Source: Anaerolineae bacterium
GTDB lineage: Bacteria > Chloroflexota > Anaerolineae > S140-20
Assembly: GCA_027021705.1 (NCBI GenBank)
Contig: JALUTT010000085.1
Location: forward strand, 1 to 64,000
DNA: 64,000 nt
Reading direction: 5' to 3'
In this document: one piece after another, positions 1-64,000 of the stretch
How the letters are laid out: each line of letters begins with the position of its first letter
Position numbering within the stretch: position 1 is the stretch's first letter
Program-made: the position numbers and the translations under genes
The notes under the pieces: model-generated
Seen by the model: the letters and a program-made list of their open reading frames with translations, nothing else
The model's database searches: none
Told to the model about the DNA's origin: nothing

Positions 1-188
1 ACCGCTTCGTGCTCTTTGAGCTCTTGGTGCCCTTCGTGTCTCTCGCCGTGGCCGGAGCGGACAAGCTGTCAACGGATTGGGGAACGGATTGAACGGATGG
101 GGGGGTGGTGCTCCCAAGAGGGCTTGTCCAGACTTTCGTACCGCTTCGTGCTCTTTGAGCTCTTGGTGCCCTTCGTGTCTCTCGCCGT
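1..188. repeat. 49-bp exact direct repeat (1-49 and 140-188) with internal ~9-bp periodicity
   Basis: accgcttcgtgctctttgagctcttggtgcccttcgtgtctctcgccgt occurs twice, 139 bp apart. Confidence 0.9.
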
Positions 189-215
189 AGAACCGTGCTG
201 CGCAACCTCATTCGT

Positions 216-2012
216 TCATTCGTTCGACCTCGTCTCCCCCATCTCCTGGGCATACCGCCGGTAGAGCCGCCAATACCGCCCCCGTAGGGCCAGCAGCGTC
301 TCGTGGGTCCCCTCCTCGACGATCCGCCCTTCCTCCAGCACAACGATCTTGTCGGCCCGGACGATGGTGCTGAGCCGATGGGCGATGACGAAGGCAGTCC
401 GCCCCTCCAGCAGCCGGCCCAGCGCCCGCTGGATCTGCCGCTCCGTCTGCGGGTCCACGCTGGAGGTCGCCTCGTCCAGGATCAGGATGCGGGGATCGGC
501 CAGGAGCGCCCGGGCGAAGCTGAGGAGCTGCCGCTGCCCCACGCTTAGGTTGGCCCCTCCCTCCTCGATCACCGTCTCGTACCCCTCCGGCAGCCGGACG
601 ATGAAGTCGTGGGCTCCAACGGCCCGCGCCGCCGCCTCGATGGCCGCGTCGTCCGCCCCCAGCCGGCCATAGGCGATGTTCTCCCGCACTGTGCCGGAGA
701 AGAGGAAGGGCTCCTGGAGGACGAAGCCCATCTGGGAGCGGAGGGAAGCCTGGGTCACCCGGCGCAGGTCCCGGCCATCCACCAGCACCCGGCCCCGCTG
801 GGGGTCGTAGAAGCGGGCCACCAGCCGGACGATGGTGCTCTTGCCCGCCCCCGTCGGCCCCACCAGCGCCACCGTCTGGCCGGCCTCCACCTCCAGGTTG
901 ATCCCCCGCAGCACCGGCGTCTCCCCGTCGTAGCTGAACCAGACATCCTCGAAGCGAACCTCCCCCCGGATGGGCGGCATCTCCACGGCGTCGGGCGCAT
1001 CCTCGATCTCCGGCTTCGTGTCCAGCAGCTCGAAGATCCGCTCACCCGCCGCCATCGTCGCCTGGAAGGTGTTGTAGCGCTGGCTCAGGTCGCGGATGGG
1101 GTTGAAGAACTGCTCGATGTAGAGGACGAAGGCGACCAACTCCCCCGCCGTCAGCGGCTCCCCCAGCAGCGCCGTCCCGCCCACCCAGACGACGAGCCCC
1201 ACCGCCAGGGAGCCGATGAAGTCCACCGAGGGGAAGAAGAGGGCTGCCAGCCGGGCCGCCTGCAGGTTGGCCTCCAGGTTCTGCCGGTTGATCTCCTCGG
1301 CAAAGCGGCGGGCGTTGAAGGACTCGCGGGCGAAGGCCTGGACGACCTGGACGCCGGCGATGTTCTCCTGGAGCTCGGCGTTGACCGCCCCGATGGCCCG
1401 CCGCACCGCCCGGTAGCTCTCCCGCGCCCGCACCCGCCACAGGTTCGCCAGCCCACCCATCACCGGCAGCACCAGCATCGTCAGCAGGGCCAGCCGGGCG
1501 TTCATCGAGAGGAGCACCAGGACGATCCCCCCCAGGGTGAGCAGGTCGTTGGCGACGGCGACGATGGCCCAGGTGATCATCTCCCGCATCACGCCCACGT
1601 CGGAGATGAGGCGGGAGATGAGCCGGCCCACCTCCTGACGGGCGAAGAAGCCCAGGGCCAGCCCCTGCAGGTGGTTGAAGAGCTCCCCCCGCACCTTGTA
1701 GATGATCTCCTGGCCCACCTGGGCCATCGTGTTGATGCGCCCGTACATCGCCGCCCAGTTGAGCAGCCGGCTGGCGACGAAGGCCAGCGTCACCCACCCC
1801 AGGAGGGTCACGTTGGCCGCCCGGATGCCCCGGTCAATGGCCAGGCGGATCAGGTAGGGGCCGGCCAGCCCCATCAGCGAGCTCACCACCATCAGGGCCA
1901 GGGCCAAGACCACCCGATGCCGGTAGGGGGCCAGGTAGCCCATCAGCCGCCGGGCGATCACCGGATCGTAGGCCTTGCCCTCCACGCCCTCGCTGGGCCG
2001 CAATCGCGTCAC
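216..2012 (-). CDS. ABC exporter, fused permease/ATPase (heterodimer subunit 2)
   Basis: C-terminal part of ORF 216..3566, likely GTG start at 2012 (VTRLRPSE); TM region, Walker A GPTGAGKST, LSVGQRQ, ILILDEATSS. Confidence 0.9.
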   Translation of the reverse strand: MTRLRPSEGVEGKAYDPVIARRLMGYLAPYRHRVVLALALMVVSSLMGLAGPYLIRLAIDRGIRAANVTLLGWVTLAFVASRLLNWAAMYGRINTMAQVGQEIIYKVRGELFNHLQGLALGFFARQEVGRLISRLISDVGVMREMITWAIVAVANDLLTLGGIVLVLLSMNARLALLTMLVLPVMGGLANLWRVRARESYRAVRRAIGAVNAELQENIAGVQVVQAFARESFNARRFAEEINRQNLEANLQAARLAALFFPSVDFIGSLAVGLVVWVGGTALLGEPLTAGELVAFVLYIEQFFNPIRDLSQRYNTFQATMAAGERIFELLDTKPEIEDAPDAVEMPPIRGEVRFEDVWFSYDGETPVLRGINLEVEAGQTVALVGPTGAGKSTIVRLVARFYDPQRGRVLVDGRDLRRVTQASLRSQMGFVLQEPFLFSGTVRENIAYGRLGADDAAIEAAARAVGAHDFIVRLPEGYETVIEEGGANLSVGQRQLLSFARALLADPRILILDEATSSVDPQTERQIQRALGRLLEGRTAFVIAHRLSTIVRADKIVVLEEGRIVEEGTHETLLALRGRYWRLYRRYAQEMGETRSNE

Positions 2013-3808
2013 GTTCCCCCTCCTGCTCCCACCACGGCGACCGACGCCAGTTGCAGGCGGCAGATCTCCGCGTAGCGCTGCCCCCGCGCCAGCAGCTCGG
2101 CGTGGGTCCCCCGCTCCACGATCCGCCCGCCCTCCAGCACCAGGATCAGGTCCGCCCGCCGGACGGTGGAGATGCGGTGGGCGATGACGAAGGTCGTCCG
2201 CCCCTCCATCAGCCGGGCCAGCGCCTCCTGGATCAGGTGCTCCGTCTCCACGTCCACGCTGGAGGTCGCATCGTCCAAGATCAGGATGCGGGGGTCCATC
2301 AGCAGCGCCCGGGCGATGGCCACCCGTTGCCGCTGGCCGCCGGAGAGGGTCACGCCCCGCTCCCCCACCAGCGTGTCGTAGCCGTCGGGTAACTCGACGA
2401 TGAAGTCGTGGGCGTGGGCCGCCCGGGCCGCCTCGACGACGGCCTCCAGCGGGGCGTCGGGCCGCCCGTAGGCGATGTTCTCCCGCACCGTCGCCGAGAA
2501 GAGGAAGGGCTCCTGGAGGACGATGCCGATCTGGCGGCGCAGGCTCTCCAGCGTCACCTCCCGCACGTCGTAGCCGTCCACCAGCACCCGCCCCGAGGTC
2601 GCCTCGTAGAAGCGGGGGATCAGGTTGACCAGCGTGCTCTTGCCCGACCCGGTCTCCCCCAGCAGCGCAATCACCTGACCGGGCCGGGCCTCGAAGCTGA
2701 TCTCCCGCAGGATCCAATCGCCCGGCTCCGGGGGCGGGCGGCCATCGTCGGGCCGAAGGGGGGCCGCAGGCCCCTCGTAGCGGAAGGAGACGTTCTCGAA
2801 ACGGACCTCCCCCCGCAGGCGAGGCAGGACGATGGCCCCGGGCCGGTTGCGGATGGCCGGCTCGGTGTCCAGGACCTCGAAGATGCGCTGGCCGGCCGTC
2901 ATCGCCATCGCCGTCAGGTTGACGATCCAGCCCAGCCGCTGGACCGGCATCGCCAGCATCACGACGTAGCTGTTGAAGGCGACCACCTCCCCCACCGTCA
3001 TCCGCCCGGCGATCACCTGCCGGCCCCCGTACCAGAGGATGAGCGCCGTGCTCAGGCTGATGAGCACGGCCATCAGGGGGAAGTTGGCCGCCCAGGTGCG
3101 GATGAGCCGCAGCCGGCGCACCAGCAACTCCCGGTTCACCGCGTCGAACTTCTGCATCTCGTAGGGCTCGCGGGCGAAGGCCTTCACCACCGGGATGCCC
3201 ACCAGGTTCTCCTGGATCACCTCGCTCACCCGTCCCATCTGCCGGTGCACCCCCAGGAACATCGGACGGATGATGCGCCCGAAGCGAATGGTCACGACCA
3301 CCAGGAGGGGCAGCGGGGCCAGGGCGATGAGGGCCAGCTCCCCGTTGGTGCGGAAGAGGATGACGATGATGCTCACGGCCAGCAGGAGGGTGTTGATCCC
3401 GTCCACCAGCCCGAAGCCGACGAAGCGCTGCACCGACTCCACGTCGGAGGTGGCCCGGGAGATCAACTGGCCGATGGGGGTGTGGTCGTGGTAGGCGAAG
3501 GGGAGCCGCTGGACCCGGTCGTAGAGCTGGTTGCGCAGGTCGTAGGCCACCCGGTGGGAGAGCCATTCCGAGAGGTAGCGCTGGCCGAAGCCGAAGAGGG
3601 AACGCACCGCCCCCAACCCCACGATGGTCAGGGCGGAGAGGAAGATGGCCGTCGGGTCCCCCTGGGCCAACCCCACGTCAATCACCTGCTTGATGACCCA
3701 GGGCACCACCAGCCCCATCGCCGTCCCCCCCACCAAGCTGACGGCCGCCAGCACCACCCGTGCCCAGTAAGGCCGCAGATAGCCCAACAAACGTCCCAGG
3801 ACCTTCAC
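2009..3808 (-). CDS. ABC exporter, fused permease/ATPase (heterodimer subunit 1)
   Basis: 6-TM domain, GETGSGKST, LSGGQRQR, degenerate Walker B ILILDD; 4-bp overlap with partner gene. Confidence 0.92.
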   Translation of the reverse strand: MKVLGRLLGYLRPYWARVVLAAVSLVGGTAMGLVVPWVIKQVIDVGLAQGDPTAIFLSALTIVGLGAVRSLFGFGQRYLSEWLSHRVAYDLRNQLYDRVQRLPFAYHDHTPIGQLISRATSDVESVQRFVGFGLVDGINTLLLAVSIIVILFRTNGELALIALAPLPLLVVVTIRFGRIIRPMFLGVHRQMGRVSEVIQENLVGIPVVKAFAREPYEMQKFDAVNRELLVRRLRLIRTWAANFPLMAVLISLSTALILWYGGRQVIAGRMTVGEVVAFNSYVVMLAMPVQRLGWIVNLTAMAMTAGQRIFEVLDTEPAIRNRPGAIVLPRLRGEVRFENVSFRYEGPAAPLRPDDGRPPPEPGDWILREISFEARPGQVIALLGETGSGKSTLVNLIPRFYEATSGRVLVDGYDVREVTLESLRRQIGIVLQEPFLFSATVRENIAYGRPDAPLEAVVEAARAAHAHDFIVELPDGYDTLVGERGVTLSGGQRQRVAIARALLMDPRILILDDATSSVDVETEHLIQEALARLMEGRTTFVIAHRISTVRRADLILVLEGGRIVERGTHAELLARGQRYAEICRLQLASVAVVGAGGGT

Positions 3809-3951
3809 GTCACGCCTCGCACTTTACGGACCTCCGACCACGGACCGCGGACCGACGACCGACGGCGGACCGCCGACCGCAGACCGCAGATTCCAACACG
3901 CAACACGCAACACGAAACGCGGGATAGACAACCCGCTTGCCGTTCTCCGTT

Positions 3952-5382
3952 TCACGTCTTGAGCACCGTCTGCCACTTCCCCGAACGAAAACGCCGCTCG
4001 AAGAGGAAGGCCCGCACGCCGAAGTCCACCCCCATCGCCAGGTGGACGCCCACCACGTCCCAGCCCAGGACCAGGCCGAAGAGGTAGACCAGGGGGAGCC
4101 GGACCAGCCAGATGGTCCCTCCTTGGATGAGGAGCGGCGTTCGGGTATCTCCCGCGCCCCGCAGCCCACCCCCCAGGACCATCAGGCCGCTGAGGAAGGG
4201 CTGGTAGAAGGCGGCCACCCGCATCGCCTGGGCCCCCAGTCGGATGACAGCGGCGTCGCGGGTGAAGAAGGCGACGACGTGCTCGGCGAAGGCGAAGAGG
4301 AGGCCGCCGACGAGGACCATCACGCCCACGGCCAGCCCCAGGGCGGTGTAGCCACTGCGGGTGGCTCGGTCGGGCCGGCCCGCCCCCAGCTCCTGTCCCA
4401 CCAGCGTCGTGGCGGCCAGGGCGAAGCCCCAGCCGGGCATGTAGGAGATGGCCATCACCTGGATGACGAGCTGGTGGGCGGCGTAGGAGGCGGTGCCCAG
4501 GCGGGTGACGAGGGTGGCCATCACCACCTGGGCGACGCGCATCAGGAGCTGTTCGCCGCCGGCCGGCAGCCCAATGCGCAGCACCTGAACCATCCGCCCC
4601 CCGTCGGGCCGGGGGAGGGGCAGCCGTCGCCCCGGCCCGCCCAAGGCGAGGCGCAGGCCGGCCCGCCCCTGCACCAGGATGCCCAGGACGACGAGCCCGC
4701 CCAGCGACCGGGCCGTCGCCGCCCCCAGGCCGGAGCCGACGACGCCCAGGGCCGGCAGCGGCCCCACCCCGTAGACGAGGCTGCTGGCCACGGCGATGTT
4801 GACGGCGTTGATCAGGAACATCACCAGCATCGGCGTGCGGGTGTCGCCCGCGCCCCGGAGCACCGCGTTGCCCACGAAGAGGACCGCCATCAGCCCGACG
4901 GAGGCGGCCACGGTCCGCAGGTAGGGGGTTCCCTCGGCGACGACCTCGGGCGCGCCGCCCAGGAGCCGGAGGATGAGCGGTGCGCCGGCGAAGAGGAGCG
5001 CCCCCACCCCCAGGCCGACGGCGAGGGCCAGGAGAAGCGCCTGGGTCGCCGTCCGGCTCGCCTCGGCCGGGCGACCGGCCCCCACGTAGCGGGCCACCAG
5101 CGCCGTGGCCCCGACCCCCACGGAGGCGAAGAGGGCCCAGTTGAGCATCATCACCTGGGCGCTGAGGCCCACGCCCGCCAGCGCCGCCGCGCCCAGGTGC
5201 CCCACCAGGTAGGCGTCCACCAACCCCACGCTGGTGTTCAGCAACTGCTCGACGACGGCCGGCCAGGCCAGCACCACCACCTGCCGGACCATCTCGGGGT
5301 CGGAGACGAAGGGAAAGCCGGACCGGCTTCCCGCTTCCCGTCTCAGCCGGGCGACAGCGACCGACAGCAATGAAGTTTTCAT
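3952..5382 (-). CDS. MATE family efflux transporter
   Basis: Two repeats of RGAGDTRTP; about 12 TM segments; LAWPAVVEQLL N-terminus. Confidence 0.92.
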   Translation of the reverse strand: MKTSLLSVAVARLRREAGSRSGFPFVSDPEMVRQVVVLAWPAVVEQLLNTSVGLVDAYLVGHLGAAALAGVGLSAQVMMLNWALFASVGVGATALVARYVGAGRPAEASRTATQALLLALAVGLGVGALLFAGAPLILRLLGGAPEVVAEGTPYLRTVAASVGLMAVLFVGNAVLRGAGDTRTPMLVMFLINAVNIAVASSLVYGVGPLPALGVVGSGLGAATARSLGGLVVLGILVQGRAGLRLALGGPGRRLPLPRPDGGRMVQVLRIGLPAGGEQLLMRVAQVVMATLVTRLGTASYAAHQLVIQVMAISYMPGWGFALAATTLVGQELGAGRPDRATRSGYTALGLAVGVMVLVGGLLFAFAEHVVAFFTRDAAVIRLGAQAMRVAAFYQPFLSGLMVLGGGLRGAGDTRTPLLIQGGTIWLVRLPLVYLFGLVLGWDVVGVHLAMGVDFGVRAFLFERRFRSGKWQTVLKT

Positions 5383-5505
5383 CCGCGTTGTTCTCCGTGG
5401 TGCGTATCCCGTGGTGCGTGGTGCGCGTCGAAGTCCGCCGTCAGCAGTCGGCGGTCGGCAGTCTAGTCTGCCGTCCGTCGTCGGCGGTCCGCCGTCGCGC
5501 CCCGG

Positions 5506-6627
5506 TCAGGCCACGTTCAGGAGGCGGGCCAGCGCATCCAGGACCTCCCGACCGCGCGTGGGGTCGAGCCGGTAGCACTTCATCCCGTTCACCTTCCGGG
5601 ATCGGATCAGCCCCGTTTTCTCCAGCAGCCCCAGGTGGCGCGAGGCCGCCGACTGGGAGAGGCCGAGGCGGCGCATCACCTCCGCCGTCGTCATCTCCCC
5701 CTCGGCCCCCGACAGCAGGGCCAGGATGTGGAGCCGCGTCTCGTCGGCCAGCGCCCTCAGCGGCGGGAAGAGGGTGACGACCTGCCCGTCGAGGGCCGCT
5801 TCGGCTTGGGCGACCGTGCGGGCGTTGAAGGAGATCTGCATCCGGGGCGGCACCGTGGCGAAGATGAAGTAGGGGCCGATGTGGCAGGAGGGCACGAAGG
5901 TCACCTGGCGGATGGCTACCAGCCGTTCTTGCAGCCCTTCCGGCAGCGCCCGGCCTGTGATCGCCGTGAACTGGCTGGGAAAGGGAGGCGAATAGCGGCG
6001 AGCTCGGTGATAGGCCACACAGCGGCGCATCGTGGGCAGGCAGTCGGTGTAGGCCTCGGCGTAAGCCTCGGTCCAGAAGCCTTCCAGCAGCTTCAACAGG
6101 CGCCGCTTGAGGGGGGCCGGGTCGCTGAAGAGGGCGGTGACTTCCTCCAGGTCAGGAGCCCGCTCTGTCCATTCAGGCTCTCCCTGACAGCGGAACTGGG
6201 CGAGCTCGTTGACAGCGGTAGCCAGGAAGTCGGGTGCGGGCGGGTCGTCGCCCGGCCAGCTCAGGGGGATGCCGGCCCGTTGGAGCTCCCGCTGCAGCCC
6301 CTCCAGGGCCAGCCAGCCGTACCGTTCCGCCGGCCAGCGGGCCAGAAGGGTGTGATAGGCGACAAAGCTCTCGTGGGCCGGATGGTCCTGGGGAAAATCC
6401 ATCACCAGGTGCCCCCACAGGCTGGGGCAGTAGCGCAGGAAGCCCATCAGGGTGCGGATCTCCCGGCTCAGCTCAGAGGAGAGGCGAGCAGCCGTCCGCG
6501 TCACCCAGTCATCCAGCCCTTCGATGTAGGGGGCAGCGTTGAGCAGGAGGAGGTTGGCGAAGAGGTCCTGGGGCAACGAGGTTCGAAAGCTGATCTGAAT
6601 GGCCGGCGGTCCGGTCAACAGTTCCAT
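5506..6627 (-). CDS. ArsR/SmtB-family regulator with long N-terminal domain
   Basis: C-terminal LRALADETRLHIL...LSQSAASRHL HTH; likely start MELLTG at 6627. Confidence 0.8.
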   Translation of the reverse strand: MELLTGPPAIQISFRTSLPQDLFANLLLLNAAPYIEGLDDWVTRTAARLSSELSREIRTLMGFLRYCPSLWGHLVMDFPQDHPAHESFVAYHTLLARWPAERYGWLALEGLQRELQRAGIPLSWPGDDPPAPDFLATAVNELAQFRCQGEPEWTERAPDLEEVTALFSDPAPLKRRLLKLLEGFWTEAYAEAYTDCLPTMRRCVAYHRARRYSPPFPSQFTAITGRALPEGLQERLVAIRQVTFVPSCHIGPYFIFATVPPRMQISFNARTVAQAEAALDGQVVTLFPPLRALADETRLHILALLSGAEGEMTTAEVMRRLGLSQSAASRHLGLLEKTGLIRSRKVNGMKCYRLDPTRGREVLDALARLLNVA

Positions 6628-6887
6628 CGTCGTCTGCCTTTCCAACCCAACGCACCGGTTTTTACCCGCACTTCCGCATATGCGGGTATATTGTACCACA
6701 AACGGCGGGAGGGGCAAGCCGGGAGCACTAGTGCATCACCCTCCCGCCGGGCACCTTGTGCCCGGCGATGGCAACGGCTTCCCGGCAGCGGCCTACAACG
6801 CGCTTTAGGCCGTGGATAAAACCTGCGGGAGGGTTCCCCCTGCACAGCCCATCCCCTCGCTCACTGATGGGTATCACCAGGTCTCCC

Positions 6888-6916
6888 TTGACAAAGCCGC
6901 TCAACCGGGCTATAAA
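6888..6916 (+). promoter_or_regulatory. sigma70-type promoter
   Basis: TTGACA (6888-6893), 17 bp spacer, TATAAA (6911-6916). Confidence 0.8.
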
Positions 6917-7099
6917 GCAGTTCGGGGATTGAGAAGCGACCAGTCCGGATGCCTCCCTTCGCCGGAATGGGAATTCCGGCCTACAGGGTAGCTCGCAAGG
7001 CTTTGCCTTTTCAGCCCGGACTCTCCAGACCCGGGTCGGAGAGCCGAATCATCGGGCTCAAAGAGCCTTCCTACACCAACGACCGCCGGGGAGGCGGAT
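6917..7099 (+). ncRNA. putative structured 5' leader RNA, family unknown
   Basis: Several hairpins, two with GNRA loops, a long-range stem and an RBS-sequestering hairpin between promoter and ATG 7100. Confidence 0.4.
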
Positions 7100-8410
7100 A
7101 TGAGCCGGCAACACGCCATTGTCATCGAAGGACTGATCAAGTTCTACGGTCCCGTCCAGGCCCTGTATGGGGTGGACCTGGAGGTGCGCCGGGGGGGGGT
7201 CTTCGGCTTCCTGGGCCCCAACGGGGCGGGGAAGACAACGACCATCCGCTGCATGCTGGACCTGATCCACCCCAACGGCGGCTCCATCCGGGTGCTGGGC
7301 CTCAACCCCCAGGCCGATCCCGTCGCCGTGCGGGCACGGACGGGCTACCTGCCCGGCGAGCTGCACCTGGACGAGACCCTGACCGTAGAAGCCACGCTCC
7401 GCTTCCTGAACGACCTGCGGGGCGGGAAGGCCGATTGGGCCTTCGTGCGCCGGCTGGCCGAACGCCTCGACTTGGACCTCCAGCAGCCGGTCAAGAACCT
7501 CTCCAAGGGCAACAAACAGAAGGTAGGGCTGATCCAAGCGCTGATGCACCGACCGGAACTGCTGCTGCTGGACGAGCCCACGGCCAGCCTCGACCCGCTG
7601 ATGCAGCACGAGGTGCTGCGCCTGATCACCGAGGCCCGCGACGCGGGCGCGACCATCTTCTTCTCCTCCCACCACATCGGCGAGGTGGAGATGATCGCTT
7701 TCTTCGGCAACGTGGAGACGATCGCCACCCCGGAGGGGTATCTCTCCGTCGAGATGTTCTCGTACATGCCCCTCGTCCTGGGCATCTTCGCCATTCTGGC
7801 CGGCAGCGGCCTGCTCGTCGGCGACGAGGAGAAGGGAACGCTGGACCTGATCCTGGCCCACCCGGTGAGCCGCACCGACCTCTTCGTCGGGCGTCTCCTC
7901 GCCTTCGTCACGACGACGGTCGCCATCCTGGCCTTGATGTGGCTGGGGCTGGTGACCGCCGGCATCTGGTCGCCGCTGGGGGTTGGGGTCGGGAGGCTGA
8001 TCCTGCCCTTCCTCTCCCTCCTGGCGATCCTGCTCCTCTTCGGGACGCTGGCGCTCCTGCTGAGCATGCTGCTCCCGGCCCGCCGCCTGGCGGCGATGGG
8101 GGCCGGCATCCTCCTCGTCGGCAACTTCTTCCTCGTCGGGCTGGCAAACATCAACGACGACCTGAAACCCATCGCCCGCCTCACGCCCCTCCACTACTAC
8201 CAGAGCGGTGAGGCGATCGGCGGGCTGAACGGTCGGTGGATCGTCGGACTGCTGGCGGTGGCCGTCCTCTTCGCCCTCCTGGCCTGGTGGCGCTTCCGGC
8301 AGCGGGACATCCGCGTGGTCGGCGAGGGGGGCTGGCAGGTCCGTACCCGCCTCGCCCGGCTCCGCCCCCCCTGGCGGAAGCTCCGCGTCACCGAAAAGGG
8401 GACCGGCTGA
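7100..8410 (+). CDS. ABC-2 type ATPase fused in frame to permease (probable internal deletion)
   Basis: GPNGAGKTT, LSKGNKQK, LLLLDEPT, FFSSH, then directly a permease segment (GDEEKGTLDLILAHPVSR). Confidence 0.75.
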   Translation: MSRQHAIVIEGLIKFYGPVQALYGVDLEVRRGGVFGFLGPNGAGKTTTIRCMLDLIHPNGGSIRVLGLNPQADPVAVRARTGYLPGELHLDETLTVEATLRFLNDLRGGKADWAFVRRLAERLDLDLQQPVKNLSKGNKQKVGLIQALMHRPELLLLDEPTASLDPLMQHEVLRLITEARDAGATIFFSSHHIGEVEMIAFFGNVETIATPEGYLSVEMFSYMPLVLGIFAILAGSGLLVGDEEKGTLDLILAHPVSRTDLFVGRLLAFVTTTVAILALMWLGLVTAGIWSPLGVGVGRLILPFLSLLAILLLFGTLALLLSMLLPARRLAAMGAGILLVGNFFLVGLANINDDLKPIARLTPLHYYQSGEAIGGLNGRWIVGLLAVAVLFALLAWWRFRQRDIRVVGEGGWQVRTRLARLRPPWRKLRVTEKGTG

Positions 8411-8439
8411 CGGCCCCCGCCCCACCCTAGGAGGCCCCT

Positions 8440-9099
8440 ATGCTCACCCATGCAATGGAAGACTACCTGAAGGCCATCTACAAGCTGCAACAGCCGACCG
8501 GACGGGCGACGACCACCGCCATCGCCGAGGCCCTGGAGGTCGCCCCGGCCTCGGTCACAGGCATGCTCAAGAAGCTGGCCGCCCTGAAGCTGGTGGACTA
8601 CCAGCGCCACCGGGGGGTCCGGCTGACACCCGCCGGCGAACGGGTTGCCCTGGAGGTGATCCGGCACCATCGGCTCATCGAGCTCTACCTGCACGAGGCG
8701 CTGGGCTACTCCTGGGACGAGGTGCACGATGAGGCAGAGGCCCTGGAGCACGTCATCTCGGAGACCTTCGAGGAGCGGATCGCCGAGCTGCTGGGGCACC
8801 CCACCGTGGACCCCCACGGGGATCCCATCCCCACCCCGGCCGGGGCGATGCCTTACCAGCCCTGCGTCCCCCTCCGGGAGCTAGCGGTCGGAGCACAGGG
8901 GGAGGTGGTGCGCGTGCGCAGCGATGACCCGGCCCTGCTGCGTCGTCTGGAAGCCCTGGGGCTGGTCCCTCAAACACCGGTCACGCTCCTGACCCGCCAA
9001 CCCGACGAGGGCACGCTGGACGTCCAGGTCGGACAGGTCGTCCACACCATCTCTGATCAGATCGCCGAAAACGTCTTCGTGCGGACGGAGGAGGCTTGA
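8440..9099 (+). CDS. DtxR/MntR-family metal-dependent regulator with C-terminal FeoA/SH3-like domain
   Basis: EDYLKAIY, RHHRLIELYL, EAEALEH, DPHGDPIP. Confidence 0.93.
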   Translation: MLTHAMEDYLKAIYKLQQPTGRATTTAIAEALEVAPASVTGMLKKLAALKLVDYQRHRGVRLTPAGERVALEVIRHHRLIELYLHEALGYSWDEVHDEAEALEHVISETFEERIAELLGHPTVDPHGDPIPTPAGAMPYQPCVPLRELAVGAQGEVVRVRSDDPALLRRLEALGLVPQTPVTLLTRQPDEGTLDVQVGQVVHTISDQIAENVFVRTEEA

Positions 9100-9100
9100 G

Positions 9101-10129
9101 ATGATCACCATCCAGATTTCGTGGACCGGGCTGGTTCTGGCCTCCCTGGGGCTGCTGCTCCTGGCGGTCGCCTGTAGAAGGTGGGAGCGATGGGGGAACC
9201 CCGTCGCCGGCTGGGTGGCTCGCCGCGACCGACGACGGCGGGCCCGCCTGATCGAGACCGAGGATACGCTGAAGGTCCTCTACAACCTGGGCGGGGCGGA
9301 GCGACCGGTCCCCGTCGAGCGCCTGGCCCAGGCCATCGGTACCTCCCGCGCCGTCGCCCTCCGGATCGCCGACCGTATGGTCCGCCGGGGATGGGGGCGG
9401 TCCTCGGCAGGCGGCCGGGAGGTCCGGCTGACAGAGGCAGGCCGTCGCCGGGCCCTGGAGCTGATCCGGGCCCACCGCCTCTGGGAACGCTCCTTGGCCG
9501 ACGAAGAAGGGTTCCCCCTGGAAGAGGTCCACGCCGAAGCCCACCGCCGGGAGCACGAGACGACCCCCGAAGAGATGGAAGCACTGGCCCGACGGCTGGG
9601 CTACCCCCGCCGGGACCCCCACGGCGATCTGATCCCCGACGCCCAGGGCCGGATGGAGGGCGAGACCGGCCAGCCGCTGACCCGCTGGCCGTTGGATGAG
9701 GACGCCCTGGTGCTCCACGTGGAGGATGAACCACCGCCCCTCTTCGCCCAGTTGGTGGCGATGGGCTTTGTGCCCGGGGTCCGCCTCCGGGTCCAGGCCC
9801 GGCAGGAGGAGCGCCTTCTCGTGGAGCAGGGCGGCTACCTCCACGTTCTGGCCCCAGAGGCCGCCGAGCGCATCTCCGTCGTCCCCGCCCCGCCGGAGCC
9901 GGTCCCGTTGAGCGACCTGCGCGTCGGACAGCGAGGGCGGATCCTGGCCCTGGGGGCCGTCAACAACCAGCGGCGCATGCTGGACATGGGGCTGGTGCCG
10001 GGGGCGCTGATCGAGGTCGTGCGCACCGCGCCGCTGGGGGACCCCATCGAGTACCGAGTCAAGGGCTCGTCCCTCTCCCTGCGCAAGGACGAGGCCCGTG
10101 AGGTCCTGGTGGAGCCACTGCCGGAGTAG
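9101..10129 (+). CDS. DtxR-like protein with N-terminal TM segment and two FeoA domains
   Basis: Hydrophobic N-terminus; RAHRLWE, EAHRREH, DPHGDLIP; RRMLDMGLVPG...APLGDPIE. Confidence 0.85.
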   Translation: MITIQISWTGLVLASLGLLLLAVACRRWERWGNPVAGWVARRDRRRRARLIETEDTLKVLYNLGGAERPVPVERLAQAIGTSRAVALRIADRMVRRGWGRSSAGGREVRLTEAGRRRALELIRAHRLWERSLADEEGFPLEEVHAEAHRREHETTPEEMEALARRLGYPRRDPHGDLIPDAQGRMEGETGQPLTRWPLDEDALVLHVEDEPPPLFAQLVAMGFVPGVRLRVQARQEERLLVEQGGYLHVLAPEAAERISVVPAPPEPVPLSDLRVGQRGRILALGAVNNQRRMLDMGLVPGALIEVVRTAPLGDPIEYRVKGSSLSLRKDEAREVLVEPLPE

Positions 10130-10268
10130 AAGGGTCGGCCAATGGAGGACCGCCGACGACGGACCGCCGACGACCGACAGGCCAGGGACAAGGAGGCAAG
10201 AGGACAAGATGACGTGTCACCCCGCACAGAGCCCACAACCCATAACCCGCAGCCCCCACCAGGAGGCG

Positions 10269-12362
10269 ATGCTCACCATTGCGCTGGCCGGTAACCCCAA
10301 CGTGGGCAAGTCCACCCTCTTCAACGCGCTGACGGGCAGCCGCCAGCACACGGGCAACTGGCCCGGCAAGACGGTGGAACGGGCGGAGGGCACCTTCTTC
10401 TTCAACGGCCAGGAGGTCCACGTGGTGGACCTGCCCGGCACCTACAGCCTGGCCGCCCAGTCCCCCGAAGAGGTGATCGCCCGCGACTTCATCGTTCAGG
10501 GTGGCGCCGACGTGGTGATTGACATCGTGGACGCGACCAACCTGGAGCGCAACCTCAACCTGACCCTCCAGATCCTGGAACTGACGGACCGGGTCGTCAT
10601 CGCCCTGAACCTGATGGACGAAGCGGAGCGGGAAGGGCTGCAGATTGACGTGGAGGCCCTGGAGGAAGGGCTGGGCGTGCCCGTCATCCCCATCGTCGCC
10701 CGGGAGGGAAAGGGGCTGACCGAGCTGATCCAGGCCGCCCTGGCCGTGGCCCAGGACCGGCGGGAGACGCACCCGGTCCGGGTGGACTACGGGCTGGCCA
10801 TCGAACGGAGCCTCACTTTGCTGGAGCAGGAGCTGCGGGAACTGGGCATCAACGGCCACGCCCGCTGGGTGGCCCTCAAGCTCTTGGAGGACGATCCCGA
10901 GATCACGACCGCCTTCCGGGCCGGCGACCTCTCCGCCTGCTGCCTACGGCGGGAGCGGGACCTGCTCTTCGGCAATCCCACCCCCGTTCCTCACGCTGAA
11001 CTGGCTCCCCACCTGAACGCCCTGGCCGACCGGGCGCGGACGATGGGCGAGGCGATGCAGCCCGACGCCAAGGTGGAGATCGTCCGCCGCCGCTACGAAC
11101 TGGCCGACCACCTGGTCCGTCGGGCGGTGCGCCGGACCCGCCCCGTCCACCACGTCCTGACGGAACGGCTGGACCGGATCCTGACCCACAAGGTCTGGTC
11201 CTGGCCCATCATGCTGGCGATGCTGGCCCTCGTCTTCTGGATCACCATCGAGGGGGCGAACATCCCCTCGGATATGCTGGCCGTCGGCTTCGACTGGCTG
11301 GCCCACACCACCCGTCAGGTGCTGACCGCCCTCAACGCCCCCTGGTGGGTCACCGGGGCGCTGGTGGACGGGCTGATCGTGGGCACCGGCGCGGTGATCT
11401 CGGTGATGCTCCCCCCGATGGTCATCTTCTTCACCGCCTTCGCCCTGCTGGAGGACCTGGGCTTCCTCCCGCGCGTCGCCTTCAACCTGGACCGGGTGAT
11501 GCGGGTGGTGGGCTCCCAGGGGAAGCAGTGCCTGGTCTGCACGATGAGCTACGGCTGCAACATCACCGGGATCATGTCGGCCCGGATCATTGACAACGAG
11601 AAGGACCGGCTGGTTTCCATCTTGACCGCACCGCTGATCATCTGCAACGGGCGCTTTGGGGCCGGCGTCGTCCTGGTCATCATCCTCTTCGGCGACCAGG
11701 CGCTGCCGGTGATGCTCTCCCTCGTTGGCCTCAGCCTGTTGGCCGTCTTCCTGGCCACCTTCGTGCTGAACAAGACCCTCTTCCGAGGCGAACCGGGGGG
11801 CTTCGTCCTGGAGCTCCCGCCCTACCGCCGCCCTCAGTGGGGACGGGTCATCTGGCGGACGCTGCGGGACAAGGTGGGCCACACGATGATGCGGGCGGTG
11901 CAGATCGCCGCGCCGACGGTGCTGATCATCTGGCTGCTGGGAAACATCCCTCACGGCGCTCCCTTCGAGCAGACGCCCATCGGCTGGTTGGTGCGGCTGG
12001 TGGAGCCGCTGGGCCGCCCGTGGAACCTGAGCGGGGAGGCGATCCTGGCCCTCATCTTCACCCTGCCGGCCAAGGAGATCGTCGTACCCTCCCTGGCGAT
12101 GACCTACGGCCTCCAGTCGAGCCTGGCCGACTCCCAGACGGTGCTCGATTACCTGGCCGCCCACTGGAACTTCTTGACGGCCTATACGTTTATGGTATTC
12201 TACATGCTCTACCTGCCCTGCCTGGTGACCACCTGGGCGACGTGGAAGGAGACGCGGAGCCTGAAGTGGACGGTGCTGGGGATCGTCGTGCCCTTCCTCA
12301 CCGCCGCTTCCATCACCACGGTGATCTACCGGCTGGGGCTGGCTCTGGGACTGGCCACCTGA
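10269..12362 (+). CDS. feoB: ferrous iron transporter B
   Basis: [29 protein letters not shown]; gate domains, ELPPYR; AGGAGG upstream of ATG 10269. Confidence 0.95.
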
Positions 12363-12508
12363 CACCTTCCTCGCAGAAACCTCCCACGGGTTCCCTGCCC
12401 AGCTCGGAGCACGCCGTTGGGGGTGTCTGGTGCGCCACCTCCAATGCTGAACATCGCGTAACCCGTGGGAGGCCGAGTTAGGAGACGACCTGCAAGGGGA
12501 GGACAACG

Positions 12509-13237
12509 ATGCACACGCGACCGACGATCAGGGAGTTGGAAGCCCATCGCGCCCTCCACGCCAGCGCCGGGGCCGGCCTGGCCGAGGTCATCCTGGGAGG
12601 GCAGGATGGGCTGGTCAACGTGCTGGGGGTGATCCTAGGGGTAGCGGCCGCCTCAGCCGATCAGCGGATCATCCTGGCGGCAGGGCTGGCAGCCACCTTT
12701 GCCGAGTCGGTCTCCATGGCCGCCGGCGTCTACACCTCTCAGCGGGCTGCCCAGGACTACTACCGAGGCCAACTGGAGCGGGAGAAGGAGCACATCCGAC
12801 GGTTCGCCGCCATCGAGCGGGAGGAGATCCGCCGCATCTACGAGGGGAAGGGCTTCGACGGCGACCTGCTGGAGACCATTGTGGACCAGATCACGGCCGA
12901 CGAGGAGACCTGGATCGAGGAGATGATGACCCAGGAGTTCAACCTCTCGCCCGTCGAGCAGGATCAGCCAGTTCGGCTGGGGCTGATCGTGGGAGGAGCG
13001 GCCATCGTCGGCTCCCTCATCCCTCTGATCCCCTTCGTCTTCCTGCCCGTTGCCCAAGCGGTGGTGGGGGCTCTCATCGTGGCCGGCCTCACCCTCTTCG
13101 CCGTCGGCTTCTACAAGGCGCGGGCGACGCAGGTGGGGGACTGGCGGCGCAGCGGGTTGGAGATGGCGATCATCGGCCTGGCATCCGCCCTGATTGGCTA
13201 CATGGTCGGCTGGCTCTTCCGGGCGCCGGCCGCCTGA
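12509..13237 (+). CDS. VIT1/CCC1 family metal transporter
   Basis: ILGGQDGLVNVLG, AESVSMAAG motifs. Confidence 0.9.
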   Translation: MHTRPTIRELEAHRALHASAGAGLAEVILGGQDGLVNVLGVILGVAAASADQRIILAAGLAATFAESVSMAAGVYTSQRAAQDYYRGQLEREKEHIRRFAAIEREEIRRIYEGKGFDGDLLETIVDQITADEETWIEEMMTQEFNLSPVEQDQPVRLGLIVGGAAIVGSLIPLIPFVFLPVAQAVVGALIVAGLTLFAVGFYKARATQVGDWRRSGLEMAIIGLASALIGYMVGWLFRAPAA

Positions 13238-13400
13238 GGACCTCCAGAACCCTGGACCTCTGAGGTCTGCTATGGACAAACCGCCAAAGAACGCTTTCAA
13301 GGAGGACTTGTAGCCCATCGGGGCTGAAAGCGCCCTCGACCGGTGACCTGTGGGAGGGTAGGCTGAATAGATACCAAAGAACGCGCTCAAGGAGGACTCG

Positions 13401-13742
13401 ATGACCACCGACGCACAGTCACTCATCGCTCAGTATCAGGCCGAGGTCGAGCAGGGCACGGCCACAGCGGCTACCTATCGGAACCTGGGATGGAGCTACC
13501 ACGCCCTGGGGGAAGAGGAAAAGGCGCTGGAGGCCTTCCGGCAGGCAGCCGCGTTGGACGCCTACGATCCGATGGCCTTCTACGGGCTGGGGGTCATCTA
13601 CCAGATCGTCGGGCAGGCTCGGTCGGCCCAAGAGGCCTTCCACCAGGCCGCCCGGCTGGTGAACCGGCTGCCCGACGAACGCCAGCGGACCATCATCCAG
13701 CAGATGATCAAGTCCAAGCTGGCCACGCTGACAGAAAGCTAG
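13401..13742 (+). CDS. small TPR protein
   Basis: TYRNLGWSY..., AFYGLGVIY TPR motifs; GGAGG RBS. Confidence 0.8.
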   Translation: MTTDAQSLIAQYQAEVEQGTATAATYRNLGWSYHALGEEEKALEAFRQAAALDAYDPMAFYGLGVIYQIVGQARSAQEAFHQAARLVNRLPDERQRTIIQQMIKSKLATLTES

Positions 13743-13792
13743 AAGGGGGTCCAGGGCATACCCGGACCCCCCACTCCCAAGCCGAGGCCCAC

Positions 13793-15394
13793 CTACTCCC
13801 GGCCTGCGAGAGCACTGGCCCGTTTCACCAGTTGGACGAACTCGGCTACGTCGTCGTCCTCGGGGAAGAAGCGGGCTACCCGCTGGGCCTCCTCCAGTAC
13901 GCTGGCCAGCGTGCTCCCCTGAGCCCAGTAGCTCTCCCGCAGCACCTCGGCGTACTCGGCCACCACGACGGCCCACTGGAAGTGGGGCGAGGCCTCGACG
14001 AAGGAGGGGGCCATCTCGCCGGTGGAGAAGTCCCGGCTGATCTCGCGCACTTCGCGGCTCTCCGGGTCCTCCCAGCGCAGGTAGATGGTGGCGATCCGCC
14101 CCTCAGCGCCCGGGTGCAGCTTGATCTCGTAGAGGGCGGTGACGCTGTGGCCGGCCCCCACCTCCCCGGCGTCCACCGTGTCGTCGCGGAACGCCTCGTC
14201 GGCGATGGCCCGGTTCTCGAAGCCCACCAGCCGGTAGCGGGCCACCACCTCGGGGTTGAAGTCCACCTGCACCTTGGCGTCGAGGGCGATCACCTGCAGG
14301 GTGCTAGTCAGGTTCTCCAGGAAGAGCCGGCGGGCCTCTTGGAGGGTGTCCACGTAGGCGTAGAAGCCATCCCCGTTGTCGGCCAACTGCTCCATCAGCA
14401 CGTCGTTGTAGTTCCCCATCCCAAAGCCGATGGTGGTGAGGGTGACCCCTTCGCTGGCGTACCCTTTCACCTGCTCCCAAATGGACTCGGGGCCGGTGCG
14501 CCCGACGTTGGCCACGCCGTCGGAGCAGAGGATCACCCGGTTGATGGCCCCGGGCTTGAAGGCTCGGAGGGCCATCTTGTAGCCCAGCCGCAGGCCGGCC
14601 TCAGCGTTGGTCGAGCCTTCGGGCTGCAGGGCGTAGATGGCGCTCAGGATCGTCTCCCGCTCCGCCCCGCTGGTGGGCTCCAGCACGACCCGCGCATCGC
14701 TCCCGTAGACGACGATGGCCACGGAGTCGGTGGGGCGCAGTTGGTCCACCAGCAACTCCAGGCTCTGCTTCACCAGCTCCAGACGGTTCTCCCGGTTCAT
14801 CGAACCGGAGACGTCAATGACGAAGGTGAGCGCCACGTCCTTGCGGGCCTCCGGCGGCACCGCATACCCCTGGATGCCGATGCGGAGCATCTGATACCGC
14901 TCCGTCTCGGTGAAGGGGGTGGGGGCACCGTCCACGTAGATGGCGAAAGCCCGGTCCTCGGGAGGGTAGCTGTAGCCCTGGTCGAAGTAGTTGACGAACT
15001 CCTCGACCCGGATGGCATCCTTGGGCGGCAGGTTGCCGTCGGTCACGTAGCGCCGGGCGATGGTGTAGGAGCCCGTGTCCACGTCCAGGGCGAAGGTGGA
15101 GAGGTGGTCGTCCTCCGTATCAATGAAGGGGTTGACGCCGTAGTTCTGGAAGAAGACGGCATCGTAGGCTTGGTCGTTGGGAGGGTTTCCCTGCGGGGTC
15201 GGAGATTGGCCGGCCTCTTTCTCCATCGGTGCTTCGGCCATGACGAAGGAGGGGGGCGCAGCCGTGGCCGCAGGACGTGGGGAGAGCAACTTCTGGGGAG
15301 CCGGAGTCGCCTGGGGTGCACCGCAAGCGCTGAGGAAGAGCGATCCGATGAGCAAGAGGGATGAGACCAGGAACAGGGCGGGTTTGCGGGTCAT
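13793..15394 (-). CDS. YfbK-like VWA-domain lipoprotein (vWF_A/DUF3520 type)
   Basis: Lipobox LSAC; STFALDVDTGSY, MIDAS DVSGS, ILCSDGVANVG, YRLVGFENR. Confidence 0.88.
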   Translation of the reverse strand: MTRKPALFLVSSLLLIGSLFLSACGAPQATPAPQKLLSPRPAATAAPPSFVMAEAPMEKEAGQSPTPQGNPPNDQAYDAVFFQNYGVNPFIDTEDDHLSTFALDVDTGSYTIARRYVTDGNLPPKDAIRVEEFVNYFDQGYSYPPEDRAFAIYVDGAPTPFTETERYQMLRIGIQGYAVPPEARKDVALTFVIDVSGSMNRENRLELVKQSLELLVDQLRPTDSVAIVVYGSDARVVLEPTSGAERETILSAIYALQPEGSTNAEAGLRLGYKMALRAFKPGAINRVILCSDGVANVGRTGPESIWEQVKGYASEGVTLTTIGFGMGNYNDVLMEQLADNGDGFYAYVDTLQEARRLFLENLTSTLQVIALDAKVQVDFNPEVVARYRLVGFENRAIADEAFRDDTVDAGEVGAGHSVTALYEIKLHPGAEGRIATIYLRWEDPESREVREISRDFSTGEMAPSFVEASPHFQWAVVVAEYAEVLRESYWAQGSTLASVLEEAQRVARFFPEDDDVAEFVQLVKRASALAGRE

Positions 15395-15600
15395 CGTTAT
15401 GCCTCCTTGGTAGTACAATTGCGATGTCAAGAGTGCCTTTCCATACCGTTCCATGCTCAGGCCGGACAGAAGGTTCACACCGGGCAGGGCATTCTGTCTC
15501 TGAAGACGCCGGAGGAGGCAGGAAAGTTCCTGCGACTTGACGTTCCCCCTAAACCGATTAGAATAGGCCCCGGCTGTTCAGGCACCTTTCAGCGGGGAGG

Positions 15601-16176
15601 GTGAGGCTCCCGGTGGACTATGCATCGCTGGATGACCAGGTTCTGATGGCGCTGATCGCCCACGCGCAGGCCGACGCTCTGGGCGCCCTATACGATCGCT
15701 ATGGCCGGCTGGTCTTCAGCCTGGCCCTGCAGATCGTGGGCGACCACGCCGCCGCCGAGGAGATCACCCAGGATGTCTTCCTCCGCGTCTGGGAGAAGGC
15801 CAGGACCTACCGATCGGAGCAGGGAAGCGTGAGCACCTGGCTGACCAGCATTGCCCGCCACCGGGCCATTGACGTGCTGCGCCGGCAGCGCTCGCGGCCG
15901 GAGCACCAGGGGATAGACTGGGCGCTGGTATCGCCCGAGGCCCTGCCCAGCATCAACGGGCCAGAGGTGGCTACGGAGGCAACCCTTCGGCGGCAGCAGG
16001 TCCAGGCCGCCCTGGCCCAACTGCCAGAGGAGCAGCGCCAGGTCCTGGCCCTGGCCTACTTCCGGGGATACACCCACCGCCAGATCGCCGAGGCCCTGGA
16101 CCAGCCCCTGGGGACGGTCAAGACGCGCATCCGCCTGGCCATGCAGAAGCTGCGCCAGATGCTGCAAGAGGAGTAG
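15601..16176 (+). CDS. ECF sigma factor (SigK-like)
   Basis: AEEITQDVFLRVW, region 4 LGTVKTRIR. Confidence 0.92.
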   Translation: MRLPVDYASLDDQVLMALIAHAQADALGALYDRYGRLVFSLALQIVGDHAAAEEITQDVFLRVWEKARTYRSEQGSVSTWLTSIARHRAIDVLRRQRSRPEHQGIDWALVSPEALPSINGPEVATEATLRRQQVQAALAQLPEEQRQVLALAYFRGYTHRQIAEALDQPLGTVKTRIRLAMQKLRQMLQEE

Positions 16177-16189
16177 GTGGCAGAAGATA

Positions 16190-16214
16190 CATCCAATCCA
16201 TCGAGAGCCACGTA
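16190..16214 (+). promoter_or_regulatory. putative ECF promoter ATCC-N16-CGTA
   Basis: Same motif and spacing recur at 17034-17058. Confidence 0.45.
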
Positions 16215-16262
16215 TTACTGAGTGGGGGAACGGTTGCCTGATTCCCTCGAAGATGCCGAACG

Positions 16263-16994
16263 ATGTCGAAACACACTCCTTTCCTCGAACGTCTACCCGC
16301 CTATGTCCTGGGCTGCCTGGAAGAGGACGAAGCCCAAGAGGTCTCGGACCACTTGGCCGTCTGCCCGGCCTGCCGGGCCGAGTGGCTGGCCTATCAAGCG
16401 GTGGTCGGTGACCTCGCCCTGGCCGTGCCCCAGACGGAGCCCCCGGCTGCGTTGAAGGGCCGGCTGATGGCCCACCTCTCTGCGCGCCCCAGCCCGACGA
16501 CGGCAGCGACCCCCTCGCTCCCGTGGTGGGAGCGGCTGCGCCGGCTGTTGCAGGGCGCCGCCCCCCTGTGGGCCCCCGTGAGCCTGCTCCTCATCGTGTC
16601 CTTGGCCCTGCTCAACCTGCTTCTGTGGCAGCGGCTCTCCCGGCTGGAGAGGATGGCTTTGGCCCCGGAGATGCGCATTGTCGCCCTGGTGGGCACCGAG
16701 GCAGCCCCCGAGGCCCACGGCATCGTTGTCATCACCGGCGACGGGGAATACGGTTCCCTCATCGTCGAAAAGCTCCCCCCCCTCAGTCCCGAGAAGCAGT
16801 ACCAGCTCTGGCTGATCCGGGATGGGCAACGGACCAGCGGGGGCGTCTTTTCCGTCACCCCGGAAGGATACGGCGTGCTGGAGATCTCCTCCCCCCGCCC
16901 TCTCCTTGAGTACTCCGCCTTCGGCATCACCATCGAGCCGGCCGGCGGCAGCCCCGGCCCCACCGGGGCCAAAGTGCTGGGCGGGTCCCTCTGA
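16263..16994 (+). CDS. RskA-like anti-sigma factor
   Basis: ZAS motif HxxxCxxC, TM helix, YQLWLI...TIEPAGGSPGPTG. Confidence 0.9.
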   Translation: MSKHTPFLERLPAYVLGCLEEDEAQEVSDHLAVCPACRAEWLAYQAVVGDLALAVPQTEPPAALKGRLMAHLSARPSPTTAATPSLPWWERLRRLLQGAAPLWAPVSLLLIVSLALLNLLLWQRLSRLERMALAPEMRIVALVGTEAAPEAHGIVVITGDGEYGSLIVEKLPPLSPEKQYQLWLIRDGQRTSGGVFSVTPEGYGVLEISSPRPLLEYSAFGITIEPAGGSPGPTGAKVLGGSL

Positions 16995-17033
16995 TCTTTC
17001 CTCCTTTTTCCCCATCCTTTTTATGACAGGATG

Positions 17034-17058
17034 AATCCAAAAATTCCCTTCATCCGTA
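17034..17058 (+). promoter_or_regulatory. putative ECF promoter ATCC-N16-CGTA
   Basis: Matches the motif at 16190-16214; lies upstream of a secreted protein gene. Confidence 0.45.
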
Positions 17059-17142
17059 TCTACCAATGAAGACCGTCGCTGAGCGCCACGGTCTCCCCCG
17101 GTCAATGTCCCAATCCCATAATCTTGTTGTAAGGAGGAAAGG

Positions 17143-17997
17143 ATGACACGATATATCCGCCAACTCGGTGGTCTGGGGATCACCCTGATGCTGATGCTGG
17201 CGCTGGTCCCCTGGGCGTCGGCACAGATGACGCCCTCCGTCTCCGTCAGCGATCAGCCCATCGTGAAGGACATGGTCGTCGTGGAGAAGGTCGTCAGCAA
17301 CGGTCCTGGCTGGATCGTGATCCACGCCCAGAAGGACGGCAAGCCCGGCCCCATCCTGGGCTACAGCCCCGTCGCCGATGGGGAGAACGCCAACGTGGTG
17401 GTGGAGATTGATGCCACGAAGGCGACGCCCACCCTCTACGCGATGCTGCACACCGATGCCGGTCAGATGGGCACCTTCGAGTTCCCCAACGGCCCCGATG
17501 TCCCGGTGAAGGTGAACGACCAGGTCGTCACCCCGCCCTTCCAGGTCACCTCTGGCGTAGGGGTGGCCGATCAGCCCATCAGCGGCGGCAAAGTGACGGT
17601 GGCGAAGGTCTTCAGCCAAGGCCCCGGCTGGATCGTGATCCACGCCCAGAAGGACGGCAAGCCCGGCCCCATCCTGGGCTACAGCCCCGTCGCCGATGGG
17701 GAGAACGCCAACGTGGTGGTGGAGATTGATGCCACGAAGGCGACGCCCACCCTCTACGCGATGCTGCACACCGATGCCGGTCAGATGGGCACCTTCGAGT
17801 TCCCCAACGGCCCCGATGTCCCGGTGAAGGCAGGGGACCGGGTGATCACGCCTCCCTTCCAGGTGACGGGAGGGCTGCCGATGACGCTGCCCACGGCGGG
17901 AGGCGGTGCCCCCCTAGCGCCTTTCCTTCTGGTGGCCGTCGGTGGTCTGGCGCTGGTGAGCGGTCTGGGCCTGACCCTGGCCCGACGAGCTCGCTAG
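17143..17997 (+). CDS. secreted surface protein with duplicated beta domain and LPXTG-like C-terminal anchor
   Basis: Signal peptide; two GPGWIVIH...LYAMLHTD domains; LPTAGG + TM + RRAR tail. Confidence 0.8.
   Translation: MTRYIRQLGGLGITLMLMLALVPWASAQMTPSVSVSDQPIVKDMVVVEKVVSNGPGWIVIHAQKDGKPGPILGYSPVADGENANVVVEIDATKATPTLYAMLHTDAGQMGTFEFPNGPDVPVKVNDQVVTPPFQVTSGVGVADQPISGGKVTVAKVFSQGPGWIVIHAQKDGKPGPILGYSPVADGENANVVVEIDATKATPTLYAMLHTDAGQMGTFEFPNGPDVPVKAGDRVITPPFQVTGGLPMTLPTAGGGAPLAPFLLVAVGGLALVSGLGLTLARRAR
17308..17830 (+). repeat. 205-bp identical intragenic duplication (17308-17512 / 17626-17830)
   Basis: No mismatches seen on manual comparison; 318-bp period. Confidence 0.9.
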
Positions 17998-18077
17998 CCG
18001 GACGGCTCTCCCCAATGCCTCGAACAGGTTCGTGATCCGCCCATCCACCAGAGGGGTACATCCGGCGGACACGACGC

Positions 18078-18114
18078 AAACGCCCCCAAGGGCCAGGCCC
18101 CTGGGGGCGTTTTT
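18078..18114 (+). terminator. intrinsic terminator between convergent genes
   Basis: aaacgccccca...tgggggcgttt followed by T run. Confidence 0.75.
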
Positions 18115-18135
18115 GTGGGCGGGCTCGACAGACGC

Positions 18136-19455
18136 TCAGGGTTGGGCGACCAAGCGGTAGATGTTCCCATCCCGGTAGCCTACGACGTAGAGTTCCCCCT
18201 CGGCGTCCTCTCCGAAAGAACTGATGTTGATCTCCGTCTGGAGGAGCAGGGCCATCGTCCACTGGCCGGAAGGATCCTGCCGCATCCCCCAGACGTTGCC
18301 GGAGCAGTAGTCGCCGAAGAAGTAGGTGCCGACCAGCGAGGGATAGCGGCTCCCCCGGTAGACGTAGCCGCCGGTGATGGAGCAGCCCCCACTGTGGTCG
18401 TACTCGATCGCAGGGAGCACCAGCCCGCTGGAGTCGCAGCCTTCCGGGGGCTCGAAGCAGTGACTGCCCTCCATCACATCCCAGCCGTAGTTTTCCCCAC
18501 CCCGGCTGTCGGCCGGCTGGACATCCACCTCCTCGTAGCGGTTCTGGCCCACGTCGGCGATGTAGAGATCGCCGGTGGCCCGGTCGAAGGAGAAGCGCCA
18601 GGGGTTGCGCAGGCCGTAGGCCCAGATCTCCGGACGAGCACCGGGCTGGTCCAGGAAGGGGTTGTCGCGGGGAATGTTGTAGGTCTCGACACCCATCACA
18701 TCTATGCGCAGCATCTTGCCCAGCAGCACGCCCAGGTTCTGAGCGTTGCCCCAGGGGTCGCCGGCTGCCCCGCCATCTCCTGTCCCGATGTAGAGGTAGC
18801 CGTCGGGGCCAAACTGGAGCTGTCCGCCGTTGTGGTTGGCGGCCGGCTGCTGGATCTGGAGCAGCTTCTGCTCGCTGGCCGGATCGGCCCGACGGGGATC
18901 ACCCTCCCGCAGCCGATAGCGGGCCACGACGGTGTCCCCCAGCCGATCGGTGTAGTTCACGTAGAAGAGGCCGCTGGTGGCGAAATCGGGGGGAAAGGCG
19001 ACGCTGAAGAGCCCCTGCTCGCTGCCCTGGGAGCCCACCCGGTCGGTGATGTCGAGGAAGGGCGTCGGCAGCCGCTCCCCTCCCTCGATCAGCCAGATTC
19101 GCCCGGCCTTCTCGACGACGAAGAGGCGATCGGGGTCACCCGCGTGGGTGAGGTAGACGGGGGCTTGGAACCCGCTGAAGGCCAACTCCAGCCCGATGGT
19201 CGGCGGGAAGGCGGGAGCGGTCGAGGGCGGCGGCGTGGCCGGGACGGGTGAGGGAGTGGCAGGGGCTTCGGTGGGCTCAGGAGGGGAGGTGGGGACCAGG
19301 GTAGGGATAGGTTGTGAGGTCGCTGTAGGACCGGGGGTAGGCGTTGTCGTTGGGTGAGGGGTCGGTGTCTCGGTCGGCGGCCCCGACCGACAGGCGGAGA
19401 GCAGGAAGAGGGCAAAGACCGCCAAGGCATGCAGAGGCCACTGGGATGCTCGCAT
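18136..19455 (-). CDS. PQQ-dependent sugar dehydrogenase-like (GSDH) lipoprotein
   Basis: Lipobox LSAC, Pro/Thr linker, NHNGGQLQFGPDGYLYIGTGDGG, YGLRNPWRFSFD. Confidence 0.9.
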   Translation of the reverse strand: MRASQWPLHALAVFALFLLSACRSGPPTETPTPHPTTTPTPGPTATSQPIPTLVPTSPPEPTEAPATPSPVPATPPPSTAPAFPPTIGLELAFSGFQAPVYLTHAGDPDRLFVVEKAGRIWLIEGGERLPTPFLDITDRVGSQGSEQGLFSVAFPPDFATSGLFYVNYTDRLGDTVVARYRLREGDPRRADPASEQKLLQIQQPAANHNGGQLQFGPDGYLYIGTGDGGAAGDPWGNAQNLGVLLGKMLRIDVMGVETYNIPRDNPFLDQPGARPEIWAYGLRNPWRFSFDRATGDLYIADVGQNRYEEVDVQPADSRGGENYGWDVMEGSHCFEPPEGCDSSGLVLPAIEYDHSGGCSITGGYVYRGSRYPSLVGTYFFGDYCSGNVWGMRQDPSGQWTMALLLQTEINISSFGEDAEGELYVVGYRDGNIYRLVAQP

Positions 19456-19547
19456 CGCGTTGCTCCTGACAAGAGGAGAAGAGCCCCGGAAGCTCCCTTC
19501 CGGGGCCAGTTCCCCTTCACTACAATGGTCGCTCTCCAGCAGAACGC

Positions 19548-19763
19548 TCACGACTCCGTGAGCGTCAGGACGATCTCAGGGGCTTGAAACCCCACGGTGC
19601 GGTGGGCACCGTCGCAGAAGGGCTTGTTCTCCGAATGGCCACACCGGCAAAGGGCGACGGTGCTGCCCGAGGTCGTCCGCTCCTGGCCATCGGCATCCAC
19701 GTAGGTGGCACGGCCGGCGATGAGGTAGGGGCCGTTCTCGCGGGCTTTGATCTCCAGCTTCAT
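19548..19763 (-). CDS. CDGSH iron-sulfur domain protein
   Basis: LCRCGHSENKPFCDGAH. Confidence 0.93.
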   Translation of the reverse strand: MKLEIKARENGPYLIAGRATYVDADGQERTTSGSTVALCRCGHSENKPFCDGAHRTVGFQAPEIVLTLTES

Positions 19764-19848
19764 CTTAACCTCCTCCTCAGGTGGGATAGGTGACCAAAAA
19801 CCTAAACCTAAAGTATGGTTGTGATTTTAGCACCGATCCCCCAATCTG

Positions 19849-20277
19849 TCAAGGCACCACGACAACCTCAATGCCCAGGTTCTGACGCACATGCTCGATG
19901 AAACGTTGTACGTCCTCCCCAAAAGCCTGCGATGTGGGTTCAACCCGGGGCGCACCGATGACCAAAGTGGTCGCCTTCGCACGGCGCAGATAGGCTTCGA
20001 TCTCCTCCCAAACCGGACCGGAGAGGCAGATGATCCCAGCGGAGACGCCCTGCTCTCGGGCCCGAGCTCGAGCGATGTTCAACAGCGATCGCCCCAACCG
20101 TTTCAGTTCGTCCTCCAGGGCAGCGGCCACCGCCTCGCTCTGGGGACCGGCGAAGTCGGGGTCTACGACACAGAGGAAGACGAGTTCGGCGTTACGATCC
20201 TTGGCCAGAGCGATGGCTCGCTCCTGGGTGCGGCGGCTGGCCTCGCCACCCCGCGTGGCGCACACGATCAGTTCCAT
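19849..20277 (-). CDS. universal stress protein
   Basis: IVCATRGGEAS...LVIGAP USP fold. Confidence 0.8.
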   Translation of the reverse strand: MELIVCATRGGEASRRTQERAIALAKDRNAELVFLCVVDPDFAGPQSEAVAAALEDELKRLGRSLLNIARARAREQGVSAGIICLSGPVWEEIEAYLRRAKATTLVIGAPRVEPTSQAFGEDVQRFIEHVRQNLGIEVVVVP

Positions 20278-20280
20278 CCC

Positions 20281-21864
20281 TTAGTCCGCTCCTGTCTCCA
20301 TCCACCGGCCCTGCAGGGCCGCCTGGATCAGGTTCAGCGCCTCCAGTCGGCTGTCTATATCGGCTTTCAGCTCCTCGAAGACCTCCTCGGAGATCATCCC
20401 CCGACGCAGTGCGTCGCTCAGCGCCCCCCGCTCCGCCCGGAGCGCCTCCCGCCGGGCCTGGATCAGCATCTCCCGCTCCAGGCTAGCGTGCTCGTAGAAG
20501 AGCCGGTTCAGGTCCTGAGCCAGCCGGTGCCGGACCTGCTGGTACTCCTCTCGCAATCCAAACCACATCTCGTCGGTCAGCAGCCCCTCGTCGTGCAGTT
20601 GCTCCAGTTGGCGCAGGCCGGCTCGGGTGGCGAAGAGGCGTCCCAGCCGTCGCTCTTGGGCGACCCGGTAGGGGGGACGTTCGATCAGCCCCCATCGCCT
20701 GAGCAAGAAGCGGATCGTCGTACCCTGGGCCAGCAGGGTGAAGAGAACCACGCCGAAAGCCATGGACTCCAATGTCTCCCGCTGGGCGAGGGTCACCGGC
20801 AGGCTCAAGGCCAGCGCCAGGCTGATGGCCCCGCGCAGCCCTCCCCAGAAGAGCACGTGTCGCCACACCAGGGGGAGGTGCGGACGCTCCCGGCCCAGGT
20901 GGGCGATCCAGGCGAGGCCATAGACGACGACCGCCCGCCCGATCAGCACGGCGACCACGGCGATGGCGATGGGCTGAATGTTCAACCACAGATGCTGCAG
21001 GTCCACGTTCAAGCCGATGAGCAGGAAGACCAGAGAGTTGGCCAGAAAGGCCAGGTACTCCCACAGGTTGAAGAGCATCACTTTGCTCGTCGGCGAGGTA
21101 TTGGCCAGGCCCAGGTTGCCGCTGAGAAGGCCGGCCACGACGACAGCCAGGACGCCGCTGACGTGCATCCGCTCCGCGGTCAGGTAGGCACCATAGGCCA
21201 GAAGCGTGGTCAGGGTAGAGACGATGAGGCGGTCGTCAATGCGGGCAATGAGCTGGGCAACCATCCAGCCCAGGATCAGCCCGACAGCGACACCGCCCAG
21301 CGCAACCCGGAGGAAGTCCACCAGACCGGCGAGGGGATCGAAGAACCCTGACATCGCAGCGGCCAGGGCGATCTGGAAGACCACGATGGCCGTACCGTCG
21401 TTGAAGAGGCTCTCGCCTTCCACCACGACGGCCAGCCGATGGGGGACCCCCAGAGCGCGGAAGAGAGCGACGACCGCTACCGGATCGGTGGCGGCGATGA
21501 GAGCTCCGAAGACGGCGGTGGTGGTGAGAGGAAGGCCCGTCCCCAGGCTGACGAGGCCGCCGATGAGGAGGGTGGAGAGGAGGACACCGGGCACAGCCAG
21601 GGTGAGGACCGGTGTAATGCTGCTGCGCAGCAATCGGAAATCGAGATGGAAGGCCGCTTCAAAGATGAGCGGCGGGACGAAGATGAAGAGGATTAACTCC
21701 GGCGTCACCTCGATAGCGAAGGGCTGGAGGATGGCAATAACCAGCCCCACCAGCACCAGGCTCACCGTGTAAGGTAGACGCAACCGCCCCGCAACGATGG
21801 CTACCAGCGTCGCGATGGCGATCAGCAGGAGGAAGAGGGATTGGGCAACCAGGAAGGATTCCAT
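20281..21864 (-). CDS. CPA1 (NhaP-type) Na+/H+ antiporter
   Basis: AATDPVAV, EGESLFNDG, WGGLRGAIS; likely start MESFL at 21864. Confidence 0.92.
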   Translation of the reverse strand: MESFLVAQSLFLLLIAIATLVAIVAGRLRLPYTVSLVLVGLVIAILQPFAIEVTPELILFIFVPPLIFEAAFHLDFRLLRSSITPVLTLAVPGVLLSTLLIGGLVSLGTGLPLTTTAVFGALIAATDPVAVVALFRALGVPHRLAVVVEGESLFNDGTAIVVFQIALAAAMSGFFDPLAGLVDFLRVALGGVAVGLILGWMVAQLIARIDDRLIVSTLTTLLAYGAYLTAERMHVSGVLAVVVAGLLSGNLGLANTSPTSKVMLFNLWEYLAFLANSLVFLLIGLNVDLQHLWLNIQPIAIAVVAVLIGRAVVVYGLAWIAHLGRERPHLPLVWRHVLFWGGLRGAISLALALSLPVTLAQRETLESMAFGVVLFTLLAQGTTIRFLLRRWGLIERPPYRVAQERRLGRLFATRAGLRQLEQLHDEGLLTDEMWFGLREEYQQVRHRLAQDLNRLFYEHASLEREMLIQARREALRAERGALSDALRRGMISEEVFEELKADIDSRLEALNLIQAALQGRWMETGAD

Positions 21865-22170
21865 AGGGAGAGCAAATTGCGAATTGCAGATTGTAGATTG
21901 TGGATTGCAGCGAGTCTCCAGCGGCGAGGCGCAGAGATTATACCATAGCAACCCATAGTTGTCCACAGCGTTTGAATCATCGAAACGCTGAGGCCAGTGA
22001 GAATGCTGAAGGGCCGAGCCCTGGCCCGGGCCGGGCCGGGGACGTCGCACGGCAGCGCTGCCGGCCCCTCAATGGACTCACTCCGTTCAGCTCCTCAGGG
22101 GTTCAAGAACTCCGGAATCCCGGAAGCGCTGAGGCTGGTAAGGGTGCCGAGGAACCGGCACTACCGGCCC

Positions 22171-23190
22171 TCAAAGTTGGGCACCGGAGAAGCGCAGGCG
22201 GTAGAGGAGCAGGGGATCGGTCAGGCCGCGGACCGGGGTGCGAAAGTCCTCGACTGCGTGGGCGGCGAGCAGGGAGAGGGCTGCCGGGTCGGCAAGGATC
22301 GCCTCGGTGAAGACCGTCTCCCAGCTTCGGGCCAAGGCGCTGACGCGGGCGGCCACGTTGACCGTGGTGCCGAAGTAGTCTAGCCGGTCGTTCAGGGTGA
22401 CGACGATGGCCGGCCCCTGGTGTAGACCGATCTTCAGGGCAAGCCGCTGATCGCCCCGCAGAGCGTGGTGGCGGTTGAAGTCGGCCAGGGCACGGTGGGC
22501 AGCCAGGGCGGCCCGCAGGGCCTGCTCGCCATCGAGGAAGACGGCCATCACGCCGTCGCCCATCGTCTTGACCACCACCCCCTGGGCCTGGTGGACGGCG
22601 TCGAAGACCTGGTCGAAGTGCTCGCGCACCAGGTGGTAGGCCAGGGGATCCCCCTGGCGGGCATACAGGGCGGTGCTGCCCGTCAGGTCGGAGAACCAGA
22701 TGACCAGCCGTTGTACCTCCAGGTACTCACCGGCGGGGAGGGGCTCATCCCGAGCCCAATCCCGGAACGCCTGAACGGTCATCAGCTCGTGCACGGTGGT
22801 AGGGGGAAAGCGCCGGCGCATCGCCTCTCGGAAGGAGGGATCGTCGGCAGCCGGACCGAGGACCCGCCGTTGTGGGTGAGGAGAGAAAGTGACCTGGACT
22901 TCGTGGTCCAGGTGCAGCGGGAAGGTCGTCTGGCAGGCGGGGCACGTGTAATCGTGGCGGGCGTGGGCAAACCCGCCGGACGCCTCCTGGATGTGGCCGC
23001 AAGCAGGACAGTGAACCTCCCAGTGCAAGACCACATCCCCCTGGAAGAGGGCTTCGACCAGGGTTTCCAGCGTCAGGCGCGGGGGAAGGCGTAGCGCGTG
23101 GGCGATCTGGTGGGGAAGGGCGTGGAAAAGAGCACGCTCCTCGGCCCGTTGCAGGTGGCGGCGTAGGAGTGAGAGCGGTGAATCAGACAT
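22171..23190 (-). CDS. class III adenylate/guanylate cyclase with N-terminal zinc ribbon (DUF5939-like)
   Basis: CPAC...CPAC; FSDLTGST, KTMGDGVMA, DYFGTTVNVAAR. Confidence 0.85.
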   Translation of the reverse strand: MSDSPLSLLRRHLQRAEERALFHALPHQIAHALRLPPRLTLETLVEALFQGDVVLHWEVHCPACGHIQEASGGFAHARHDYTCPACQTTFPLHLDHEVQVTFSPHPQRRVLGPAADDPSFREAMRRRFPPTTVHELMTVQAFRDWARDEPLPAGEYLEVQRLVIWFSDLTGSTALYARQGDPLAYHLVREHFDQVFDAVHQAQGVVVKTMGDGVMAVFLDGEQALRAALAAHRALADFNRHHALRGDQRLALKIGLHQGPAIVVTLNDRLDYFGTTVNVAARVSALARSWETVFTEAILADPAALSLLAAHAVEDFRTPVRGLTDPLLLYRLRFSGAQL

Positions 23191-23207
23191 CACGGTCTCG
23201 GGTTGCT

Positions 23208-23447
23208 TCAGGTCATGGAACGCAAGACGGCAAGCAGGGCCTCAAACTCTTCGCGACAATCCGGGCAACGGTCCAGGTGGTCTTGGACCAGGGGCATGGC
23301 CTCCGCAGCGTTTTTACCGGCCAGCTTCAGCTCGACGAAGCGGTCCAATTGTTCAAAACACTCGTCGCAGCCGATCTCGTCAGGGCGAGTGGCCAGCACA
23401 CTGCGGACAATCCGTTTCAGGGTGGTCGGTTCCAGCACCATTGTCAT
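23208..23447 (-). CDS. small zinc-finger anti-sigma (zf-HC2-like)
   Basis: C..C plus HLDRCPDC; downstream of ECF sigma. Confidence 0.8.
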   Translation of the reverse strand: MTMVLEPTTLKRIVRSVLATRPDEIGCDECFEQLDRFVELKLAGKNAAEAMPLVQDHLDRCPDCREEFEALLAVLRSMT

Positions 23448-23522
23448 CCTCTATGTCTGTAGACGCCCCGGAGTCAGGCTTTCTTACCCCAGTCTCGCCC
23501 CCCCCGGTCTCCCTCCTCCTCG

Positions 23523-24146
23523 CTACTCCTCAAAGGCCGCCAGGACCTCCTGAGGGGTCAACCCCTCGGCCAGGAGGCGCTTCTTGAGGTGTTGACGGGC
23601 GTCGTGCAGGAGCTTGTAGAGGGCGTTGCGGTTGGTGCCCATCCGGCGGGCGACTTCTTCCAGCGGCATTCCCCCCATCATCACAGCGGTCATCGCCTGG
23701 CGCTGACGTTCGGTCAGCTCCTCGGCGATGATCCGTTGGATGGTCTCCAGCATCAAACGCTGGGTGGTCCGGCGCTCAGGGCCGGCGGTGTGGTTGGTGA
23801 GGGCCGCAGGGGTGAAATCCCCGGCATCGTAGCGGGCGATGAGGTCCTGAAGGGAGACCTCCTGCCAGCGCCGACGGCGCAGCTCGGTGAAGGCGACGCG
23901 GACGGCGATCTTGTGGGCCCAGGTGGTGAAGCGACCCTCCCCCCGGAAGGTGTGCAGGTTGTCCAGAATCCTCAAGAGGGCGTTCTGGGCGAAGTCCTCC
24001 AGGTCATCTTCGGTCACGTTGAAGCGGTCGGCCAGGGCGTAGCGGAGGCCGCGCACCAGGAGGGTCCGCAGCTTGGCCAGGGCCTCATCGGGCTCCGGGC
24101 TGCGCAGGGCATCCAGCCATTCCTGGTTCGACCGTTCTTCCGTCAC
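23523..24146 (-). CDS. ECF sigma factor
   Basis: FRGEGRFTTWAHKIA; region 4 NRNALYKLLHDAR. Confidence 0.9.
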   Translation of the reverse strand: MTEERSNQEWLDALRSPEPDEALAKLRTLLVRGLRYALADRFNVTEDDLEDFAQNALLRILDNLHTFRGEGRFTTWAHKIAVRVAFTELRRRRWQEVSLQDLIARYDAGDFTPAALTNHTAGPERRTTQRLMLETIQRIIAEELTERQRQAMTAVMMGGMPLEEVARRMGTNRNALYKLLHDARQHLKKRLLAEGLTPQEVLAAFEE

Positions 24147-24330
24147 GTCTCACGCCTCGGGAGGCAGGGAGCAGAGAGCGACTGAGAGGCCGGACGACGG
24201 CTGACCCGCCAACCGCCGACCGAGGATGGGCACCGAGGGGGGAGGGATGAGGCACCGAGTCACCATACAACCGCCGACGGCCAACGACCGGGCACCCGAC
24301 CACCTGACCAAGCGACCACCCGACCTCCCT

Positions 24331-25794
24331 TCACAGGCCGGCGAGGAGGCCCATCACCGACTGGACCGACCGGCCGGCCATCTCCAGCCAGGGGGCCGGC
24401 CAGAGACCCAGGCCCAGGACGCCCAGGGCGGCGACGACGAGGGCGACGGCCAGGGCGGGGGCGATCTGCTGGGGCAGCGGGCGCAGGGGCTCGTCGAAGT
24501 AGACGCGCACCACGGGGTGCAGGTAGTAGAAGGCGGAGATGACGCTGGTGAGGACGCCGACGATGGCGAGCCAGTAGAGGCCGGCCCCGATGGCCGCTCC
24601 GAAGAGGACGTACTTGCCCACGAAGCCGCTGGTCGGCGGGATGCCGGTCAGGGAGAGCATGAAGAGGGTGAAGGCGGCCGCCAGGCCGGGCTGCCGGCGG
24701 GCCAGGCCCGCGTACTGGTCGAAGCTGAGGTCCTCGCCCTCCTTGCGGGCCATCGCGGTGACGACGGCGAAGGCGCCCACGTTGGTGAAGGCGTAGCTGA
24801 GCAGGTAGAAGAGGGCGGCCGACAGCCCCTGCCCGTTGTGGGCCGCCAGGCCCATCAGGATGTAGCCGGCGTGGGCGATGCTGGAGTAGGCGAGCATCCG
24901 TTTGATGTTCTGCTGGGCCACGGCGACGACGTTGCCCAGGATCATCGTCAGGGCGGCGATGAGGGCCAGGGCCGGCGCCCATTGGCCGCTCAAGCCGGGC
25001 AGGGCGAAGAGGAAGATCCGCAGCAGGGCGGCGAAGCCCCCCGCCTTGGCCCCCACCGACATGAAGCCCACGACGGGCGTCGGTGCGCCCTCGTAGACGT
25101 CGGGGGTCCACATATGGAAGGGGACGGCGGCGACCTTGAAGCCGAAGCCGACGAGGAGCAGCGCTACGCCGGCCAGCAGCAAGGGGTGGGGGGAGCCCTG
25201 ACCAAGGGCCACGGCGATCTCGGAGAGGCCGGTCGTGCCCGTCGCCCCGTAGGTGAGGGCGATCCCGTAGACCAGGAAGGCCGAGGAGAAGGCGCCCAGC
25301 AGGAAGTACTTCAGCGCCGACTCCTCGGAGGCCGGGTCGGGGCGGGCGAGGCCCGACAGGATGTAGAGGGGGATGCTGAGCAGTTCCAGGGCGATGAGGA
25401 CGACGATGAGGTCGGCGGCTGCGCCCATCAGCATCATCCCGCTGGTGGTGAAGAGGAGCAGGCTGTAGTACTCGCCCCGCTCGATCCCCCGGTCCTTCAG
25501 GTAGCGCAAGGAGACAGGCACGCTGAGGGCCAGGGCGACGATGAAGACCAGGTCCAGGAAGAGGGCGTAAGGGTCTAGGATGACCATGCCCTGGAAGCCG
25601 GTCAGGGGACGGTTCCAGAGGGCCAGGACGGCGACCAGAGCACCGGCCGGCCCCAGCAGGCTCAGCCAAGCCGTCGTCGTCTTGCGCTCCGGCGGGATGA
25701 GGAGGTCCACCAGGAGCAGGATCATCCCCCAGCCGGCCAGGATCAGCGGGGGCAGGATGGCGAGAAAATCGTCAGCGCGTATGGGGATCGGCAT
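24331..25794 (-). CDS. nuoN: NADH-quinone oxidoreductase subunit N
   Basis: ALKYFLLG, FKVAAVPFHMWTPDVYEGAP, KRMLAYSSIAH. Confidence 0.95.
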   Translation of the reverse strand: MPIPIRADDFLAILPPLILAGWGMILLLVDLLIPPERKTTTAWLSLLGPAGALVAVLALWNRPLTGFQGMVILDPYALFLDLVFIVALALSVPVSLRYLKDRGIERGEYYSLLLFTTSGMMLMGAAADLIVVLIALELLSIPLYILSGLARPDPASEESALKYFLLGAFSSAFLVYGIALTYGATGTTGLSEIAVALGQGSPHPLLLAGVALLLVGFGFKVAAVPFHMWTPDVYEGAPTPVVGFMSVGAKAGGFAALLRIFLFALPGLSGQWAPALALIAALTMILGNVVAVAQQNIKRMLAYSSIAHAGYILMGLAAHNGQGLSAALFYLLSYAFTNVGAFAVVTAMARKEGEDLSFDQYAGLARRQPGLAAAFTLFMLSLTGIPPTSGFVGKYVLFGAAIGAGLYWLAIVGVLTSVISAFYYLHPVVRVYFDEPLRPLPQQIAPALAVALVVAALGVLGLGLWPAPWLEMAGRSVQSVMGLLAGL

Positions 25795-25810
25795 CGTCGT
25801 GCTCCAGTTG

Positions 25811-25945
25811 TCATCTGTCGGCTGCTTCAACGATGGTTTCTATCGTCGCCACAAACCTCTCTGCGATGGTAACGGCATCATGGCCGACCTGACGAAGCAA
25901 GTCGGCCACCTCAATCGGCAGATTCTCGTCAATCTTGAAATCCAT
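25811..25945 (-). pseudogene. truncated DUF5615/PIN-like toxin (44 aa remnant)
   Basis: MDFKIDENLPIEVADLLRQVGHDAVTI then stop; directly downstream of DUF433 gene. Confidence 0.7.
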
Positions 25946-25953
25946 CGCGTTTT

Positions 25954-26211
<258 letters not shown>

Positions 26212-26383
26212 TTACACCGCAATTATACCGCGTTTCTCCCGCGCTGGCTAACGATCGGCGCGCGAGCCGCCGCCCAACACAAGCCCAGCCCATTGGACTT
26301 GTACATCATCCCTAACCTTGACTCCAGATTTGCCGGATGAACATGCCTCGCATCGTGTAATCGGCGCGAGAGATCGCATCGTC

Positions 26384-27793
26384 TCACACACGCCTGAAAT
26401 TCACAGTGAAGTTCCTCCCCCCACCATATTGCTCAACAAATGCAAAGCCCTGCTGCTCGGCCAGAGAGCAGACAACCGAAAGCGGGAGGGCATCGGGATC
26501 CCCCGGCTGTTCGGTAACGGAAAGAAGCCCCAAGGGCCGGAGAGCCTGATGAAGAGCGCGAAGACACGCCGAAGGATCCGACACCTCACCTAAGACTGCG
26601 ACGAGAAAGGCCACGTCAAAGCTCCTCCCCCTGAAGGGCAAGGTGGTGGCATCTCCCTGGATGAAGCCCACGTTGCGCAATCCGGCAGTGGCGATTTTCT
26701 GACGCGCCTTTTCGAGCATCGCTCCCTGCACGTCGAACAGCACCAAGTGCCCCTGCGAGATGCGTCGTGCCACCTCGACGCTAAAGTACCCCGGCCCCGG
26801 CCCTACCTCGAGCACGTGCGAATCCTCTTCGAGGTGGAGCCGATCAGCCAGTCTCTCGGGAGAGAGGATAAGCCGACGCAAGGCCGAATCTAGGATGAAC
26901 GAAAGCTGATACGGACAGACACCCTTACCGAAAAAGCGCTTTACAACGTTTCCCCACTCTCTGAAACTTCCTTTTGGCCAGGCGAGGGTCTTGGGCCCCC
27001 AAATAACCACCACGATGACCGAGAGGGCGGTGACCAAGACGAGGCTGTATGCTCTGGCCTGCGCCGTCAAGGGCATCAGTTCGCCTGTGAAATTCGCCAT
27101 GAAGTGGAAAAGAATGGCGGATAACGTGCTGCGGCCGGTGTTGTTGTAGATCCACGTGAACAGGATCGAGGTGATCACCGGACCGGAGAGAAATGACCAG
27201 AAATCGGGAGAGCCGAACTTCAATACGTCATGCTGGAAGGTGCCGTGCATGAAAAACAGGGGGAGATGCCACAAGGACCACACTACCCCCAGGATGAGGC
27301 TTGATGCGAGTGCGCTGTATCCGGCTTGCAGCCCGTCTAGTCCATAGCCACGCCAGCCGAGCTCTTCCGGTAGCGGGCCAAAGACCAGGATGAAAGCAGC
27401 AAAGGGGAGAATTCTCCACGGCTGAGACAGCAGGTCTCTGGCCGTGTCGAACCCAGGCGCCGGCGAACCGGCGAGCATATCGAGCAGAATGGCGAGTCCA
27501 TTTACAGCAGGAAAGATGAGCCAGATGGCTAGGTGCCACCTCTTGCTAATCCGTTTGATGTCAAAGACCCGCTGCCAGTAATCGCGCCATTGTTCTCGAT
27601 CATGAGCGCGAAAGATCAGGACAATTTCGGCGAGGGCCGGCCCGAAGAGCCCCAAAGCACCAAAAAGCACCGCCGGAAAGGTCCAGACGTTCCAGCGAAG
27701 CAGGATAACCCACACCCAGAAAAACCAGGAGATACCCAGCGCGAGGATGAAGAACCGCCACGGATTCGCCGTCTTCGACGTTTCTAGGTTCAT
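26384..27793 (-). CDS. CPBP (CAAX/Abi) intramembrane protease fused to class I SAM methyltransferase
   Basis: EELGWRG, WSLWHLP, HFMAN; C-terminal VLEVGPGPG, GDATTLPF; lower GC than flanks. Confidence 0.82.
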   Translation of the reverse strand: MNLETSKTANPWRFFILALGISWFFWVWVILLRWNVWTFPAVLFGALGLFGPALAEIVLIFRAHDREQWRDYWQRVFDIKRISKRWHLAIWLIFPAVNGLAILLDMLAGSPAPGFDTARDLLSQPWRILPFAAFILVFGPLPEELGWRGYGLDGLQAGYSALASSLILGVVWSLWHLPLFFMHGTFQHDVLKFGSPDFWSFLSGPVITSILFTWIYNNTGRSTLSAILFHFMANFTGELMPLTAQARAYSLVLVTALSVIVVVIWGPKTLAWPKGSFREWGNVVKRFFGKGVCPYQLSFILDSALRRLILSPERLADRLHLEEDSHVLEVGPGPGYFSVEVARRISQGHLVLFDVQGAMLEKARQKIATAGLRNVGFIQGDATTLPFRGRSFDVAFLVAVLGEVSDPSACLRALHQALRPLGLLSVTEQPGDPDALPLSVVCSLAEQQGFAFVEQYGGGRNFTVNFRRV

Positions 27794-27857
27794 CTCGTGG
27801 GGCCTTTTCCAGACTTACCCTGCATCGGCGCGGGCACTCGCCAACGAGAGTGAAACT

Positions 27858-27917
27858 TCATCTCGGTACCCCTTTGAAATTCCGATCGGGGAAAGCAAAG
27901 TAACGGGTGGTCTTCAC
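27858..27917 (-). pseudogene. possible internally deleted small TA-toxin remnant
   Basis: GTG-KTTRYF joined to AFPDRNFK, overlapping an MKFH start; resembles the two ends of a small protein usually paired with DUF2283 (from memory). Confidence 0.4.
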
Positions 27918-27961
27918 AGCAATCTCGCCTCTGCCCAGCGATGGAGCAGTCTCACTCCGGG

Positions 27962-29467
<1,506 letters not shown>

Positions 29468-29489
29468 CCTCTCGCTCCTTGGGATGCGG

Positions 29490-31475
29490 CTATGCGGACA
29501 GCAAGAACCAGGCGACGATGGCGACGACGCCGACCATCACCGCCAGGGCGTATTGGCGGACGTAACCGGTCTGCAGGCGGCGCAGTTGTCCGGCCGTCCG
29601 CCGGACCAGCCGGGCGACGCCGTTGACCGTTCCATCTATGACGCCGGCCTCCACAGGTCGGGCCAGGAAGGCGGCCAAAGCGTAGAAGCCCTGGACGAAG
29701 ACCCGGTGGTAGCTCCGGTCCACGTACCAGGCGTTGTAGGCACCGACGAAGAGGCCCCGGGCCGTTTGGAGAAGCGGGTCGGGATCGGTGGTCGCCCGGA
29801 GACGATCCCGGTAGATCCGGTAGGCCAGGCCCAGGGCGATGAGGGCCAGCACCGTCGAGGTGAGGGCGACGGTGGGGTTGAAGGGCGCGGTGTGGTGCCG
29901 GATGAAGTCGGCGAAGGGGTGCGGTCCGGGAAAGTTGATCAGCCCGGCCACCACGGAGCCCAAGGCCAGGAGGATCAGGGGGACCGTCATCACCGGGCCG
30001 CTCTCCTCGGCGTGGGCGGCCGCCTCGGTGCGGGGCCGTCCGAAGAAGATGAGCCAGAGCTGCCGGCCCATGTAGAAGGCAGTGAAGAAGGCGGCCACCG
30101 TCAGGACCAGCCAGATGGCCGGGTTGCGCTCCAAGGCGTCGGCCAGGATCTCGTCCTTGGAGAAGAATCCGGCCAGGGGGGGCAGGCCGGCCAGGGCCAA
30201 GGCCCCGATGGTGTAGGTCCAGAAGGTGAGGGGCTGGCGCTCCCGCAGACCGCCCATATTGCGTATGTCCTGGGGATCGTGGGGGTCGGGCGGCGGCAGG
30301 GGAGAGGCCGACGCGGGGGAGGCCTCAGCCCCTTGGGAGGCCGCCGAAGCGTGCATCCCGTGCTGAAGGCCGTGGATGACGGAGCCGGCGGCCAGGAAGA
30401 GCAGCGCCTTGAAGAAGGCGTGGGTGACCAGGTGGAACATGCCGGCGGTGTAGCCGCCCAGCCCCACGGCAGCCATCATAAAGCCCAACTGGCTGATGGT
30501 CGAGTAGGCGAGGACCCGCTTGATGTCGAACTGGCCCACGGCGATGGTGGCGGCCAGGAGGGCGGTGAGGGCACCCACCCAGGCGACGAGGCCGCTGCTG
30601 AGGGGAGCCATCTCGTAGAGGACGGCGCTGCGGGTGACCATGTAGACGCCGGCCGTCACCATCGTCGCGGCGTGGATGAGGGCGGAGACGGGGGTCGGGC
30701 CGGCCATCGCGTCGGGCAACCAGACGTAGAGGGGGATCTGGGCCGACTTGCCGACGGCCCCGACGAAGAGGAGCAGCGTGATGATGGTCACCACATCCCG
30801 CATCGGCAGGGTGAGGCCGGCCAGGGCGACGGTCGCGCTCTGCTCGGCCATCTCGAAGATGGGGCCGAACTCCAGGGTGCCGAAGGTGACGAAGAGCAGG
30901 AAGAGGCCCAGGAGGAAGCCGAAATCCCCGATGCGGTTGACGACGAAGGCCTTGCGGGCGGCGGCGGCTTTGGAGAGGTCCTCAAACCAGAAGCCGATGA
31001 GCAGGTAGGAGCAGAGCCCCACCAGCTCCCAGCCGATGAAGAGGACCAGGTAGTTGTTCCCCATCACCAGCACGAGCATAGAGGCCAGGAAGAGGTTCAT
31101 GTAGACGAAGAAGCGCTGGAAGCGGGGATCGCCGTGCATGTAGCCGACGGCGTAGATGTGGATGATGGTGCCGACGCCGGTGACGACGAGCATCATCGTC
31201 ACCGAGAGGGGGTCGAGGCGCAGGGCGAAGGGGACCTGGAGCGCTCCGGCCGAGATCCAAGGGTAGAGGGTGCGCTCGACCAGGCGGGCCTCCGGTGGCC
31301 GCCCCAGCAGGGCGGCGAAGACAAGCAGGGAGACGACGAGGGCCGCGCCGGAGGCGAGACAGGCCACCCAGGCTACCCCCCGCTCTCGCCAGCGGTCCCC
31401 CAGGAAGGCGTTGAGCAGCAGGCCGATGATAGGGAAGAGAATGACCAGGAATGCGTAATCGAGGACGGCATCCAT
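29490..31475 (-). CDS. nuoL: NADH-quinone oxidoreductase subunit L
   Basis: GKSAQIPLYVWLPDAMAGPTPVSALIHAATMV. Confidence 0.95.
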   Translation of the reverse strand: MDAVLDYAFLVILFPIIGLLLNAFLGDRWRERGVAWVACLASGAALVVSLLVFAALLGRPPEARLVERTLYPWISAGALQVPFALRLDPLSVTMMLVVTGVGTIIHIYAVGYMHGDPRFQRFFVYMNLFLASMLVLVMGNNYLVLFIGWELVGLCSYLLIGFWFEDLSKAAAARKAFVVNRIGDFGFLLGLFLLFVTFGTLEFGPIFEMAEQSATVALAGLTLPMRDVVTIITLLLFVGAVGKSAQIPLYVWLPDAMAGPTPVSALIHAATMVTAGVYMVTRSAVLYEMAPLSSGLVAWVGALTALLAATIAVGQFDIKRVLAYSTISQLGFMMAAVGLGGYTAGMFHLVTHAFFKALLFLAAGSVIHGLQHGMHASAASQGAEASPASASPLPPPDPHDPQDIRNMGGLRERQPLTFWTYTIGALALAGLPPLAGFFSKDEILADALERNPAIWLVLTVAAFFTAFYMGRQLWLIFFGRPRTEAAAHAEESGPVMTVPLILLALGSVVAGLINFPGPHPFADFIRHHTAPFNPTVALTSTVLALIALGLAYRIYRDRLRATTDPDPLLQTARGLFVGAYNAWYVDRSYHRVFVQGFYALAAFLARPVEAGVIDGTVNGVARLVRRTAGQLRRLQTGYVRQYALAVMVGVVAIVAWFLLSA

Positions 31476-31628
31476 AAGATTGCGCTCCCGATGGGCAGAT
31501 TGCCGGATCAGACGTCAACCAGGGTCGAGATGCCCACGACTTCCACGACGCGGATGCCCGACCGGGGGAGGCGGCGCGGACCGCGCCACGCCCGGGGCAG
31601 GCGGTCGGTGGACGAGGTGGACACGGAC

Positions 31629-31931
31629 TCAGCCGGACAGGGTGCTGACCTGGTCCACATCAATGCTGTGCTTGGTGCGGAAGATGACGACGATGAGGGC
31701 CAGGCCGATGGCGACCTCGGCAGCCGCGACGGTCAGGACGAAAAAGACGAGCACTTGCCCTTCGAGCCGGTTGAAGTAGCGGGCGAAGGCGATGAAGGCC
31801 AGGTTGGCCGCGTTCAGCATCAGCTCCACCGACATGAAGATCAAGATGGCATTGCGGCGCACGAGGAAGCCAACGGCTCCCAGGGTGAAGAGAATTGCAC
31901 TTAGGATGATGTAGTAGGGTACAGGGACCAT
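31629..31931 (-). CDS. nuoK: NADH-quinone oxidoreductase subunit K
   Basis: [20 protein letters not shown]. Confidence 0.95.
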
Positions 31932-31948
31932 CGTCTTACCACTGGTGA

Positions 31949-32446
31949 TCAATCTTTGGTCAGGACCAAGACGCCGATCATCGCGACCAGGAGGAGCACG
32001 GAGGTCAGCTCGAAGGGAAACAGGTAGCGGCTGAAGAGGAGCTGACCGACCGCCTGAGGAGTGCCCTCTTGGGTCAGGGCCGGCATCGCCGCCAGCGCCC
32101 GGGCCGAAGGGCTGAGGAGCAGGTAGACGATCTCGACGAGGAGCGCTCCTGCCAGCAGAAGGGCCAGAGGCCGCTGGAAGGCAAACCGCTCCTCTCCGCC
32201 CAGCCGTTCGGCCCCCAACAGCATGATCACGAAGAGGAAGAGGACCATGATGGCGCCGGCGTAGACGGTGATCTGCACCATTGCGATGAAGGGCGCGGCC
32301 AGCGTCAGGAAGAAGAGGGCAATGGTGACGAAGTTGACCACCAGCCAGAGGGCCGCGTGGACGGCGTTGCGGCTGGTCAGCATCGCCACAGCACTGCCGA
32401 CGGCGATGAGCGCGTGGAGGAAGAAGAGCACCGTTGGAAGGTCCAT
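31949..32446 (-). CDS. nuoJ: NADH-quinone oxidoreductase subunit J
   Basis: [30 protein letters not shown]. Confidence 0.95.
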
Positions 32447-32480
32447 AGCAGGTTCCCCGGAATCGCGGACTGGTGGGTCC

Positions 32481-33050
32481 TTATCCTTTCATCGGATCGC
32501 CAAAGCGGGTGACCAGCCCCTCCGGCAGGATGGCCCGGTGGGCGAACCGGCCTTCGGGATCGGCCTGCGGGGTGGCGAGTTCGGGGCTGGGGGGCGGGTC
32601 CAGCAGCATCGCCTTGGTGTAGATGTTCTCGCCTCGCTCGTAGAAGGCCAGTTCGTAGTCGTGGCCCAGGACGATGGCGTTGGTCGGGCAGGCATCCTCG
32701 CAGTAGCCGCAGAAGATGCAGCGGAGCATATTGATCTCGTAGACGCGGGCGTACCGCTCCCCCGGCGAGTAGCGTGCCTCGTTGGTGTTCTCCCCCGCCT
32801 CGACAAAGATGGCATCGGCCGGGCAGGCCGCCGCGCAGAGGGCGCAGCCGATGCAACGCTCCAGGCCGTTCTCGTAACGTCGGAGGTGGTGGCGTCCTCG
32901 GAAACGGGCCTTCGGTGGACGTTTCACCTCCGGGTACTGCACCGTCACCGGCCGGCGGAAGAGGTGGCGCAGGGTCACGGACAGCCCCTCGGCAATCCGC
33001 GCCGGCCAGGTCACCATCTCTTTCAGCGTATAGCCGCGATCATCGCGCAC
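32481..33050 (-). CDS. nuoI: NADH-quinone oxidoreductase subunit I
   Basis: [12 protein letters not shown] and [12 protein letters not shown]. Confidence 0.95.
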
Positions 33051-33066
33051 GGTTTGCCTCCTGTTC

Positions 33067-33157
33067 CTATGAAATCAACGCATCACTCACTACGGGCATA
33101 TGCCAAGTCGTTCTCCATCTCCTCCCGGCTGTAGTGTCGGGGAACACCTCGTTCACC
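33067..33157 (-). pseudogene. remnant of UPF0175-like antitoxin C-terminus and DUF3368/PIN-like N-terminus
   Basis: GERGVPRHYSREEMENDLAYARSE* (33157-33083) overlapping [10 protein letters not shown] (33099-33067). Confidence 0.5.
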
Positions 33158-33192
33158 CCCCCTTCCCAGGTAGTTCTTCCCAACAAGCGCCG

Positions 33193-33603
33193 TCATCCCT
33201 GCCAGAAGTCATCGGGTAGCTTCCGCAACACTACTTCGCGCACTTGATAGGCGATCTCTACAGCTTCTTGGGCATCCTCCAATAGAGGTGCCTCAAACTC
33301 AGGATAGCGGGCTTCCACTGCATAAGGCGTTAGCACCGCAGCGATGTCCTGCAATGCCAGCCACTCGACATCTTGTTGGCCCGCCAGCAGGACCAAGTCC
33401 TCCAGGGCGTGAGTTCGAGGGAAAGGAACGCCCTTCCACACCAGATAGGCTTTCAGGTACTTCTCTGCAGCCTGCTGAGCGTGAAAGCAAACAATGTCTG
33501 TGAACGGTTGAGGCGAGGCGAGGGCCATCTCGGCGGTCGCCAGATCACGTCTGGCCTTCTCGAGCCACCTCTGCACCAGATCGCCTTTCTCCCGTCTTCT
33601 CAT
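33193..33603 (-). CDS. HEPN domain protein
   Basis: WLEKARRDL, CFHAQQAAEKYLKA, RTHAL, ARYP. Confidence 0.9.
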   Translation of the reverse strand: MRRREKGDLVQRWLEKARRDLATAEMALASPQPFTDIVCFHAQQAAEKYLKAYLVWKGVPFPRTHALEDLVLLAGQQDVEWLALQDIAAVLTPYAVEARYPEFEAPLLEDAQEAVEIAYQVREVVLRKLPDDFWQG

Positions 33604-33958
33604 AAAGGCGCTTGCCCTCCCGCACAACTGTTGTGATAAAGGCCTCGGGAACCTCACTCCAGGCCTCGATCTCGTCCGGCGTGTACACCAGAATGTCCTT
33701 GGGAATGAGAAGCCCGGCCAGGGCACGGTAAACAGGGATCGCCCGCTTATACCGAGGCAGCCGAGACTCCATCACAACCAAGATGTCCAAATCGCTTTGC
33801 CGATGGGGTGTTCCTCGACCGTGGGAACCGAAGAGGATGATGGACTCCGGGTCCACCGCGTCCACGATCCGGCGCACCACCTCCCGGAGGACGGCCTCGT
33901 CCACCTGCTGAACCCACCGCACCGAGGGCTGGTCCTGGTGAGCACTTCCCTCCGCCAT
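33545..33958 (-). CDS. minimal nucleotidyltransferase (MNT antitoxin)
   Basis: ILFGSHGRG...SDLDILVV; overlaps HEPN start. Confidence 0.9.
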   Translation of the reverse strand: MAEGSAHQDQPSVRWVQQVDEAVLREVVRRIVDAVDPESIILFGSHGRGTPHRQSDLDILVVMESRLPRYKRAIPVYRALAGLLIPKDILVYTPDEIEAWSEVPEAFITTVVREGKRLYEKTGERRSGAEVAREGQT

Positions 33959-33984
33959 CGGCCTCTCTCCTAAGCCTCCACCGT

Positions 33985-35019
33985 TCACCCCAGCAGCGCC
34001 AGCACCCCGGCCGTGACGATGACGTTGAGCAGAGCCAGAGGGAGCAACACCTTCCACCCAAAGGCCATCAGCCGGTCGTAGCGGAAGCGGGGCAGGGTGG
34101 CCCGCAGCCAGACCATCACCACCAGGAGCACCAGGACCTTGGCCGTGAACCAGAGGGGGGATAGCCAGGTGAAGCCACCGATGGCTTCCCACAATCCTCG
34201 CAACAGGTTGGGGAAAGGCGGTAGCCAACCGCCGAAGAAAAGGGTCACGGCCAGCCCGCTCACCCCGATCATCTTCACGTACTCGGCCATGAAGAAGAGG
34301 GCGAACTTCATCCCGCTGTACTCGGTGTGGTAGCCGGCCGTCAACTCCTGCTCCGCCTCGGGCATGTCGAAGGGCGCTCGGTTGACCTCGGCCAGCCCGG
34401 TGAGGATGAAGACGACGGCGGCCACCGGCTGCAGGAAAGCGTACCAGACGCCCCCTTCCATCTGGCGGCGAACGATCTCGTGCATGCTCATCGAGCCGGC
34501 CAGGAGCAGCACCCCCAGGATGGCCAGCCCCATCGCCAGCTCATAGCTGATCATTTGGGCCGAGGAGCGGAGCCCCCCCAACAGCGGGTACTTGCTGTTG
34601 GAGGCCCAGCCGGCCAGGACGATCCCGTAGACGCTGATGGAGGTGATGGCGAGCACGTAGAGGATGCCCACGTTGATGTCGGTGATGGCGAAGGAGATGG
34701 AGCGTCCGAAGAGCGTCACCTGCCCTCCGATGGGGACGACGGCCAGCAGGATGAGGGCCGGCACCACGGTGATGACGGGGGCCAGGGTGAAGAGCGTCTT
34801 GTCGGCCTGGGCCGGAGCTACCTCTTCCTTGAAGAGCAGCTTGATGCCGTCGGCCACCGGCTGGAGCAGTCCGAAGGGACCGACTCGGTTGGGGCCGTAG
34901 CGCACCTGGAAGCGAGCCACCATCTTGCGCTCGATCCAGGTCATGTAGGCGAACCCGGTCAACAGCAGCACAATGAGGATGATGCTCTTGATCGTGGCCT
35001 CGATGATCAGGGCGGTCAT
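33985..35019 (-). CDS. nuoH: NADH-quinone oxidoreductase subunit H
   Basis: GPNRVGPFGLLQPVADGIK, RAPFDMPEAE, LPRFRYD. Confidence 0.96.
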   Translation of the reverse strand: MTALIIEATIKSIILIVLLLTGFAYMTWIERKMVARFQVRYGPNRVGPFGLLQPVADGIKLLFKEEVAPAQADKTLFTLAPVITVVPALILLAVVPIGGQVTLFGRSISFAITDINVGILYVLAITSISVYGIVLAGWASNSKYPLLGGLRSSAQMISYELAMGLAILGVLLLAGSMSMHEIVRRQMEGGVWYAFLQPVAAVVFILTGLAEVNRAPFDMPEAEQELTAGYHTEYSGMKFALFFMAEYVKMIGVSGLAVTLFFGGWLPPFPNLLRGLWEAIGGFTWLSPLWFTAKVLVLLVVMVWLRATLPRFRYDRLMAFGWKVLLPLALLNVIVTAGVLALLG

Positions 35020-35033
35020 CGTGACTCCTCGGA

Positions 35034-37550
35034 TCAGCGGGGGCTCACGGCCTCCCTTGGGCGCTCGCGGAGGTCTATGAGCCGGGGCTTGAGGACGGTC
35101 GAACGGTTGATCAGCGTGCCGGCCCGCATCAGGCGGCGCACCGGGACGGTCTCAGGGGGCCGGGCCGGAGGCACCGGCAGGGGAACCCAGGCCGGACGCG
35201 CCAGGGTGGGGTCCTGCTCCACCAGCGAAGGCCAGCGGCAGCCCAACCCCCCTTCGTTCTGGTAGGCCGTGCCGCTGAAGTAGAGGTCCTCCCGGCCCAC
35301 GGGAGGCCACTGGGGCTCGGTCTCGGCCAGCCGCTCGTAGCTCAGGCCGGCGTAGATGGGCACCGCCGAGACCAGGGCTTGGAAGACTTCCTCGGCCGTT
35401 CGGTAAGGCCAGTCCAGCCCCAGACGGCGGCCCAGCCGGGTCAGGATCTGCCAATCGGGACGCCCCTCACCCAGCGGGGGCAGGGCTTGGTAGAAACGCT
35501 GCACCCGTCGGTCGCCGCTGGTGTAGGTTCCCTCCTGCTCGGCGAAGCTGAGGGCCGGCAGCACCACGTCGGCTCGGCGGGCGGTCTCGGTCAGGAAGAG
35601 TTCCTGCACCACCAGGAAGTCTAGCTTCTCCAGAGCGTCGGCGGTGCCCGGGTCGTCGCCGACCGGGTCGGCCGCGGCGATGAGCATCCCCTTCAGGTCG
35701 CCCGCCCGGGCTGCGGCCAGCATCCCGGTGAAGCCCAGACCGGCCTCCTCCGCAGGCCGATAGCCGGGCAGCCGGACGGGGCAGAGGCCCAGGTCCTGAG
35801 CGCCCTGGGTGTTGTTGTGGGGCCAGAGAGGAAGCAGGCCGCTGTCGGGCTCCCCGGCGTGACCGGTGACGATGAGCAGGTTGGCCGCCATCTGGACCAG
35901 CGCCTCGGTCGCCTCGGGGGCCATCCCCTCACTCCCGAAGAGGATGACCAGCCGCTCCGCCTCGGCCACCGCCTGGGCTGCCGCCCGGACTTCCTCCGGC
36001 GCGACGCCGGTCTGCCGGGCCAGCTCCTCCCCATCCTGCTCGGCCAGGCGGGTCCGCAGCGTCTCCAGCCCCGGCAGAGGGGGGTTGCCCACCGCCGGAA
36101 CCGCCTCCCCCTCCGGCCGGGGTTCGGGGACGAGGAGCACCCTCAGCAGGGCGGCCAGCAAGTGGGGGGCCGTGCCGTAGTGGTAGCGGAGCCGATGGAC
36201 GGCAGAGCGGTCCAGCCGGGTGGCGCGGGCGTTGGCGACGATGAGCCGGGCCCCCCGCCGGACGGCTCCCCTCACCCGCAGGAACCAGATGGGGGCCGCT
36301 TCGTGGGGATCGCCGGCGACCACCAGGATGGTCGTTCCCCGGCCCCAACGTCCGAAGTCGCTCTCCTGGGGCAATCCGAACCGGGCGACTCCCTCGGCGC
36401 CGGCGACGGCGGGGTAGCCGTCCACGTGGGGCGTGCCCAGCCCCTGGCGCAGCAGGGCCTGGAAGAGGAAGAGGTCTTCGTTGCTCAGCCGGTCGCCGGC
36501 CACCCCTCCCAGCGCTTCGGAGCCGTGGGCCTCCTTGATCTCTTGGAGCCGTTGGGCTACCAGGTCCAGGGCTTCCTTCCAGGTGGCCGGCCGGAGCTCC
36601 CCATCGCGCCGGATGAGGGGGGTCTGCAAGCGGTCCTCGGCCCGGGCGTGGTGGTGACCGAAGCGCCCCTTGTCGCAGATCCAGATCTCGTTGACCTGCT
36701 CGTTCTGGCGGGGCATCACCCGCTTGATGACGGGAACGCCGCGCCTGCCCTCCAGCCGGGTGTCCAGCGTCAGGTTGCAGCCCACCGGACAGTGGGGGCA
36801 GATGCTGGGCGTGCGGGTCAGCTCCCAGGGACGTGCACCGAAGCGGAAATCGGCGCTGGTCAGCGCTCCCACGGGGCAGATGTCCGTGGTGTTGCCGGAG
36901 AAGATGCTGTCGAAGGGCGGGTCGGAGTGGGTGATGACCTGGGCGTGGCGTCCCCGGTGGAAGAAGGCGAGCACCGGGTCGCCGGCGATCTCCTCCTGGA
37001 AGCGGATGCAACGACCGCAGAGGATGCACCGCTCTCGGTCCAGGATGATCAGGTCGCCCAGGGGGACCCGCTTGTCCAGGTGCATCTTGTCGGCGTAGTC
37101 GAAGCGGCTGACGGTGGGGCCGTGGGCCAGCGTCAGGTTCTGGAGCGGGCACTCCCCGCCTTTGTCGCAGATGGGGCAGTCCAGGGGGTGGCTGGTCAGC
37201 AGGAACTCCAGGATCTCCTGGCGGGCCTCGATGACCGCCTCGGTGTTGGTGCGGACGACCAGGCCGTCCATCGCCCGCAGGGTACAGGCGGTCTGGAGCT
37301 TGGGAAACCAGCGGATGCGGGGGTTTCCGTCCTCATCCCGCTGGATCTCGCCGGTCTCCCGGTCGCGCATCACCGTGCCGGCCTCCACCAGGCACATCCG
37401 GCAGGCTCCGGCCGGCTCCAGCTTGGGGTGGTAGCAGAAGACGGGGACCTGGATGCCCAGCTTCCTGACCGCATCCACCACCGGAGTCCCGGCGGGCACG
37501 CTGATGGTCTGGTCGTCAATGGTCAGCGTTACCAGCTTATCATTGTGCAT
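35034..37550 (-). CDS. nuoG: NADH-quinone oxidoreductase subunit G
   Basis: FCYHPKL..CRMCLV, HPLDCPICDKGGEC, CILCGRC, CPHCPVGC; alternative start at 37583. Confidence 0.95.
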   Translation of the reverse strand: MHNDKLVTLTIDDQTISVPAGTPVVDAVRKLGIQVPVFCYHPKLEPAGACRMCLVEAGTVMRDRETGEIQRDEDGNPRIRWFPKLQTACTLRAMDGLVVRTNTEAVIEARQEILEFLLTSHPLDCPICDKGGECPLQNLTLAHGPTVSRFDYADKMHLDKRVPLGDLIILDRERCILCGRCIRFQEEIAGDPVLAFFHRGRHAQVITHSDPPFDSIFSGNTTDICPVGALTSADFRFGARPWELTRTPSICPHCPVGCNLTLDTRLEGRRGVPVIKRVMPRQNEQVNEIWICDKGRFGHHHARAEDRLQTPLIRRDGELRPATWKEALDLVAQRLQEIKEAHGSEALGGVAGDRLSNEDLFLFQALLRQGLGTPHVDGYPAVAGAEGVARFGLPQESDFGRWGRGTTILVVAGDPHEAAPIWFLRVRGAVRRGARLIVANARATRLDRSAVHRLRYHYGTAPHLLAALLRVLLVPEPRPEGEAVPAVGNPPLPGLETLRTRLAEQDGEELARQTGVAPEEVRAAAQAVAEAERLVILFGSEGMAPEATEALVQMAANLLIVTGHAGEPDSGLLPLWPHNNTQGAQDLGLCPVRLPGYRPAEEAGLGFTGMLAAARAGDLKGMLIAAADPVGDDPGTADALEKLDFLVVQELFLTETARRADVVLPALSFAEQEGTYTSGDRRVQRFYQALPPLGEGRPDWQILTRLGRRLGLDWPYRTAEEVFQALVSAVPIYAGLSYERLAETEPQWPPVGREDLYFSGTAYQNEGGLGCRWPSLVEQDPTLARPAWVPLPVPPARPPETVPVRRLMRAGTLINRSTVLKPRLIDLRERPREAVSPR

Positions 37551-37596
37551 CGTTCTCAGGAGCCTTTCTGTGGATTTGGGCACGCACTTTGTCCGT

Positions 37597-38859
37597 TCAC
37601 CGCCCCGCTTTCACCTTCGCCTCGTACTCCTCCCGCCAGTGCTTGAAGCTGGAGAGGACGGGGCTGGTGGCGAACTCGCCCAGCAGGCAGAAGGTCTTGC
37701 CCTGAATCTGACGGGCAACGTCTTCCAGGATCTCGATCTCCCGGCGGGTAGCAGTGCCCGCAGCGATCTTCTCGTAGAGACGGAGCATCCAGTAGGTTCC
37801 CTCGCGGCAGGGCGTGCACTTGCCACAGGACTCGTGCTCGAAGAAGGCGGTCATCCGATGGGCCGCCCAGACGATGTCCACCGTCTCGTCCAGCACGATG
37901 ACGGAGGCCGATCCCAGCATCGAGCCCGCCTGCTGGACCGATTCGTAGTCCAACGGGGTGTCCAGCACCTCCTCGGTGGCCGGCAGGAGGGGCGCCGAAG
38001 CACCGGCGGGCAGGATCGCCTTCACCGCCCGTCCCCCGGGCACCCCGCCCCCCAGTTCGTAGATGAGCCGGCGGAAGGTGACCTTGCCCAGCTCGATCTC
38101 GTAGTTGCCCGGACGGTTCACCCGCCCGCTCAGGCAGACGATCTTGGGGCCCGGGCTCTTCTCCGTGCCCATCTGCCGGTACCAGTCCGCCCCGTTGAAG
38201 ATGATGGGAGGCACGTTGGCAAGGGTCTCCACGTTGTTGATCACCGTCGGCTTGCCGTACAGCCCCACCGAGGCGGGGAAGGGGGGGCGCAGCCGGGGCT
38301 GGCCCAGCTTGCCTTCCAGGGAGTTGAGCAGCGCCGTCTCCTCCCCGCAGATGTAGGCCCCCGCCCCCAGGTGGACCACCAGCTCCAGGCTGAAGTCGGT
38401 CCCCAGGATGTGGCGGCCCAAATAGCCGGCGGCGTAAGCCTGGTCCACCGCCCGCTGCAGGACCTGAGCGGGCTGGTAGAACTCCCCCCGGCAATAGATG
38501 TAGGCCCGCTCGGCCTGGACGGCGTAGGCGGTCAGGATGGTCCCCTCGATCACCTGGTGGGGGTTCCCCTCCAGCAATTGCCGGTCCTTAAAGGTCCCCG
38601 GCTCGCTTTCGTCGGAGTTGACGACGACGTACTTGGGGAAGACATCCTTGGGCACGAAGCCCCACTTGACGCCGGTGGGGAAGCCGGCCCCACCCCGCCC
38701 GCGCAGCCCCGACGCCTTGACGACGTTGATCACCTCGTCGGGCGTCATCTCCGTCAGGGCCTTGCGCAGGGCAGCGTAGCCCCCGTGGGCCTCGTAGACC
38801 TCCAGATCGCGGATGTTGGGAACGTCACGGTCGCGCAGCAGAACGTGCGGTTGCAGCAT
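37597..38859 (-). CDS. nuoF: NADH-quinone oxidoreductase subunit F
   Basis: GRGGAGFPTG, GAGAYICGEE, ESCGKCTPCREG. Confidence 0.96.
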   Translation of the reverse strand: MLQPHVLLRDRDVPNIRDLEVYEAHGGYAALRKALTEMTPDEVINVVKASGLRGRGGAGFPTGVKWGFVPKDVFPKYVVVNSDESEPGTFKDRQLLEGNPHQVIEGTILTAYAVQAERAYIYCRGEFYQPAQVLQRAVDQAYAAGYLGRHILGTDFSLELVVHLGAGAYICGEETALLNSLEGKLGQPRLRPPFPASVGLYGKPTVINNVETLANVPPIIFNGADWYRQMGTEKSPGPKIVCLSGRVNRPGNYEIELGKVTFRRLIYELGGGVPGGRAVKAILPAGASAPLLPATEEVLDTPLDYESVQQAGSMLGSASVIVLDETVDIVWAAHRMTAFFEHESCGKCTPCREGTYWMLRLYEKIAAGTATRREIEILEDVARQIQGKTFCLLGEFATSPVLSSFKHWREEYEAKVKAGR

Positions 38860-38886
38860 GCCTTTCTCCCTGCCGGGTATCCCCTA

Positions 38887-39444
38887 TTACCCTGTCGCCC
38901 CCCGACCTTCCTCTTCTGAGAGCTCCGGTTCCAGCCCAACCACCCCCGGGATGCGCCCGTCGGCGGAGGGCATCCCCTCCGTCCGCAGCCGCTCGATCAG
39001 GGCGTCGAAGGCCTCCGGCGTCAGGTTCTCGTGGTACTCCAGATTGATCTGGGCCACCGGTGCCCGATGGCAGGCGGCGATGCACTTCACCGTCTCCAGG
39101 GTGAAGAGGCCATCGGACGTCGTCTCCCCCGGACGGATGCCCAGGCGCCGACAGGCGTGCTCGACCAGATCATCGGCCCCTCGCAGGGCGCAGGGGAGGT
39201 CGTTGCAGATTTGGACGACGTACTTCCCCACCGGCCGCTCGTAGAGGAGCGTGTAGAAGCCCACGATGGACTTCACCGTCGTGGGGTCCAGGTCCAGCAG
39301 GTCGGCGACCTCCCGGATGCCTTCCTCGGTGCAGTAGCCGTGCTCTTTCTGCACCAGGTAGAGCAGGGGCAGGATGGCGGACTGCCGGTCGGGATAACGG
39401 GCCAGGATGGTTTCGATCTCACGGGCATACTTGTCGCGGATCAT
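38887..39444 (-). CDS. nuoE: NADH-quinone oxidoreductase subunit E
   Basis: CNDLPC...CIAAC 2Fe-2S ligands. Confidence 0.93.
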   Translation of the reverse strand: MIRDKYAREIETILARYPDRQSAILPLLYLVQKEHGYCTEEGIREVADLLDLDPTTVKSIVGFYTLLYERPVGKYVVQICNDLPCALRGADDLVEHACRRLGIRPGETTSDGLFTLETVKCIAACHRAPVAQINLEYHENLTPEAFDALIERLRTEGMPSADGRIPGVVGLEPELSEEEGRGATG

Positions 39445-39451
39445 CGCCCCC

Positions 39452-40267
39452 TCACTGCAGCGTCTCGGCCAGGAAAGCCTCCAGCAGGGCGGTCACCCGT
39501 TCGGGCTGCTCCAGGTTGCTGATATGGCCGGCCTCGGGGATCACCTCCAGCCGGGCCCCGGGAATGGCCCGGGCCATCTCCTCCGCCTCGTGGGGCGGAC
39601 GGGGGATGTCGTCGGCCCCCACGACGACCAACGTCGGCGCTTGGATCTCCGGCAACCGGTCCAAGATCGAGATGCGGGAGAAGATGCCCCGCCCCACGGC
39701 CAGGACGCCGGGAATGCGCTCGGCCGGGATGGTCTGGAGATGCCGACGAAACCTGTCCACCAGGTCGGGCTTGTGCTCCATCGTGAGCGGTGAGAAGAAG
39801 AGGGAAACCACCGCCTCCAGGATCTGGGGAGGGAAGGCGCCGGCCTTCTCGATGACGTCCATCATCCCGAAGTAGCGGGTCCGGGTCTCCTCGGGCTCCG
39901 GCCCCACGTAGGTGTCCATCAGCACCAGGGCCGCCACCGCCTCTGGATGGTTCAGCGCCAGATGGGCCCCCCACATCCCCCCCACCGAGAGGCCGATCAC
40001 CGCAAAGCGCTCCAGCCCCAGCGCCTGGGCCAGCGCCCAGTGGTCCTCGGCCATCGCTTCAATGGCATAGGGGGTCTTCGGCGGGGGATCGGACTGCCCG
40101 TGGGCCCAGAGGTCGGGTACGATGCAGCGGTAGGACCGGGATAAAGCCGCCACCTGGGGCTCCCACATCCTCCGGTCCCACAGGTAGCTGTGCCCAAAGA
40201 GGAGGGGAAACCCCTCGCCCTGTTCCTCGTAGAAGATCCGCTGTCCCTTGATGGTGATGGATGGCAT
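39452..40267 (-). CDS. alpha/beta hydrolase inserted between nuoD and nuoE
   Basis: GLSVGG nucleophile elbow, GHISNLE. Confidence 0.9.
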   Translation of the reverse strand: MPSITIKGQRIFYEEQGEGFPLLFGHSYLWDRRMWEPQVAALSRSYRCIVPDLWAHGQSDPPPKTPYAIEAMAEDHWALAQALGLERFAVIGLSVGGMWGAHLALNHPEAVAALVLMDTYVGPEPEETRTRYFGMMDVIEKAGAFPPQILEAVVSLFFSPLTMEHKPDLVDRFRRHLQTIPAERIPGVLAVGRGIFSRISILDRLPEIQAPTLVVVGADDIPRPPHEAEEMARAIPGARLEVIPEAGHISNLEQPERVTALLEAFLAETLQ

Positions 40268-40296
40268 CTTCCCTCTCCCGCGTATTTATTCGGCCT

Positions 40297-40392
40297 ACCC
40301 TCCCGCAGGTCACCGGTCGAGGGCGCTTTCAGCCCCGATGGCTATTGGAAGCACGGTTTCACGTCGGAAACGCGCCTAACCTGCGGGAGGGT
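40297..40392. mobile_element. miniature inverted-repeat element (family also at 6738-6834, 12380-12472, 13311-13369)
   Basis: Perfect 14-bp IR accctcccgcaggt / acctgcgggagggt; 40287-40344 matches the reverse complement of 13311-13369. Confidence 0.55.
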
Positions 40393-40510
40393 GAACAGTT
40401 ACTCTCCTGCGCTCTTGTGAAAGCCGGTCACGCCATCCTCCCCCGGGGCGCAACGTTTCAGCCCGCCGGCACGGTCAACCACGCCGGGGGAGGGCAACAG
40501 GGAAGGCCGG

Positions 40511-41758
40511 TCAGCGATCCGCCTCCCCCAGGACGATGTCAATGCTCCCGATGATGGCCACCAGGTCCGCCACCAGCCCCCCCTTGGCCATCAGGGGCAG
40601 GGCCTGCAGGTGGACGAAGGAGGGGGCGCGGAAGTGGACCCGGCGCGGCTTGCCGCTGCCGTCGGAGCTGATGTAGACGCCGAACTCCCCTCGAGGGGAT
40701 TCCACCGCCTGGTAGACCTCGCCCTCCGGCGGCTTGAACCCCTCGGTCCAGAGCTTGAAGTGGTGGATCAGCGATTCCATACTGTAGGCCAGCTCTTCTT
40801 TGGGGGGCGGCGTCACCTTGCGGTCGGGGGTGCGCACCGGCCCGCCGGGCAGGTTGTCCAGAGCCTGCCGGATGATGCGCAGACTCTGGCGCATCTCGGC
40901 CAGCCGCACCCGGTAGCGGTCGTAGACATCGCCGTTGCTGCCCACCGGCACCTCGAAGTCGAAGTGGTCGTAGCTGCTGTAGGGCATCGCCTTGCGCAAA
41001 TCCCAGGCGATCCCCGTCGCCCGCAGGCTGGGGCCGGTCACCCCCCACTGGATGGCCTGCTCCTGGGTGATCACCCCAATGCCGATGGTGCGGTCCTTCC
41101 AGAGGGGGTTCTCCGTCAGCATCTCCTCGTACTCGTCCAGCCGCCGGGGGAGGTAATCCAGGAAGGCCCGCACGGCCCCCTCGAACTCCTCGGGCACGTC
41201 CCGCCACAGCCCGCCGACCCGGAAGAAGCTGGTCATCATCCGCTGGCCGGAGCAGATCTCGAAGATGTCCAGGACATGCTCCCGCTCTCGGAAGCAGTAG
41301 AGGAAGACGCTCATCGCCGCCAGGTCGAGGGCGCTGGTGGCCAGCCAGACCAGGTGGCTGGCGATGCGGGTCAACTCGGCCAGGATCACCCGGATGTACT
41401 GGGCTCGAGGGGGGACCTCCACGTCCATCAGCCGCTCGACGGCCAGGCAGTAGGCCAGGTTGTTGGAGAGGGGCGAGAGGTAGTCAATCCGGTCGGTGAG
41501 CGGGATCACCTTCTGGTAGGTGCGGTGCTCACAGCTCTTCTCGATGCCGGTGTGGAGGAAGCCGATGTCCGGGGCCACGTTGACCACCGTCTCCCCATCC
41601 AGCTCCAGCAGCAGCCGCAGGACGCCGTGGGTGCTGGGATGCTGAGGCCCCATGTTCAGCAACATTGTCTCCCCGGTCAGCGCCCGCTCGGAGACCAGGG
41701 TGCGCAACTGCTGCCAGGTCAGCTCGGTCAGTTGGGTTGCGTGCTCTGCTTCAGCCAT
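40511..41758 (-). CDS. nuoD: NADH-quinone oxidoreductase subunit D
   Basis: NMGPQHPSTHGVLRL, ESPRGE, DIVLGEADR. Confidence 0.96.
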   Translation of the reverse strand: MAEAEHATQLTELTWQQLRTLVSERALTGETMLLNMGPQHPSTHGVLRLLLELDGETVVNVAPDIGFLHTGIEKSCEHRTYQKVIPLTDRIDYLSPLSNNLAYCLAVERLMDVEVPPRAQYIRVILAELTRIASHLVWLATSALDLAAMSVFLYCFREREHVLDIFEICSGQRMMTSFFRVGGLWRDVPEEFEGAVRAFLDYLPRRLDEYEEMLTENPLWKDRTIGIGVITQEQAIQWGVTGPSLRATGIAWDLRKAMPYSSYDHFDFEVPVGSNGDVYDRYRVRLAEMRQSLRIIRQALDNLPGGPVRTPDRKVTPPPKEELAYSMESLIHHFKLWTEGFKPPEGEVYQAVESPRGEFGVYISSDGSGKPRRVHFRAPSFVHLQALPLMAKGGLVADLVAIIGSIDIVLGEADR

Positions 41759-41785
41759 TCCGATCCATCCTGGGTGGTGAGCCGA

Positions 41786-41889
41786 TAAGGCGACAAGGTG
41801 ATAGGGCAGTAAGGCAGTAAGGCGACGAGACGATAAGGCAATAGGGCAATAAGGCGATAAGGCGATAGGGCGACGAGACGATGGGACGG
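41786..41889. repeat. degenerate 8-bp tandem array (taaggcga-like, about 13 units)
   Basis: taaggcga caaggtga tagggcag taaggcag... between nuoC and nuoD. Confidence 0.85.
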
Positions 41890-41920
41890 CGAGAGCGCGC
41901 GGAGGGGGCCGGCAAGGGGC

Positions 41921-42427
41921 CTACTCCCGGGCAAAGGGCTTTTCGGCGTAGATACGGGCTTTGTTGAAGGAGTAGGCGATCTCTTCGACGACGACGGGGA
42001 TCTCCTTGCGCAGCGGATGGCCCTCCCACTCGGCCGGCAGCAGGATGCGCCGGGGGTCGGGATGGCCCTCGAAGCGGATGCCCATCAGGTCGAAGGCCTC
42101 CCGCTCGTGCCAGTTGGCCCCCGGCCAGACGCCGGTCACGGTGGGCACCGCCGGGTCTTCTTCCTCGACGAAGACCTTGACCCGCAACCGTTGGCGGTGG
42201 TCCAAAGAGAGCAGGTGGTAGTTGACGGCGAAGCGGGGGGTGCGGGGCAGGTAGTCCACGGCGCAGAGGTCGGCCAGCATGTTAAACCCCTCTTCGTCGC
42301 GCAGGTAGGTGCAGACCTCCACCAGCGCTTCTCGGGGCACCACCACCGTCGTCTCCCCTCGGAAGGTGATCACGTCCTGGATGGCTGTGGGAAACCGCTC
42401 TCGCAAGCGGGCGATCAGGGCTTCCAT
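41921..42427 (-). CDS. nuoC: NADH-quinone oxidoreductase subunit C
   Basis: WHEREAFDLMGIRFEGHP..RRIL, GHPLRK. Confidence 0.95.
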   Translation of the reverse strand: MEALIARLRERFPTAIQDVITFRGETTVVVPREALVEVCTYLRDEEGFNMLADLCAVDYLPRTPRFAVNYHLLSLDHRQRLRVKVFVEEEDPAVPTVTGVWPGANWHEREAFDLMGIRFEGHPDPRRILLPAEWEGHPLRKEIPVVVEEIAYSFNKARIYAEKPFARE

Positions 42428-42456
42428 AGCAGGCTCCTACGGGCTCCTGACGAATC

Positions 42457-42945
42457 CTACGAACGGGGTGTCTCGACCAGTTTCTCCCGGCGGATCTTCT
42501 CGTGCAGCTTCATGATGCCGTGGATGAGGGCTTCGGGGCGCGGAGGGCAACCGGCCACATAGACATCCACAGGGACGATCTCGTCCACCCCCTGGACGAT
42601 GGCGTAGTTGTTGAAGACGCCGCCACAGGAGGCACAGTCCCCCATCGCGATGACCCACTTGGGCTCCGGCATCTGGTCGTAGAGGCGGCGCAGCACCGGC
42701 GCCATCTTCCGGGAGACCCGCCCGGCCACGATCATCAGGTCCGACTGGCGGGGGGAGGCCCGCATCAACTCCATCCCGAAGCGCGAGAGATCATAGCGGG
42801 AGGCCTGGGTCGCCATCATCTCGATGGCGCAACAGGCCAGCCCGAAGAGCATCGGCCAGAGGGACCCGCTGCGGGCCCAGTTGACCGCTTGTTCCAACGT
42901 TGTGGTGACAACGCCCAACTGGCCCAGCCTGGACTCTAATCCCAT
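42457..42945 (-). CDS. nuoB: NADH-quinone oxidoreductase subunit B
   Basis: [16 protein letters not shown]. Confidence 0.96.
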
Positions 42946-43298
42946 TCCAATCCCCCTTTCCGCCAGACGTAGACGTACCCAACCGTCAGGACCAGCATAA
43001 AGATCAGCATCTCAATGAAGAGGAAAGCGCGGGCCGAGAGGTTCATAAACAGGACCGCCCAGGGGTACATAAAGATGATCTCGATGTCGAACAGGATGAA
43101 GAGGACGGCGATCCGGTAGAAGCGGATGTCAACCCGGCGCTGGGCCGGCCCGAAGGGCACCATACCCGACTCGTAGGGGGAGAGCTTGCGGGGGGTGGGG
43201 CGGCGGGGGCCGAAGAGGTTGCCCAACACGATGACCAGACCGGCCAGCCCGAGGGCGAGAAGGATCAAGATGAGGATGGGAAGGTAGCCTTGCAGCAT
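42936..43298 (-). CDS. nuoA: NADH-quinone oxidoreductase subunit A
   Basis: [21 protein letters not shown]. Confidence 0.95.
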
Positions 43299-43416
43299 GG
43301 GCCGGACGACTCCTTTTTGTGAGAGCGTGAACTGCCTGGCCTGGGGACGCTACCAAGAGGGCTATGTGGATAGCAATCGGCGCGTCGCGCGGGGCCACGG
43401 CGACGCGCACGAGCGA

Positions 43417-43444
43417 ATTTTATCACAAAGTCGGGAGATGTCAA
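43417..43444 (-). promoter_or_regulatory. putative sigma70 promoter of nuo operon
   Basis: Minus strand TTGACA-N16-TAAAAT upstream of nuoA. Confidence 0.55.
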
Positions 43445-43486
43445 GGAAAGGTTGTAAAAAAAAGATGTGGTTCTAAGAAATACCGT

Positions 43487-44746
43487 TCAGATGACGGTGC
43501 CGGCAGGGACCACCGCGTTCTTGGGGATGACGACAATCCCATCCCGGATGACGTAGTTCTCCTCTTCGCGGTCCGGCTCTCCGGCGTGGGAGCGAATGGT
43601 GACGCCCCGGCCAATGCGGGCGTTCTTGTCAATGATGGCCCGCTCGATGTAAGCATCCTGGCCGATGCCAACGTGGGGCCGGCCCAACCGCCGGTTCTCG
43701 GCCTTCTGATCCTCGCTCTCGTAGAAGTCGGCGCCCATCATCACCACCTGGCGCAGCCGGGCACCGGGCCGCACGACGCTGCGCAGCCCGACGATGCTCT
43801 CCTCGATGTCGGCCTCGTAGAGCCGACAACCGTCGGCCACCACCGTCCGTTCCAGCCGGCATCCGTCAATCCGCGAGGCCGGCAGGAAGCGAGGCCGGGT
43901 GTAGATGGGATGGCGAGGGTCGTAGAAGTCAAAGGGCGGGTTGGGGCGGGTCAGGGCCAGGTTGGCCTCATAGAAGGCCGAGATGGTCCCGATGTCCTCC
44001 CAGTACCCCCGGAAGGGAAAGGCGTAGACGCGGGCCGATTCAATGGCCGCCGGGATGATGTGCCGGCCGAAATCCTCGCCGGGCACCTCCTCCAACAGGC
44101 GAGCGAGGACATCCATCCGAAAGATGTAGATGCCCATCGAGGCCAGGTAGGGGCGTGTCTGGCCCGGGTAGCTCTCCAGGCCGGCCAGCGCCTCGGCCCC
44201 CTGGGGCTTCTCCCGGAAGGCGACGATCCGGCCCTCGCCGTTGGTCTTCAGGATCCCGAAGCGGGAAGCCTCGTCCGCCGAGATGGGCAGGACGGCGATG
44301 GTGACGTCGGCCCGGCTCTCCCGGTGGAAGCGGATGAAATCCCGGTAGTCCATCCGGTAGAGATGATCGCCGGCCAGGATCAGGGCATCTTCCGGCGCCC
44401 GGCTGAGGAAGCGGTTCATCTGGCGGCGAACGGCATCCGCCGTCCCCTGATACCAATCGGTGCTGGTCAGCGTCTGCTCGGCCGGCAGGATCTCGACGAA
44501 GCCCTGGGAGAAGACGTCGAACTTGTAGGTCTGGTAGACGTGGCGCTGGAGCGACGCCGACAGGAACTGGGTGAGGACGAAGATGCGGGTGAGGCCGGAG
44601 TTGATGCAGTTGCTGATGGGGATGTCAATCAACCGGTACTTGCCGGCGATGGGGACGGCCGGCTTGGCCCGCATCTTGGTCAGGGGGTAGAGGCGGGTGC
44701 CCCGTCCGCCTCCCAGGACGATGGCGAGGACGTCGGGTGCAGGCAT
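43487..44746 (-). CDS. glgC: glucose-1-phosphate adenylyltransferase
   Basis: GGGRGTRLYPLT..RAKPAVP, WYQGTADAVR, YWEDIGT. Confidence 0.96.
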   Translation of the reverse strand: MPAPDVLAIVLGGGRGTRLYPLTKMRAKPAVPIAGKYRLIDIPISNCINSGLTRIFVLTQFLSASLQRHVYQTYKFDVFSQGFVEILPAEQTLTSTDWYQGTADAVRRQMNRFLSRAPEDALILAGDHLYRMDYRDFIRFHRESRADVTIAVLPISADEASRFGILKTNGEGRIVAFREKPQGAEALAGLESYPGQTRPYLASMGIYIFRMDVLARLLEEVPGEDFGRHIIPAAIESARVYAFPFRGYWEDIGTISAFYEANLALTRPNPPFDFYDPRHPIYTRPRFLPASRIDGCRLERTVVADGCRLYEADIEESIVGLRSVVRPGARLRQVVMMGADFYESEDQKAENRRLGRPHVGIGQDAYIERAIIDKNARIGRGVTIRSHAGEPDREEENYVIRDGIVVIPKNAVVPAGTVI

Positions 44747-44810
44747 GCGATCTTCTCCTCCTTCACGCAACTACCGCCTTACTGCCCGCCCCGGGTCGGC
44801 CACGGCCGGC

Positions 44811-45656
44811 CTACGAGCGAGTTCCTTGCCCCTCCGGGCTCCCCCGGCCCCGGTAGGGCACGGGCACATACTGCACCGAGGGGCGCTGCTGAGCCGGCTG
44901 GCGGTAGAGAGCCATCAGCTTGTAGACCAGATCGGGCATCTCTGTCGAGACCGGCAACCCCAACTCCTGGGCTTCCTCCACCGTGATGGGGTAGTCGTGG
45001 GTCCACCGCCCCTGGGAGAGGATCTCGGCCAGCCGCTCGGCCTGGGCGGATTCCATATGCTCCGACAGGATCTCCTGGACCGTCTGCTTCACCTGGGCGA
45101 TGGCCTTCCGGGCCACGTCGGCCAGGATGAGCGTTTTGTCCTCCACCTCGTTGGGGTCTTTCATCTCCAGGACCTTGACGATGGAAGCCGCCGGGTACTC
45201 CCCGAGCTGCGGGTCCACCGGCCCCAGGACGGCGTTCTCGTCCATCACGATCTCGTCGGCGGCCAAGGCGATGAGGGTGCCGCCGGACATCGCGTAGTGG
45301 GGGATGAAGACGGTAACCTTGGCCGGGTGTTTGCGCAGGGCGTGGGCGATCTGCTCGGCGGCCAGCACCAACCCGCCCGGCGTGTGCAGGATCAGGTCAA
45401 TGGGCACCGAGTCATCGGTCAGCTTGATGGCCCTGAGCACCTCCTCGCTGTCCTCAATGTTGATGTAGCGGAAGATGGGGAAACCCAGGAGGGCCATCGT
45501 CTCCTGGCGGTGGATCAGGGCGATGACGCGGCTCTTACGCTCCTGCTCGAGGCGCTGCATCAGCCGCAGGCGGGAAGCCTCCAGCATCCGCTTCTGCATC
45601 GCTGGCCACAGGCTTGTGACGATGAAGAAAAGCCAGAAGAGGTCGAAGATGGTCAT
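44811..45656 (-). CDS. ClpP-class serine protease (SDH_sah family)
   Basis: LHTPGG, PHYAMSGGT, WTHDYPI. Confidence 0.88.
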   Translation of the reverse strand: MTIFDLFWLFFIVTSLWPAMQKRMLEASRLRLMQRLEQERKSRVIALIHRQETMALLGFPIFRYINIEDSEEVLRAIKLTDDSVPIDLILHTPGGLVLAAEQIAHALRKHPAKVTVFIPHYAMSGGTLIALAADEIVMDENAVLGPVDPQLGEYPAASIVKVLEMKDPNEVEDKTLILADVARKAIAQVKQTVQEILSEHMESAQAERLAEILSQGRWTHDYPITVEEAQELGLPVSTEMPDLVYKLMALYRQPAQQRPSVQYVPVPYRGRGSPEGQGTRS

Positions 45657-45674
45657 AGGGCATCCTCCTGCTGT

Positions 45675-46370
45675 CTACCAGGGCCAGTATTCATCGGGGT
45701 AGGAGGGGCGCGGGCTGCGCCGGGCGAAGAGCCACACCAAGACGATGCCGGCGACGAACCCTCCGATGTGGGCCCACCAGGCCACGCCACCGCTCTGAAA
45801 GACGGAGGCCGTTAGCGCGAAGAGCCCGTTGAAGAGCTGAGAGAGGAACCAGAACCCCAGGTAGAAGAAGGCAGGGATCTCCACGATCTCGACGAAGAAG
45901 AAGATGGGGATCAGGGTGATGACCCGCGAGGTGGGGAAGAGAACGAAGTAGGCTCCCAAGACGGCTGAGATGGCACCGCTGGCCCCCACCGTGGGGACCC
46001 CGGAGAGGGGATACATCCACAGGTGTGCAAAAGCGGCGGCAACGCCCCCCACCAGGTAGAAGGCCAGGTAGCGCAGGTGTCCCATCCGGTCTTCCACGTT
46101 GTCCCCGAAGATGTAGAGGGCCAGCATATTTGAGATCAGGTGCCACCAGCCCCCGTGCATGAACATCGCCGTGAAGATGGTGGTGAACTCCTCGAGGCCC
46201 GGATGGGCCCAGAAACGGCGGGGGACCAGGCCGAAGGCCATCACAAACTGGTTCAGGGAACGTGGTCCTAGCGAGGCCTCAAAGAGGAAGACCAGGACAT
46301 TGAGCAGGATCAACGAGGTGTTGACCACGGGGAAACGGCGGGAGCGGATGGTGTCGCGGATCGGGATCAC
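45675..46370 (-). CDS. rhomboid intramembrane serine protease
   Basis: HGGWWHLISNM, GASG, AWWAHIGG. Confidence 0.93.
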   Translation of the reverse strand: MIPIRDTIRSRRFPVVNTSLILLNVLVFLFEASLGPRSLNQFVMAFGLVPRRFWAHPGLEEFTTIFTAMFMHGGWWHLISNMLALYIFGDNVEDRMGHLRYLAFYLVGGVAAAFAHLWMYPLSGVPTVGASGAISAVLGAYFVLFPTSRVITLIPIFFFVEIVEIPAFFYLGFWFLSQLFNGLFALTASVFQSGGVAWWAHIGGFVAGIVLVWLFARRSPRPSYPDEYWPW

Positions 46371-46387
46371 AGGCGGTGCTCCTTTTC

Positions 46388-47221
46388 CTACCCACCGGGT
46401 TGGATGGAAGGGGTTTCGGCCTCTCCTGAGGCTGCCTCCACGCCGGCGATGAGTCGGTGCAATCCCAGGCCCGGCGGCCCCGGCAGTACCCACACGCGGA
46501 CCTGGACCTGGCGGCCCTCGCCGTCCTCATAGCGGGCCGCCACCGTGTGGGGGGCGCTATCCAGCCACGGATAAGCCTGGTAGAGCTGGCCCACGTTGTC
46601 GAAGCAGGGGGCCAAATAGTGCCCTGAGGAGAGAACCTGGATCTCCTGAGGCCGACCATTCACCTGGGTGATCAGCACCATCGTCCAGGCCTTGCTCTCC
46701 TGGTACGAATAGCCATAACGGCCGGCAACGGCGTAGGCGTAGAAGGTCAGGACGCTCTGGGCGTACTGTCGGGTGCTCGGCAGGTGAACCTGGTCCCATC
46801 CGCCGTTGTAGGCCGAGAGGGCCAGAACCAGGTCGCCTTGTGCCTTGTGGACGATCTCGGTCAGGATTCCCGTCCCCCAAGCCAGGTTCAAGGAGGGGTC
46901 TTTCAGCGCCTCGGCCGAGGGTCGCCAGGGGAAACCCGCCTCGGCCGGCATCACCATCATCAGTCCAACCGCTCCGTAGGGACCCTCTTTCTGAGCCTGC
47001 CCGATGGACTCTTTGCGCACCACGGCGGCTACCAGATCAGGGTCCAACCCTCGCTCTTCAGCCCAGTAGGCGATCAGGGATTCCCACTGGCGGATAGCAG
47101 GCCCCCAATAGGGAGAGAGCACCACCGCTCGGGGGGGATCATTCCCGGGTGGCTCACCGCTTCGGGGTGGGAGGGAGAGTGGGAAGAGCAGGGCGAGGAT
47201 CAGCGTCCATCGCAAAAGCAT
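46388..47221 (-). CDS. lytic transglycosylase (SLT domain) protein
   Basis: AVVRKES, GAVGLMMVMP, ALSAYNGG. Confidence 0.85.
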   Translation of the reverse strand: MLLRWTLILALLFPLSLPPRSGEPPGNDPPRAVVLSPYWGPAIRQWESLIAYWAEERGLDPDLVAAVVRKESIGQAQKEGPYGAVGLMMVMPAEAGFPWRPSAEALKDPSLNLAWGTGILTEIVHKAQGDLVLALSAYNGGWDQVHLPSTRQYAQSVLTFYAYAVAGRYGYSYQESKAWTMVLITQVNGRPQEIQVLSSGHYLAPCFDNVGQLYQAYPWLDSAPHTVAARYEDGEGRQVQVRVWVLPGPPGLGLHRLIAGVEAASGEAETPSIQPGG

Positions 47222-47459
47222 AGCATCCGTCCGGCCTTGTCCTGGCGTGCGAGGAGAACCCGGCATCGTCTGGCCCGGATGATACCACAGACGGGCCATC
47301 TTCGCAAGGGTGGTCGGATGGTCGGGTGGTCAGGTGGTCACTTGGTCAAGTGGTCGCTTGGTCGGATGAAGTCCTCGGTCCTCAGTCCTCAGTCCTTGGT
47401 CCTCGGTCCTCGGTCCTCAGCCCTCGGTACTCAGTCCGCCATTGGGTCGGGTGGGGAGG

Positions 47460-47933
47460 CTATCCTCCCTCGACCCTGGCGATGGCCTCTGCGGGAGGGA
47501 CGTCGGCGTAGATGACGCTCATAATGCCGGGGAGGTACTTGTCCATCATCAGCACGTTGAGGTAGACAAGCGTCTTGATCATCTGGGGCGTCAGTTGTCC
47601 GCCCTCCACATCCACGCTGGTCTTGTACCGGACCTCGCCGTCGGAGAAGTCCATCTCGAAGTTGCCGATGATGAGGCCGTAGTTCGCCCGGGTCAGGAAC
47701 TCCGCCACGGCCTGGCGCTTGTCCGGCGGAACGTTGGTCTCCAGCACCGAGTAGAAGATGAACTGTTGTTGAGCATCCTTCGCCTGGGCGAAGCACTGCC
47801 AACTCCCGTTGTTGCCCCGGAAGCCCATCCGGAGGATTGGCCTATCCCCCAACTGTTGGAACCTCCAGTCATCATCCCTGAAGAACTGGACCATCGTATC
47901 GAAGATGCTGCCGCCTCCGAAGAATGGACTCAT
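47460..47933 (-). CDS. YbjN domain protein
   Basis: EFLTRANYGLIIGNFEMDFSDGEVRYK. Confidence 0.85.
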   Translation of the reverse strand: MSPFFGGGSIFDTMVQFFRDDDWRFQQLGDRPILRMGFRGNNGSWQCFAQAKDAQQQFIFYSVLETNVPPDKRQAVAEFLTRANYGLIIGNFEMDFSDGEVRYKTSVDVEGGQLTPQMIKTLVYLNVLMMDKYLPGIMSVIYADVPPAEAIARVEGG

Positions 47934-48167
47934 TCCGCCCTCCTTGTAGGTGTAGAACAAGGGCCTTGTGAGGGAGAGAGCTTTGAATCGAGTATATCAC
48001 ACAACCACGCCCAACGCAAGACCCAAAGCCGAATGGCCGTCCACGAACCTCCCACGAATGCACCTTCGCGGACGGCCAACCTCCGGCGGAGGGCGTTTGA
48101 ACCGCCGATGCTCTGTTCGGTGGCCCCATCCCCCCTGGCTTGGTCCGGGCGGGTATGGGAGCCCGCT

Positions 48168-51100
48168 CTACGGCCCGGCCAACCGGAACAGGGCGACCAC
48201 GGGATCGTGGTCGGCGGCCCGGTGGGGGTCGGCGCCGTCCGGCTCCGGCAGGGGGTAGTCGGCGTTGACGTGCAAGGGCTCGGCCCGCACCAGGTGCTCC
48301 CCCAGCGCCGGCGTGACCAGGATGTGGTCCAGCAACTGGGAGACGCCCTGGTAGATGAAGGAGTAGCGCTCCTCCCGAGGCAGATTCGCCAGGACGTGGA
48401 CCAGCCGACCGCCGGGTGTCTCCCCCTCTGTCAGCGCCCGCAGCGGGGCCGAACCGTAGTAGTCGTTCAGGTCGCCCAGGACCACCACGTAGGCCCCGGG
48501 ATCGCGGGCCAGGAGCTGGTCCACCAGGTGGGCGTTCCACTGGGCCTCCTTCACCCGGCGGGGCTCCGTCAGCGCCTCACCGCCCGCCTTGGAGATGAAG
48601 TGGTTGACGATGGCGTAGACGGTCACGTCGCCGGCCGAGGCGGTGCGCACCGTGACGGTGATCATCAGGGGCGGACGGCTGAAGAGCCCCTCCGGGGCCT
48701 GGTACTGGCCGGCCCCCACCACCGTCGCCCGATCGCCCCGCACCAGGAAGCCCACGTCAATCCCCCGGCTGCTGGGCCCCTCGATGAGCACCCCTTGGTA
48801 GTCGTAGCCGGCCAGGGCCGGGCGGGCCGCCAGGTCCTCCAGGACCTTGATGTTCTCCACCTCCTGCACGCCGACGATGGTCGGGGCCCCCAGGGCCGTG
48901 ATCACCTGGGCGATCCGATCCAGCCGCCTCTCGTACCGGCGGCGCGTGGGCTTGGGTGGGTCGCTCACCGGATGGGGATCGCGGTAGTCGAAGAGGTTCT
49001 CCAAGTTGAAGGTAGCGACGCTGAACTCGTCGGGGCCGGGCTCCGGCAGGCGAGGGAGCGGCGGCGGCGGAGCGCTAACGACCCGAGGCGGGGCCAGGGG
49101 TTCCACCTTGTAGTTGCCGAAGGTGTAGGCCAGCGGCCCCGTCAGGTCCATCACCTGGTCGCCGGTGCGGACCCGGTAGGGGAGGGTGCTGCCGTCTTGG
49201 TGGCGCACCAGGGAACCGTCGTCCACCCGGATGAGGAGGCCGGTCGGGTCGCCGTGGAGCACCCGGGTCACGCCGTGCTCCGGCAGCACCAGGGCGTACT
49301 CGCCGTACTGGTTGACCGGCCCGACCGCCACCGCCGGCCCCGGCAGCGTCACCAGCATCCCCTCCAGGGGCTCGTAGTAGGCCACCGCCGTCTCGTCGTC
49401 GGTCGGCGGGTCCAAGGGGACCGGCTCCGGCAGCGGCTCCCCGGCTTCCAGCACCTGCACGTCCTCCGGCCCGCCGATGTGCAGTTCCGTCTGGGCACCG
49501 CGCTCCCGCACCCGCCCCCGGACCTGCACCCGGTCGCCCGGCGACACCTGGACCTTCGCCTCGCCCGTGTAGACGAAGAGCCCCTCCGAGGTGCGGGGGT
49601 CCTCATCGGGCGTTGGGCTCTGGATCCAGAAGCCGCCCAGGTCGGGGAAGAGGCCGGTGACGATGCCCTCGGTGCTCAGCGTCTTCAGCTTGTAGGGGGA
49701 GGCGAAGCCGGGTCCCTGGACCGCCCAGATGGGCACGGTGTCGCCGACGAAGGTGAGCAGCGGCAGGCCGGTCTCGTGGGTGAGCCATTCGCTGGCCCAG
49801 GCGGCGTAGGAGGGCACGGTGATGACCCCCTCCTCGCCCGTCACGACGGCGGTGAAGTGGACGCTGGCCGACTCGCCGGCGGGCAGCGAGGGGAGGGTCC
49901 AGCGGATCACCCCCTCGGCCACCGCCCCACCATCTTCCACCTCCGCCAGGGCGGCGCTCCCGGTCGGCAGGGCGCTGGTGACGACGACGCGGCTGAAGGG
50001 GGCGTCGGTGTGGTTGCTGACGGTGAGGGTGAAGGGGACGGTCGCGCCGGGCCGGGCGTTGACCGGCGCATCCCCGCCCACGGCCAGCACCGGCGGGTAG
50101 ACTTCGACGATGTCGTCGGGGATGCGGGGCTTGAGCTCCAGCGTGTCGTTGTACATCTCGGCGATGCCGGCGATGGTGTAGCGGTGGCCCACCTCCATCG
50201 CCTCAACCGCCAGGTCCAGCCCCGTCAGCTTGTCCACGTAGACCAGGACGACGTTGCCCTCCTCGTCGGCCAGGTCAATCTGGAAACTGTAGGTGGCCTC
50301 CTCGATGCGGGTGGCCACGCCGGTGGCGGCGACGAGCCAGCCGGGGACGGCAGGGTCCTGCAAGAGCTGGCCCACGGAGAGCTGGCGGGGTGGTGGGACC
50401 TCCGCCTGGCCCAGGATGACGACGTCGTCGGGGTTGCTCTGGGGCACGATCTGGATGGAGTTGCGGTAGACGCCTACCTCGCCGGTGACCCGGACTCGGT
50501 CGCCCAGGGCCACGGTGGGCGGCTCGCCGTTCTCGTCGAAGCACTGGATCTGGATGCCGCCGCTCTCGTCCTGGAGGTAGAACTTGGCGTTGTTGGTGCC
50601 GGCGTAGTAGCCGCCGGTGTACATCGTGGCGATCCCCTCAACGGTGACCCGCCGGCCCATCAGCGTGCGGGCGACGGCGATGGGGAGGATGCCTCCTTCC
50701 ACGCGGGTGCGGACGGGTGCGGGGTAGGCCGGCTGGGGCCAATCGGCGGCCTGGGCGGTCGCCTCCCGCACGATGAGGGTGAGGTAGGTCAGGGGGGTCT
50801 CCACCGTGACCGCGCGGGCGGACGCCTCCCCGTCCGCCAGTTGGGGGATCGTCCAGCGCACCATCTGGCCTTCCACCGAGCCGTTGTCGGAGGCGGAGAC
50901 GACGGTGAGGCTGGGCGGGACGGTGAAGGTCAGCGTCACGTCGTGGACGGTCTTGCCGGTGGCGTTGGTCACCTCCAGGCGGTAGTCGAAGCGGGTGCCC
51001 GGCTCCACCGTCGTCGGGGCCTCCAGGCGGACCAGGAGCTGTTCGGCCTCGACGGGGGTGGGGAAGCTGCCGGTGTTCTGGGGGTTGGGCGCGGCGTTGA

Positions 51101-51647
51101 CCAGGAAATCGGCGCTGTTGTCATCGCTATCCTGGCCGTTCCCCGCCTCCCCACCGGGCTTGCGCTCCAGGGAGGTGCCGTTCTCGGGGGCGGGGGCGGG
51201 CGATCCCTCGGCCAATTCGGCGGCCTTCTCGCCCCAGGCCAGCCGGTCGGCTACCTCGCCGGCCGGGTCCAGCAGGGTCAAGGAGCCGAAGCGGGCGTTG
51301 ATGGGCTGGTCGAACTCGGCGTCGGGCACCAGGCCCACGTCTATGCCGGCGCGCACCAGGAGGAAGTGGCCGTGGGGGGGCACCACCGAGGGCTCCTCCC
51401 AGGTGTAGAGGGGGATCGGTTCCGTCTGGGGGGAGAGCTGGTAGAGCAGGCGGTAGCCCTGGAGGTCGAAGGGCTCCGAGGTGGCGTTGTAGAGCTCGAT
51501 GAACTCGTAGTTGTTGTTGCCTTTGGCCCCGGCCTGGAGCTCACTGATGACCAGGGGGGTCGTCGGCGTGGGCTTGGCCTCTTTCTTGCAGGCGCTCAGC
51601 AGGGCGAGGAGCGGGAGCAGCAGGAGCAGGGGCAGCGTTTTTCGCAT
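48168..51647 (-). CDS. secreted lipoprotein nuclease: lamin-tail domain, OB folds, ExeM/NucH-like EEP domain
   Basis: Lipobox LSAC; VISEL..EFIELYN; FNLENLF, QEVEN, GDLND, LDHIL, DHDP. Confidence 0.88.
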   Translation of the reverse strand: MRKTLPLLLLLPLLALLSACKKEAKPTPTTPLVISELQAGAKGNNNYEFIELYNATSEPFDLQGYRLLYQLSPQTEPIPLYTWEEPSVVPPHGHFLLVRAGIDVGLVPDAEFDQPINARFGSLTLLDPAGEVADRLAWGEKAAELAEGSPAPAPENGTSLERKPGGEAGNGQDSDDNSADFLVNAAPNPQNTGSFPTPVEAEQLLVRLEAPTTVEPGTRFDYRLEVTNATGKTVHDVTLTFTVPPSLTVVSASDNGSVEGQMVRWTIPQLADGEASARAVTVETPLTYLTLIVREATAQAADWPQPAYPAPVRTRVEGGILPIAVARTLMGRRVTVEGIATMYTGGYYAGTNNAKFYLQDESGGIQIQCFDENGEPPTVALGDRVRVTGEVGVYRNSIQIVPQSNPDDVVILGQAEVPPPRQLSVGQLLQDPAVPGWLVAATGVATRIEEATYSFQIDLADEEGNVVLVYVDKLTGLDLAVEAMEVGHRYTIAGIAEMYNDTLELKPRIPDDIVEVYPPVLAVGGDAPVNARPGATVPFTLTVSNHTDAPFSRVVVTSALPTGSAALAEVEDGGAVAEGVIRWTLPSLPAGESASVHFTAVVTGEEGVITVPSYAAWASEWLTHETGLPLLTFVGDTVPIWAVQGPGFASPYKLKTLSTEGIVTGLFPDLGGFWIQSPTPDEDPRTSEGLFVYTGEAKVQVSPGDRVQVRGRVRERGAQTELHIGGPEDVQVLEAGEPLPEPVPLDPPTDDETAVAYYEPLEGMLVTLPGPAVAVGPVNQYGEYALVLPEHGVTRVLHGDPTGLLIRVDDGSLVRHQDGSTLPYRVRTGDQVMDLTGPLAYTFGNYKVEPLAPPRVVSAPPPPLPRLPEPGPDEFSVATFNLENLFDYRDPHPVSDPPKPTRRRYERRLDRIAQVITALGAPTIVGVQEVENIKVLEDLAARPALAGYDYQGVLIEGPSSRGIDVGFLVRGDRATVVGAGQYQAPEGLFSRPPLMITVTVRTASAGDVTVYAIVNHFISKAGGEALTEPRRVKEAQWNAHLVDQLLARDPGAYVVVLGDLNDYYGSAPLRALTEGETPGGRLVHVLANLPREERYSFIYQGVSQLLDHILVTPALGEHLVRAEPLHVNADYPLPEPDGADPHRAADHDPVVALFRLAGP

Positions 51648-51787
51648 CAGGTCTCTCTCCGGGTGTGCAACTTGCAATTTGCCATTCGCAGGGAGAAATA
51701 TACACCCGATGGGGGAAGCAGGCAAGTCGCCGGAAGGGGCAAGGGGCAGGGGGCAGGGGGCAAGGGGCAAGGGGGGGCAGGAGCGGC

Positions 51788-51816
51788 TTGACTTTCCCCG
51801 GGGTTTCCGCTATACT
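51788..51816 (+). promoter_or_regulatory. sigma70-type promoter upstream of cas operon
   Basis: TTGACT-N17-TATACT. Confidence 0.75.
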
Positions 51817-51911
51817 GGGGGTGGTTTTTGAGAGCGCCTTTGAAAAGTCCTCTGTTGGGGTGTCCCCCAGGCCGGTCACGACGCCCTGGTGACCGTAGGA
51901 GCCCACGAAAC

Positions 51912-51947
51912 AGCCCGCTGGCGTCAGCGTTGCCGGCGGGCTTTCTT
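51912..51947 (+). terminator. terminator-like hairpin in the cas10 leader
   Basis: agcccgctggc / gccggcgggct stem followed by ttctt. Confidence 0.6.
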
Positions 51948-51997
51948 CCATAGCCTTAGCGGTTGCCCTGTTCAATGCCGGAGCCAAGGAGTACCCT

Positions 51998-53944
51998 ATG
52001 CACGAGACATGGCGTGACTGGTATGAGGCTGTTCTGCGTCCCCTCCTTGACCACACCCCCGATGCTGAACCTTCTCCCACCTTGAAGAAGCTGCTCGCCC
52101 GCGATCCCGACGAAGTGGACCTGGCCCTCCTGGCCGCCGACACCGACCGTACCCAAAGCTACATCTTCGAGAGCGCCAAACTCCCCGAAATCCGGGGAGG
52201 AAGCGAGCTGCTTCGCCGCCTGAACCAGGAGGTCCTGCCCCAGATCGTGACCGACGCCGGCCTCCCCGCAGCGTGCGTGCTCTATGCCGGCGGTGGGAGC
52301 CTCCTGGCCCTGGTGCCCGCCTCCATCGCCGACGACCTGGCGGCTCAGATCGAGCGATGCTACCCCGACCGGACCGGCACGGCAACCATCACCTGCGTCT
52401 GGCGGCCTGTCAGCCCCCAGGAGGTCCTCCACGGCTGGGGAGGCACGACCTTCTCCCAAGACCAGGTCAACGCCCTGCGCGACCGGCTCACTGCTGAGGA
52501 CTGGCAGCGCGTCGCCCGCGCCTACGGCCTCTCCGACGGTGGCCCCATCCCCCCAGAAGCCTACCGGCAGCGTCGGGGCTTTGGGCAGATGGTCCAAGTG
52601 ATGGGCACGCTGCTGCGGCGGCGCAAGGAGACCCCGCCGGCCATACCCGTTGTTGAAGCCTTCCCCTTCGCCATGCGCTGCCAGGTCTGCCAAGTGCGTC
52701 CGGCGGAGCGGATCGCCCCCTACTTCGGCGAAGACCGGCCCCTCTGCGCCGCCTGTCAGCGTAAAGCAGGCGATGGACGAGCGCAAGAGGCCCGCAGCCA
52801 GCAGGTGAGGCGCTTCCTGGCCTGGCTAAAAGATCGGCCCGACCTCGAGGAACGCTACCTAGGTGACGCGGCCCGGCGCCGGGTCCACTTCACCCAGGAC
52901 TTGAACGAGTTGGGGGCCGCCTGCCGAGCACGGCCGGGGTACATCGGGCTCCTCTACGCCGACGGCAACCGGATGGGCCAGGTTCTGGAGTCCCTCCCCA
53001 CGCCAGAGGCCTACCGCCAGTTCAGCCAGGCCCTGAGGGAAGCCCTGGAGCACGCCGCCTACCAGGCCCTGGCAGAGCACCTCCATCCCATCCAAATCGA
53101 GCGGGTCAGCCCTACCGGAAAACCCCTGGGGAAAGGGTACATCCACCCCCTAGAACCCTTGGTCGCCGGCGGGGATGACCTGATCCTCATCGTGCCGGCC
53201 GATGTGGCGCTGCCCATCGCCCTCCGCTTGAGCCAGCTCTTCGAGCGGGAGATGGTTCAACGGGTGCCGGACGAGATATGGTCCTGGCTCCCCCCTGCCC
53301 TGCGCCACCCCACCCTCTCCGTCGGCGTCGCCATCGCCGACAGCCACAACCCCGTTCGGGTTCTCCAACAACTCTCCCGGGAACTCTGCAAGAGCGCTAA
53401 AGGTCGCGTCCACGAGGAGGAGGAGCAAGGCCACCCTCCCACCTCGGCCCTGGACTTCCTGGTGCTCAAATCCCAGAGCATGCTGCGCCGCGACCTCCGG
53501 CAGCTTCGCCGGCTCCCGCCCTACTACTACTCCGAGGACGGGCGTCGGCGGGGCCGCTTGATGACCGCGGCGCCCTACACCCTGGAGGAGGGCCGCCGGC
53601 TGCTGCGGCTGCTCAAGGCGATACGCCAGGCGAACACCCCCACCAGCCTTCTGCAGAACCTGGTGGCCGCGCTGCATCGGGGACGCAAGTACGGCTCGCT
53701 CCACTACCTGTACCAGCAGGCCCGCTTAGGTGGGACGCAGCCCCTGCTGACCCTCCTGCCCCGAGTCTGGCCCTACGACGACCGGCGGGACCCCATCCCC
53801 TGGCACCGCCTCCCTGGCGAGGAGGAAGTCTTCGCCACCATCGTGCCCGACCTGCTGGAGCTCTACCCCTTCGTGCCCAAACCGGCCCCCGACGATCTGT
53901 GGCGGGAGGTCCTGACGGAGGCAGACGATGAAGACGCGAATTGA
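51998..53944 (+). CDS. cas10: type III CRISPR Cas10, no HD domain, intact GGDD
   Basis: QSYIFES..LPEIRGGS, YAGGG, CQVC..CAAC, YADGNRMG, AGGDD (about 53165-53179). Confidence 0.92.
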   Translation: MHETWRDWYEAVLRPLLDHTPDAEPSPTLKKLLARDPDEVDLALLAADTDRTQSYIFESAKLPEIRGGSELLRRLNQEVLPQIVTDAGLPAACVLYAGGGSLLALVPASIADDLAAQIERCYPDRTGTATITCVWRPVSPQEVLHGWGGTTFSQDQVNALRDRLTAEDWQRVARAYGLSDGGPIPPEAYRQRRGFGQMVQVMGTLLRRRKETPPAIPVVEAFPFAMRCQVCQVRPAERIAPYFGEDRPLCAACQRKAGDGRAQEARSQQVRRFLAWLKDRPDLEERYLGDAARRRVHFTQDLNELGAACRARPGYIGLLYADGNRMGQVLESLPTPEAYRQFSQALREALEHAAYQALAEHLHPIQIERVSPTGKPLGKGYIHPLEPLVAGGDDLILIVPADVALPIALRLSQLFEREMVQRVPDEIWSWLPPALRHPTLSVGVAIADSHNPVRVLQQLSRELCKSAKGRVHEEEEQGHPPTSALDFLVLKSQSMLRRDLRQLRRLPPYYYSEDGRRRGRLMTAAPYTLEEGRRLLRLLKAIRQANTPTSLLQNLVAALHRGRKYGSLHYLYQQARLGGTQPLLTLLPRVWPYDDRRDPIPWHRLPGEEEVFATIVPDLLELYPFVPKPAPDDLWREVLTEADDEDAN

Positions 53945-55814
53945 CGTTCACCTGACCTTCGACGGCCCCTTCAACGTGGGCAGCGGAGCCATAGGCGGCT
54001 CGCTGGCCGACAAACCCCTGATCCGAGATGCCCGGGGGCTGCCTATGGTGCCTGCCTCCGCTTTCAAGGGCCGTCTGCGCCACGAGGTGGAACGGCTGGC
54101 CCCCATCCTCTGCCCCGATGATCCGCCGCCGTGTGGCTCCCCCCGCGCAGAGACGATGTGTCAGGGTGATGCGCCTCCCTGCCCCGTCTGCCGCCTCTTC
54201 GGCTCCCCTTGGCATCCAGGCCGGCTGACCTTCAGCGACTTCACGCTGGTGGAACCGGCCTTTCTGCTCATCGGGGAGCCTCCGCCGGGCCACCTGCGCT
54301 ACGGCGTCGGGCTCTCGCGCCAGCGTCGGGTGGCCGAGGACCAACTGCTCTACACGGTCGAGGTCTTCCTGCCCGGCACCCCCATCACCCTGAGCGGCAC
54401 GATCCAGGGCGATCTGGAGAACGAGGACCTCGTCCTGCTGAAAGCGGCGCTGGAGAACCTCCTCGCCGTCGGCGGGGGCAAGACCAAAGGGCTGGGCTGG
54501 TTTGAGATGGCCTTCCACATCCACCGGGAACCGGAGCCCGCTCCTCCCGCCCCCCTCTCGGTGGGTGACCAAGACGAGGTGCTGGAAGTCATCGTCCAGT
54601 TGGACTCCCCCCTGCTCCTGGGCCCCGATGCCGACGAGGCTTTCTACAAAACGACCCGGTCCTTCATCCCCGGCAGCGTCCTGCGGGGCTCCCTGGCCCG
54701 ACAGATGACTGCCGCCTGCGAACATGACCCGCAGGCCCCCCACGAGGGGTGTGACTTCGGTCGCCTCTTCGACGATGGCCCTGCTCCCATCTTTGAGCAT
54801 CTCTACCCCACCACCTCTCACGCCTGGGAGTTCCCCTTCCCCGCCCCGCTGACCGCCCGTTCCTGCAAGTACCATCCGGGCTTCGTTCACCCCCGTGCCG
54901 AGGAGGAGGGGGGCCACGGCGTCGGGGACATTTTGATCCCCCAGGCGGTCTTCGAGGCCATGCTGGACCGGGGGCTGCCCCTGCCGGCCCTCTACCGGCC
55001 CCGGTGCCCCAGGTGCGGGGCTGAAGTGGTCCCCTTCGACGCCTTCCTCCTGATGATCGAGGCCGACCGCTTCGACAGCATCGCCGTGCCCATCCGCCGC
55101 ACCTCTCACACGGCCATCAACCGGCAGCGGGCCGTTGCAGCCGACGGGCTGCTCTACACCCTGGAGACCATCGAGCCGTTGGACCACCAACGCCGTCCCA
55201 CCACCTTTCGGGGGCGGGTGCGGGCCTCGCCCGCCCAGATCGCCATCCTGGCCCATTGGCTCCCCCGGCTCTCCGCTCTAGGGCGGGGCCAGACCCGGGG
55301 CCTGGGCCACGTCCACGTTCAGGTTAAGCGCCCGGAGGAGACCCCCAACCCGCTGCCCCTCCTGGAAACACGCTTGCGAGATTTCAACACCGCATTCTGC
55401 CAGGAATGGGCCTTCTACGAGCGGGTGGTAGGGGCCGAGCCCCTGCCGGACGATCTCCTCTTCTTCAGCTTGGACCTCCTCTCACCCGCCGCCCTGACCT
55501 GGCACGGCGTGCCGGTCACGGCCCCACCCCCGGCGATGCTGGGCTTTGAGGGGGGCGTCCACCTGCAGCGGGCCTTCGCCCGCTACCAGATGGTGGGCGG
55601 CTGGCACCTGGGTGCCGGCCTGCCCCGGCGAACCCGCCCCGTGGTGGTGCAGGGAAGCGTCTTCCTCTATCGCTGCCAGGGCCTCTCCTTGGAAGCACTG
55701 GCTGCTCACTTGGCCCCCTTGGAGACCCAGGGCCTAGGGGAGGACCGGGGTCGGGGGTTTGGCCGTCTCCTGATCTGCTCTCCCTTCCATTACAAGCCGG
55801 AGGTGACCCTATGA
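53928..55814 (+). CDS. Cas7(Csm3-like)-Cas5 fusion, Csx10-like RAMP
   Basis: N-terminal RAMP VPASAFKG..CPVCRLFG..GGGKTKGLG; second FIPGSVLRG, GRGQTRGLG, GEDRGRGFG. Confidence 0.85.
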   Translation: MKTRIDVHLTFDGPFNVGSGAIGGSLADKPLIRDARGLPMVPASAFKGRLRHEVERLAPILCPDDPPPCGSPRAETMCQGDAPPCPVCRLFGSPWHPGRLTFSDFTLVEPAFLLIGEPPPGHLRYGVGLSRQRRVAEDQLLYTVEVFLPGTPITLSGTIQGDLENEDLVLLKAALENLLAVGGGKTKGLGWFEMAFHIHREPEPAPPAPLSVGDQDEVLEVIVQLDSPLLLGPDADEAFYKTTRSFIPGSVLRGSLARQMTAACEHDPQAPHEGCDFGRLFDDGPAPIFEHLYPTTSHAWEFPFPAPLTARSCKYHPGFVHPRAEEEGGHGVGDILIPQAVFEAMLDRGLPLPALYRPRCPRCGAEVVPFDAFLLMIEADRFDSIAVPIRRTSHTAINRQRAVAADGLLYTLETIEPLDHQRRPTTFRGRVRASPAQIAILAHWLPRLSALGRGQTRGLGHVHVQVKRPEETPNPLPLLETRLRDFNTAFCQEWAFYERVVGAEPLPDDLLFFSLDLLSPAALTWHGVPVTAPPPAMLGFEGGVHLQRAFARYQMVGGWHLGAGLPRRTRPVVVQGSVFLYRCQGLSLEALAAHLAPLETQGLGEDRGRGFGRLLICSPFHYKPEVTL

Positions 55815-56317
55815 GTGGGCAAGGACAAGGAACGAGCAACGGACGCGAGCAGAAACGCCAGCGTCTCCGCCGTCGCATGGCGATCCAACGCCAGGTGGAG
55901 CTGCGGATGAACCACCTCATCCGGCAGATGACCCAACTGGTGGATGCGGAGACGAAGGTGGCCGAGAGCCGGATGGAGAAGCACCAGATCAAGACCCTGC
56001 TGGGGGTGGCCTTGGAGACCTCCAGCGTCGAGGTCATCAAACACTACATCCTCTACCAGGTGGGGCGGGATGTGGCGGGCACGAACTGGCGTCACAACGA
56101 TTTCGGTCGGAAGCTGGTGAAGGCGCTGGACAGGCTGCGCCAGGACGCCGAGCGGATCACCCGGCAGGTCCACCGACAGCTCCGCCTGGAGGACCCCAGC
56201 CGGGAAGAGGTGGAGGAGACCTGGCTGTTGCTGGTGCGGGCCTACCTGGGCTATCTCAACCGCTACTTCTACTTTCGGAAGGAGGAGGCGCTATGGCCAT
56301 CGGCAACGAGTGGATAG
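55811..56317 (+). CDS. putative Cas11 small subunit
   Basis: All-helical 168 aa protein, YILYQVGR, position in type III operon. Confidence 0.65.
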   Translation: MSGQGQGTSNGREQKRQRLRRRMAIQRQVELRMNHLIRQMTQLVDAETKVAESRMEKHQIKTLLGVALETSSVEVIKHYILYQVGRDVAGTNWRHNDFGRKLVKALDRLRQDAERITRQVHRQLRLEDPSREEVEETWLLLVRAYLGYLNRYFYFRKEEALWPSATSG

Positions 56318-57159
56318 ACTTCACCACCTTTCACAACCGCCTGCGGGTGCGGGGGGTTCTGCACGCCGAGACGGCCCTGCGCATCGGTAGCGGGGAGACG
56401 AGCGGCCCCACCGAGCACGACCTGCCCGTCTTAAAGGACCTCTACGGACGTCCCTACATTCCCGGCAGTTCCTTCAAAGGGGCCTACCGCGCCCACTTGG
56501 AGCGGCTGCTGCGGGGGATGGACGAGCGGCTGGCCTGCCCCAGCACCACCCGCCCGCGCGGACGCGACGCCCTGCCCGGCTGCCTCACCCAGGAGGATGT
56601 GGACTACCTGAAGCGTCAGTACGAGGGCGACGCTCCCGGCCTGGCCCGTGAGATCCTGCGCCGCTCCTGCTGGACCTGCTCCCTCCTGGGCGCCCCCTGG
56701 CTGGCCTCCAAGGTCCTGGTCCGAGACCTGACCGTTGTCCCCGAAACTTGGTTCGAGCACTACCTTGTTCGCGACGGGGTTGCCATTGACCGGGACACCG
56801 AGACGGCGGCGGAAGGGCTCAAGTACGACTTCGAGGCCGTTCCCTCCGGCACAGCTTTCGCCTTCGAGATGGTCATCGAGAACGCCAGCGATGCCGAATT
56901 GGGGCTGGCCCTGCTAGGGCTGCGAGAGTTTGAAGAGGGTTACGTCTCCCTGGGAGGAGGAGCCTCACGGGGGCTGGGCAACGTCCGCCTGGTGCTGGAC
57001 TGGGAGCGGTCAGAGTGGCTGACAGCCTCGGACCTACGGGCCTACCTGGAACGGCGGACCGTCGGCAGCCTGGCCCGAGAGGAAGACCGTCAGCGCTACT
57101 GGCGGGCCTTCCTGGACGCGCTGGAGAGGGGAAAGAAGGAGGTAGAGGGCCATGCATAA
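56293..57159 (+). CDS. Cas7 group RAMP (Csm3/Csx7-like)
   Basis: LRIGSG..DLPVLKD..PYIPGSSFKG, RDGVAIDRDT, GGGASRGLG. Confidence 0.9.
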   Translation: MAIGNEWIDFTTFHNRLRVRGVLHAETALRIGSGETSGPTEHDLPVLKDLYGRPYIPGSSFKGAYRAHLERLLRGMDERLACPSTTRPRGRDALPGCLTQEDVDYLKRQYEGDAPGLAREILRRSCWTCSLLGAPWLASKVLVRDLTVVPETWFEHYLVRDGVAIDRDTETAAEGLKYDFEAVPSGTAFAFEMVIENASDAELGLALLGLREFEEGYVSLGGGASRGLGNVRLVLDWERSEWLTASDLRAYLERRTVGSLAREEDRQRYWRAFLDALERGKKEVEGHA

Positions 57160-58093
57160 GAAGTTGGTCAACGAGCTGCGCCTGACCTTCCGCATCCAGC
57201 CCCAGGGCCCTTTGCTCATCAAATCGGGCCGGGAGGCCGGGGCCGATCCCACCCTGCTCGACATGAACTTCGTGCGCACCACCCACGCCGAGCTAGGCCA
57301 TACTGTCTACCTGCCCGGCTCCAGCCTCAAGGGGGCCATACGCAGCTACTGCGAGAAGATCGGGCGGACGGTGGGGCTGAAGGTCTGCAACCCCCTGGAC
57401 GTGCGCGATTCCTGCGGCCGCCGACTGGAGCGCAAGGCCAAGAGGGCCACCGGCGCGGAGATCTACCGGCAGCTTTGCCCCATCTGCTGCATCTTCGGCC
57501 ACACGGTCATGTCCAGCCACATCCGCTTCGACGACGCCTACCCCACACCGGAGACGGTGGCCGTGGTCAACGAGACGGAGGAGCGGGATGGGGTGGCCAT
57601 AGACCGGGTGTCCGGGGCCGTGGCCGTAGGGCCATTTCAGCTCGAGGTGGTCACCCGAGGCGAGTTCCTCGCCGGCCTGACCCTGCGCAACTTCCAGCTC
57701 TGGCAGGTGGGCCTGCTGGCGGTGGCCCTACGGGATATGGCCGAGGGGCGCGTCCCCTTGGGTTTTGGCCGCAGCCGGGGGCTGGGGCGCGTCCGCTTGC
57801 GCTACGACCGGCTGGAGATCACCTATCCCGGCCGCTTCCACGACGATGGCGGGCAGAAGTTCGACCAAGCCCTCTACGGGGTCACAGCCCTGATGTCGGC
57901 TGCCGATGCCGAACCCTACGGCTTCTACCCCGAAGACCCCCTGCCCCTGCCCGTCTCCACGACACCCGTCAGCGAGTGGGGGCGCGTCAGCCTGGTCTAC
58001 GAAGACCCCGGAGCGATCATCCGGCTGCTCAAGGCAACGGTGAAGCCCTGGAGCGCCTACGTGGCGGCGATGACGCAGGGAGGGAACCGGTGA
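57152..58093 (+). CDS. Cas7 group RAMP (Csm3-like)
   Basis: YLPGSSLKG, CPICCIFG, RDGVAIDR, GFGRSRGLG. Confidence 0.9.
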   Translation: MHKKLVNELRLTFRIQPQGPLLIKSGREAGADPTLLDMNFVRTTHAELGHTVYLPGSSLKGAIRSYCEKIGRTVGLKVCNPLDVRDSCGRRLERKAKRATGAEIYRQLCPICCIFGHTVMSSHIRFDDAYPTPETVAVVNETEERDGVAIDRVSGAVAVGPFQLEVVTRGEFLAGLTLRNFQLWQVGLLAVALRDMAEGRVPLGFGRSRGLGRVRLRYDRLEITYPGRFHDDGGQKFDQALYGVTALMSAADAEPYGFYPEDPLPLPVSTTPVSEWGRVSLVYEDPGAIIRLLKATVKPWSAYVAAMTQGGNR

Positions 58094-58680
58094 GCGAGCG
58101 ACCCCACCTCTACCACCGTTTTGTGGCCCCCGAGGAATTGGCGGCGACTCTGGAGGCTCTGAGGGCCACCTACGTCCTGGACTACCTGTACTGGGAGTCC
58201 GAGGCCACCATCGAACTGACGGCCTACCGCACGCCGGATCCGGCGTGGTCCCACGGGCGGGCCTTCGGTCCGTCGCTGGAAGTGCGCTGGCAACGGACCG
58301 GCGAGGGGTTCGAGATGCTGCTGCTGACCGAGAGGCCGCTCCCCCTGCCCCAGGGGTGGCAACCCCTGCCGGAGGCCACTGCTGGGGGGCAAGGAGAGGC
58401 CGATACCCCGTTTCCCTACCCGGACTCGGTGGACTCCCCGGCGCAGGTGCTGCTCTGGGGCACCCACATTCGCCACCTCCAGCACCCCCACCGGCTGGCG
58501 GGTGGCGAGGGGGATGTCTGGATCGAGACGCGCATCCCCCGCCCCCTGCGCTATCCGGTCCGGGGAGCCCCCCCCTGGGTCAAGGCCCGGGTCATCACCT
58601 ACCGCTACCGGGGGCGTCCTGTGCTGACCCGCCTGGTGAGTCTGGAAGGAGAGAAGCATGAGCCCGAGACCTCCTGGTGA
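58090..58680 (+). CDS. Csx19-like protein
   Basis: GTG start overlapping upstream stop; GRAFGPSLEVRW, LLWG, TRLVSL; typical III-D position. Confidence 0.7.
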   Translation: MSERPHLYHRFVAPEELAATLEALRATYVLDYLYWESEATIELTAYRTPDPAWSHGRAFGPSLEVRWQRTGEGFEMLLLTERPLPLPQGWQPLPEATAGGQGEADTPFPYPDSVDSPAQVLLWGTHIRHLQHPHRLAGGEGDVWIETRIPRPLRYPVRGAPPWVKARVITYRYRGRPVLTRLVSLEGEKHEPETSW

Positions 58681-59671
58681 TGAGTTCGTTCCCAAGCCTT
58701 ACAACTTCGTTCCCTTCCCCCAGAAGGTAGAGCGCTTCCGGGTGCCCGGCCACGAACGGCTGGACCTGGCGGACCACTACAGCGGTCGGCTCACCTATCG
58801 CCTGCAGGCGCTGACCCCCGTCTTCGTGGGCACCGGCACCTACGCCCTGGGCGAGGACGTGGGCTTCCCCCGGGCACTGGTCGTCCGTCCCTTCTACCGG
58901 GTGCGCGGCGAGCCTACCATCCCCGGTTCCTCGTTGAAGGGCGTGGTCCGCAGCATCGTCGAGGCCGTCAGCCCTTCCTGTGTCACCGTCACCCGCATCG
59001 CCCCCCACAAGCTGCCCCCAGGGGTGGAACTGGCCCAGGGCCGGCGCCGGGGTTGCAGCCCCACCCAGGCCTGTCCGGCCTGCAACCTCTTCGGTCGGGT
59101 GAGCCAGTCGGCGAAGGTCCATTTCAGCGACGCCCACCTGGCCGAGGGGGGGAAGACGGCCCTCTTCCGGCTGACGCCTCTCTTCGCGCCCCGCGCCTTC
59201 CGCTCCCCACCCGTCTACCTGAACGATGAGGGAAAGTTCAAAGGGCGCAAGTTCTACTACCACAGCCGGCCGGCCGAGGACAGCCGCCAGCCTCCCGTCG
59301 AGGTGATCCCCAAAGGGCGGCAGGTGACAGGGGAGGTGACCTTCGAGAACCTGCGGATGGCCGAACTGGGCCTCCTCCTCTTCGCCTTGGGGCTAGATGG
59401 CACCCTTACCCTCAAGCTGGGTGGCGGCAAACCCGTGGGGCTGGGCTCCCTGCGAACGGTGGGGGCGACGTTGGCCCTGCTGGAGGCCGACCACTACACC
59501 CAGGCCGAGGCCCAGGAGAGGACTTATCGTGGGAAAGCGCTGGCCGACTTCGTAGGGCAGGCCATTGATGCCGCCCTGAGCGAAGGTATCCTCCTGCGAG
59601 AGCAAGCCCTGGAGCTGGCAGAGATCCTGACCTTCACCCAAGATCGTTCCGCCCCTCTGAGGTCCTACTGA
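58658..59671 (+). CDS. terminal Cas7 group RAMP
   Basis: PYNFV, IPGSSLKGVVRS, CPACNLFG, GRKFYYH, KLGGGKPVGLG. Confidence 0.88.
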   Translation: MSPRPPGDEFVPKPYNFVPFPQKVERFRVPGHERLDLADHYSGRLTYRLQALTPVFVGTGTYALGEDVGFPRALVVRPFYRVRGEPTIPGSSLKGVVRSIVEAVSPSCVTVTRIAPHKLPPGVELAQGRRRGCSPTQACPACNLFGRVSQSAKVHFSDAHLAEGGKTALFRLTPLFAPRAFRSPPVYLNDEGKFKGRKFYYHSRPAEDSRQPPVEVIPKGRQVTGEVTFENLRMAELGLLLFALGLDGTLTLKLGGGKPVGLGSLRTVGATLALLEADHYTQAEAQERTYRGKALADFVGQAIDAALSEGILLREQALELAEILTFTQDRSAPLRSY

Positions 59672-59766
59672 GCCTCTGCCCCACCGGAACGCACGACACG
59701 CTTTCGAGGCCCGGCCCTTCCCGGCCACGCCGATTCGCGCCGGGCTGCACGGTGAGGAGGTGACCG

Positions 59767-60111
59767 ATGGCGATGAGCAAAGCGGATTGGGCCAAAGCCG
59801 ACGCCATTGCCCGCCGGTTGGCCAAGGACGTAGACCGCAACGAGCTGGGCAAGATCGTGGCCTATGCCCACCGTGTCCGCGATCCAGGGAAGGTGATCAC
59901 GCTGGCGCAGCGCCTGCCCCAGAGCGGCTATGTGCGCAGCAAGCGCACCCGAGGCTACCTCCAACGAATCGCCCGGGTCCTGAGCGACGAACTGGCCGGC
60001 CTGGAAAGAGAGCGGGCGCTCGCCATCCTGGCCTGGGCTTTCCGATTGCTCACCACCTACCAGACGGAGATGGGCACGGGCAAGGCAGCCGGGCGGAGGC
60101 AAAGAGGCTAG
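59767..60111 (+). CDS. small basic helical cas-associated protein (possible second Cas11-like)
   Basis: GAGGAGG RBS; 114 aa helical; ILAWAFRL near C-terminus. Confidence 0.55.
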   Translation: MAMSKADWAKADAIARRLAKDVDRNELGKIVAYAHRVRDPGKVITLAQRLPQSGYVRSKRTRGYLQRIARVLSDELAGLERERALAILAWAFRLLTTYQTEMGTGKAAGRRQRG

Positions 60112-60161
60112 CCTTTCGCCTTTAGTTGAACTGGGGTAAAGCCATGTTGGGAGAAGCCCCG

Positions 60162-61427
60162 ATGGAATTTCTTGAGAGAGAGATTCGCGATCTTCAGGAA
60201 GAGCTGGACAGCATCGAAAAGCGCAGACACATCTTTCAGGGGCATGTGCGCCATCTCGAGGAGCGAGCAGCCATACAAGGTGGTGAACACAATCTCTCAC
60301 TCGCTGATAGAACTCAATTGGAACGTGTTCGTGAAGTGTTTGAAAAGCTTGACCTACAAATGCAGGACCTCCAACGCCAGTTAGTAGACAGGCTTGATAG
60401 ATTGCAGAGAGCTCAGGAGGTGGAAGCACTTGAGAAAGCGCTAGACGAGGCCATCGAGCAAGAGAATCCTAGTCTTGTAAAAAGTATCGCCGGGCAGTTG
60501 AAAAGCCTGGAACCGTCCCGTGCAGAGACGGTTGATCTGAAGCTCACGCGCTACTATTGGAGAGCAGTTATAGCTATGGAGCGCACCAGGAATTTTGATG
60601 GCTGTAGGCAAGCATGGGAACAGTTGGAAGCCCACTGCTATCGAACTGGTGACGAAGAGGGCCTTGGCAATGCCCGTGAAGGACTGGCACGCTTATTTGA
60701 GCAGCAAGGTGACAAGGAGGCTCGAGAGGGAGGATTTACCCAGGCCATCCATCTCTACCGCCAGGCCTACAAAAAGTGGTGCGAGGTAGGAACAGGAGAA
60801 GACGCACTATTCGCCCAGCAGCGTGTCTTAGGGAAACAGGCCCAAGCGTACGAGAATCTGGAACAGCTTGAAAAAGCATTGCACTGTAGTTATGATCGGC
60901 TAGAACTGCTGACGCAGATGGGACGATTACAAGAAGCCAAGCCTTGCTACCGCCAAGCCATAAAGTTATGCGCCAGGCTCTCCGGCCCACAGCGTGATGA
61001 TTGGGAGTATAGACTCACCAGCCTCTATGTCGAGTGGCTTAAAGACCTTGAGAGCCCCTCGGAGATTCAGGAAATCGCCGACCTCGGTCGTCGTGAGAAC
61101 AGACCAGCAATTTACGAACCTGCCACTTATGCCCTAAAGGATCTCAGTATCTTGATCCCACAGCCGTTACACCTCCGAGAGAGACATCGCTCCCCACCAG
61201 GAGAACCATCGCGCGATCTGACCATCCGACAGCGCTGTGCTGACTTGGACAAACTGATTGCCGAAGCCCAAAAGCTTCTCAGGGAGTTCGAGGAGCTCCG
61301 CCTCCTGGCCGATGATCCCAAGAAAAAGCTTCGGCTGGAACGCCAGATCGCCGACCTGAAGGCCCAGATGAAGGATTACGAAGCGGAGTATCAGGAGCTA
61401 CAGTGCCACGAGCTAGAGGGGAGGTAA
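60162..61427 (+). CDS. coiled-coil/TPR-like protein with terminal helical modules (Y'-TPR-X)
   Basis: TPR-like segments (AIHLYRQAY, AKPCYRQAI); C-terminus shared with next gene; lower GC; start could be 60144. Confidence 0.75.
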   Translation: MEFLEREIRDLQEELDSIEKRRHIFQGHVRHLEERAAIQGGEHNLSLADRTQLERVREVFEKLDLQMQDLQRQLVDRLDRLQRAQEVEALEKALDEAIEQENPSLVKSIAGQLKSLEPSRAETVDLKLTRYYWRAVIAMERTRNFDGCRQAWEQLEAHCYRTGDEEGLGNAREGLARLFEQQGDKEAREGGFTQAIHLYRQAYKKWCEVGTGEDALFAQQRVLGKQAQAYENLEQLEKALHCSYDRLELLTQMGRLQEAKPCYRQAIKLCARLSGPQRDDWEYRLTSLYVEWLKDLESPSEIQEIADLGRRENRPAIYEPATYALKDLSILIPQPLHLRERHRSPPGEPSRDLTIRQRCADLDKLIAEAQKLLREFEELRLLADDPKKKLRLERQIADLKAQMKDYEAEYQELQCHELEGR

Positions 61428-62090
61428 GGCTTGATGACCGATCATTTGGATGAAGAAGTGGAACACCTGCGCGAACTCCTGCGCACCCATCGGCGCACCT
61501 TGATGATCCTGGAAGAGCAGATCGCCCAGTTCACCGAGATGGAAGCCCCCGTCCACAAGCTCAGCCAGCGGGATCAGGTACGCGCCGAGATCCAGCGCCT
61601 GGAGGCCCAGCTGCAAGCTTTGTCGTCGCAAGGGGGCCGTCAGGCATCGCAGGCATCGAAGGAAAAGCCACCTCGCAAGACTGATTCCACCGGTCGCAAC
61701 CAGCGCCAACAGCGTTGTGACTCCTTAGGCGAGTTGATCCGCGACGCTCAGGCCCTGCTCAAAGAGTACGAGGAGCTTCGCCTCCTGGCCGATAATCCCA
61801 AGGAAAAGCGTCGGCTGGAACGCCAGATCGCCGACCTGAAGGCCCAGATGAAGGATTACGAAGCGGAGTATCAAGAGCTACAGTGCCACGAGCTAGAGGG
61901 GAGGTAAGGCTTGATGACCGATCATTTAGATTTAGAGAAAGAAGTGGAACACCTGCGCGAACGCCTGCGCATCCATCGGCGCACCCTGATGATCCTGGAA
62001 AAGCAGATCGCTCAGTTCACCGAGATGGAAGCCCCCGTCCATAAGCTCAACCAGCGGGATCAGGTACGCGCCGAGATCCAGCGTCTGGAG
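61229..62090 (+). repeat. about 376-bp direct repeat with 480-bp period (61229-61604 / 61709-62090) spanning gene ends and starts
   Basis: Near-identical core 61289-61604 vs 61769-62090 with a 6-bp indel. Confidence 0.93.
61434..61907 (+). CDS. two-module (Y-X) small helical protein, putative adaptor
   Basis: N-terminus nearly identical to that of the 61914 gene; C-terminus similar to that of the 60162 gene; GAGG RBS. Confidence 0.75.
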   Translation: MTDHLDEEVEHLRELLRTHRRTLMILEEQIAQFTEMEAPVHKLSQRDQVRAEIQRLEAQLQALSSQGGRQASQASKEKPPRKTDSTGRNQRQQRCDSLGELIRDAQALLKEYEELRLLADNPKEKRRLERQIADLKAQMKDYEAEYQELQCHELEGR

Positions 62091-63194
62091 AAGGAGCTTC
62101 GTGCTCTGGAGGCCCAGCAGGTCGTGGGTGTCAGCCCGCCGCCAGAACCAGAACCTTCACACCCCTCCATCCGCGTCTTCATCAGCGGCACCATCCGAGA
62201 CCTCCGGGCCGAGCGAGAGGCCGTGGAACAGGCCCTCCGGCACCTCGATCTGGAAACCCTGCGGGCCGAGACCATCGGCTCCCAGTCGGCCAGCCCCTAC
62301 GAGGTCAGCCTGATGCTGGCCCAGCAGTGCGACATCTACCTGGGCCTCTACGGCGGACGCTACGGTACCATCGTGCCCGGCGATGGCCGCTCCATCACCG
62401 AGATCGAGTATCAGACCGCCCGCAACCAGGGCAAACCGATCCTCATCTACCGCAAGAAGGGGGTAGAGGTAGAGCCGGAACAGGAAGAGTTCCTACAGTT
62501 CGTCGGCGACCTGACCGGCGGTCACATCTGGCGGGAGTTCGGCCCCGATGACGTGCCCGACAACCTGATGGCCTGGGTGCAAGAGGACGTGCGGGCGGAG
62601 GTTCGGCGTCACCCCGAGTGGGCTCGGCGTCCCCCGGCCCGGGGCCGCGTCCTCCTGGCCTCCCTGGGCCGCTCGCCCGGGGCCGTCACCGGCCTCTACC
62701 ATGCCCTGGTCCGCGACGGCAAGCCGGTCACCCGCGTCGTCACCTTCTCCTCCACCCATCGGGATGTGCGCGACGCGGCCGGCATCTGTAGGCAAGAGTT
62801 CCACTGGCTGGGGGTCCCCTACGCCAACCGTCTCATTGACGCCGAAGACATCGCCAGCGAGGACGATGCCCGCGAGTTCAAGTCCTGCTTCTACGGTCTG
62901 CTCCAGGAGAGCCTGGGGAGCGGCGCTGAGGTCCTGGTGGGCATCACCGGCGGGCGGACGGTGATGGGAGCGCTGATGGCCGTCGTCGTACAGACCACCG
63001 CCCCTGGACAGGCCGCCCTCTACCACCTGGACGTGGACGACGACATCGAGGAAGACGGTCGCCTGCCCCGGCTGTGGGATTTCGAGGGCACGGAGCGGTG
63101 GCGGGAACTCCTGGACCCACCTCCGGAGAAGTGTCGGCTGGTCCGAGTGCCTTACGTCCGCTTCCCAAGCCAATCCTCCGCCGGCGGCCGATAG
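61914..63194 (+). CDS. Y module-DUF4062-CARF (Csx14/NE0113-like) fusion
   Basis: RVFISGTIRDL..ER, CDIYLGLYGGRYG, SITEIEY; LLASLGRSPGAVT, EDI.S..D, ITGGRTVM, LYHL. Confidence 0.78.
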   Translation: MTDHLDLEKEVEHLRERLRIHRRTLMILEKQIAQFTEMEAPVHKLNQRDQVRAEIQRLEKELRALEAQQVVGVSPPPEPEPSHPSIRVFISGTIRDLRAEREAVEQALRHLDLETLRAETIGSQSASPYEVSLMLAQQCDIYLGLYGGRYGTIVPGDGRSITEIEYQTARNQGKPILIYRKKGVEVEPEQEEFLQFVGDLTGGHIWREFGPDDVPDNLMAWVQEDVRAEVRRHPEWARRPPARGRVLLASLGRSPGAVTGLYHALVRDGKPVTRVVTFSSTHRDVRDAAGICRQEFHWLGVPYANRLIDAEDIASEDDAREFKSCFYGLLQESLGSGAEVLVGITGGRTVMGALMAVVVQTTAPGQAALYHLDVDDDIEEDGRLPRLWDFEGTERWRELLDPPPEKCRLVRVPYVRFPSQSSAGGR

Positions 63195-63216
63195 CCCCCC
63201 ACCCCGAGGAGCCCCT

Positions 63217-64000
63217 ATGCCCACGGTCGTCACGGTCCACCTCTCCACGGCAGATCCGCTCTTCTTCGACGAGACCTGGCCCCTGGAGACGCCCTTCCGG
63301 CAGCTCCTGGCCGCTGCTCACCCATCCCCACCGCCGACCGGGGGGCAACACGACGCCTTCCTGCCCTACACCCTCTCCCCCCTCTGGCGGGTCCACCGCC
63401 GGCAGCGCCCCAACCCGGGGAGGGCAACCCCGACCGCCTACCGATGGCGGATCTGCCTCCTCGACGACGCCCTCGCCCCTCCCCTCCTGGCCGGCCTCCA
63501 GGCGATGGAGACGCTGGCGCTGCAGGGTGCTTCCCTCACCGTCGAGGAGGTGACCGTCGAGGCGCAGAGCTACCCCCAACTCGCCCGCCAGGCCCAGGAG
63601 CAGGTCGGTGGCCGGCCCGAGAGCGCCCGCCGCCTCTCCCTGGAGTTCATCACCCCCGTCGTCCTGCACCGGTCCGGGCTCCCCATGCCCCTGCCGGACC
63701 CCCTCCTCGTCTTCCGCCACTACCTCCTCTGCTGGGACACCTTCGCCCCGCCGGAGCTCCGGGTCAACGTCAACCTCCTCGACGCCGTCGCCTTCCACGT
63801 CGCCCTGACGGAGCACCGGCTGGAGACCCGGCGCGTCCGGCTGGCGGGGAAGCCCCCCCGAGTCGGCTTCCTGGGGAACGCCACCTACACCGTGATGGCC
63901 TGGGAGAAGCTCGGCCCGGACTTCCTGGCGACGCTGCACGCCCTGGCCCGGTTCGGGGCCTTCTGCGGCACCGGTGAGATGACGGCCCAGGGTCTGGGGC
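63217..64000 (+). CDS. cas6: Cas6 endoribonuclease (3' end beyond window)
   Basis: Manual translation: PYTLSPL, LEFITP, PLPDP, GFLG, C-terminal G-loop CGTGEMTAQGLG. Confidence 0.85.
   Translation, partial: MPTVVTVHLSTADPLFFDETWPLETPFRQLLAAAHPSPPPTGGQHDAFLPYTLSPLWRVHRRQRPNPGRATPTAYRWRICLLDDALAPPLLAGLQAMETLALQGASLTVEEVTVEAQSYPQLARQAQEQVGGRPESARRLSLEFITPVVLHRSGLPMPLPDPLLVFRHYLLCWDTFAPPELRVNVNLLDAVAFHVALTEHRLETRRVRLAGKPPRVGFLGNATYTVMAWEKLGPDFLATLHALARFGAFCGTGEMTAQGLG

Follow-up and report, generated by a model that had tools for sequence, protein, structure and literature searches.

The closest described counterparts of the modules analyzed here are the effector-associated domains EAD1-11 and the bDLD of NTP-dependent conflict systems (Kaur, Burroughs, Iyer and Aravind, eLife 2020, PMC7159879; eLife 2021, PMC8195603). 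EADs are small, non-enzymatic, all-alpha and terminal, with copies on a core or scaffold protein and on an effector that is often encoded next to it. Neighboring copies are most closely related to each other, a genome may hold many paralogues, and the partners include caspase, CHAT, trypsin, TIR, STAND NTPase and FGE-sulfatase domains. The cores are vWA-MoxR, GAP1 or STAND proteins, and the homotypic binding of EADs is itself a prediction in that work (PMC7159879). Near type III loci, CARF domains with EAD7, TCAD9 and vWA-MoxR-VMAP are reported by Altae-Tran et al. (Science 2023, PMC10910872), whose CRISPR-linked set includes CARF/SAVED proteins. Csx15-EAD fusions are noted in a bioRxiv preprint (10.64898/2026.10.26.761840). 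Such fusions of a CRISPR accessory with an adaptor suggest that CRISPR signalling connects to further conflict systems.

Two groups of effectors are also related. In CBASS and type III CRISPR, the TIR-SAVED and CARF-TIR effectors covered by Hoikkala et al. (NAR 2024, PMC11229360) combine a cyclic-oligoadenylate (cOA) sensor with a TIR-type NADase, are activated via higher-order assembly and have NAD+ depletion as immune output. In three 2026 bioRxiv preprints on the DUF4062 (NIR) systems Swarozyc, Evangelion, Vulcan, Vesta and Avs2-DUF4062, DUF4062 is a Glu-dependent NADase in phage defence, combined with a variable sensing or auxiliary module and an abortive-infection logic. Recognition of phage proteins in these systems relies on auxiliary, STAND or repeat domains, and in one of the preprints the activity of TEP1 is oligomerization-dependent. 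The term CARF does not occur in any of the three preprint texts. Type III CRISPR is usually pictured as producing a diffusible nucleotide that acts on free-standing effectors. In Craspase, a type III-E gRAMP is bound directly by the caspase-like TPR-CHAT protease Csx29, in which TPR and CHAT form one polypeptide.

The window, 64,000 nucleotides of contig JALUTT010000085.1 from an Anaerolineae bacterium, contains a type III-D operon with three accessory genes that share two small modules, X and Y. The preliminary description had considered this arrangement undescribed. That probably holds for the unnamed modules, the DUF4062-CARF effector and the scaffold and bridge genes, but not for the principle, as the CARF-EAD7 and Csx15-EAD precedents in the literature cited above join a cyclic-oligonucleotide-sensing CRISPR accessory to an adaptor of the EAD kind. 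Those precedents are catalogue entries with named Pfam EADs.

A three-gene cassette in a type III-D operon

The operon combines a Cas10 with a cyclase palm and a GGDD motif read directly from the translation, Csx10, Csx19, Cas11/Csm2 and Cas7-type RAMPs, as expected for type III-D (Table 1). No HD domain was detected in Cas10 in the Pfam/NCBIfam scan. The three co-oriented genes lie on the plus strand downstream of csx21 and upstream of cas6. The position of the genes between the RAMP genes and cas6 had been proposed from the sequence before, and ORFs, Pfam, NCBIfam and PADLOC models confirmed it. No CRISPR array was found within about 10 kb 3' of cas6.

Table 1. Features of the type III-D operon and its accessory cassette (positions in the window)
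Feature	Position	Strand	Remarks
cas10	51998-53944	+	648 aa, cyclase-type; Pfam Cas10-Cmr2_palm2 1.4e-22; NCBIfam Cmr2 88.3 bits (cutoff 79.4)
type III-D effector gene block	53928-59671	+	csx10 through TIR03986-like RAMP
csx10	53928-55814	+	NCBIfam Csx10 229 bits (cutoff 177)
csm2/cas11	55811-56317	+	PADLOC III-D Csm2 model
csx7 RAMP	56293-57159	+	NCBIfam Csx7 186.9 bits (cutoff 108); Pfam RAMP
RAMP	57152-58093	+	Pfam RAMP
csx19	about 58090-58680	+	PADLOC III-D Csx19 model
TIR03986-like RAMP	58658-59671	+	NCBIfam TIGR03986 142.1 bits (below cutoff 161.35)
csx21-like small accessory gene	59767-60111	+	114 aa; PADLOC Csx21 models 1.1e-14, 2.8e-14
gene 1	60162-61427	+	421 aa from ATG; alternative start TTG at 60126
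X module copy 1 (gene 1 C terminus)	61221-61415	+	own-genome HMM E 6.5e-24; X alignment
direct repeat copy 1	61226-61622	+	gene 1 end (X), stop, GGAGG ribosome-binding site, start, gene 2 Y
gene 2	61434-61907	+	157 aa; TTG at 61431
gene 2 Y hairpin	61434-61646	+	aa 1-69; HMM, AlphaFold2
gene 2 disordered linker	about 61635-61700	+	aa 68-85; pLDDT <50 (AlphaFold2)
gene 2 X hairpin	61701-61895	+	aa 85-155; HMM, AlphaFold2
direct repeat copy 2	61706-62108	+	gene 2 end (X), stop, ribosome-binding site, start, gene 3 Y
gene 3	61914-63194	+	426 aa; TTG at 61911
gene 3 Y hairpin	61914-62138	+	linker thereafter
gene 3 DUF4062 domain (predicted TIR-like NADase)	about 62172-62627	+	Pfam DUF4062 (PF13271) 73.1 bits (cutoff 24.7)
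gene 3 CARF domain	about 62646-63149	+	Pfam Cas_NE0113 46.1 bits (cutoff 23)
cas6	63217-64000, on to about contig position 64044	+	Pfam CRISPR_Cas6 4.4e-13; ORF L048:11787-12614

Gene 1 consists of an N-terminal coiled coil, a central TPR-like region and a C-terminal X hairpin, and its GC3 is 0.55 versus 0.82-0.89 in the cas genes. Its earlier label as a TPR protein was not sustained: the best Pfam model, TPR_12, scored 22.9 bits, below the gathering value of 30.1, and protein-atlas feature matches to TPR clusters reached 0.85-0.86, all <0.9, which gives a lead only. A Y-like module proposed for its N terminus was also not recovered, with negative scores for the Y profiles and an hhalign probability of 2.4%. 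The sole homologue found was P0187 (68% identity), whose contig ends before X.

For gene 3, the DUF4062 and CARF parts of the proposed Y-DUF4062-CARF architecture were corroborated by Pfam scores above cutoff and, for the CARF, by Foldseek, and the AlphaFold2 model had a mean pLDDT of 88.4. Profile matches in the PDB for the DUF4062 domain were the solved KpSwz DUF4062 (1.4e-28) and TEP1 (2e-8). Glu165 is nearly invariant in an alignment of 25 sequences and aligns with the position mutated in KpSwz E97A. With the 2026 preprints, the former "DUF4062 effector" can be specified as a predicted TIR-like NADase with Glu165 as catalytic residue. The CARF domain is matched by PADLOC CARF and Csx1 models (down to 1.3e-18) and has a Rossmann-like fold resembling solved CARFs; Foldseek returned Sis0455, Sso2081 and the Cad1 CARF with probability 1.00, at TM values by target of 0.64-0.70 for Crn1-type ring nucleases and 0.75 for the Cad1 CARF. 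Gene 3 encodes the sole CARF protein found in the Pfam scan of 12 operon ORFs.

The CARF could also function chiefly as a ring nuclease, in which case gene 3 would dampen the signal instead of acting as executioner: ring nucleases are the best matches by structure, and the weak hits in NCBIfam are to Csx14 and Crn1. The NCBIfam scores lie below cutoff (Csx14 37.8 bits versus 90.35, Crn1 18.2 versus 125), and the domain is fused within a 426-aa protein, in contrast to the stand-alone Crn1 and Csx14 of about 180 aa. Compared with TIR-SAVED and CARF-TIR effectors, gene 3 has the same combination of sensor and NADase type but carries DUF4062 instead of a canonical TIR, a Crn1/Cad1-like CARF instead of SAVED, and an additional N-terminal adaptor hairpin with partner genes. 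With the described DUF4062 (NIR) systems it shares the catalytic domain and the conserved Glu and would share the abortive-infection logic, whereas a nucleotide made by CRISPR would serve as its trigger. A search of 400 genomes of the phylum and 40 relatives turned up no full-length homologue of gene 3, the relatives including three same-family genomes with completeness of 91, 86 and 64%. The three-gene cassette is rare.

The hairpin modules X and Y

X forms the C termini of genes 1 and 2 and Y the N termini of genes 2 and 3, as previously proposed and now supported by identity, HMMs and the DNA repeat described below. The predicted ~60-aa helical modules appeared in AlphaFold2 models as hairpins of two helices of about 30 residues each, with high pLDDT. 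Gene 2 was confirmed by model and HMMs to be nothing but Y, linker and X, with helices at residues 2-31, 40-69, 85-118 and 122-155. X and Y have no profile similarity to each other (hhalign probability 0.8%), and within each family a distinct motif is conserved and the hairpin loop is fixed over hundreds of proteins, in strictly terminal position. By profiles and models, they are real alpha-hairpin families that are unrelated to each other.

With the own-genome HMM, X was found in 11 ORFs of the source genome, among them a CHAT protein, two NB-ARC proteins, an ORC/Cdc6-like ATPase, a TM-SH3 protein, a TPR giant and small proteins. The database search gave 35 X matches; in the 32 that were Pfam-scanned, fusions to caspase (4/32), NACHT (2/32), FGE-sulfatase (2/32) and EAD7 (X-EAD7, 1/32) were present. 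Y is far more widespread, with 746 cluster representatives at E up to 1e-3. Fusions were counted with Pfam in the best 150 of these, of which the 117 longest were scanned, and comprised EAD7 (23, mostly proteins of 140-230 aa), STAND NTPases (13), bDLD1 (7), TIR (7), trypsin (5), CHAT (4), caspase (3), SIR2 (3) and DUF4062 (2). Small two-module proteins of the types X-Y, X-EAD7 and Y-EAD7 occur elsewhere, including stand-alone X-linker-Y proteins (C40 in the source genome, P0005, P0013 and P0026). In the phylum sample, three other genomes were X-positive, two of them also with Y, and 21 others were Y-positive, 19 without an X match. Thirteen of these 21 had a single Y match among the 15 first-look candidates scored per genome, which is awkward for an obligate homotypic pair.

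The fusion tables obtained for X and Y support the earlier proposal of short shared domains of the effector-associated type, and comparison with EADs supports the view that X and Y behave as such adaptor modules. Both are small, all-alpha and non-enzymatic, with no catalytic family matched on either in Pfam. Terminal copies are present on the core protein, with further copies on effectors, in adjacent genes and elsewhere, as seen in the source genome, in the sister operon L049 and in the databases. Copies in adjacent genes are closest to each other: the X copies of genes 1 and 2 are 77% identical at the protein level versus 23-41% to the other nine of the genome, and the Y copies of genes 2 and 3 are 80% identical versus 36% to the Y of C40. 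This closeness is partly due to gene conversion. Fusions of both modules to EAD7 and of Y to bDLD1 link them to EAD/bDLD systems. Unlike EADs, they were matched by no Pfam or NCBIfam model beyond weak Pfam hits of coiled-coil type (HALZ, FlxA, Lzipper-MIP1). No Pfam EAD or bDLD model hit the X and Y regions at E up to 0.01-0.1, and no named EAD1-11 or bDLD model reached its gathering score there; the EAD7 and bDLD1 matches lie in other parts of the proteins. As two-helix hairpins, X and Y are also shorter than the six-helix Death fold.

The direct repeat and the sister operon L049

Positions 61226-61456 match 61706-61936 (86%, spacing 480), and 61444-61622 match 61930-62108 (89%, spacing 486). 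Together they form a direct repeat, diverged and about 400 nt long, that has a period of 480/486 nt and spans the gene junctions. Only one base differs in about 118 nt over the stop/start junction, and a gene-conversion tract spans this junction. Divergence between the copies amounts to a dS of 0.23-0.36, rising to 0.75 over the initial 36 X codons. The dN/dS values, 0.35 (X) and 0.39 (Y), are based on only 31 and 22 differences. In run X1, possibly from the source sample, one contig covers 61568-61840 with 0 differences, and depth over the near-identical repeat core is double that of the flanks. Run X2, which comes from another study, yielded a 413-nt contig that covers 61397-61809 (Y, linker and the start of X) with 7 differences. 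A 157-aa gene 2 orthologue with 5 amino acid differences, P0021, is on record. Because the copies are diverged, contigs in both runs bridge the linker of gene 2 and P0021 exists, the repeat is neither chance nor an assembly artefact, and the Y-X gene recurs in run X2 and as P0021; both points had been raised as checks.

The repeat over the gene junctions makes gene 2 look born by tandem duplication of the gene 1/gene 3 junction, an anatomy absent from the preliminary description. Gene 2 also looks maintained, given its dN/dS values, its own GGAGG ribosome-binding site in duplicated copy and its intact state in run X2 and P0021.

A sister operon, L049, carries a gene 3 orthologue (66% identity) directly after a scaffold gene, whose product consists of a coiled coil, TPR, bDLD1 (48.4 bits, cutoff 25) and a Y at the end. 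The next gene encodes a 139-aa protein with a Y-like C terminus (46% identity, E 5e-7). Neither X nor a Y-X gene was found in the L049 operon; its genome had no X, and its Y matches were only those of this operon. A scaffold ending in Y before an effector starting with Y, with neither X nor Y-X gene, is what homotypic coupling predicts, and at the level of sequence the module swap fits such coupling. Against a bridge role, the anatomy of gene 2 is precisely the one that a tandem-duplication by-product would have, and L049 works without a Y-X gene.

Proposed mechanism and alternative readings

The reading we favor, with slightly better than even confidence, is that a cOA-sensing NADase effector is combined with X/Y coupling adaptors, with gene 2 kept as a bridge. 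The cassette would be an accessory to a cyclase-active type III-D system. Cyclic oligoadenylate made by Cas10 would be bound by the CARF of gene 3, and its DUF4062, as a TIR-like NADase of a type switched on by oligomerization, would exhaust NAD+ and bring the infected cell to a halt. Genes 2 and 3 would pair through their Y modules, and the X of gene 2 would pair with that of the gene 1 scaffold, possibly also with that of the other nine X-bearing ORFs (CHAT protease, NB-ARC STAND NTPases and others). X and Y would probably tie the NADase to the scaffold and possibly to other immune proteins of the cell. The putative scaffold may keep the enzyme in an inactive state, seed its assembly or pass the signal on to other effectors. 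Tandem duplication would have yielded a cis-encoded bridge that was retained, and gene conversion would keep the paired module copies alike. In contrast to the EAD systems, the core would be a type III-D operon with a cOA sensor, and within it would be a dedicated bridge gene of two modules. Weighing against this reading are the rarity of the cassette, the lack of a CRISPR array within about 10 kb 3' of cas6 and the lack of EAD or bDLD model matches on X and Y.

Gene 2 could instead be an evolutionary by-product, a chimeric ORF without a role, with genes 1 and 3 working or binding without it. The geometry of the repeat, X-stop-start-Y twice, is that of a junction duplication, the Y-X gene is missing in L049, and no full-length relatives of the cassette appeared among 440 other genomes. 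However, the ORF is intact with constrained dN/dS although its copies are partly old by the dS of the first X codons, and it is also intact in the strain of the second study and as P0021. Independent X-linker-Y proteins are conserved elsewhere, and L049 has a small Y-bearing protein of its own and a scaffold that ends in Y, so that a bridge is unnecessary there. We consider this by-product origin without function rather unlikely. A different wiring, in which X and Y pair heterotypically in a four-helix bundle, would let gene 1, through its X, dock straight onto the Y of gene 3, with Y-X and X-Y proteins as head-to-tail polymerizing or competing regulators rather than bridges. Both modules are hairpins with helices of similar length, small proteins that fuse the two recur in both orders, two of the three other X-positive genomes also have Y, and TPR-X and Y-DUF4062-CARF would have adjoined directly before the duplication. 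Against such pairing, Y mostly occurs without X, L049 has paired Y-Y genes and no X, and the modules lack profile similarity to each other; the 11 X copies sit on sensors and effectors alike, suggesting X-X pairing. Heterotypic docking seems decidedly unlikely to us.

We give still less credence to generic coiled-coil self-association, in which each module would only oligomerize its own protein and the likeness of neighboring copies would reflect duplication and gene conversion and not partner recognition. The weak coiled-coil-type Pfam hits, the conversion tract over the junction and the oligomerization requirement of TIR-like NADases, as given in the literature, agree with it. Yet the family-specific motifs and the fixed loop extend across hundreds of proteins, the strictly terminal modules occur on the same conflict-system domains as EAD7 and bDLD1, and many proteins consist of two such modules alone, which makes little sense for simple self-association.

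Returning to homotypic coupling with gene 2 as bridge, the sole CARF effector of the operon bears a candidate docking module, and scaffold and bridge are encoded with matching modules. Should these contacts prove real, adaptors of the EAD type would act on CRISPR effectors, cOA could drive DUF4062 NADases, and adaptor specificity would be rewirable by duplicating a ~480-bp junction. L049 serves as a natural experiment: a scaffold with terminal Y goes without a bridge, whereas one with terminal X comes with a Y-X bridge. As two compact ~60-aa hairpin families, X and Y are candidate orthogonal protein-coupling tags. A more far-reaching and fairly improbable extension is that the sensor-NADase is wired through Y-X and X-Y adaptors into a genome-wide X network of CHAT and NB-ARC STAND proteins. 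This would resemble Craspase in placing a TPR protein on a type III system; here the TPR-like-X protein is encoded in the operon and CHAT-X elsewhere in the genome, and any TPR-CHAT link would, unlike in Craspase, be non-covalent, via a hypothetical X-X contact. If the network is true, RNA-guided adaptive and protein-sensing innate receptors would converge on shared executioners, in a bacterial signalosome uniting both arms of immunity.

Paired helical modules in a type III-D operon

The type III-D CRISPR-Cas operon spans positions 51998 to ~64044 of the 85.5-kb contig C85, in a draft genome of 5.19 Mb and 94.9% completeness (Table). An HD domain was searched for in cas10 and none was detected. 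No CRISPR array was found within ~10 kb downstream of cas6; several arrays lie elsewhere, on separate contigs of the fragmented assembly. They are located on the short contigs C54, C155, C32, C106, C98, C121, C142 and C172 with several different repeat sequences, and the array on C54 has up to 162 repeat copies.

As proposed in the preliminary description, genes 1 and 2 end in a common helical hairpin (X, ~65 aa, copies 77% identical), and genes 2 and 3 start with another (Y, ~70 aa, copies 80% identical). The view that gene 2 consists of Y, a linker and X only was upheld by its AlphaFold2 model (mean pLDDT 80.1). Four long helices were predicted: residues 2-31 and 40-69 form Y, residues 85-118 and 122-155 form X, and residues 68-85 are disordered (pLDDT <50); gene 2 is thus modeled as two hairpins on a flexible tether. 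Because both modules are confidently helical, amyloid-type (BASS-like) signaling motifs were ruled out. Homology between X and Y was also rejected (hhalign probability 0.8%); MAFFT run jointly on gene 2 and fragments of X and Y forced the one module onto the other, and this alignment was dropped.

Two earlier labels for gene 1 did not hold. The N-terminal Y-like module (Y') is a coiled coil that is not recognized by Y profiles: a broadened Y HMM scored negative, hhalign gave a probability of 2.4%, and BLASTP against the Y of the sister operon on contig L049 gave an E value of 0.29. The TPR label fell under Pfam thresholds, and what backs it are weak protein-atlas look-alikes. The sole homologue of gene 1 that was found, database protein P0187, is incomplete. 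Three runs of a complex prediction that combined the X of gene 1, the entire gene 2 and the Y of gene 3, made with no controls, scored 0.02, 0.33 and 0.00, the mark being 0.32.

Table. Operon genes, sister operon genes and X-bearing ORFs. Coordinates without a contig name refer to the window.
Feature	Location	Strand	Description
cas10		+	Pfam second palm domain 1.4e-22; GGDD motif read in translation
csx10		+	NCBIfam 229 bits vs cutoff 177
csm2/cas11		+	type III-D operon gene
csx7 RAMP		+	187 bits vs cutoff 108
second RAMP		+	type III-D operon gene, after csx7 RAMP
csx19		+	type III-D operon gene
RAMP, TIGR03986-like		+	142.1 bits, under cutoff 161.35
csx21-like gene		+	precedes gene 1
gene 1	60162-61427	+	C-terminal X
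gene 2	61434-61907	+	N-terminal Y, C-terminal X
gene 3	61914-63194	+	N-terminal Y
cas6		+	after genes 1-3
sister scaffold	L049:8621-10177		518 aa; in gene 1's position; coiled coil, weak TPR, bDLD1, C-terminal Y
sister small protein	L049:11467-11886		139 aa; between effector and cas6
X-bearing ORF	C40:18400-18996		
X-bearing ORF	C50:31872-32537		
X-bearing ORF	C36:8788-9984		
X-bearing ORF	C120:42956-44455		
X-bearing ORF	C8:14284-16212	-	
X-bearing ORF	C144:59684-60970		
X-bearing ORF	C144:63320-63706		
X-bearing ORF	C92:84766-87915	-	
X-bearing ORF	C75:1302-4463	-	

Repeat structure and origin of gene 2

A direct repeat covers the gene junctions: the segment 61226-61622 is found again at 61706-62108, its copies being 86-89% identical and the period 480/486 nt. 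Each copy comprises the end of X, a stop codon, a GGAGG site within the last X codons, a start codon and Y. An assembly artefact, which the preliminary description had named as fatal to its proposal, was excluded by the divergence of the copies and by contigs from two sequencing runs, the evidence in both cases being assembled contigs and not raw reads. Contigs from run X1, possibly the source sample, tile the repeat region with zero differences, and one of them (61568-61840) spans the gene 2 linker. Depth in this run was 114.8 for the near-identical core and 57.4 for the flanks, a twofold ratio. Run X2, from another study, contained a 413-nt contig (61397-61809, 7 differences) that begins in the last part of gene 1, crosses Y and the linker and reaches the X of gene 2.

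Since doubling of the gene 1/gene 3 junction gives exactly one new ORF with a Y start and an X end, gene 2 would most simply have been born by tandem duplication of this junction. The copies have not diverged evenly. Over the initial 36 codons of X, dS is 0.75, whereas the last 31 X codons and the first 20 Y codons are near-identical (dS 0.05-0.08); in a tract of ~118 nt across the stop/start junction (61331-61456 vs 61811-61936) one base differs, with flanks 80-93% identical. Such a pattern suggests that the duplication is old and that its junction has since undergone gene conversion, recently so in the ~118-nt tract. Exchange between the copies is also suggested by the gene 2 orthologue P0021, in which 3 of the 5 differing residues are those of gene 1 or gene 3 in the window. 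With 31 differences in X and 22 in Y, the overall dN/dS values of 0.35 and 0.39, respectively, are modest evidence that both copies of each module are under constraint. The GC3 of gene 1 (0.55, compared with 0.82-0.89 for the cas genes and 0.72-0.73 for the repeat region) marks this gene as compositionally foreign and suggests that it was acquired or replaced later than the rest of the operon. A 6-nt (two-codon) insertion at 61932-61937, which sets the Y of gene 3 apart from that of gene 2 in the window, is missing from the strain of run X2 and from the orthologue P0002.

The X and Y families and the sister operon

An HMM for X was iterated over the six-frame ORFs of the genome and detected X in 11 of them. 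Carriers include a CHAT protease on C120 (C-terminus), two NB-ARC proteins (N-terminus, one with TPRs), an ORC/Cdc6-like ATPase, a TM-SH3 protein, a 1054-aa TPR protein and three small proteins, among them an X-linker-Y protein of 198 aa on C40. Outside the operon the X genes are solitary, amid housekeeping genes; several X-bearing ORFs are low in GC3 (0.53-0.71 vs ~0.85-0.9 for neighbors). Elsewhere on C120, at 48856-51147 (L011:12857-15148), an intein with a LAGLIDADG homing endonuclease interrupts a GDP-mannose 4,6-dehydratase gene (Pfam Intein_splicing 4.5e-14, LAGLIDADG_3 2.8e-07).

X is rare, being found in 4 of 401 sampled genomes of the phylum with this one counted (3/400 others), and three genomes of the same family gave a single marginal match (E 0.0013). 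The expansion of X in this genome is lineage-specific. Against a large protein collection the X profile had 35 matches. Pfam analysis of 32 of these found caspase (4), NACHT (2), FGE-sulfatase (2) and SH3 (2), one X-EAD7 protein and, once and just below threshold, TRADD-like_N. Database proteins P0005, P0013 and P0026 are further X-linker-Y proteins. The small X proteins P0036, P0004, P0008 and P0009 have a second helical module, which in P0036 is another coiled-coil hairpin following X. Members of a family of ~217 aa, of the type encoded on C50, have an N-terminal domain followed by X. All of these may be adaptors to additional module families.

A Y profile built from three sequences was scored against 1.84 billion cluster representatives and matched 746 proteins at E ≤1e-3 and 98 at E ≤1e-10. 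Among 401 genomes sampled from the phylum, Y was found in 22 including the present one, in which only gene 2, gene 3 and the C40 ORF carry it. A Pfam scan (E ≤1e-5) covered 117 of the best 150 of the 746 proteins (length at least 130 aa). EAD7 was found in 23 of the 117, mostly two-module proteins of 140-230 aa, and NB-ARC, NACHT or nSTAND in 13, followed by bDLD1 and TIR (7 each), Trypsin_2 (5), CHAT (4), Caspase, SIR2_2 and PNP_UDP_1 (3 each), and DUF4062, FGE-sulfatase and Metallophos (2 each); 41 had no Pfam family.

Kaur et al. 2020 (PMC7159879), in their section 30, define effector-associated domains (EADs) as small and lacking enzymatic features. A core component bears one copy, while effector or signaling domains bear others, often in an adjacent gene; adjacent copies are most similar to each other, and genomes have many paralogues. 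Homotypic coupling is the prediction from these properties. X and Y agree with all four descriptive criteria of that section. Searches of both modules against Pfam, NCBIfam and PADLOC returned nothing but spurious coiled-coil matches. As none of the named EAD models matches either module, X and Y are EAD-like by behavior and belong to no named EAD family.

Of the arguments for homotypic coupling, the strongest comes from L049, a contig of another Anaerolineae MAG with the same III-D gene order as the window operon. Its scaffold has no significant sequence similarity to gene 1 and carries bDLD1 (48.4 bits vs cutoff 25) ahead of the C-terminal Y. A Y-DUF4062-CARF gene starts 11 nt past the scaffold, with no Y-X gene between them. 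The C-terminus of the 139-aa protein is 46% identical to the Y of its neighbor (E 5e-7). No X match was found in this genome, and its Y matches are confined to the adjacent scaffold and effector. The bridge is missing from L049, whose scaffold and effector each bear Y, and present in the window, where the scaffold ends in X, which argues for homotypic coupling of the modules. The comparison also gives a direct link between the cassette and the Death-like and EAD domains.

Gene 3 as a predicted effector

The DUF4062 and CARF domains previously read in gene 3 were confirmed by Pfam, at residues 88-170 (73.1 bits) and 256-418 (Cas_NE0113 CARF, 46.1 bits). In the AlphaFold2 model (mean pLDDT 88.4, pTM 0.65), helices 2-33 and 42-70 make up the same Y hairpin, and a floppy linker joins it to two globular domains. 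With a 25-sequence profile, matches were obtained to the solved KpSwz DUF4062 (1.4e-28) and to TEP1 (2e-8); Glu165 is nearly invariant and, in the alignment, takes the position of the alanine in the deposited E97A mutant. Parts of three 2026 preprints describe DUF4062 as a TIR-like NADase in phage defense whose function requires this Glu, and one of the three describes TEP1 activity as concentration-dependent and linked to oligomerization. The term CARF has 0 occurrences in the texts of the three DUF4062 preprints. In Foldseek searches the C-terminal domain resembled the Crn1-type ring nucleases Sis0455 and Sso2081 (TM by target 0.64-0.70) and the Cad1 CARF (0.75). Given the likenesses of both domains and Glu165, gene 3 is best read as a predicted NADase that senses cyclic oligoadenylate (cOA). 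Its CARF domain may have ring-nuclease activity. TIR-SAVED and CARF-TIR effectors, as treated in part of Hoikkala 2024 (PMC11229360), follow the same logic.

A search of 400 genomes of the phylum and of 40 relatives revealed no full-length homologue of gene 3, and a metagenome scan with this gene returned the window's own contig alone. Three orthologues exist. P0002 is 94% identical, and P0002 and P0021 each lie on a 2894-nt contig; P0052 is 65% identical and the L049 orthologue 66%.

With identities assigned by homology, binding of target RNA would switch on the Cas10 cyclase, cOA would be bound by the CARF domain of gene 3, and the DUF4062 domains would assemble and hydrolyze NAD+. Comparative patterns suggest that the Y of gene 3 would dock on that of gene 2, whose X would in turn dock on gene 1 and might also engage the CHAT-X and X-NB-ARC proteins. 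The scaffold could provide restraint, nucleation or relay.

The claim that such a system had not been described stood in part. No publication describing a fusion of DUF4062 with CARF, either module family or a two-module bridge encoded within an operon was found in the literature, on which the supplements of the papers may bear. However, EAD-bearing CRISPR accessory proteins are already catalogued: CARF/SAVED proteins with EAD7, TCAD9 and vWA-MoxR-VMAP near type III loci are listed in part of Altae-Tran 2023 (PMC10910872), and Csx15-EAD fusions are on record in part of a preprint (bioRxiv 10.64898/2026.10.26.761840). The cassette is a real and coherent feature in which the predicted NADase effector of a type III CRISPR system appears to use EAD-type coupling. 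Because L049 and the window offer a natural module swap for comparison, its coupling is directly testable.

Follow-up and report, generated by a model that had tools for sequence, protein, structure and literature searches.

A DUF4062–CARF fusion protein as a probable cyclic oligoadenylate-activated NADase of a type III-D CRISPR system in Anaerolineae

Introduction

What does a type III-D CRISPR system do when it recognises foreign RNA, if its Cas10 has no HD nuclease domain and the last ancillary gene of its operon codes for a protein with no HEPN nuclease? We address this for a locus in a 64,000-nucleotide stretch of an Anaerolineae genome (referred to below as the window), where a first-pass annotation made from the letters had proposed a fusion of a DUF4062 domain to a CARF domain, acting either as an effector activated by cyclic oligoadenylate (cOA) or as a self-limiting ring nuclease. 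In type III systems, Cat1, TIR-SAVED and TSR1 are known to deplete NAD+ in response to cOA; TIR effectors of this sort are said to be rare there. It was not until 2026 that the DUF4062 domain, also called NIR and found in human TEP1 as well, was identified as an NADase, according to the preprints cited below.

The reading that best explains the locus as a whole, and one we hold to be rather likely on the strength of homology, is that the fusion protein (P0001) is an NADase activated by cOA, probably cA4, and is the signal-responsive effector of the type III-D system. It would probably stop the metabolism of the cell upon detection of a virus, and a further level of control may come from an adjacent repeat protein.

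Results

The locus is of type III-D, with Cas10, a Csx10-type Cas5, several Cas7 proteins, Csm2 and Csx19 all matched, and with all the genes described here on the forward strand. Cas10 (51998..53944, 648 aa; PADLOC E 2.1e-70) has a GGDD motif (VAGGDDL), and its only Pfam matches at E≤0.01 are palm2 (E 1.4e-22) and Csm1_B, the first palm domain starting about 45 residues from the N-terminus; the earlier statement that this Cas10 has no HD domain is thus confirmed. An HD domain is reported for only 3% of III-D Cas10s (PMC11229360), and since the HD-less form is the norm for this subtype, the suggestion that signalling may be the main output of the system is a reasonable one. Cas10 is followed by a fusion of Cas7 to Csx10 (Cas5, III-D; 53928..55814; PADLOC Cas5_IIId/Csx10 E 2.4e-68 and Csm3 E 5.5e-34; Pfam RAMPs and Cas_Cmr3), the Csm2/Cas11 small subunit (55811..56317; PADLOC Csm2 (III-D) E 4.6e-28), two Csm3/Cas7 genes (56293-57159 and 57152-58093; PADLOC Csm3 E 2e-53 and 2.1e-36; Pfam RAMPs), a Csx19-like III-D subunit (58150..58680, the C-terminal part of an ORF at 57475-58680; PADLOC Csx19 E 2e-09 over aa 233-393), a third Cas7-family RAMP (58658..59671; PADLOC Csm3/Cas7_IIId E 4.5e-45; Pfam RAMPs) and Csx21, an ancillary protein without an assigned function (59767..60111; PADLOC Csx21 E 1.1e-14). 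After these come the three genes that concern us most, and then Cas6 (63217..64000 in the window, the gene ending at contig position 64044; Pfam CRISPR_Cas6 E 4.4e-13), which is followed by a second Cas6 gene (positions 218-1045 and 1042-2031 of L006 are both Cas6).

A long forward-strand ORF upstream of Cas10 (47442-51791) was dropped, as it has no Pfam or PADLOC match and its codon-position GC is the shadow of a minus-strand gene. A direct-repeat search of 44000-52200 and of the 8 kb after position 63000 found no CRISPR array, nor did TRF over the whole window and 19 kb downstream, a weak negative for a program poorly suited to the purpose. When related loci are considered, the order Cas7, Csx21, effector is seen in all 10 of the non-redundant loci whose upstream flank measures 1.4 kb or more, Csx21 is again found directly upstream of the partner/effector pair (tblastn), and Cas10 is present in the 4 of 4 loci that extend to its position. 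Pfam and PADLOC searches identify no HEPN or SAVED effector elsewhere in the locus, and a search of the genome gave no Csx1-HEPN; a SAVED search of the genome was silent, and is uninformative as control genomes were equally silent. The genome holds two further Cas10 loci, which counts against assigning the effector to any one complex.

The effector gene is the last ancillary gene of the operon. Its ORF is listed as 61911..63194 with a TTG start, and the next codon is the ATG at 61914, which gives the gene of 426 aa (61914..63194) that the first-pass annotation had put forward. The AlphaFold2 (AF2) model (mean pLDDT 87.7) has three parts, namely a helical hairpin (aa 1-72), a DUF4062 domain (aa 87-232) and a CARF domain (aa 245-414), and a domain search of the whole genome reproduces the coordinates of the latter two. 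The short motifs quoted earlier are all present: SITEIEY at aa 160-166, LGRSPG at aa 251-256 and TGGRT at aa 345-349. Family profile searches gave zero matches to HEPN or any other nuclease family and the protein ends 12 residues past the CARF fold, so that it is correct to say that no HEPN nuclease is present, and we reject a reading as a HEPN or other nuclease effector. Both DUF4062 and CARF are carried by 43 of the 44 database homologues. In the sampled set the family is confined to metagenome bins of Anaerolineae/Chloroflexota, which implies no cultured model. The first-pass annotation had mentioned neither the 72-residue hairpin at the N-terminus nor the two genes upstream in which it recurs. 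A short-form homologue of about 336 aa lacks the hairpin.

The predicted DUF4062/NIR TIR-like NADase domain (62172..62609; Pfam PF13271) is matched by Pfam over aa 87-169 (nt 62172-62420) at E 2.1e-20 and 73.1 bits, where the cut-off is 24.7, a match that spans the full 82-position profile. In the AF2 model it forms a five-stranded parallel alpha/beta TIR-like fold (strands at 87-91, 114-116, 141-146, 176-181 and 204-209). Structure comparison with aa 83-231 places nucleotide N-hydrolases (DNPH1, Z 14.4) level with TIR domains (the plant RPS4/RRS1 TIR, Z 13.2; RPPT-TIR, Z 12.5) at the head of the matches listed, followed by the CMP N-glycosidase BcmB (Z 12.1), in agreement with the earlier call of a TIR/nucleoside-deoxyribosyltransferase-like fold. 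The fold by itself does not fix the substrate.

A profile of the effector family searched against the PDB finds the DUF4062 domain of KpSwz (E 5.2e-14) and TEP1 (E 6.2e-5), and pairs Glu163 (codon 62400-62402), the Glu of an S-x-T-E motif and our candidate catalytic residue, with E82 of the KpSwz chain at high posterior probability; this is the E97 of the publication, because the constructs start at residue 15/16 (a 15-residue offset). NAD cleavage has been reported for other DUF4062 proteins in three bioRxiv preprints of 2026 (including 10.64898/2026.05.01.722283 and 10.64898/2026.09.04.749371). These place a catalytic Glu at the start of helix C (KpSwz E97, PsAvs2 E108, TEP1 E1008); KpSwz is reported to depend on E97 for NADase activity and for defence, and PsAvs2, Vulcan, Vesta and hTEP1 to need the equivalent Glu. 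The Glu of SITEIEY, which the first-pass annotation had singled out, thus aligns with one that is experimentally required. Conservation among 31 family members is high, with S160 in 31/31, E163 in 29/31 and E165 (codon 62406-62408) invariant in 31/31; E163 is replaced by His in P0021 and by Gln in P0045, which goes against the NADase reading. On homology, the effector probably cleaves NAD.

Alternatively, the DUF4062 domain might make a second messenger from NAD+ or another nucleotide, as Thoeris and plant TIRs do, or be an N-glycosidase like DNPH1 or BcmB, both of which stand beside TIR domains at the top of the structural matches listed. TIR enzymes are indeed reported to make signalling products (10.64898/2026.05.01.722283). 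However, nothing that Pfam and PADLOC identify in the locus is a candidate receptor for such a signal, and we consider this alternative unlikely.

The C-terminal part of the effector (62646..63155, aa 245-414) is a Crn1/Csx14-like CARF domain with a C-terminal helical lid. Pfam matches it to Cas_NE0113 CARF (PF09623) over aa 255-417 (nt 62676-63164) at E 6.8e-12 and 46.1 bits, where the cut-off is 23, the PADLOC CARF5/Csx1 profiles match the effector at E 1e-18 to 1e-17, and the family profile finds Sso2081 in the PDB at E 3e-12. The AF2 model is that of a CARF fold, as expected of the Csx14/NE0113-type CARF that had been proposed: it aligns to Crn1/Sso2081 (7yhl_B) with a Z of 18.2 (rmsd 2.6 Å over 157 residues at 25% identity), taking in chain residues 2-178 with the lid included, and to Sis0455 with an equal Z of 18.2. 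The first-pass annotation had named a failure to model as CARF among the outcomes that would speak against it, and this did not occur. Other structural matches listed are the CARF domains of Cad1 (Z 16.6) and EiCsm6 (Z 15.1). The Cad1 and Csm6 CARFs that it resembles (Z 15-16.6) bind cA6, an observation that goes against cA4 as the ligand.

The ligand and catalytic residues reported for Sso2081 are Thr10/Ser11, Asp75, Gly104, Arg105 and Lys106 (PMC10018336). Ser11, Asp75, Gly104 and Arg105 map to S254 (62673-62675), D312, G347 and R348, which are kept in 23, 28, 31 and 29 of the 31 family members, respectively; Thr10 maps to R253 and Lys106 to T349. In the other 8/31 the Ser11 equivalent is Ala. 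At the position of Lys106, described as important in Sis0455 and contributing in Sso2081 (PMC10018336), all 31/31 have Thr, Ser or Ala and never Lys. The predicted pocket motifs GxSPG and GGR are otherwise conserved (G252, P255, G256, G346 and G347 in 31/31). The effector misses the curated NCBIfam cut-offs for Csx14 (TIGR03642, 37.8 against 90.35 bits) and for Crn1 (NF040581, 18.3 against 125 bits), as do its nearest stand-alone relatives. Because the Lys is never kept and these scores are far under the cut-offs, binding or cleavage may differ from those of Crn1. Self-limiting ring-nuclease activity is nevertheless possible for this protein, and the alternative offered by the first-pass annotation is plausible in that the CARF is Crn1-like.

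A stronger version of that idea is that the effector is mainly a ring nuclease of the Crn1/Csx14 type, or a cOA sink, that ends signalling, with DUF4062 having a regulatory or structural part. Among the matches listed, Sso2081 and Sis0455, both dedicated cA4 ring nucleases, are the closest solved relatives of the CARF in sequence as well as in structure, the lid is matched, the Ser11 equivalent is present in the protein of the window, and Csx14 is counted as a member of the Crn1 family (PMC12409355). Against this, the catalytic motif of DUF4062 is strongly conserved, the equivalents of Ser11 and Lys106 are lost to the extent given above, and a protein serving purely to end signalling would call for a further cOA-activated effector, which neither the locus nor, as regards Csx1-HEPN, the genome provides. 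We find this quite unlikely.

The gene two upstream of the effector codes for a helical-repeat partner (60162..61427, 421 aa from its ATG; the ORF is listed from 60126), in which an N-terminal hairpin resembling that of the effector (motif A) is followed by weak TPR-like repeats and a C-terminal segment (motif B). Its Pfam TPR matches all fall under the cut-off, the best being TPR_12 (E 1e-4, 22.9 bits). Between the two lies a gene for a putative adaptor chimera of 157 aa (61434..61907), made up of a copy of the N-terminus of the effector (motif A) and a copy of the C-terminus of the partner (motif B); behind it is an in-frame tandem duplication of 61226-61622 and 61706-62108, which are 86-89% identical. 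Motif A of the effector itself (61914..62129, aa 1-72), a putative homotypic adaptor, is modelled as two helices (2-32 and 42-72; block pLDDT 85-97 over residues 1-70). Copies of motif A are thus found in three adjacent genes, the motif A-like N-terminus of the partner aligning in the motif A alignment (A2) and being matched by the A2 profile. A similar picture emerges in L001, where motif A is at the C-terminus of the partner and the N-terminus of the effector.

Of 1.84 billion representatives searched with the motif A profile, 163 proteins match at E≤1e-3, though part of the list may be compositional, because motif A resembles a coiled coil; suspect matches include a FYVE/coiled-coil protein and a GH113 protein. 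When considering the 52 longer matches, 35 have Pfam domains, including EAD7 (4), CHAT (3), SIR2_2 (2), SAVED (2), TIR_2 (1), PNP_UDP_1 (1) and STAND NTPases (about 10). No EAD or bDLD family of Pfam matches the effector or motif A at E≤1. Since it is found in both upstream genes and is fused elsewhere to CHAT, SIR2, TIR, SAVED and STAND, the hairpin seems to be an effector-associated adaptor, and going by these matches motif A is EAD-like and outside any named family. Motif B is common to the partner, P0048 and P0004, the last being an effector homologue with motif B in place of motif A; among longer proteins a search returned only the partner of the window and P0004, and we reject motif B as a widespread adaptor.

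Repeat proteins of this kind recur across the family. A TPR/HEAT protein scoring above the Pfam cut-offs is encoded upstream in the operon in 8 of 12 non-redundant loci, where its gene immediately precedes that of the effector in all but L004; two more loci (including that of the window) have weak TPR-like matches and two have none. Counting weak matches, a repeat protein or fusion is present in 10/12. In P0031 and L029 the TPR is fused to the effector. Several partners have additional domains, for instance TIR_2 in L002, an intact paralogous DUF4062 in L019 and L025, and bDLD1 in L001; bDLD1 is also found in P0045. BLASTP finds no significant similarity between the partners of the window and of L001 (best E 0.049), so the partners are better seen as analogous repeat proteins than as demonstrable orthologues. 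A complex prediction for the full effector (family alignment A1) with the 421-aa partner, run without controls, scored 0.00 and counts for neither side.

These observations bear on a third alternative, namely that the TPR/HEAT partner senses a phage protein, as in Avs, Vulcan and Swarozyc-type systems, and that this is the main route of activation, the CARF being modulatory or vestigial. Repeat or auxiliary domains of other DUF4062 systems are reported to bind phage proteins (2026 preprints), 10 of the 12 loci have the partner, either beside the effector or joined to it, in two loci the partner has an intact DUF4062 of its own, and it evolves fast, that of the window having only 3 homologues and a GC3 of 0.555 against about 0.82 in neighbouring genes. 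However, the CARF pocket is kept (G346, G347, P255 and G256 throughout the family and R348 nearly so), the effector gene is always inside the III-D operon between Csx21 and Cas6, and L027 has an effector without a repeat partner. This alternative, too, we regard as improbable.

Discussion

Returning to the reading of a cOA-activated NADase, the following sequence of events can be proposed. Binding of target RNA by the III-D complex would switch on the cyclase of Cas10, which has the GGDD motif and no HD nuclease. The resulting cyclic oligoadenylate, most likely cA4 by homology, would bind the dimeric Crn1-like CARF (aa 245-414), and the ligand would rearrange or oligomerise the TIR-like DUF4062 domains to give a competent active site around Glu163. 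NAD+ would then be split into ADP-ribose and nicotinamide, an activity known from other DUF4062 proteins, and the infected cell would be arrested. The Crn1-type CARF may slowly cut its own activator, switching the enzyme off. Gene order, fusions and domain co-occurrence suggest that motif A would serve as a homotypic adaptor, holding the effector on a fast-evolving scaffold of TPR-like repeats, which in sister loci bears a TIR, DUF4062 or Death-like domain of its own.

A bolder extension, which we think doubtful but put forward for its reach, is that the locus is a hybrid of CRISPR signalling and an assembly in the style of NLR and Death-fold systems. As homotypic adaptors, motifs A and B would bring the cOA-bound effector into a complex of several proteins on the fast-evolving TPR/HEAT scaffold, the DUF4062 or TIR domains of partners in sister loci would do likewise, and the destruction of NAD+ would integrate two independent danger signals, combining the detection of foreign RNA (through the crRNA) with that of a phage protein (through the TPR/HEAT sensor). 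The 157-aa protein with both motifs would be a recent bridging adaptor.

If the NADase reading is true, the effector family is an independent invention of the NAD+-depletion output, built from DUF4062/NIR and a CARF of the ring-nuclease type, and gives the newly described NIR NADase domain a direct link to CRISPR signalling. The effector is also a natural test of whether a lidded CARF of the Crn1 type can both activate and time-limit an enzyme. The TPR/HEAT partner and the adaptors offer a tractable case in which to ask whether CRISPR second messengers are wired into the apoptosis-like adaptor assemblies of multicellular bacteria.

Comparison with known systems

The nearest parallel is Cat1, found first in a Chloroflexota bacterium and reported to deplete NAD+ when activated by cA4 (Baca et al. 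2025, PMC12162218). Like the effector, it joins an N-terminal NAD-cleaving domain of the TIR-fold class to a C-terminal CARF in type III loci (PMC12162218), whereas Cat1 has 258 aa and a canonical TIR domain (PMC12162218, Data S1). By sequence comparison the effector is analogous to Cat1 rather than homologous: no Cat1 chain is among the 8 PDB matches of the family profile (E≤1) or of the single sequence (E≤10), and none of 3 signature peptides of the effector family occurs in the table of Cat1 homologues (Data S1). We reject membership of the Cat1 family on these searches by profile, single sequence and signature peptide. The 50 structural matches listed do not include Cat1, which speaks for neither side. 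In Cat1 the cA4 is described as sandwiched between stacked CARF dimers to give filaments, with cleavage of cA4 undetected, whereas the CARF of the effector is of the lidded Crn1 type; the account of Cat1 drawn on here describes neither an N-terminal adaptor nor a TPR partner (PMC12162218), and the effector has candidates for both.

The DUF4062/NIR systems described in the 2026 preprints (Swarozyc KpSwz, PsAvs2, Vulcan, Vesta and Evangelion) have the same PF13271 domain and the S-x-T-E Glu, and in Avs2 and Vulcan the domain is likewise associated with TPR/HEAT repeats. Unlike the CARF of the effector, their sensors are reported to bind proteins, being auxiliary, STAND or repeat domains that respond to phage proteins; the word CARF occurs 0 times in the main texts of the three preprints, and these texts draw no link between DUF4062 and type III CRISPR.

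Crn1 (Sso2081, Sis0455) and Csx14 have in common with the effector the CARF fold and lid, the GxSPG and GGR motifs and the equivalents of Ser11, Asp75, Gly104 and Arg105. Crn1 is a stand-alone protein of about 180 aa with GGRK, whereas the CARF of the effector has GGRT and is fused to an enzyme domain; such fusions would be missed by the ring-nuclease survey of PMC12409355 because of its 250-aa length cap. TIR-SAVED and TSR1 (TIR-SAVED-Crn4) are similar in being cOA-activated TIR NADases of type III systems, and TSR1 is reported to limit itself through a fused ring nuclease, there a separate Crn4 domain. Both are described as sensing through SAVED rather than CARF, responding to cA3 and having a canonical TIR domain; TSR1 is an example of a dimeric switch, and TIR-SAVED, like Cat1, of activation through filaments.

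The adaptor side finds its parallel in the EADs and bacterial Death-like domains of NTPase-centred conflict systems (Kaur et al. 2020, 2021), which like motif A are small, helical, non-enzymatic modules with copies on a scaffold and an adjacent effector. [quoted passage not shown] The core of EAD and bDLD systems is a vWA-MoxR, GTPase or STAND module, whereas that of motif A is a type III CRISPR locus.

Domain architecture and predicted structure of the effector

The effector, P0001, lies in an ORF at 61911..63194 (+) with a TTG start, and the next codon, the ATG at 61914, gives the 426-residue protein (61914 to 63194, plus strand) described in the first-pass annotation. As proposed there, DUF4062 precedes a CARF domain, both above their Pfam cut-offs: DUF4062 at residues 87–169 (E 2.1e-20; 73.1 bits against 24.7) and Cas_NE0113, the CARF domain, at residues 255–417 (E 6.8e-12; 46.1 bits against 23). 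The CARF and Csx1 profiles of PADLOC concur on the second domain (best E 1.3e-18), and in NCBIfam Csx14 (E 2e-09) scores best, then Crn1 (E 0.0015), each far under its curated cut-off. The three motifs quoted in that annotation, SITEIEY (residues 160–166), LGRSPG (251–256) and TGGRT (345–349), are all found, and the HEPN domain it had reported missing is indeed absent, as is any other nuclease domain in Pfam, NCBIfam and PADLOC profile searches.

A word-indexed search gave 44 relatives at E≤0.001, of which 43 have both Pfam domains; the remaining one is a 240-residue fragment. Those few with a name are from Anaerolineae/Chloroflexi bins. We aligned P0001 with 30 of the 44, leaving out, by no formal criterion, P0003, P0009, P0010, P0013, P0014, P0016, P0018, P0020, P0022, P0023, P0028, P0034, P0037 and P0040; these include P0003, which is 93% identical to P0001, the fragment (P0028), and several that are short or from short contigs. 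The AlphaFold2 model built from this 31-sequence alignment (mean pLDDT 87.7, pTM 0.68) has a helical hairpin (helices at residues 2–32 and 42–72), a five-stranded alpha/beta domain (87–232) and the CARF domain with three short C-terminal helices (245–414).

DUF4062 as a candidate NADase

When the model was compared by VIA-align to the top 1000 Foldseek chains, residues 83–231 resembled DNPH1 (Z 14.4), the RPS4/RRS1 TIR (Z 13.2), RPPT-TIR (Z 12.5) and the CMP N-glycosidase BcmB (Z 12.1). Three 2026 bioRxiv preprints report DUF4062 to be a TIR-like NADase; the equivalent Glu is described as required in PsAvs2, Vulcan, Vesta and human TEP1, and the Evangelion proteins as having the same core. The family profile matches the solved KpSwz chain (E 5.2e-14) and TEP1 (E 6.2e-5), and pairs E163 of P0001 with the Glu of KpSwz “SFTE”, chain residue 82, which is E97 in the paper's numbering because the constructs begin at residue 15/16. 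The claim of a retained Glu was thus right: it is E163, the first Glu of SITEIEY, aligned to the catalytic E97 of KpSwz and kept in 29 of the 31 aligned members (His in P0021, Gln in P0045). T162 is likewise retained in 29, and S160 and E165 are invariant. These similarities make NADase activity very probable for the DUF4062 domain.

The CARF domain, its ligand and self-limitation

The C-terminal domain models as CARF, as anticipated, and is Crn1-like: residues 245–414 match the Crn1/Sso2081 ring nuclease (7yhl_B) with Z 18.2 (rmsd 2.6 Å over 157 residues, 25% identity), a match that spans chain residues 2–178 and therefore takes in the Sso2081 lid. The same region matches Sis0455 (Z 18.2), the Cad1 CARF (Z 16.6) and the EiCsm6 CARF (Z 15.1), and the family profile matches Sso2081 at E 3e-12 and Sis0455 at E 1.3e-10. 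A ring-nuclease survey places Csx14 within the Crn1 family; it annotated ring nucleases only up to 250 residues, a limit that would leave out the DUF4062-CARF fusion (PMC12409355).

In Sso2081 the scissile phosphate is reported to be held by Thr10, Ser11, Gly104 and Tyr133 and the adenines to be read by Asp75, Arg105 and Arg172, with cleavage impaired by Ser11Ala and by mutations of Asp75, Arg105 and Lys106 (PMC10018336). The HMM alignment equates Ser11 with S254 (Ser in 23 and Ala in 8 of the 31 aligned members), Asp75 with D312 (Asp in 28), Gly104 with G347 (invariant), Arg105 with R348 (Arg in 29), Thr10 with R253 and Lys106 with T349, a position that is Thr in 27 members, Ser in 3, Ala in 1 and Lys in none. 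The ligand would most likely be cA4. Slow self-cleavage of the activator by this CARF domain is possible, at somewhat below an even chance.

The closest stand-alone CARF relatives in metagenomes form two groups, one of about 230 residues with GGRK and one of about 320 residues with GGRS; for every one of them Csx14 is the top-scoring family and Crn1 the next, both under the cut-offs. The longer form is found in III-D-like loci (L032 5995–6957, L036 5995–6957 and L039 5995–6951), where it carries SPIGRSPG and GGRSS, has a sub-cut-off Csx14 as top NCBIfam match, and ends in about 140 helical residues that contain no known domain.

The type III-D locus and its host

Pfam and PADLOC identify the neighbourhood as a type III-D operon on the plus strand. 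It begins with Cas10 (51998–53944, 648 residues), followed by a Cas7-Csx10 fusion, Csm2, two Csm3 genes, Csx19, a third Cas7, Csx21 (59767–60111), a 421-residue helical protein with weak TPR-like matches (60162–61427), which is the effector's partner, a 157-residue helical protein (61434–61907), P0001 and, directly after it, Cas6 (from 63217). Cas10 keeps GGDD. It had been described as lacking an HD domain, which agrees with our results: Pfam finds none at E≤0.01, and the first palm domain starts about 45 residues in. This is normal for III-D, since a survey of 1113 loci reports HD in only 3% of III-D Cas10s, and concludes that III-D acts mainly via cOA signalling (PMC11229360).

Downstream of the effector Cas6 is present as two successive genes, at 218–1045 and 1042–2031 of L006, which continues the contig (contig positions 63217–64044 and 64041–65030, the second beyond the window); related loci have a single Cas6. 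Repeat tools detected no CRISPR array beside the operon (window 44000–52200; L006 1–8000). Upstream of Cas10 two ORFs of more than 1200 residues overlap. The plus-strand ORF (47442–51791) has no Pfam or PADLOC match and was rejected as a shadow of the minus-strand ORF (48168–51770), which we take to be a real gene because of its GC3 of 0.93 and a lipoprotein-type signal peptide. A 318-nt tandem repeat at 17281–17864 (1.8 copies, 93% identity) is probably inside a coding region.

In the host assembly (94.9% complete), contigs C59 and C83 each carry a further Cas10 locus, the one on C59 adjoining a CARF-HTH regulator. Besides P0001 the assembly has two NE0113-type CARF genes, one of them a CARF-HTH regulator, and P0001's is the only DUF4062 gene.

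Conservation of gene order

Scanning genomes gave four loci, all in Anaerolineae/Anaerolineales bins. Metagenomes gave 33: the contig of the window itself, 15 weak matches (30–38% identity, all but one limited to the CARF part) and 17 DUF4062-CARF relatives with an identity of at least 46%, five of these being short or partial matches. Seven duplicate pairs (98.8–100% by blastn) were collapsed and four contigs of insufficient length (L021, L030, L031 and L033) dropped, which left 12 non-redundant loci, window included. A tblastn search with the window proteins places Cas7 and Csx21 ahead of the effector in all 10 loci whose upstream flank is 1.4 kb or longer. Cas10 and the entire gene order are found in all four that extend far enough, and Cas6 is downstream in nine. 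From this constant order, we infer that DUF4062-CARF is an ancillary gene characteristic of one III-D sublineage.

A variable helical-repeat partner

A helical-repeat protein usually lies directly upstream of the effector (one gene further in L004), and in 8 of the 12 loci it passes Pfam cut-offs: TPR alone in L003, L028 and L022 (a partial ORF), TPR with bDLD1 and a C-terminal copy of the effector's N-terminal hairpin (motif A) in L001, TIR_2 with TPR in L002, HEAT in L004 (940 residues), and DUF4062 with TPR in L019 (4477–6096) and L025 (4314–6005). Two more loci show weak matches or a fusion: the window, where all TPR matches are sub-threshold, and L029, where a TPR-like region is fused N-terminally to DUF4062-CARF and a TIR_2/AAA protein lies upstream. 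The last two have none, L017 having a 360-residue coiled-coil protein in its place and L027 no partner. P0031 is a further TPR-DUF4062-CARF fusion, and P0045 has bDLD1 inserted between DUF4062 and CARF. In L019 and L025 the partner's own DUF4062 is paralogous to that of the effector (39–44% identity to the window domain) and has SxTExE intact, and each of these operons is therefore predicted to specify a pair of DUF4062 enzymes that differ in their sensor domains.

As judged by sequence, partners of different loci are not detectably homologous; that of the window and that of L001, for instance, show no significant similarity (best E 0.049). For the window partner just three relatives turned up in the database, and its GC3 is 0.555, compared to about 0.82 in its neighbours (0.82–0.83 for Cas10 and the effector; the window is 66.5% GC). 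The pattern suggests a fast-evolving or recently swapped sensor/scaffold, by rapid turnover or recent acquisition.

Putative adaptor modules

The first 66 residues of P0001 (motif A) also begin the 157-residue protein (85% identity) and, in diverged form (24% identity), the window partner; in L001 motif A is at the partner's end and at the effector's start. The C-terminal 65 residues of the 157-residue protein (motif B) copy the partner's C-terminus, with the last 30 identical, and in P0004 motif B replaces motif A ahead of DUF4062-CARF. DNA comparison reveals an in-frame tandem duplication, 61226–61622 against 61706–62108 (period about 483 nt, 86–89% identity), that covers the partner 3′ end, the intergenic spacer and the effector 5′ end, both copies having identical stop, RBS and start contexts. 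The gene at 61434–61907 is the product of this duplication, a chimera of the effector N-terminal and partner C-terminal motifs.

A motif-A profile from five copies, searched against 1.84 billion representatives, matched 163 proteins at E≤1e-3, of which 11 reach E≤1e-10; the motif is N-terminal in some and C-terminal in others. We ran Pfam on 52 of the 150 matches listed, roughly those of at least 240 residues; 17 have no Pfam domain, and the other 35 include EAD7 (4), EAD9 (1), CHAT (3), SIR2_2 (2), SAVED (2), TIR_2 (1), PNP_UDP_1 (1), about ten STAND/AAA NTPases, and TPR or HEAT, together with evident noise (FYVE/coiled-coil, GH113, Lcl_C). In P0094 and P0132 motif A is joined to SAVED, one with the motif N-terminal and SAVED C-terminal, the other in the order FGE-sulfatase, motif, SAVED; therefore other cyclic-nucleotide sensors appear to use it too. 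No named EAD family in Pfam matched motif A, and in the host genome it is found only in the adjacent partner, chimera and effector genes, plus one weak match. Its distribution fits the “EAD principle” reported for bacterial conflict systems, with one copy on a core component, another on a neighbouring effector, and fusion to varied effectors elsewhere (PMC7159879). Near type III loci, CARF/SAVED proteins are reported to neighbour EAD7 and vWA-MoxR-VMAP components (PMC10910872), so multi-component CARF signalling has precedent as a general idea.

Comparison with known systems

In the literature text searched we found no description of a DUF4062-CARF fusion. The main texts of the three DUF4062 preprints never use the word “CARF”, though their figures or supplements may show such a fusion. 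The nearest functional analogue is Cat1, an N-terminal TIR with a C-terminal CARF from a Chloroflexota bacterium, described as forming cA4-glued filaments that deplete NAD+ without cleaving cA4 (PMC12162218). We rejected P0001 as a Cat1 homologue, since the Cat1 chain is absent among the 8 PDB sequence matches of the family profile or the single P0001 sequence, and three signature peptides of the DUF4062-CARF family are absent from the Cat1 authors' homologue table (PMC12162218). TIR-SAVED and TSR1 are further analogues. Reading the protein as a cOA-activated effector, as the first-pass annotation did, is well supported by homology, and a cOA-activated NADase would be a known kind of system. 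What would be new in P0001 is the different NADase family and the ring-nuclease-type CARF, and the conserved repeat-protein partner and putative adaptor modules are undescribed for type III effectors in the literature text searched.
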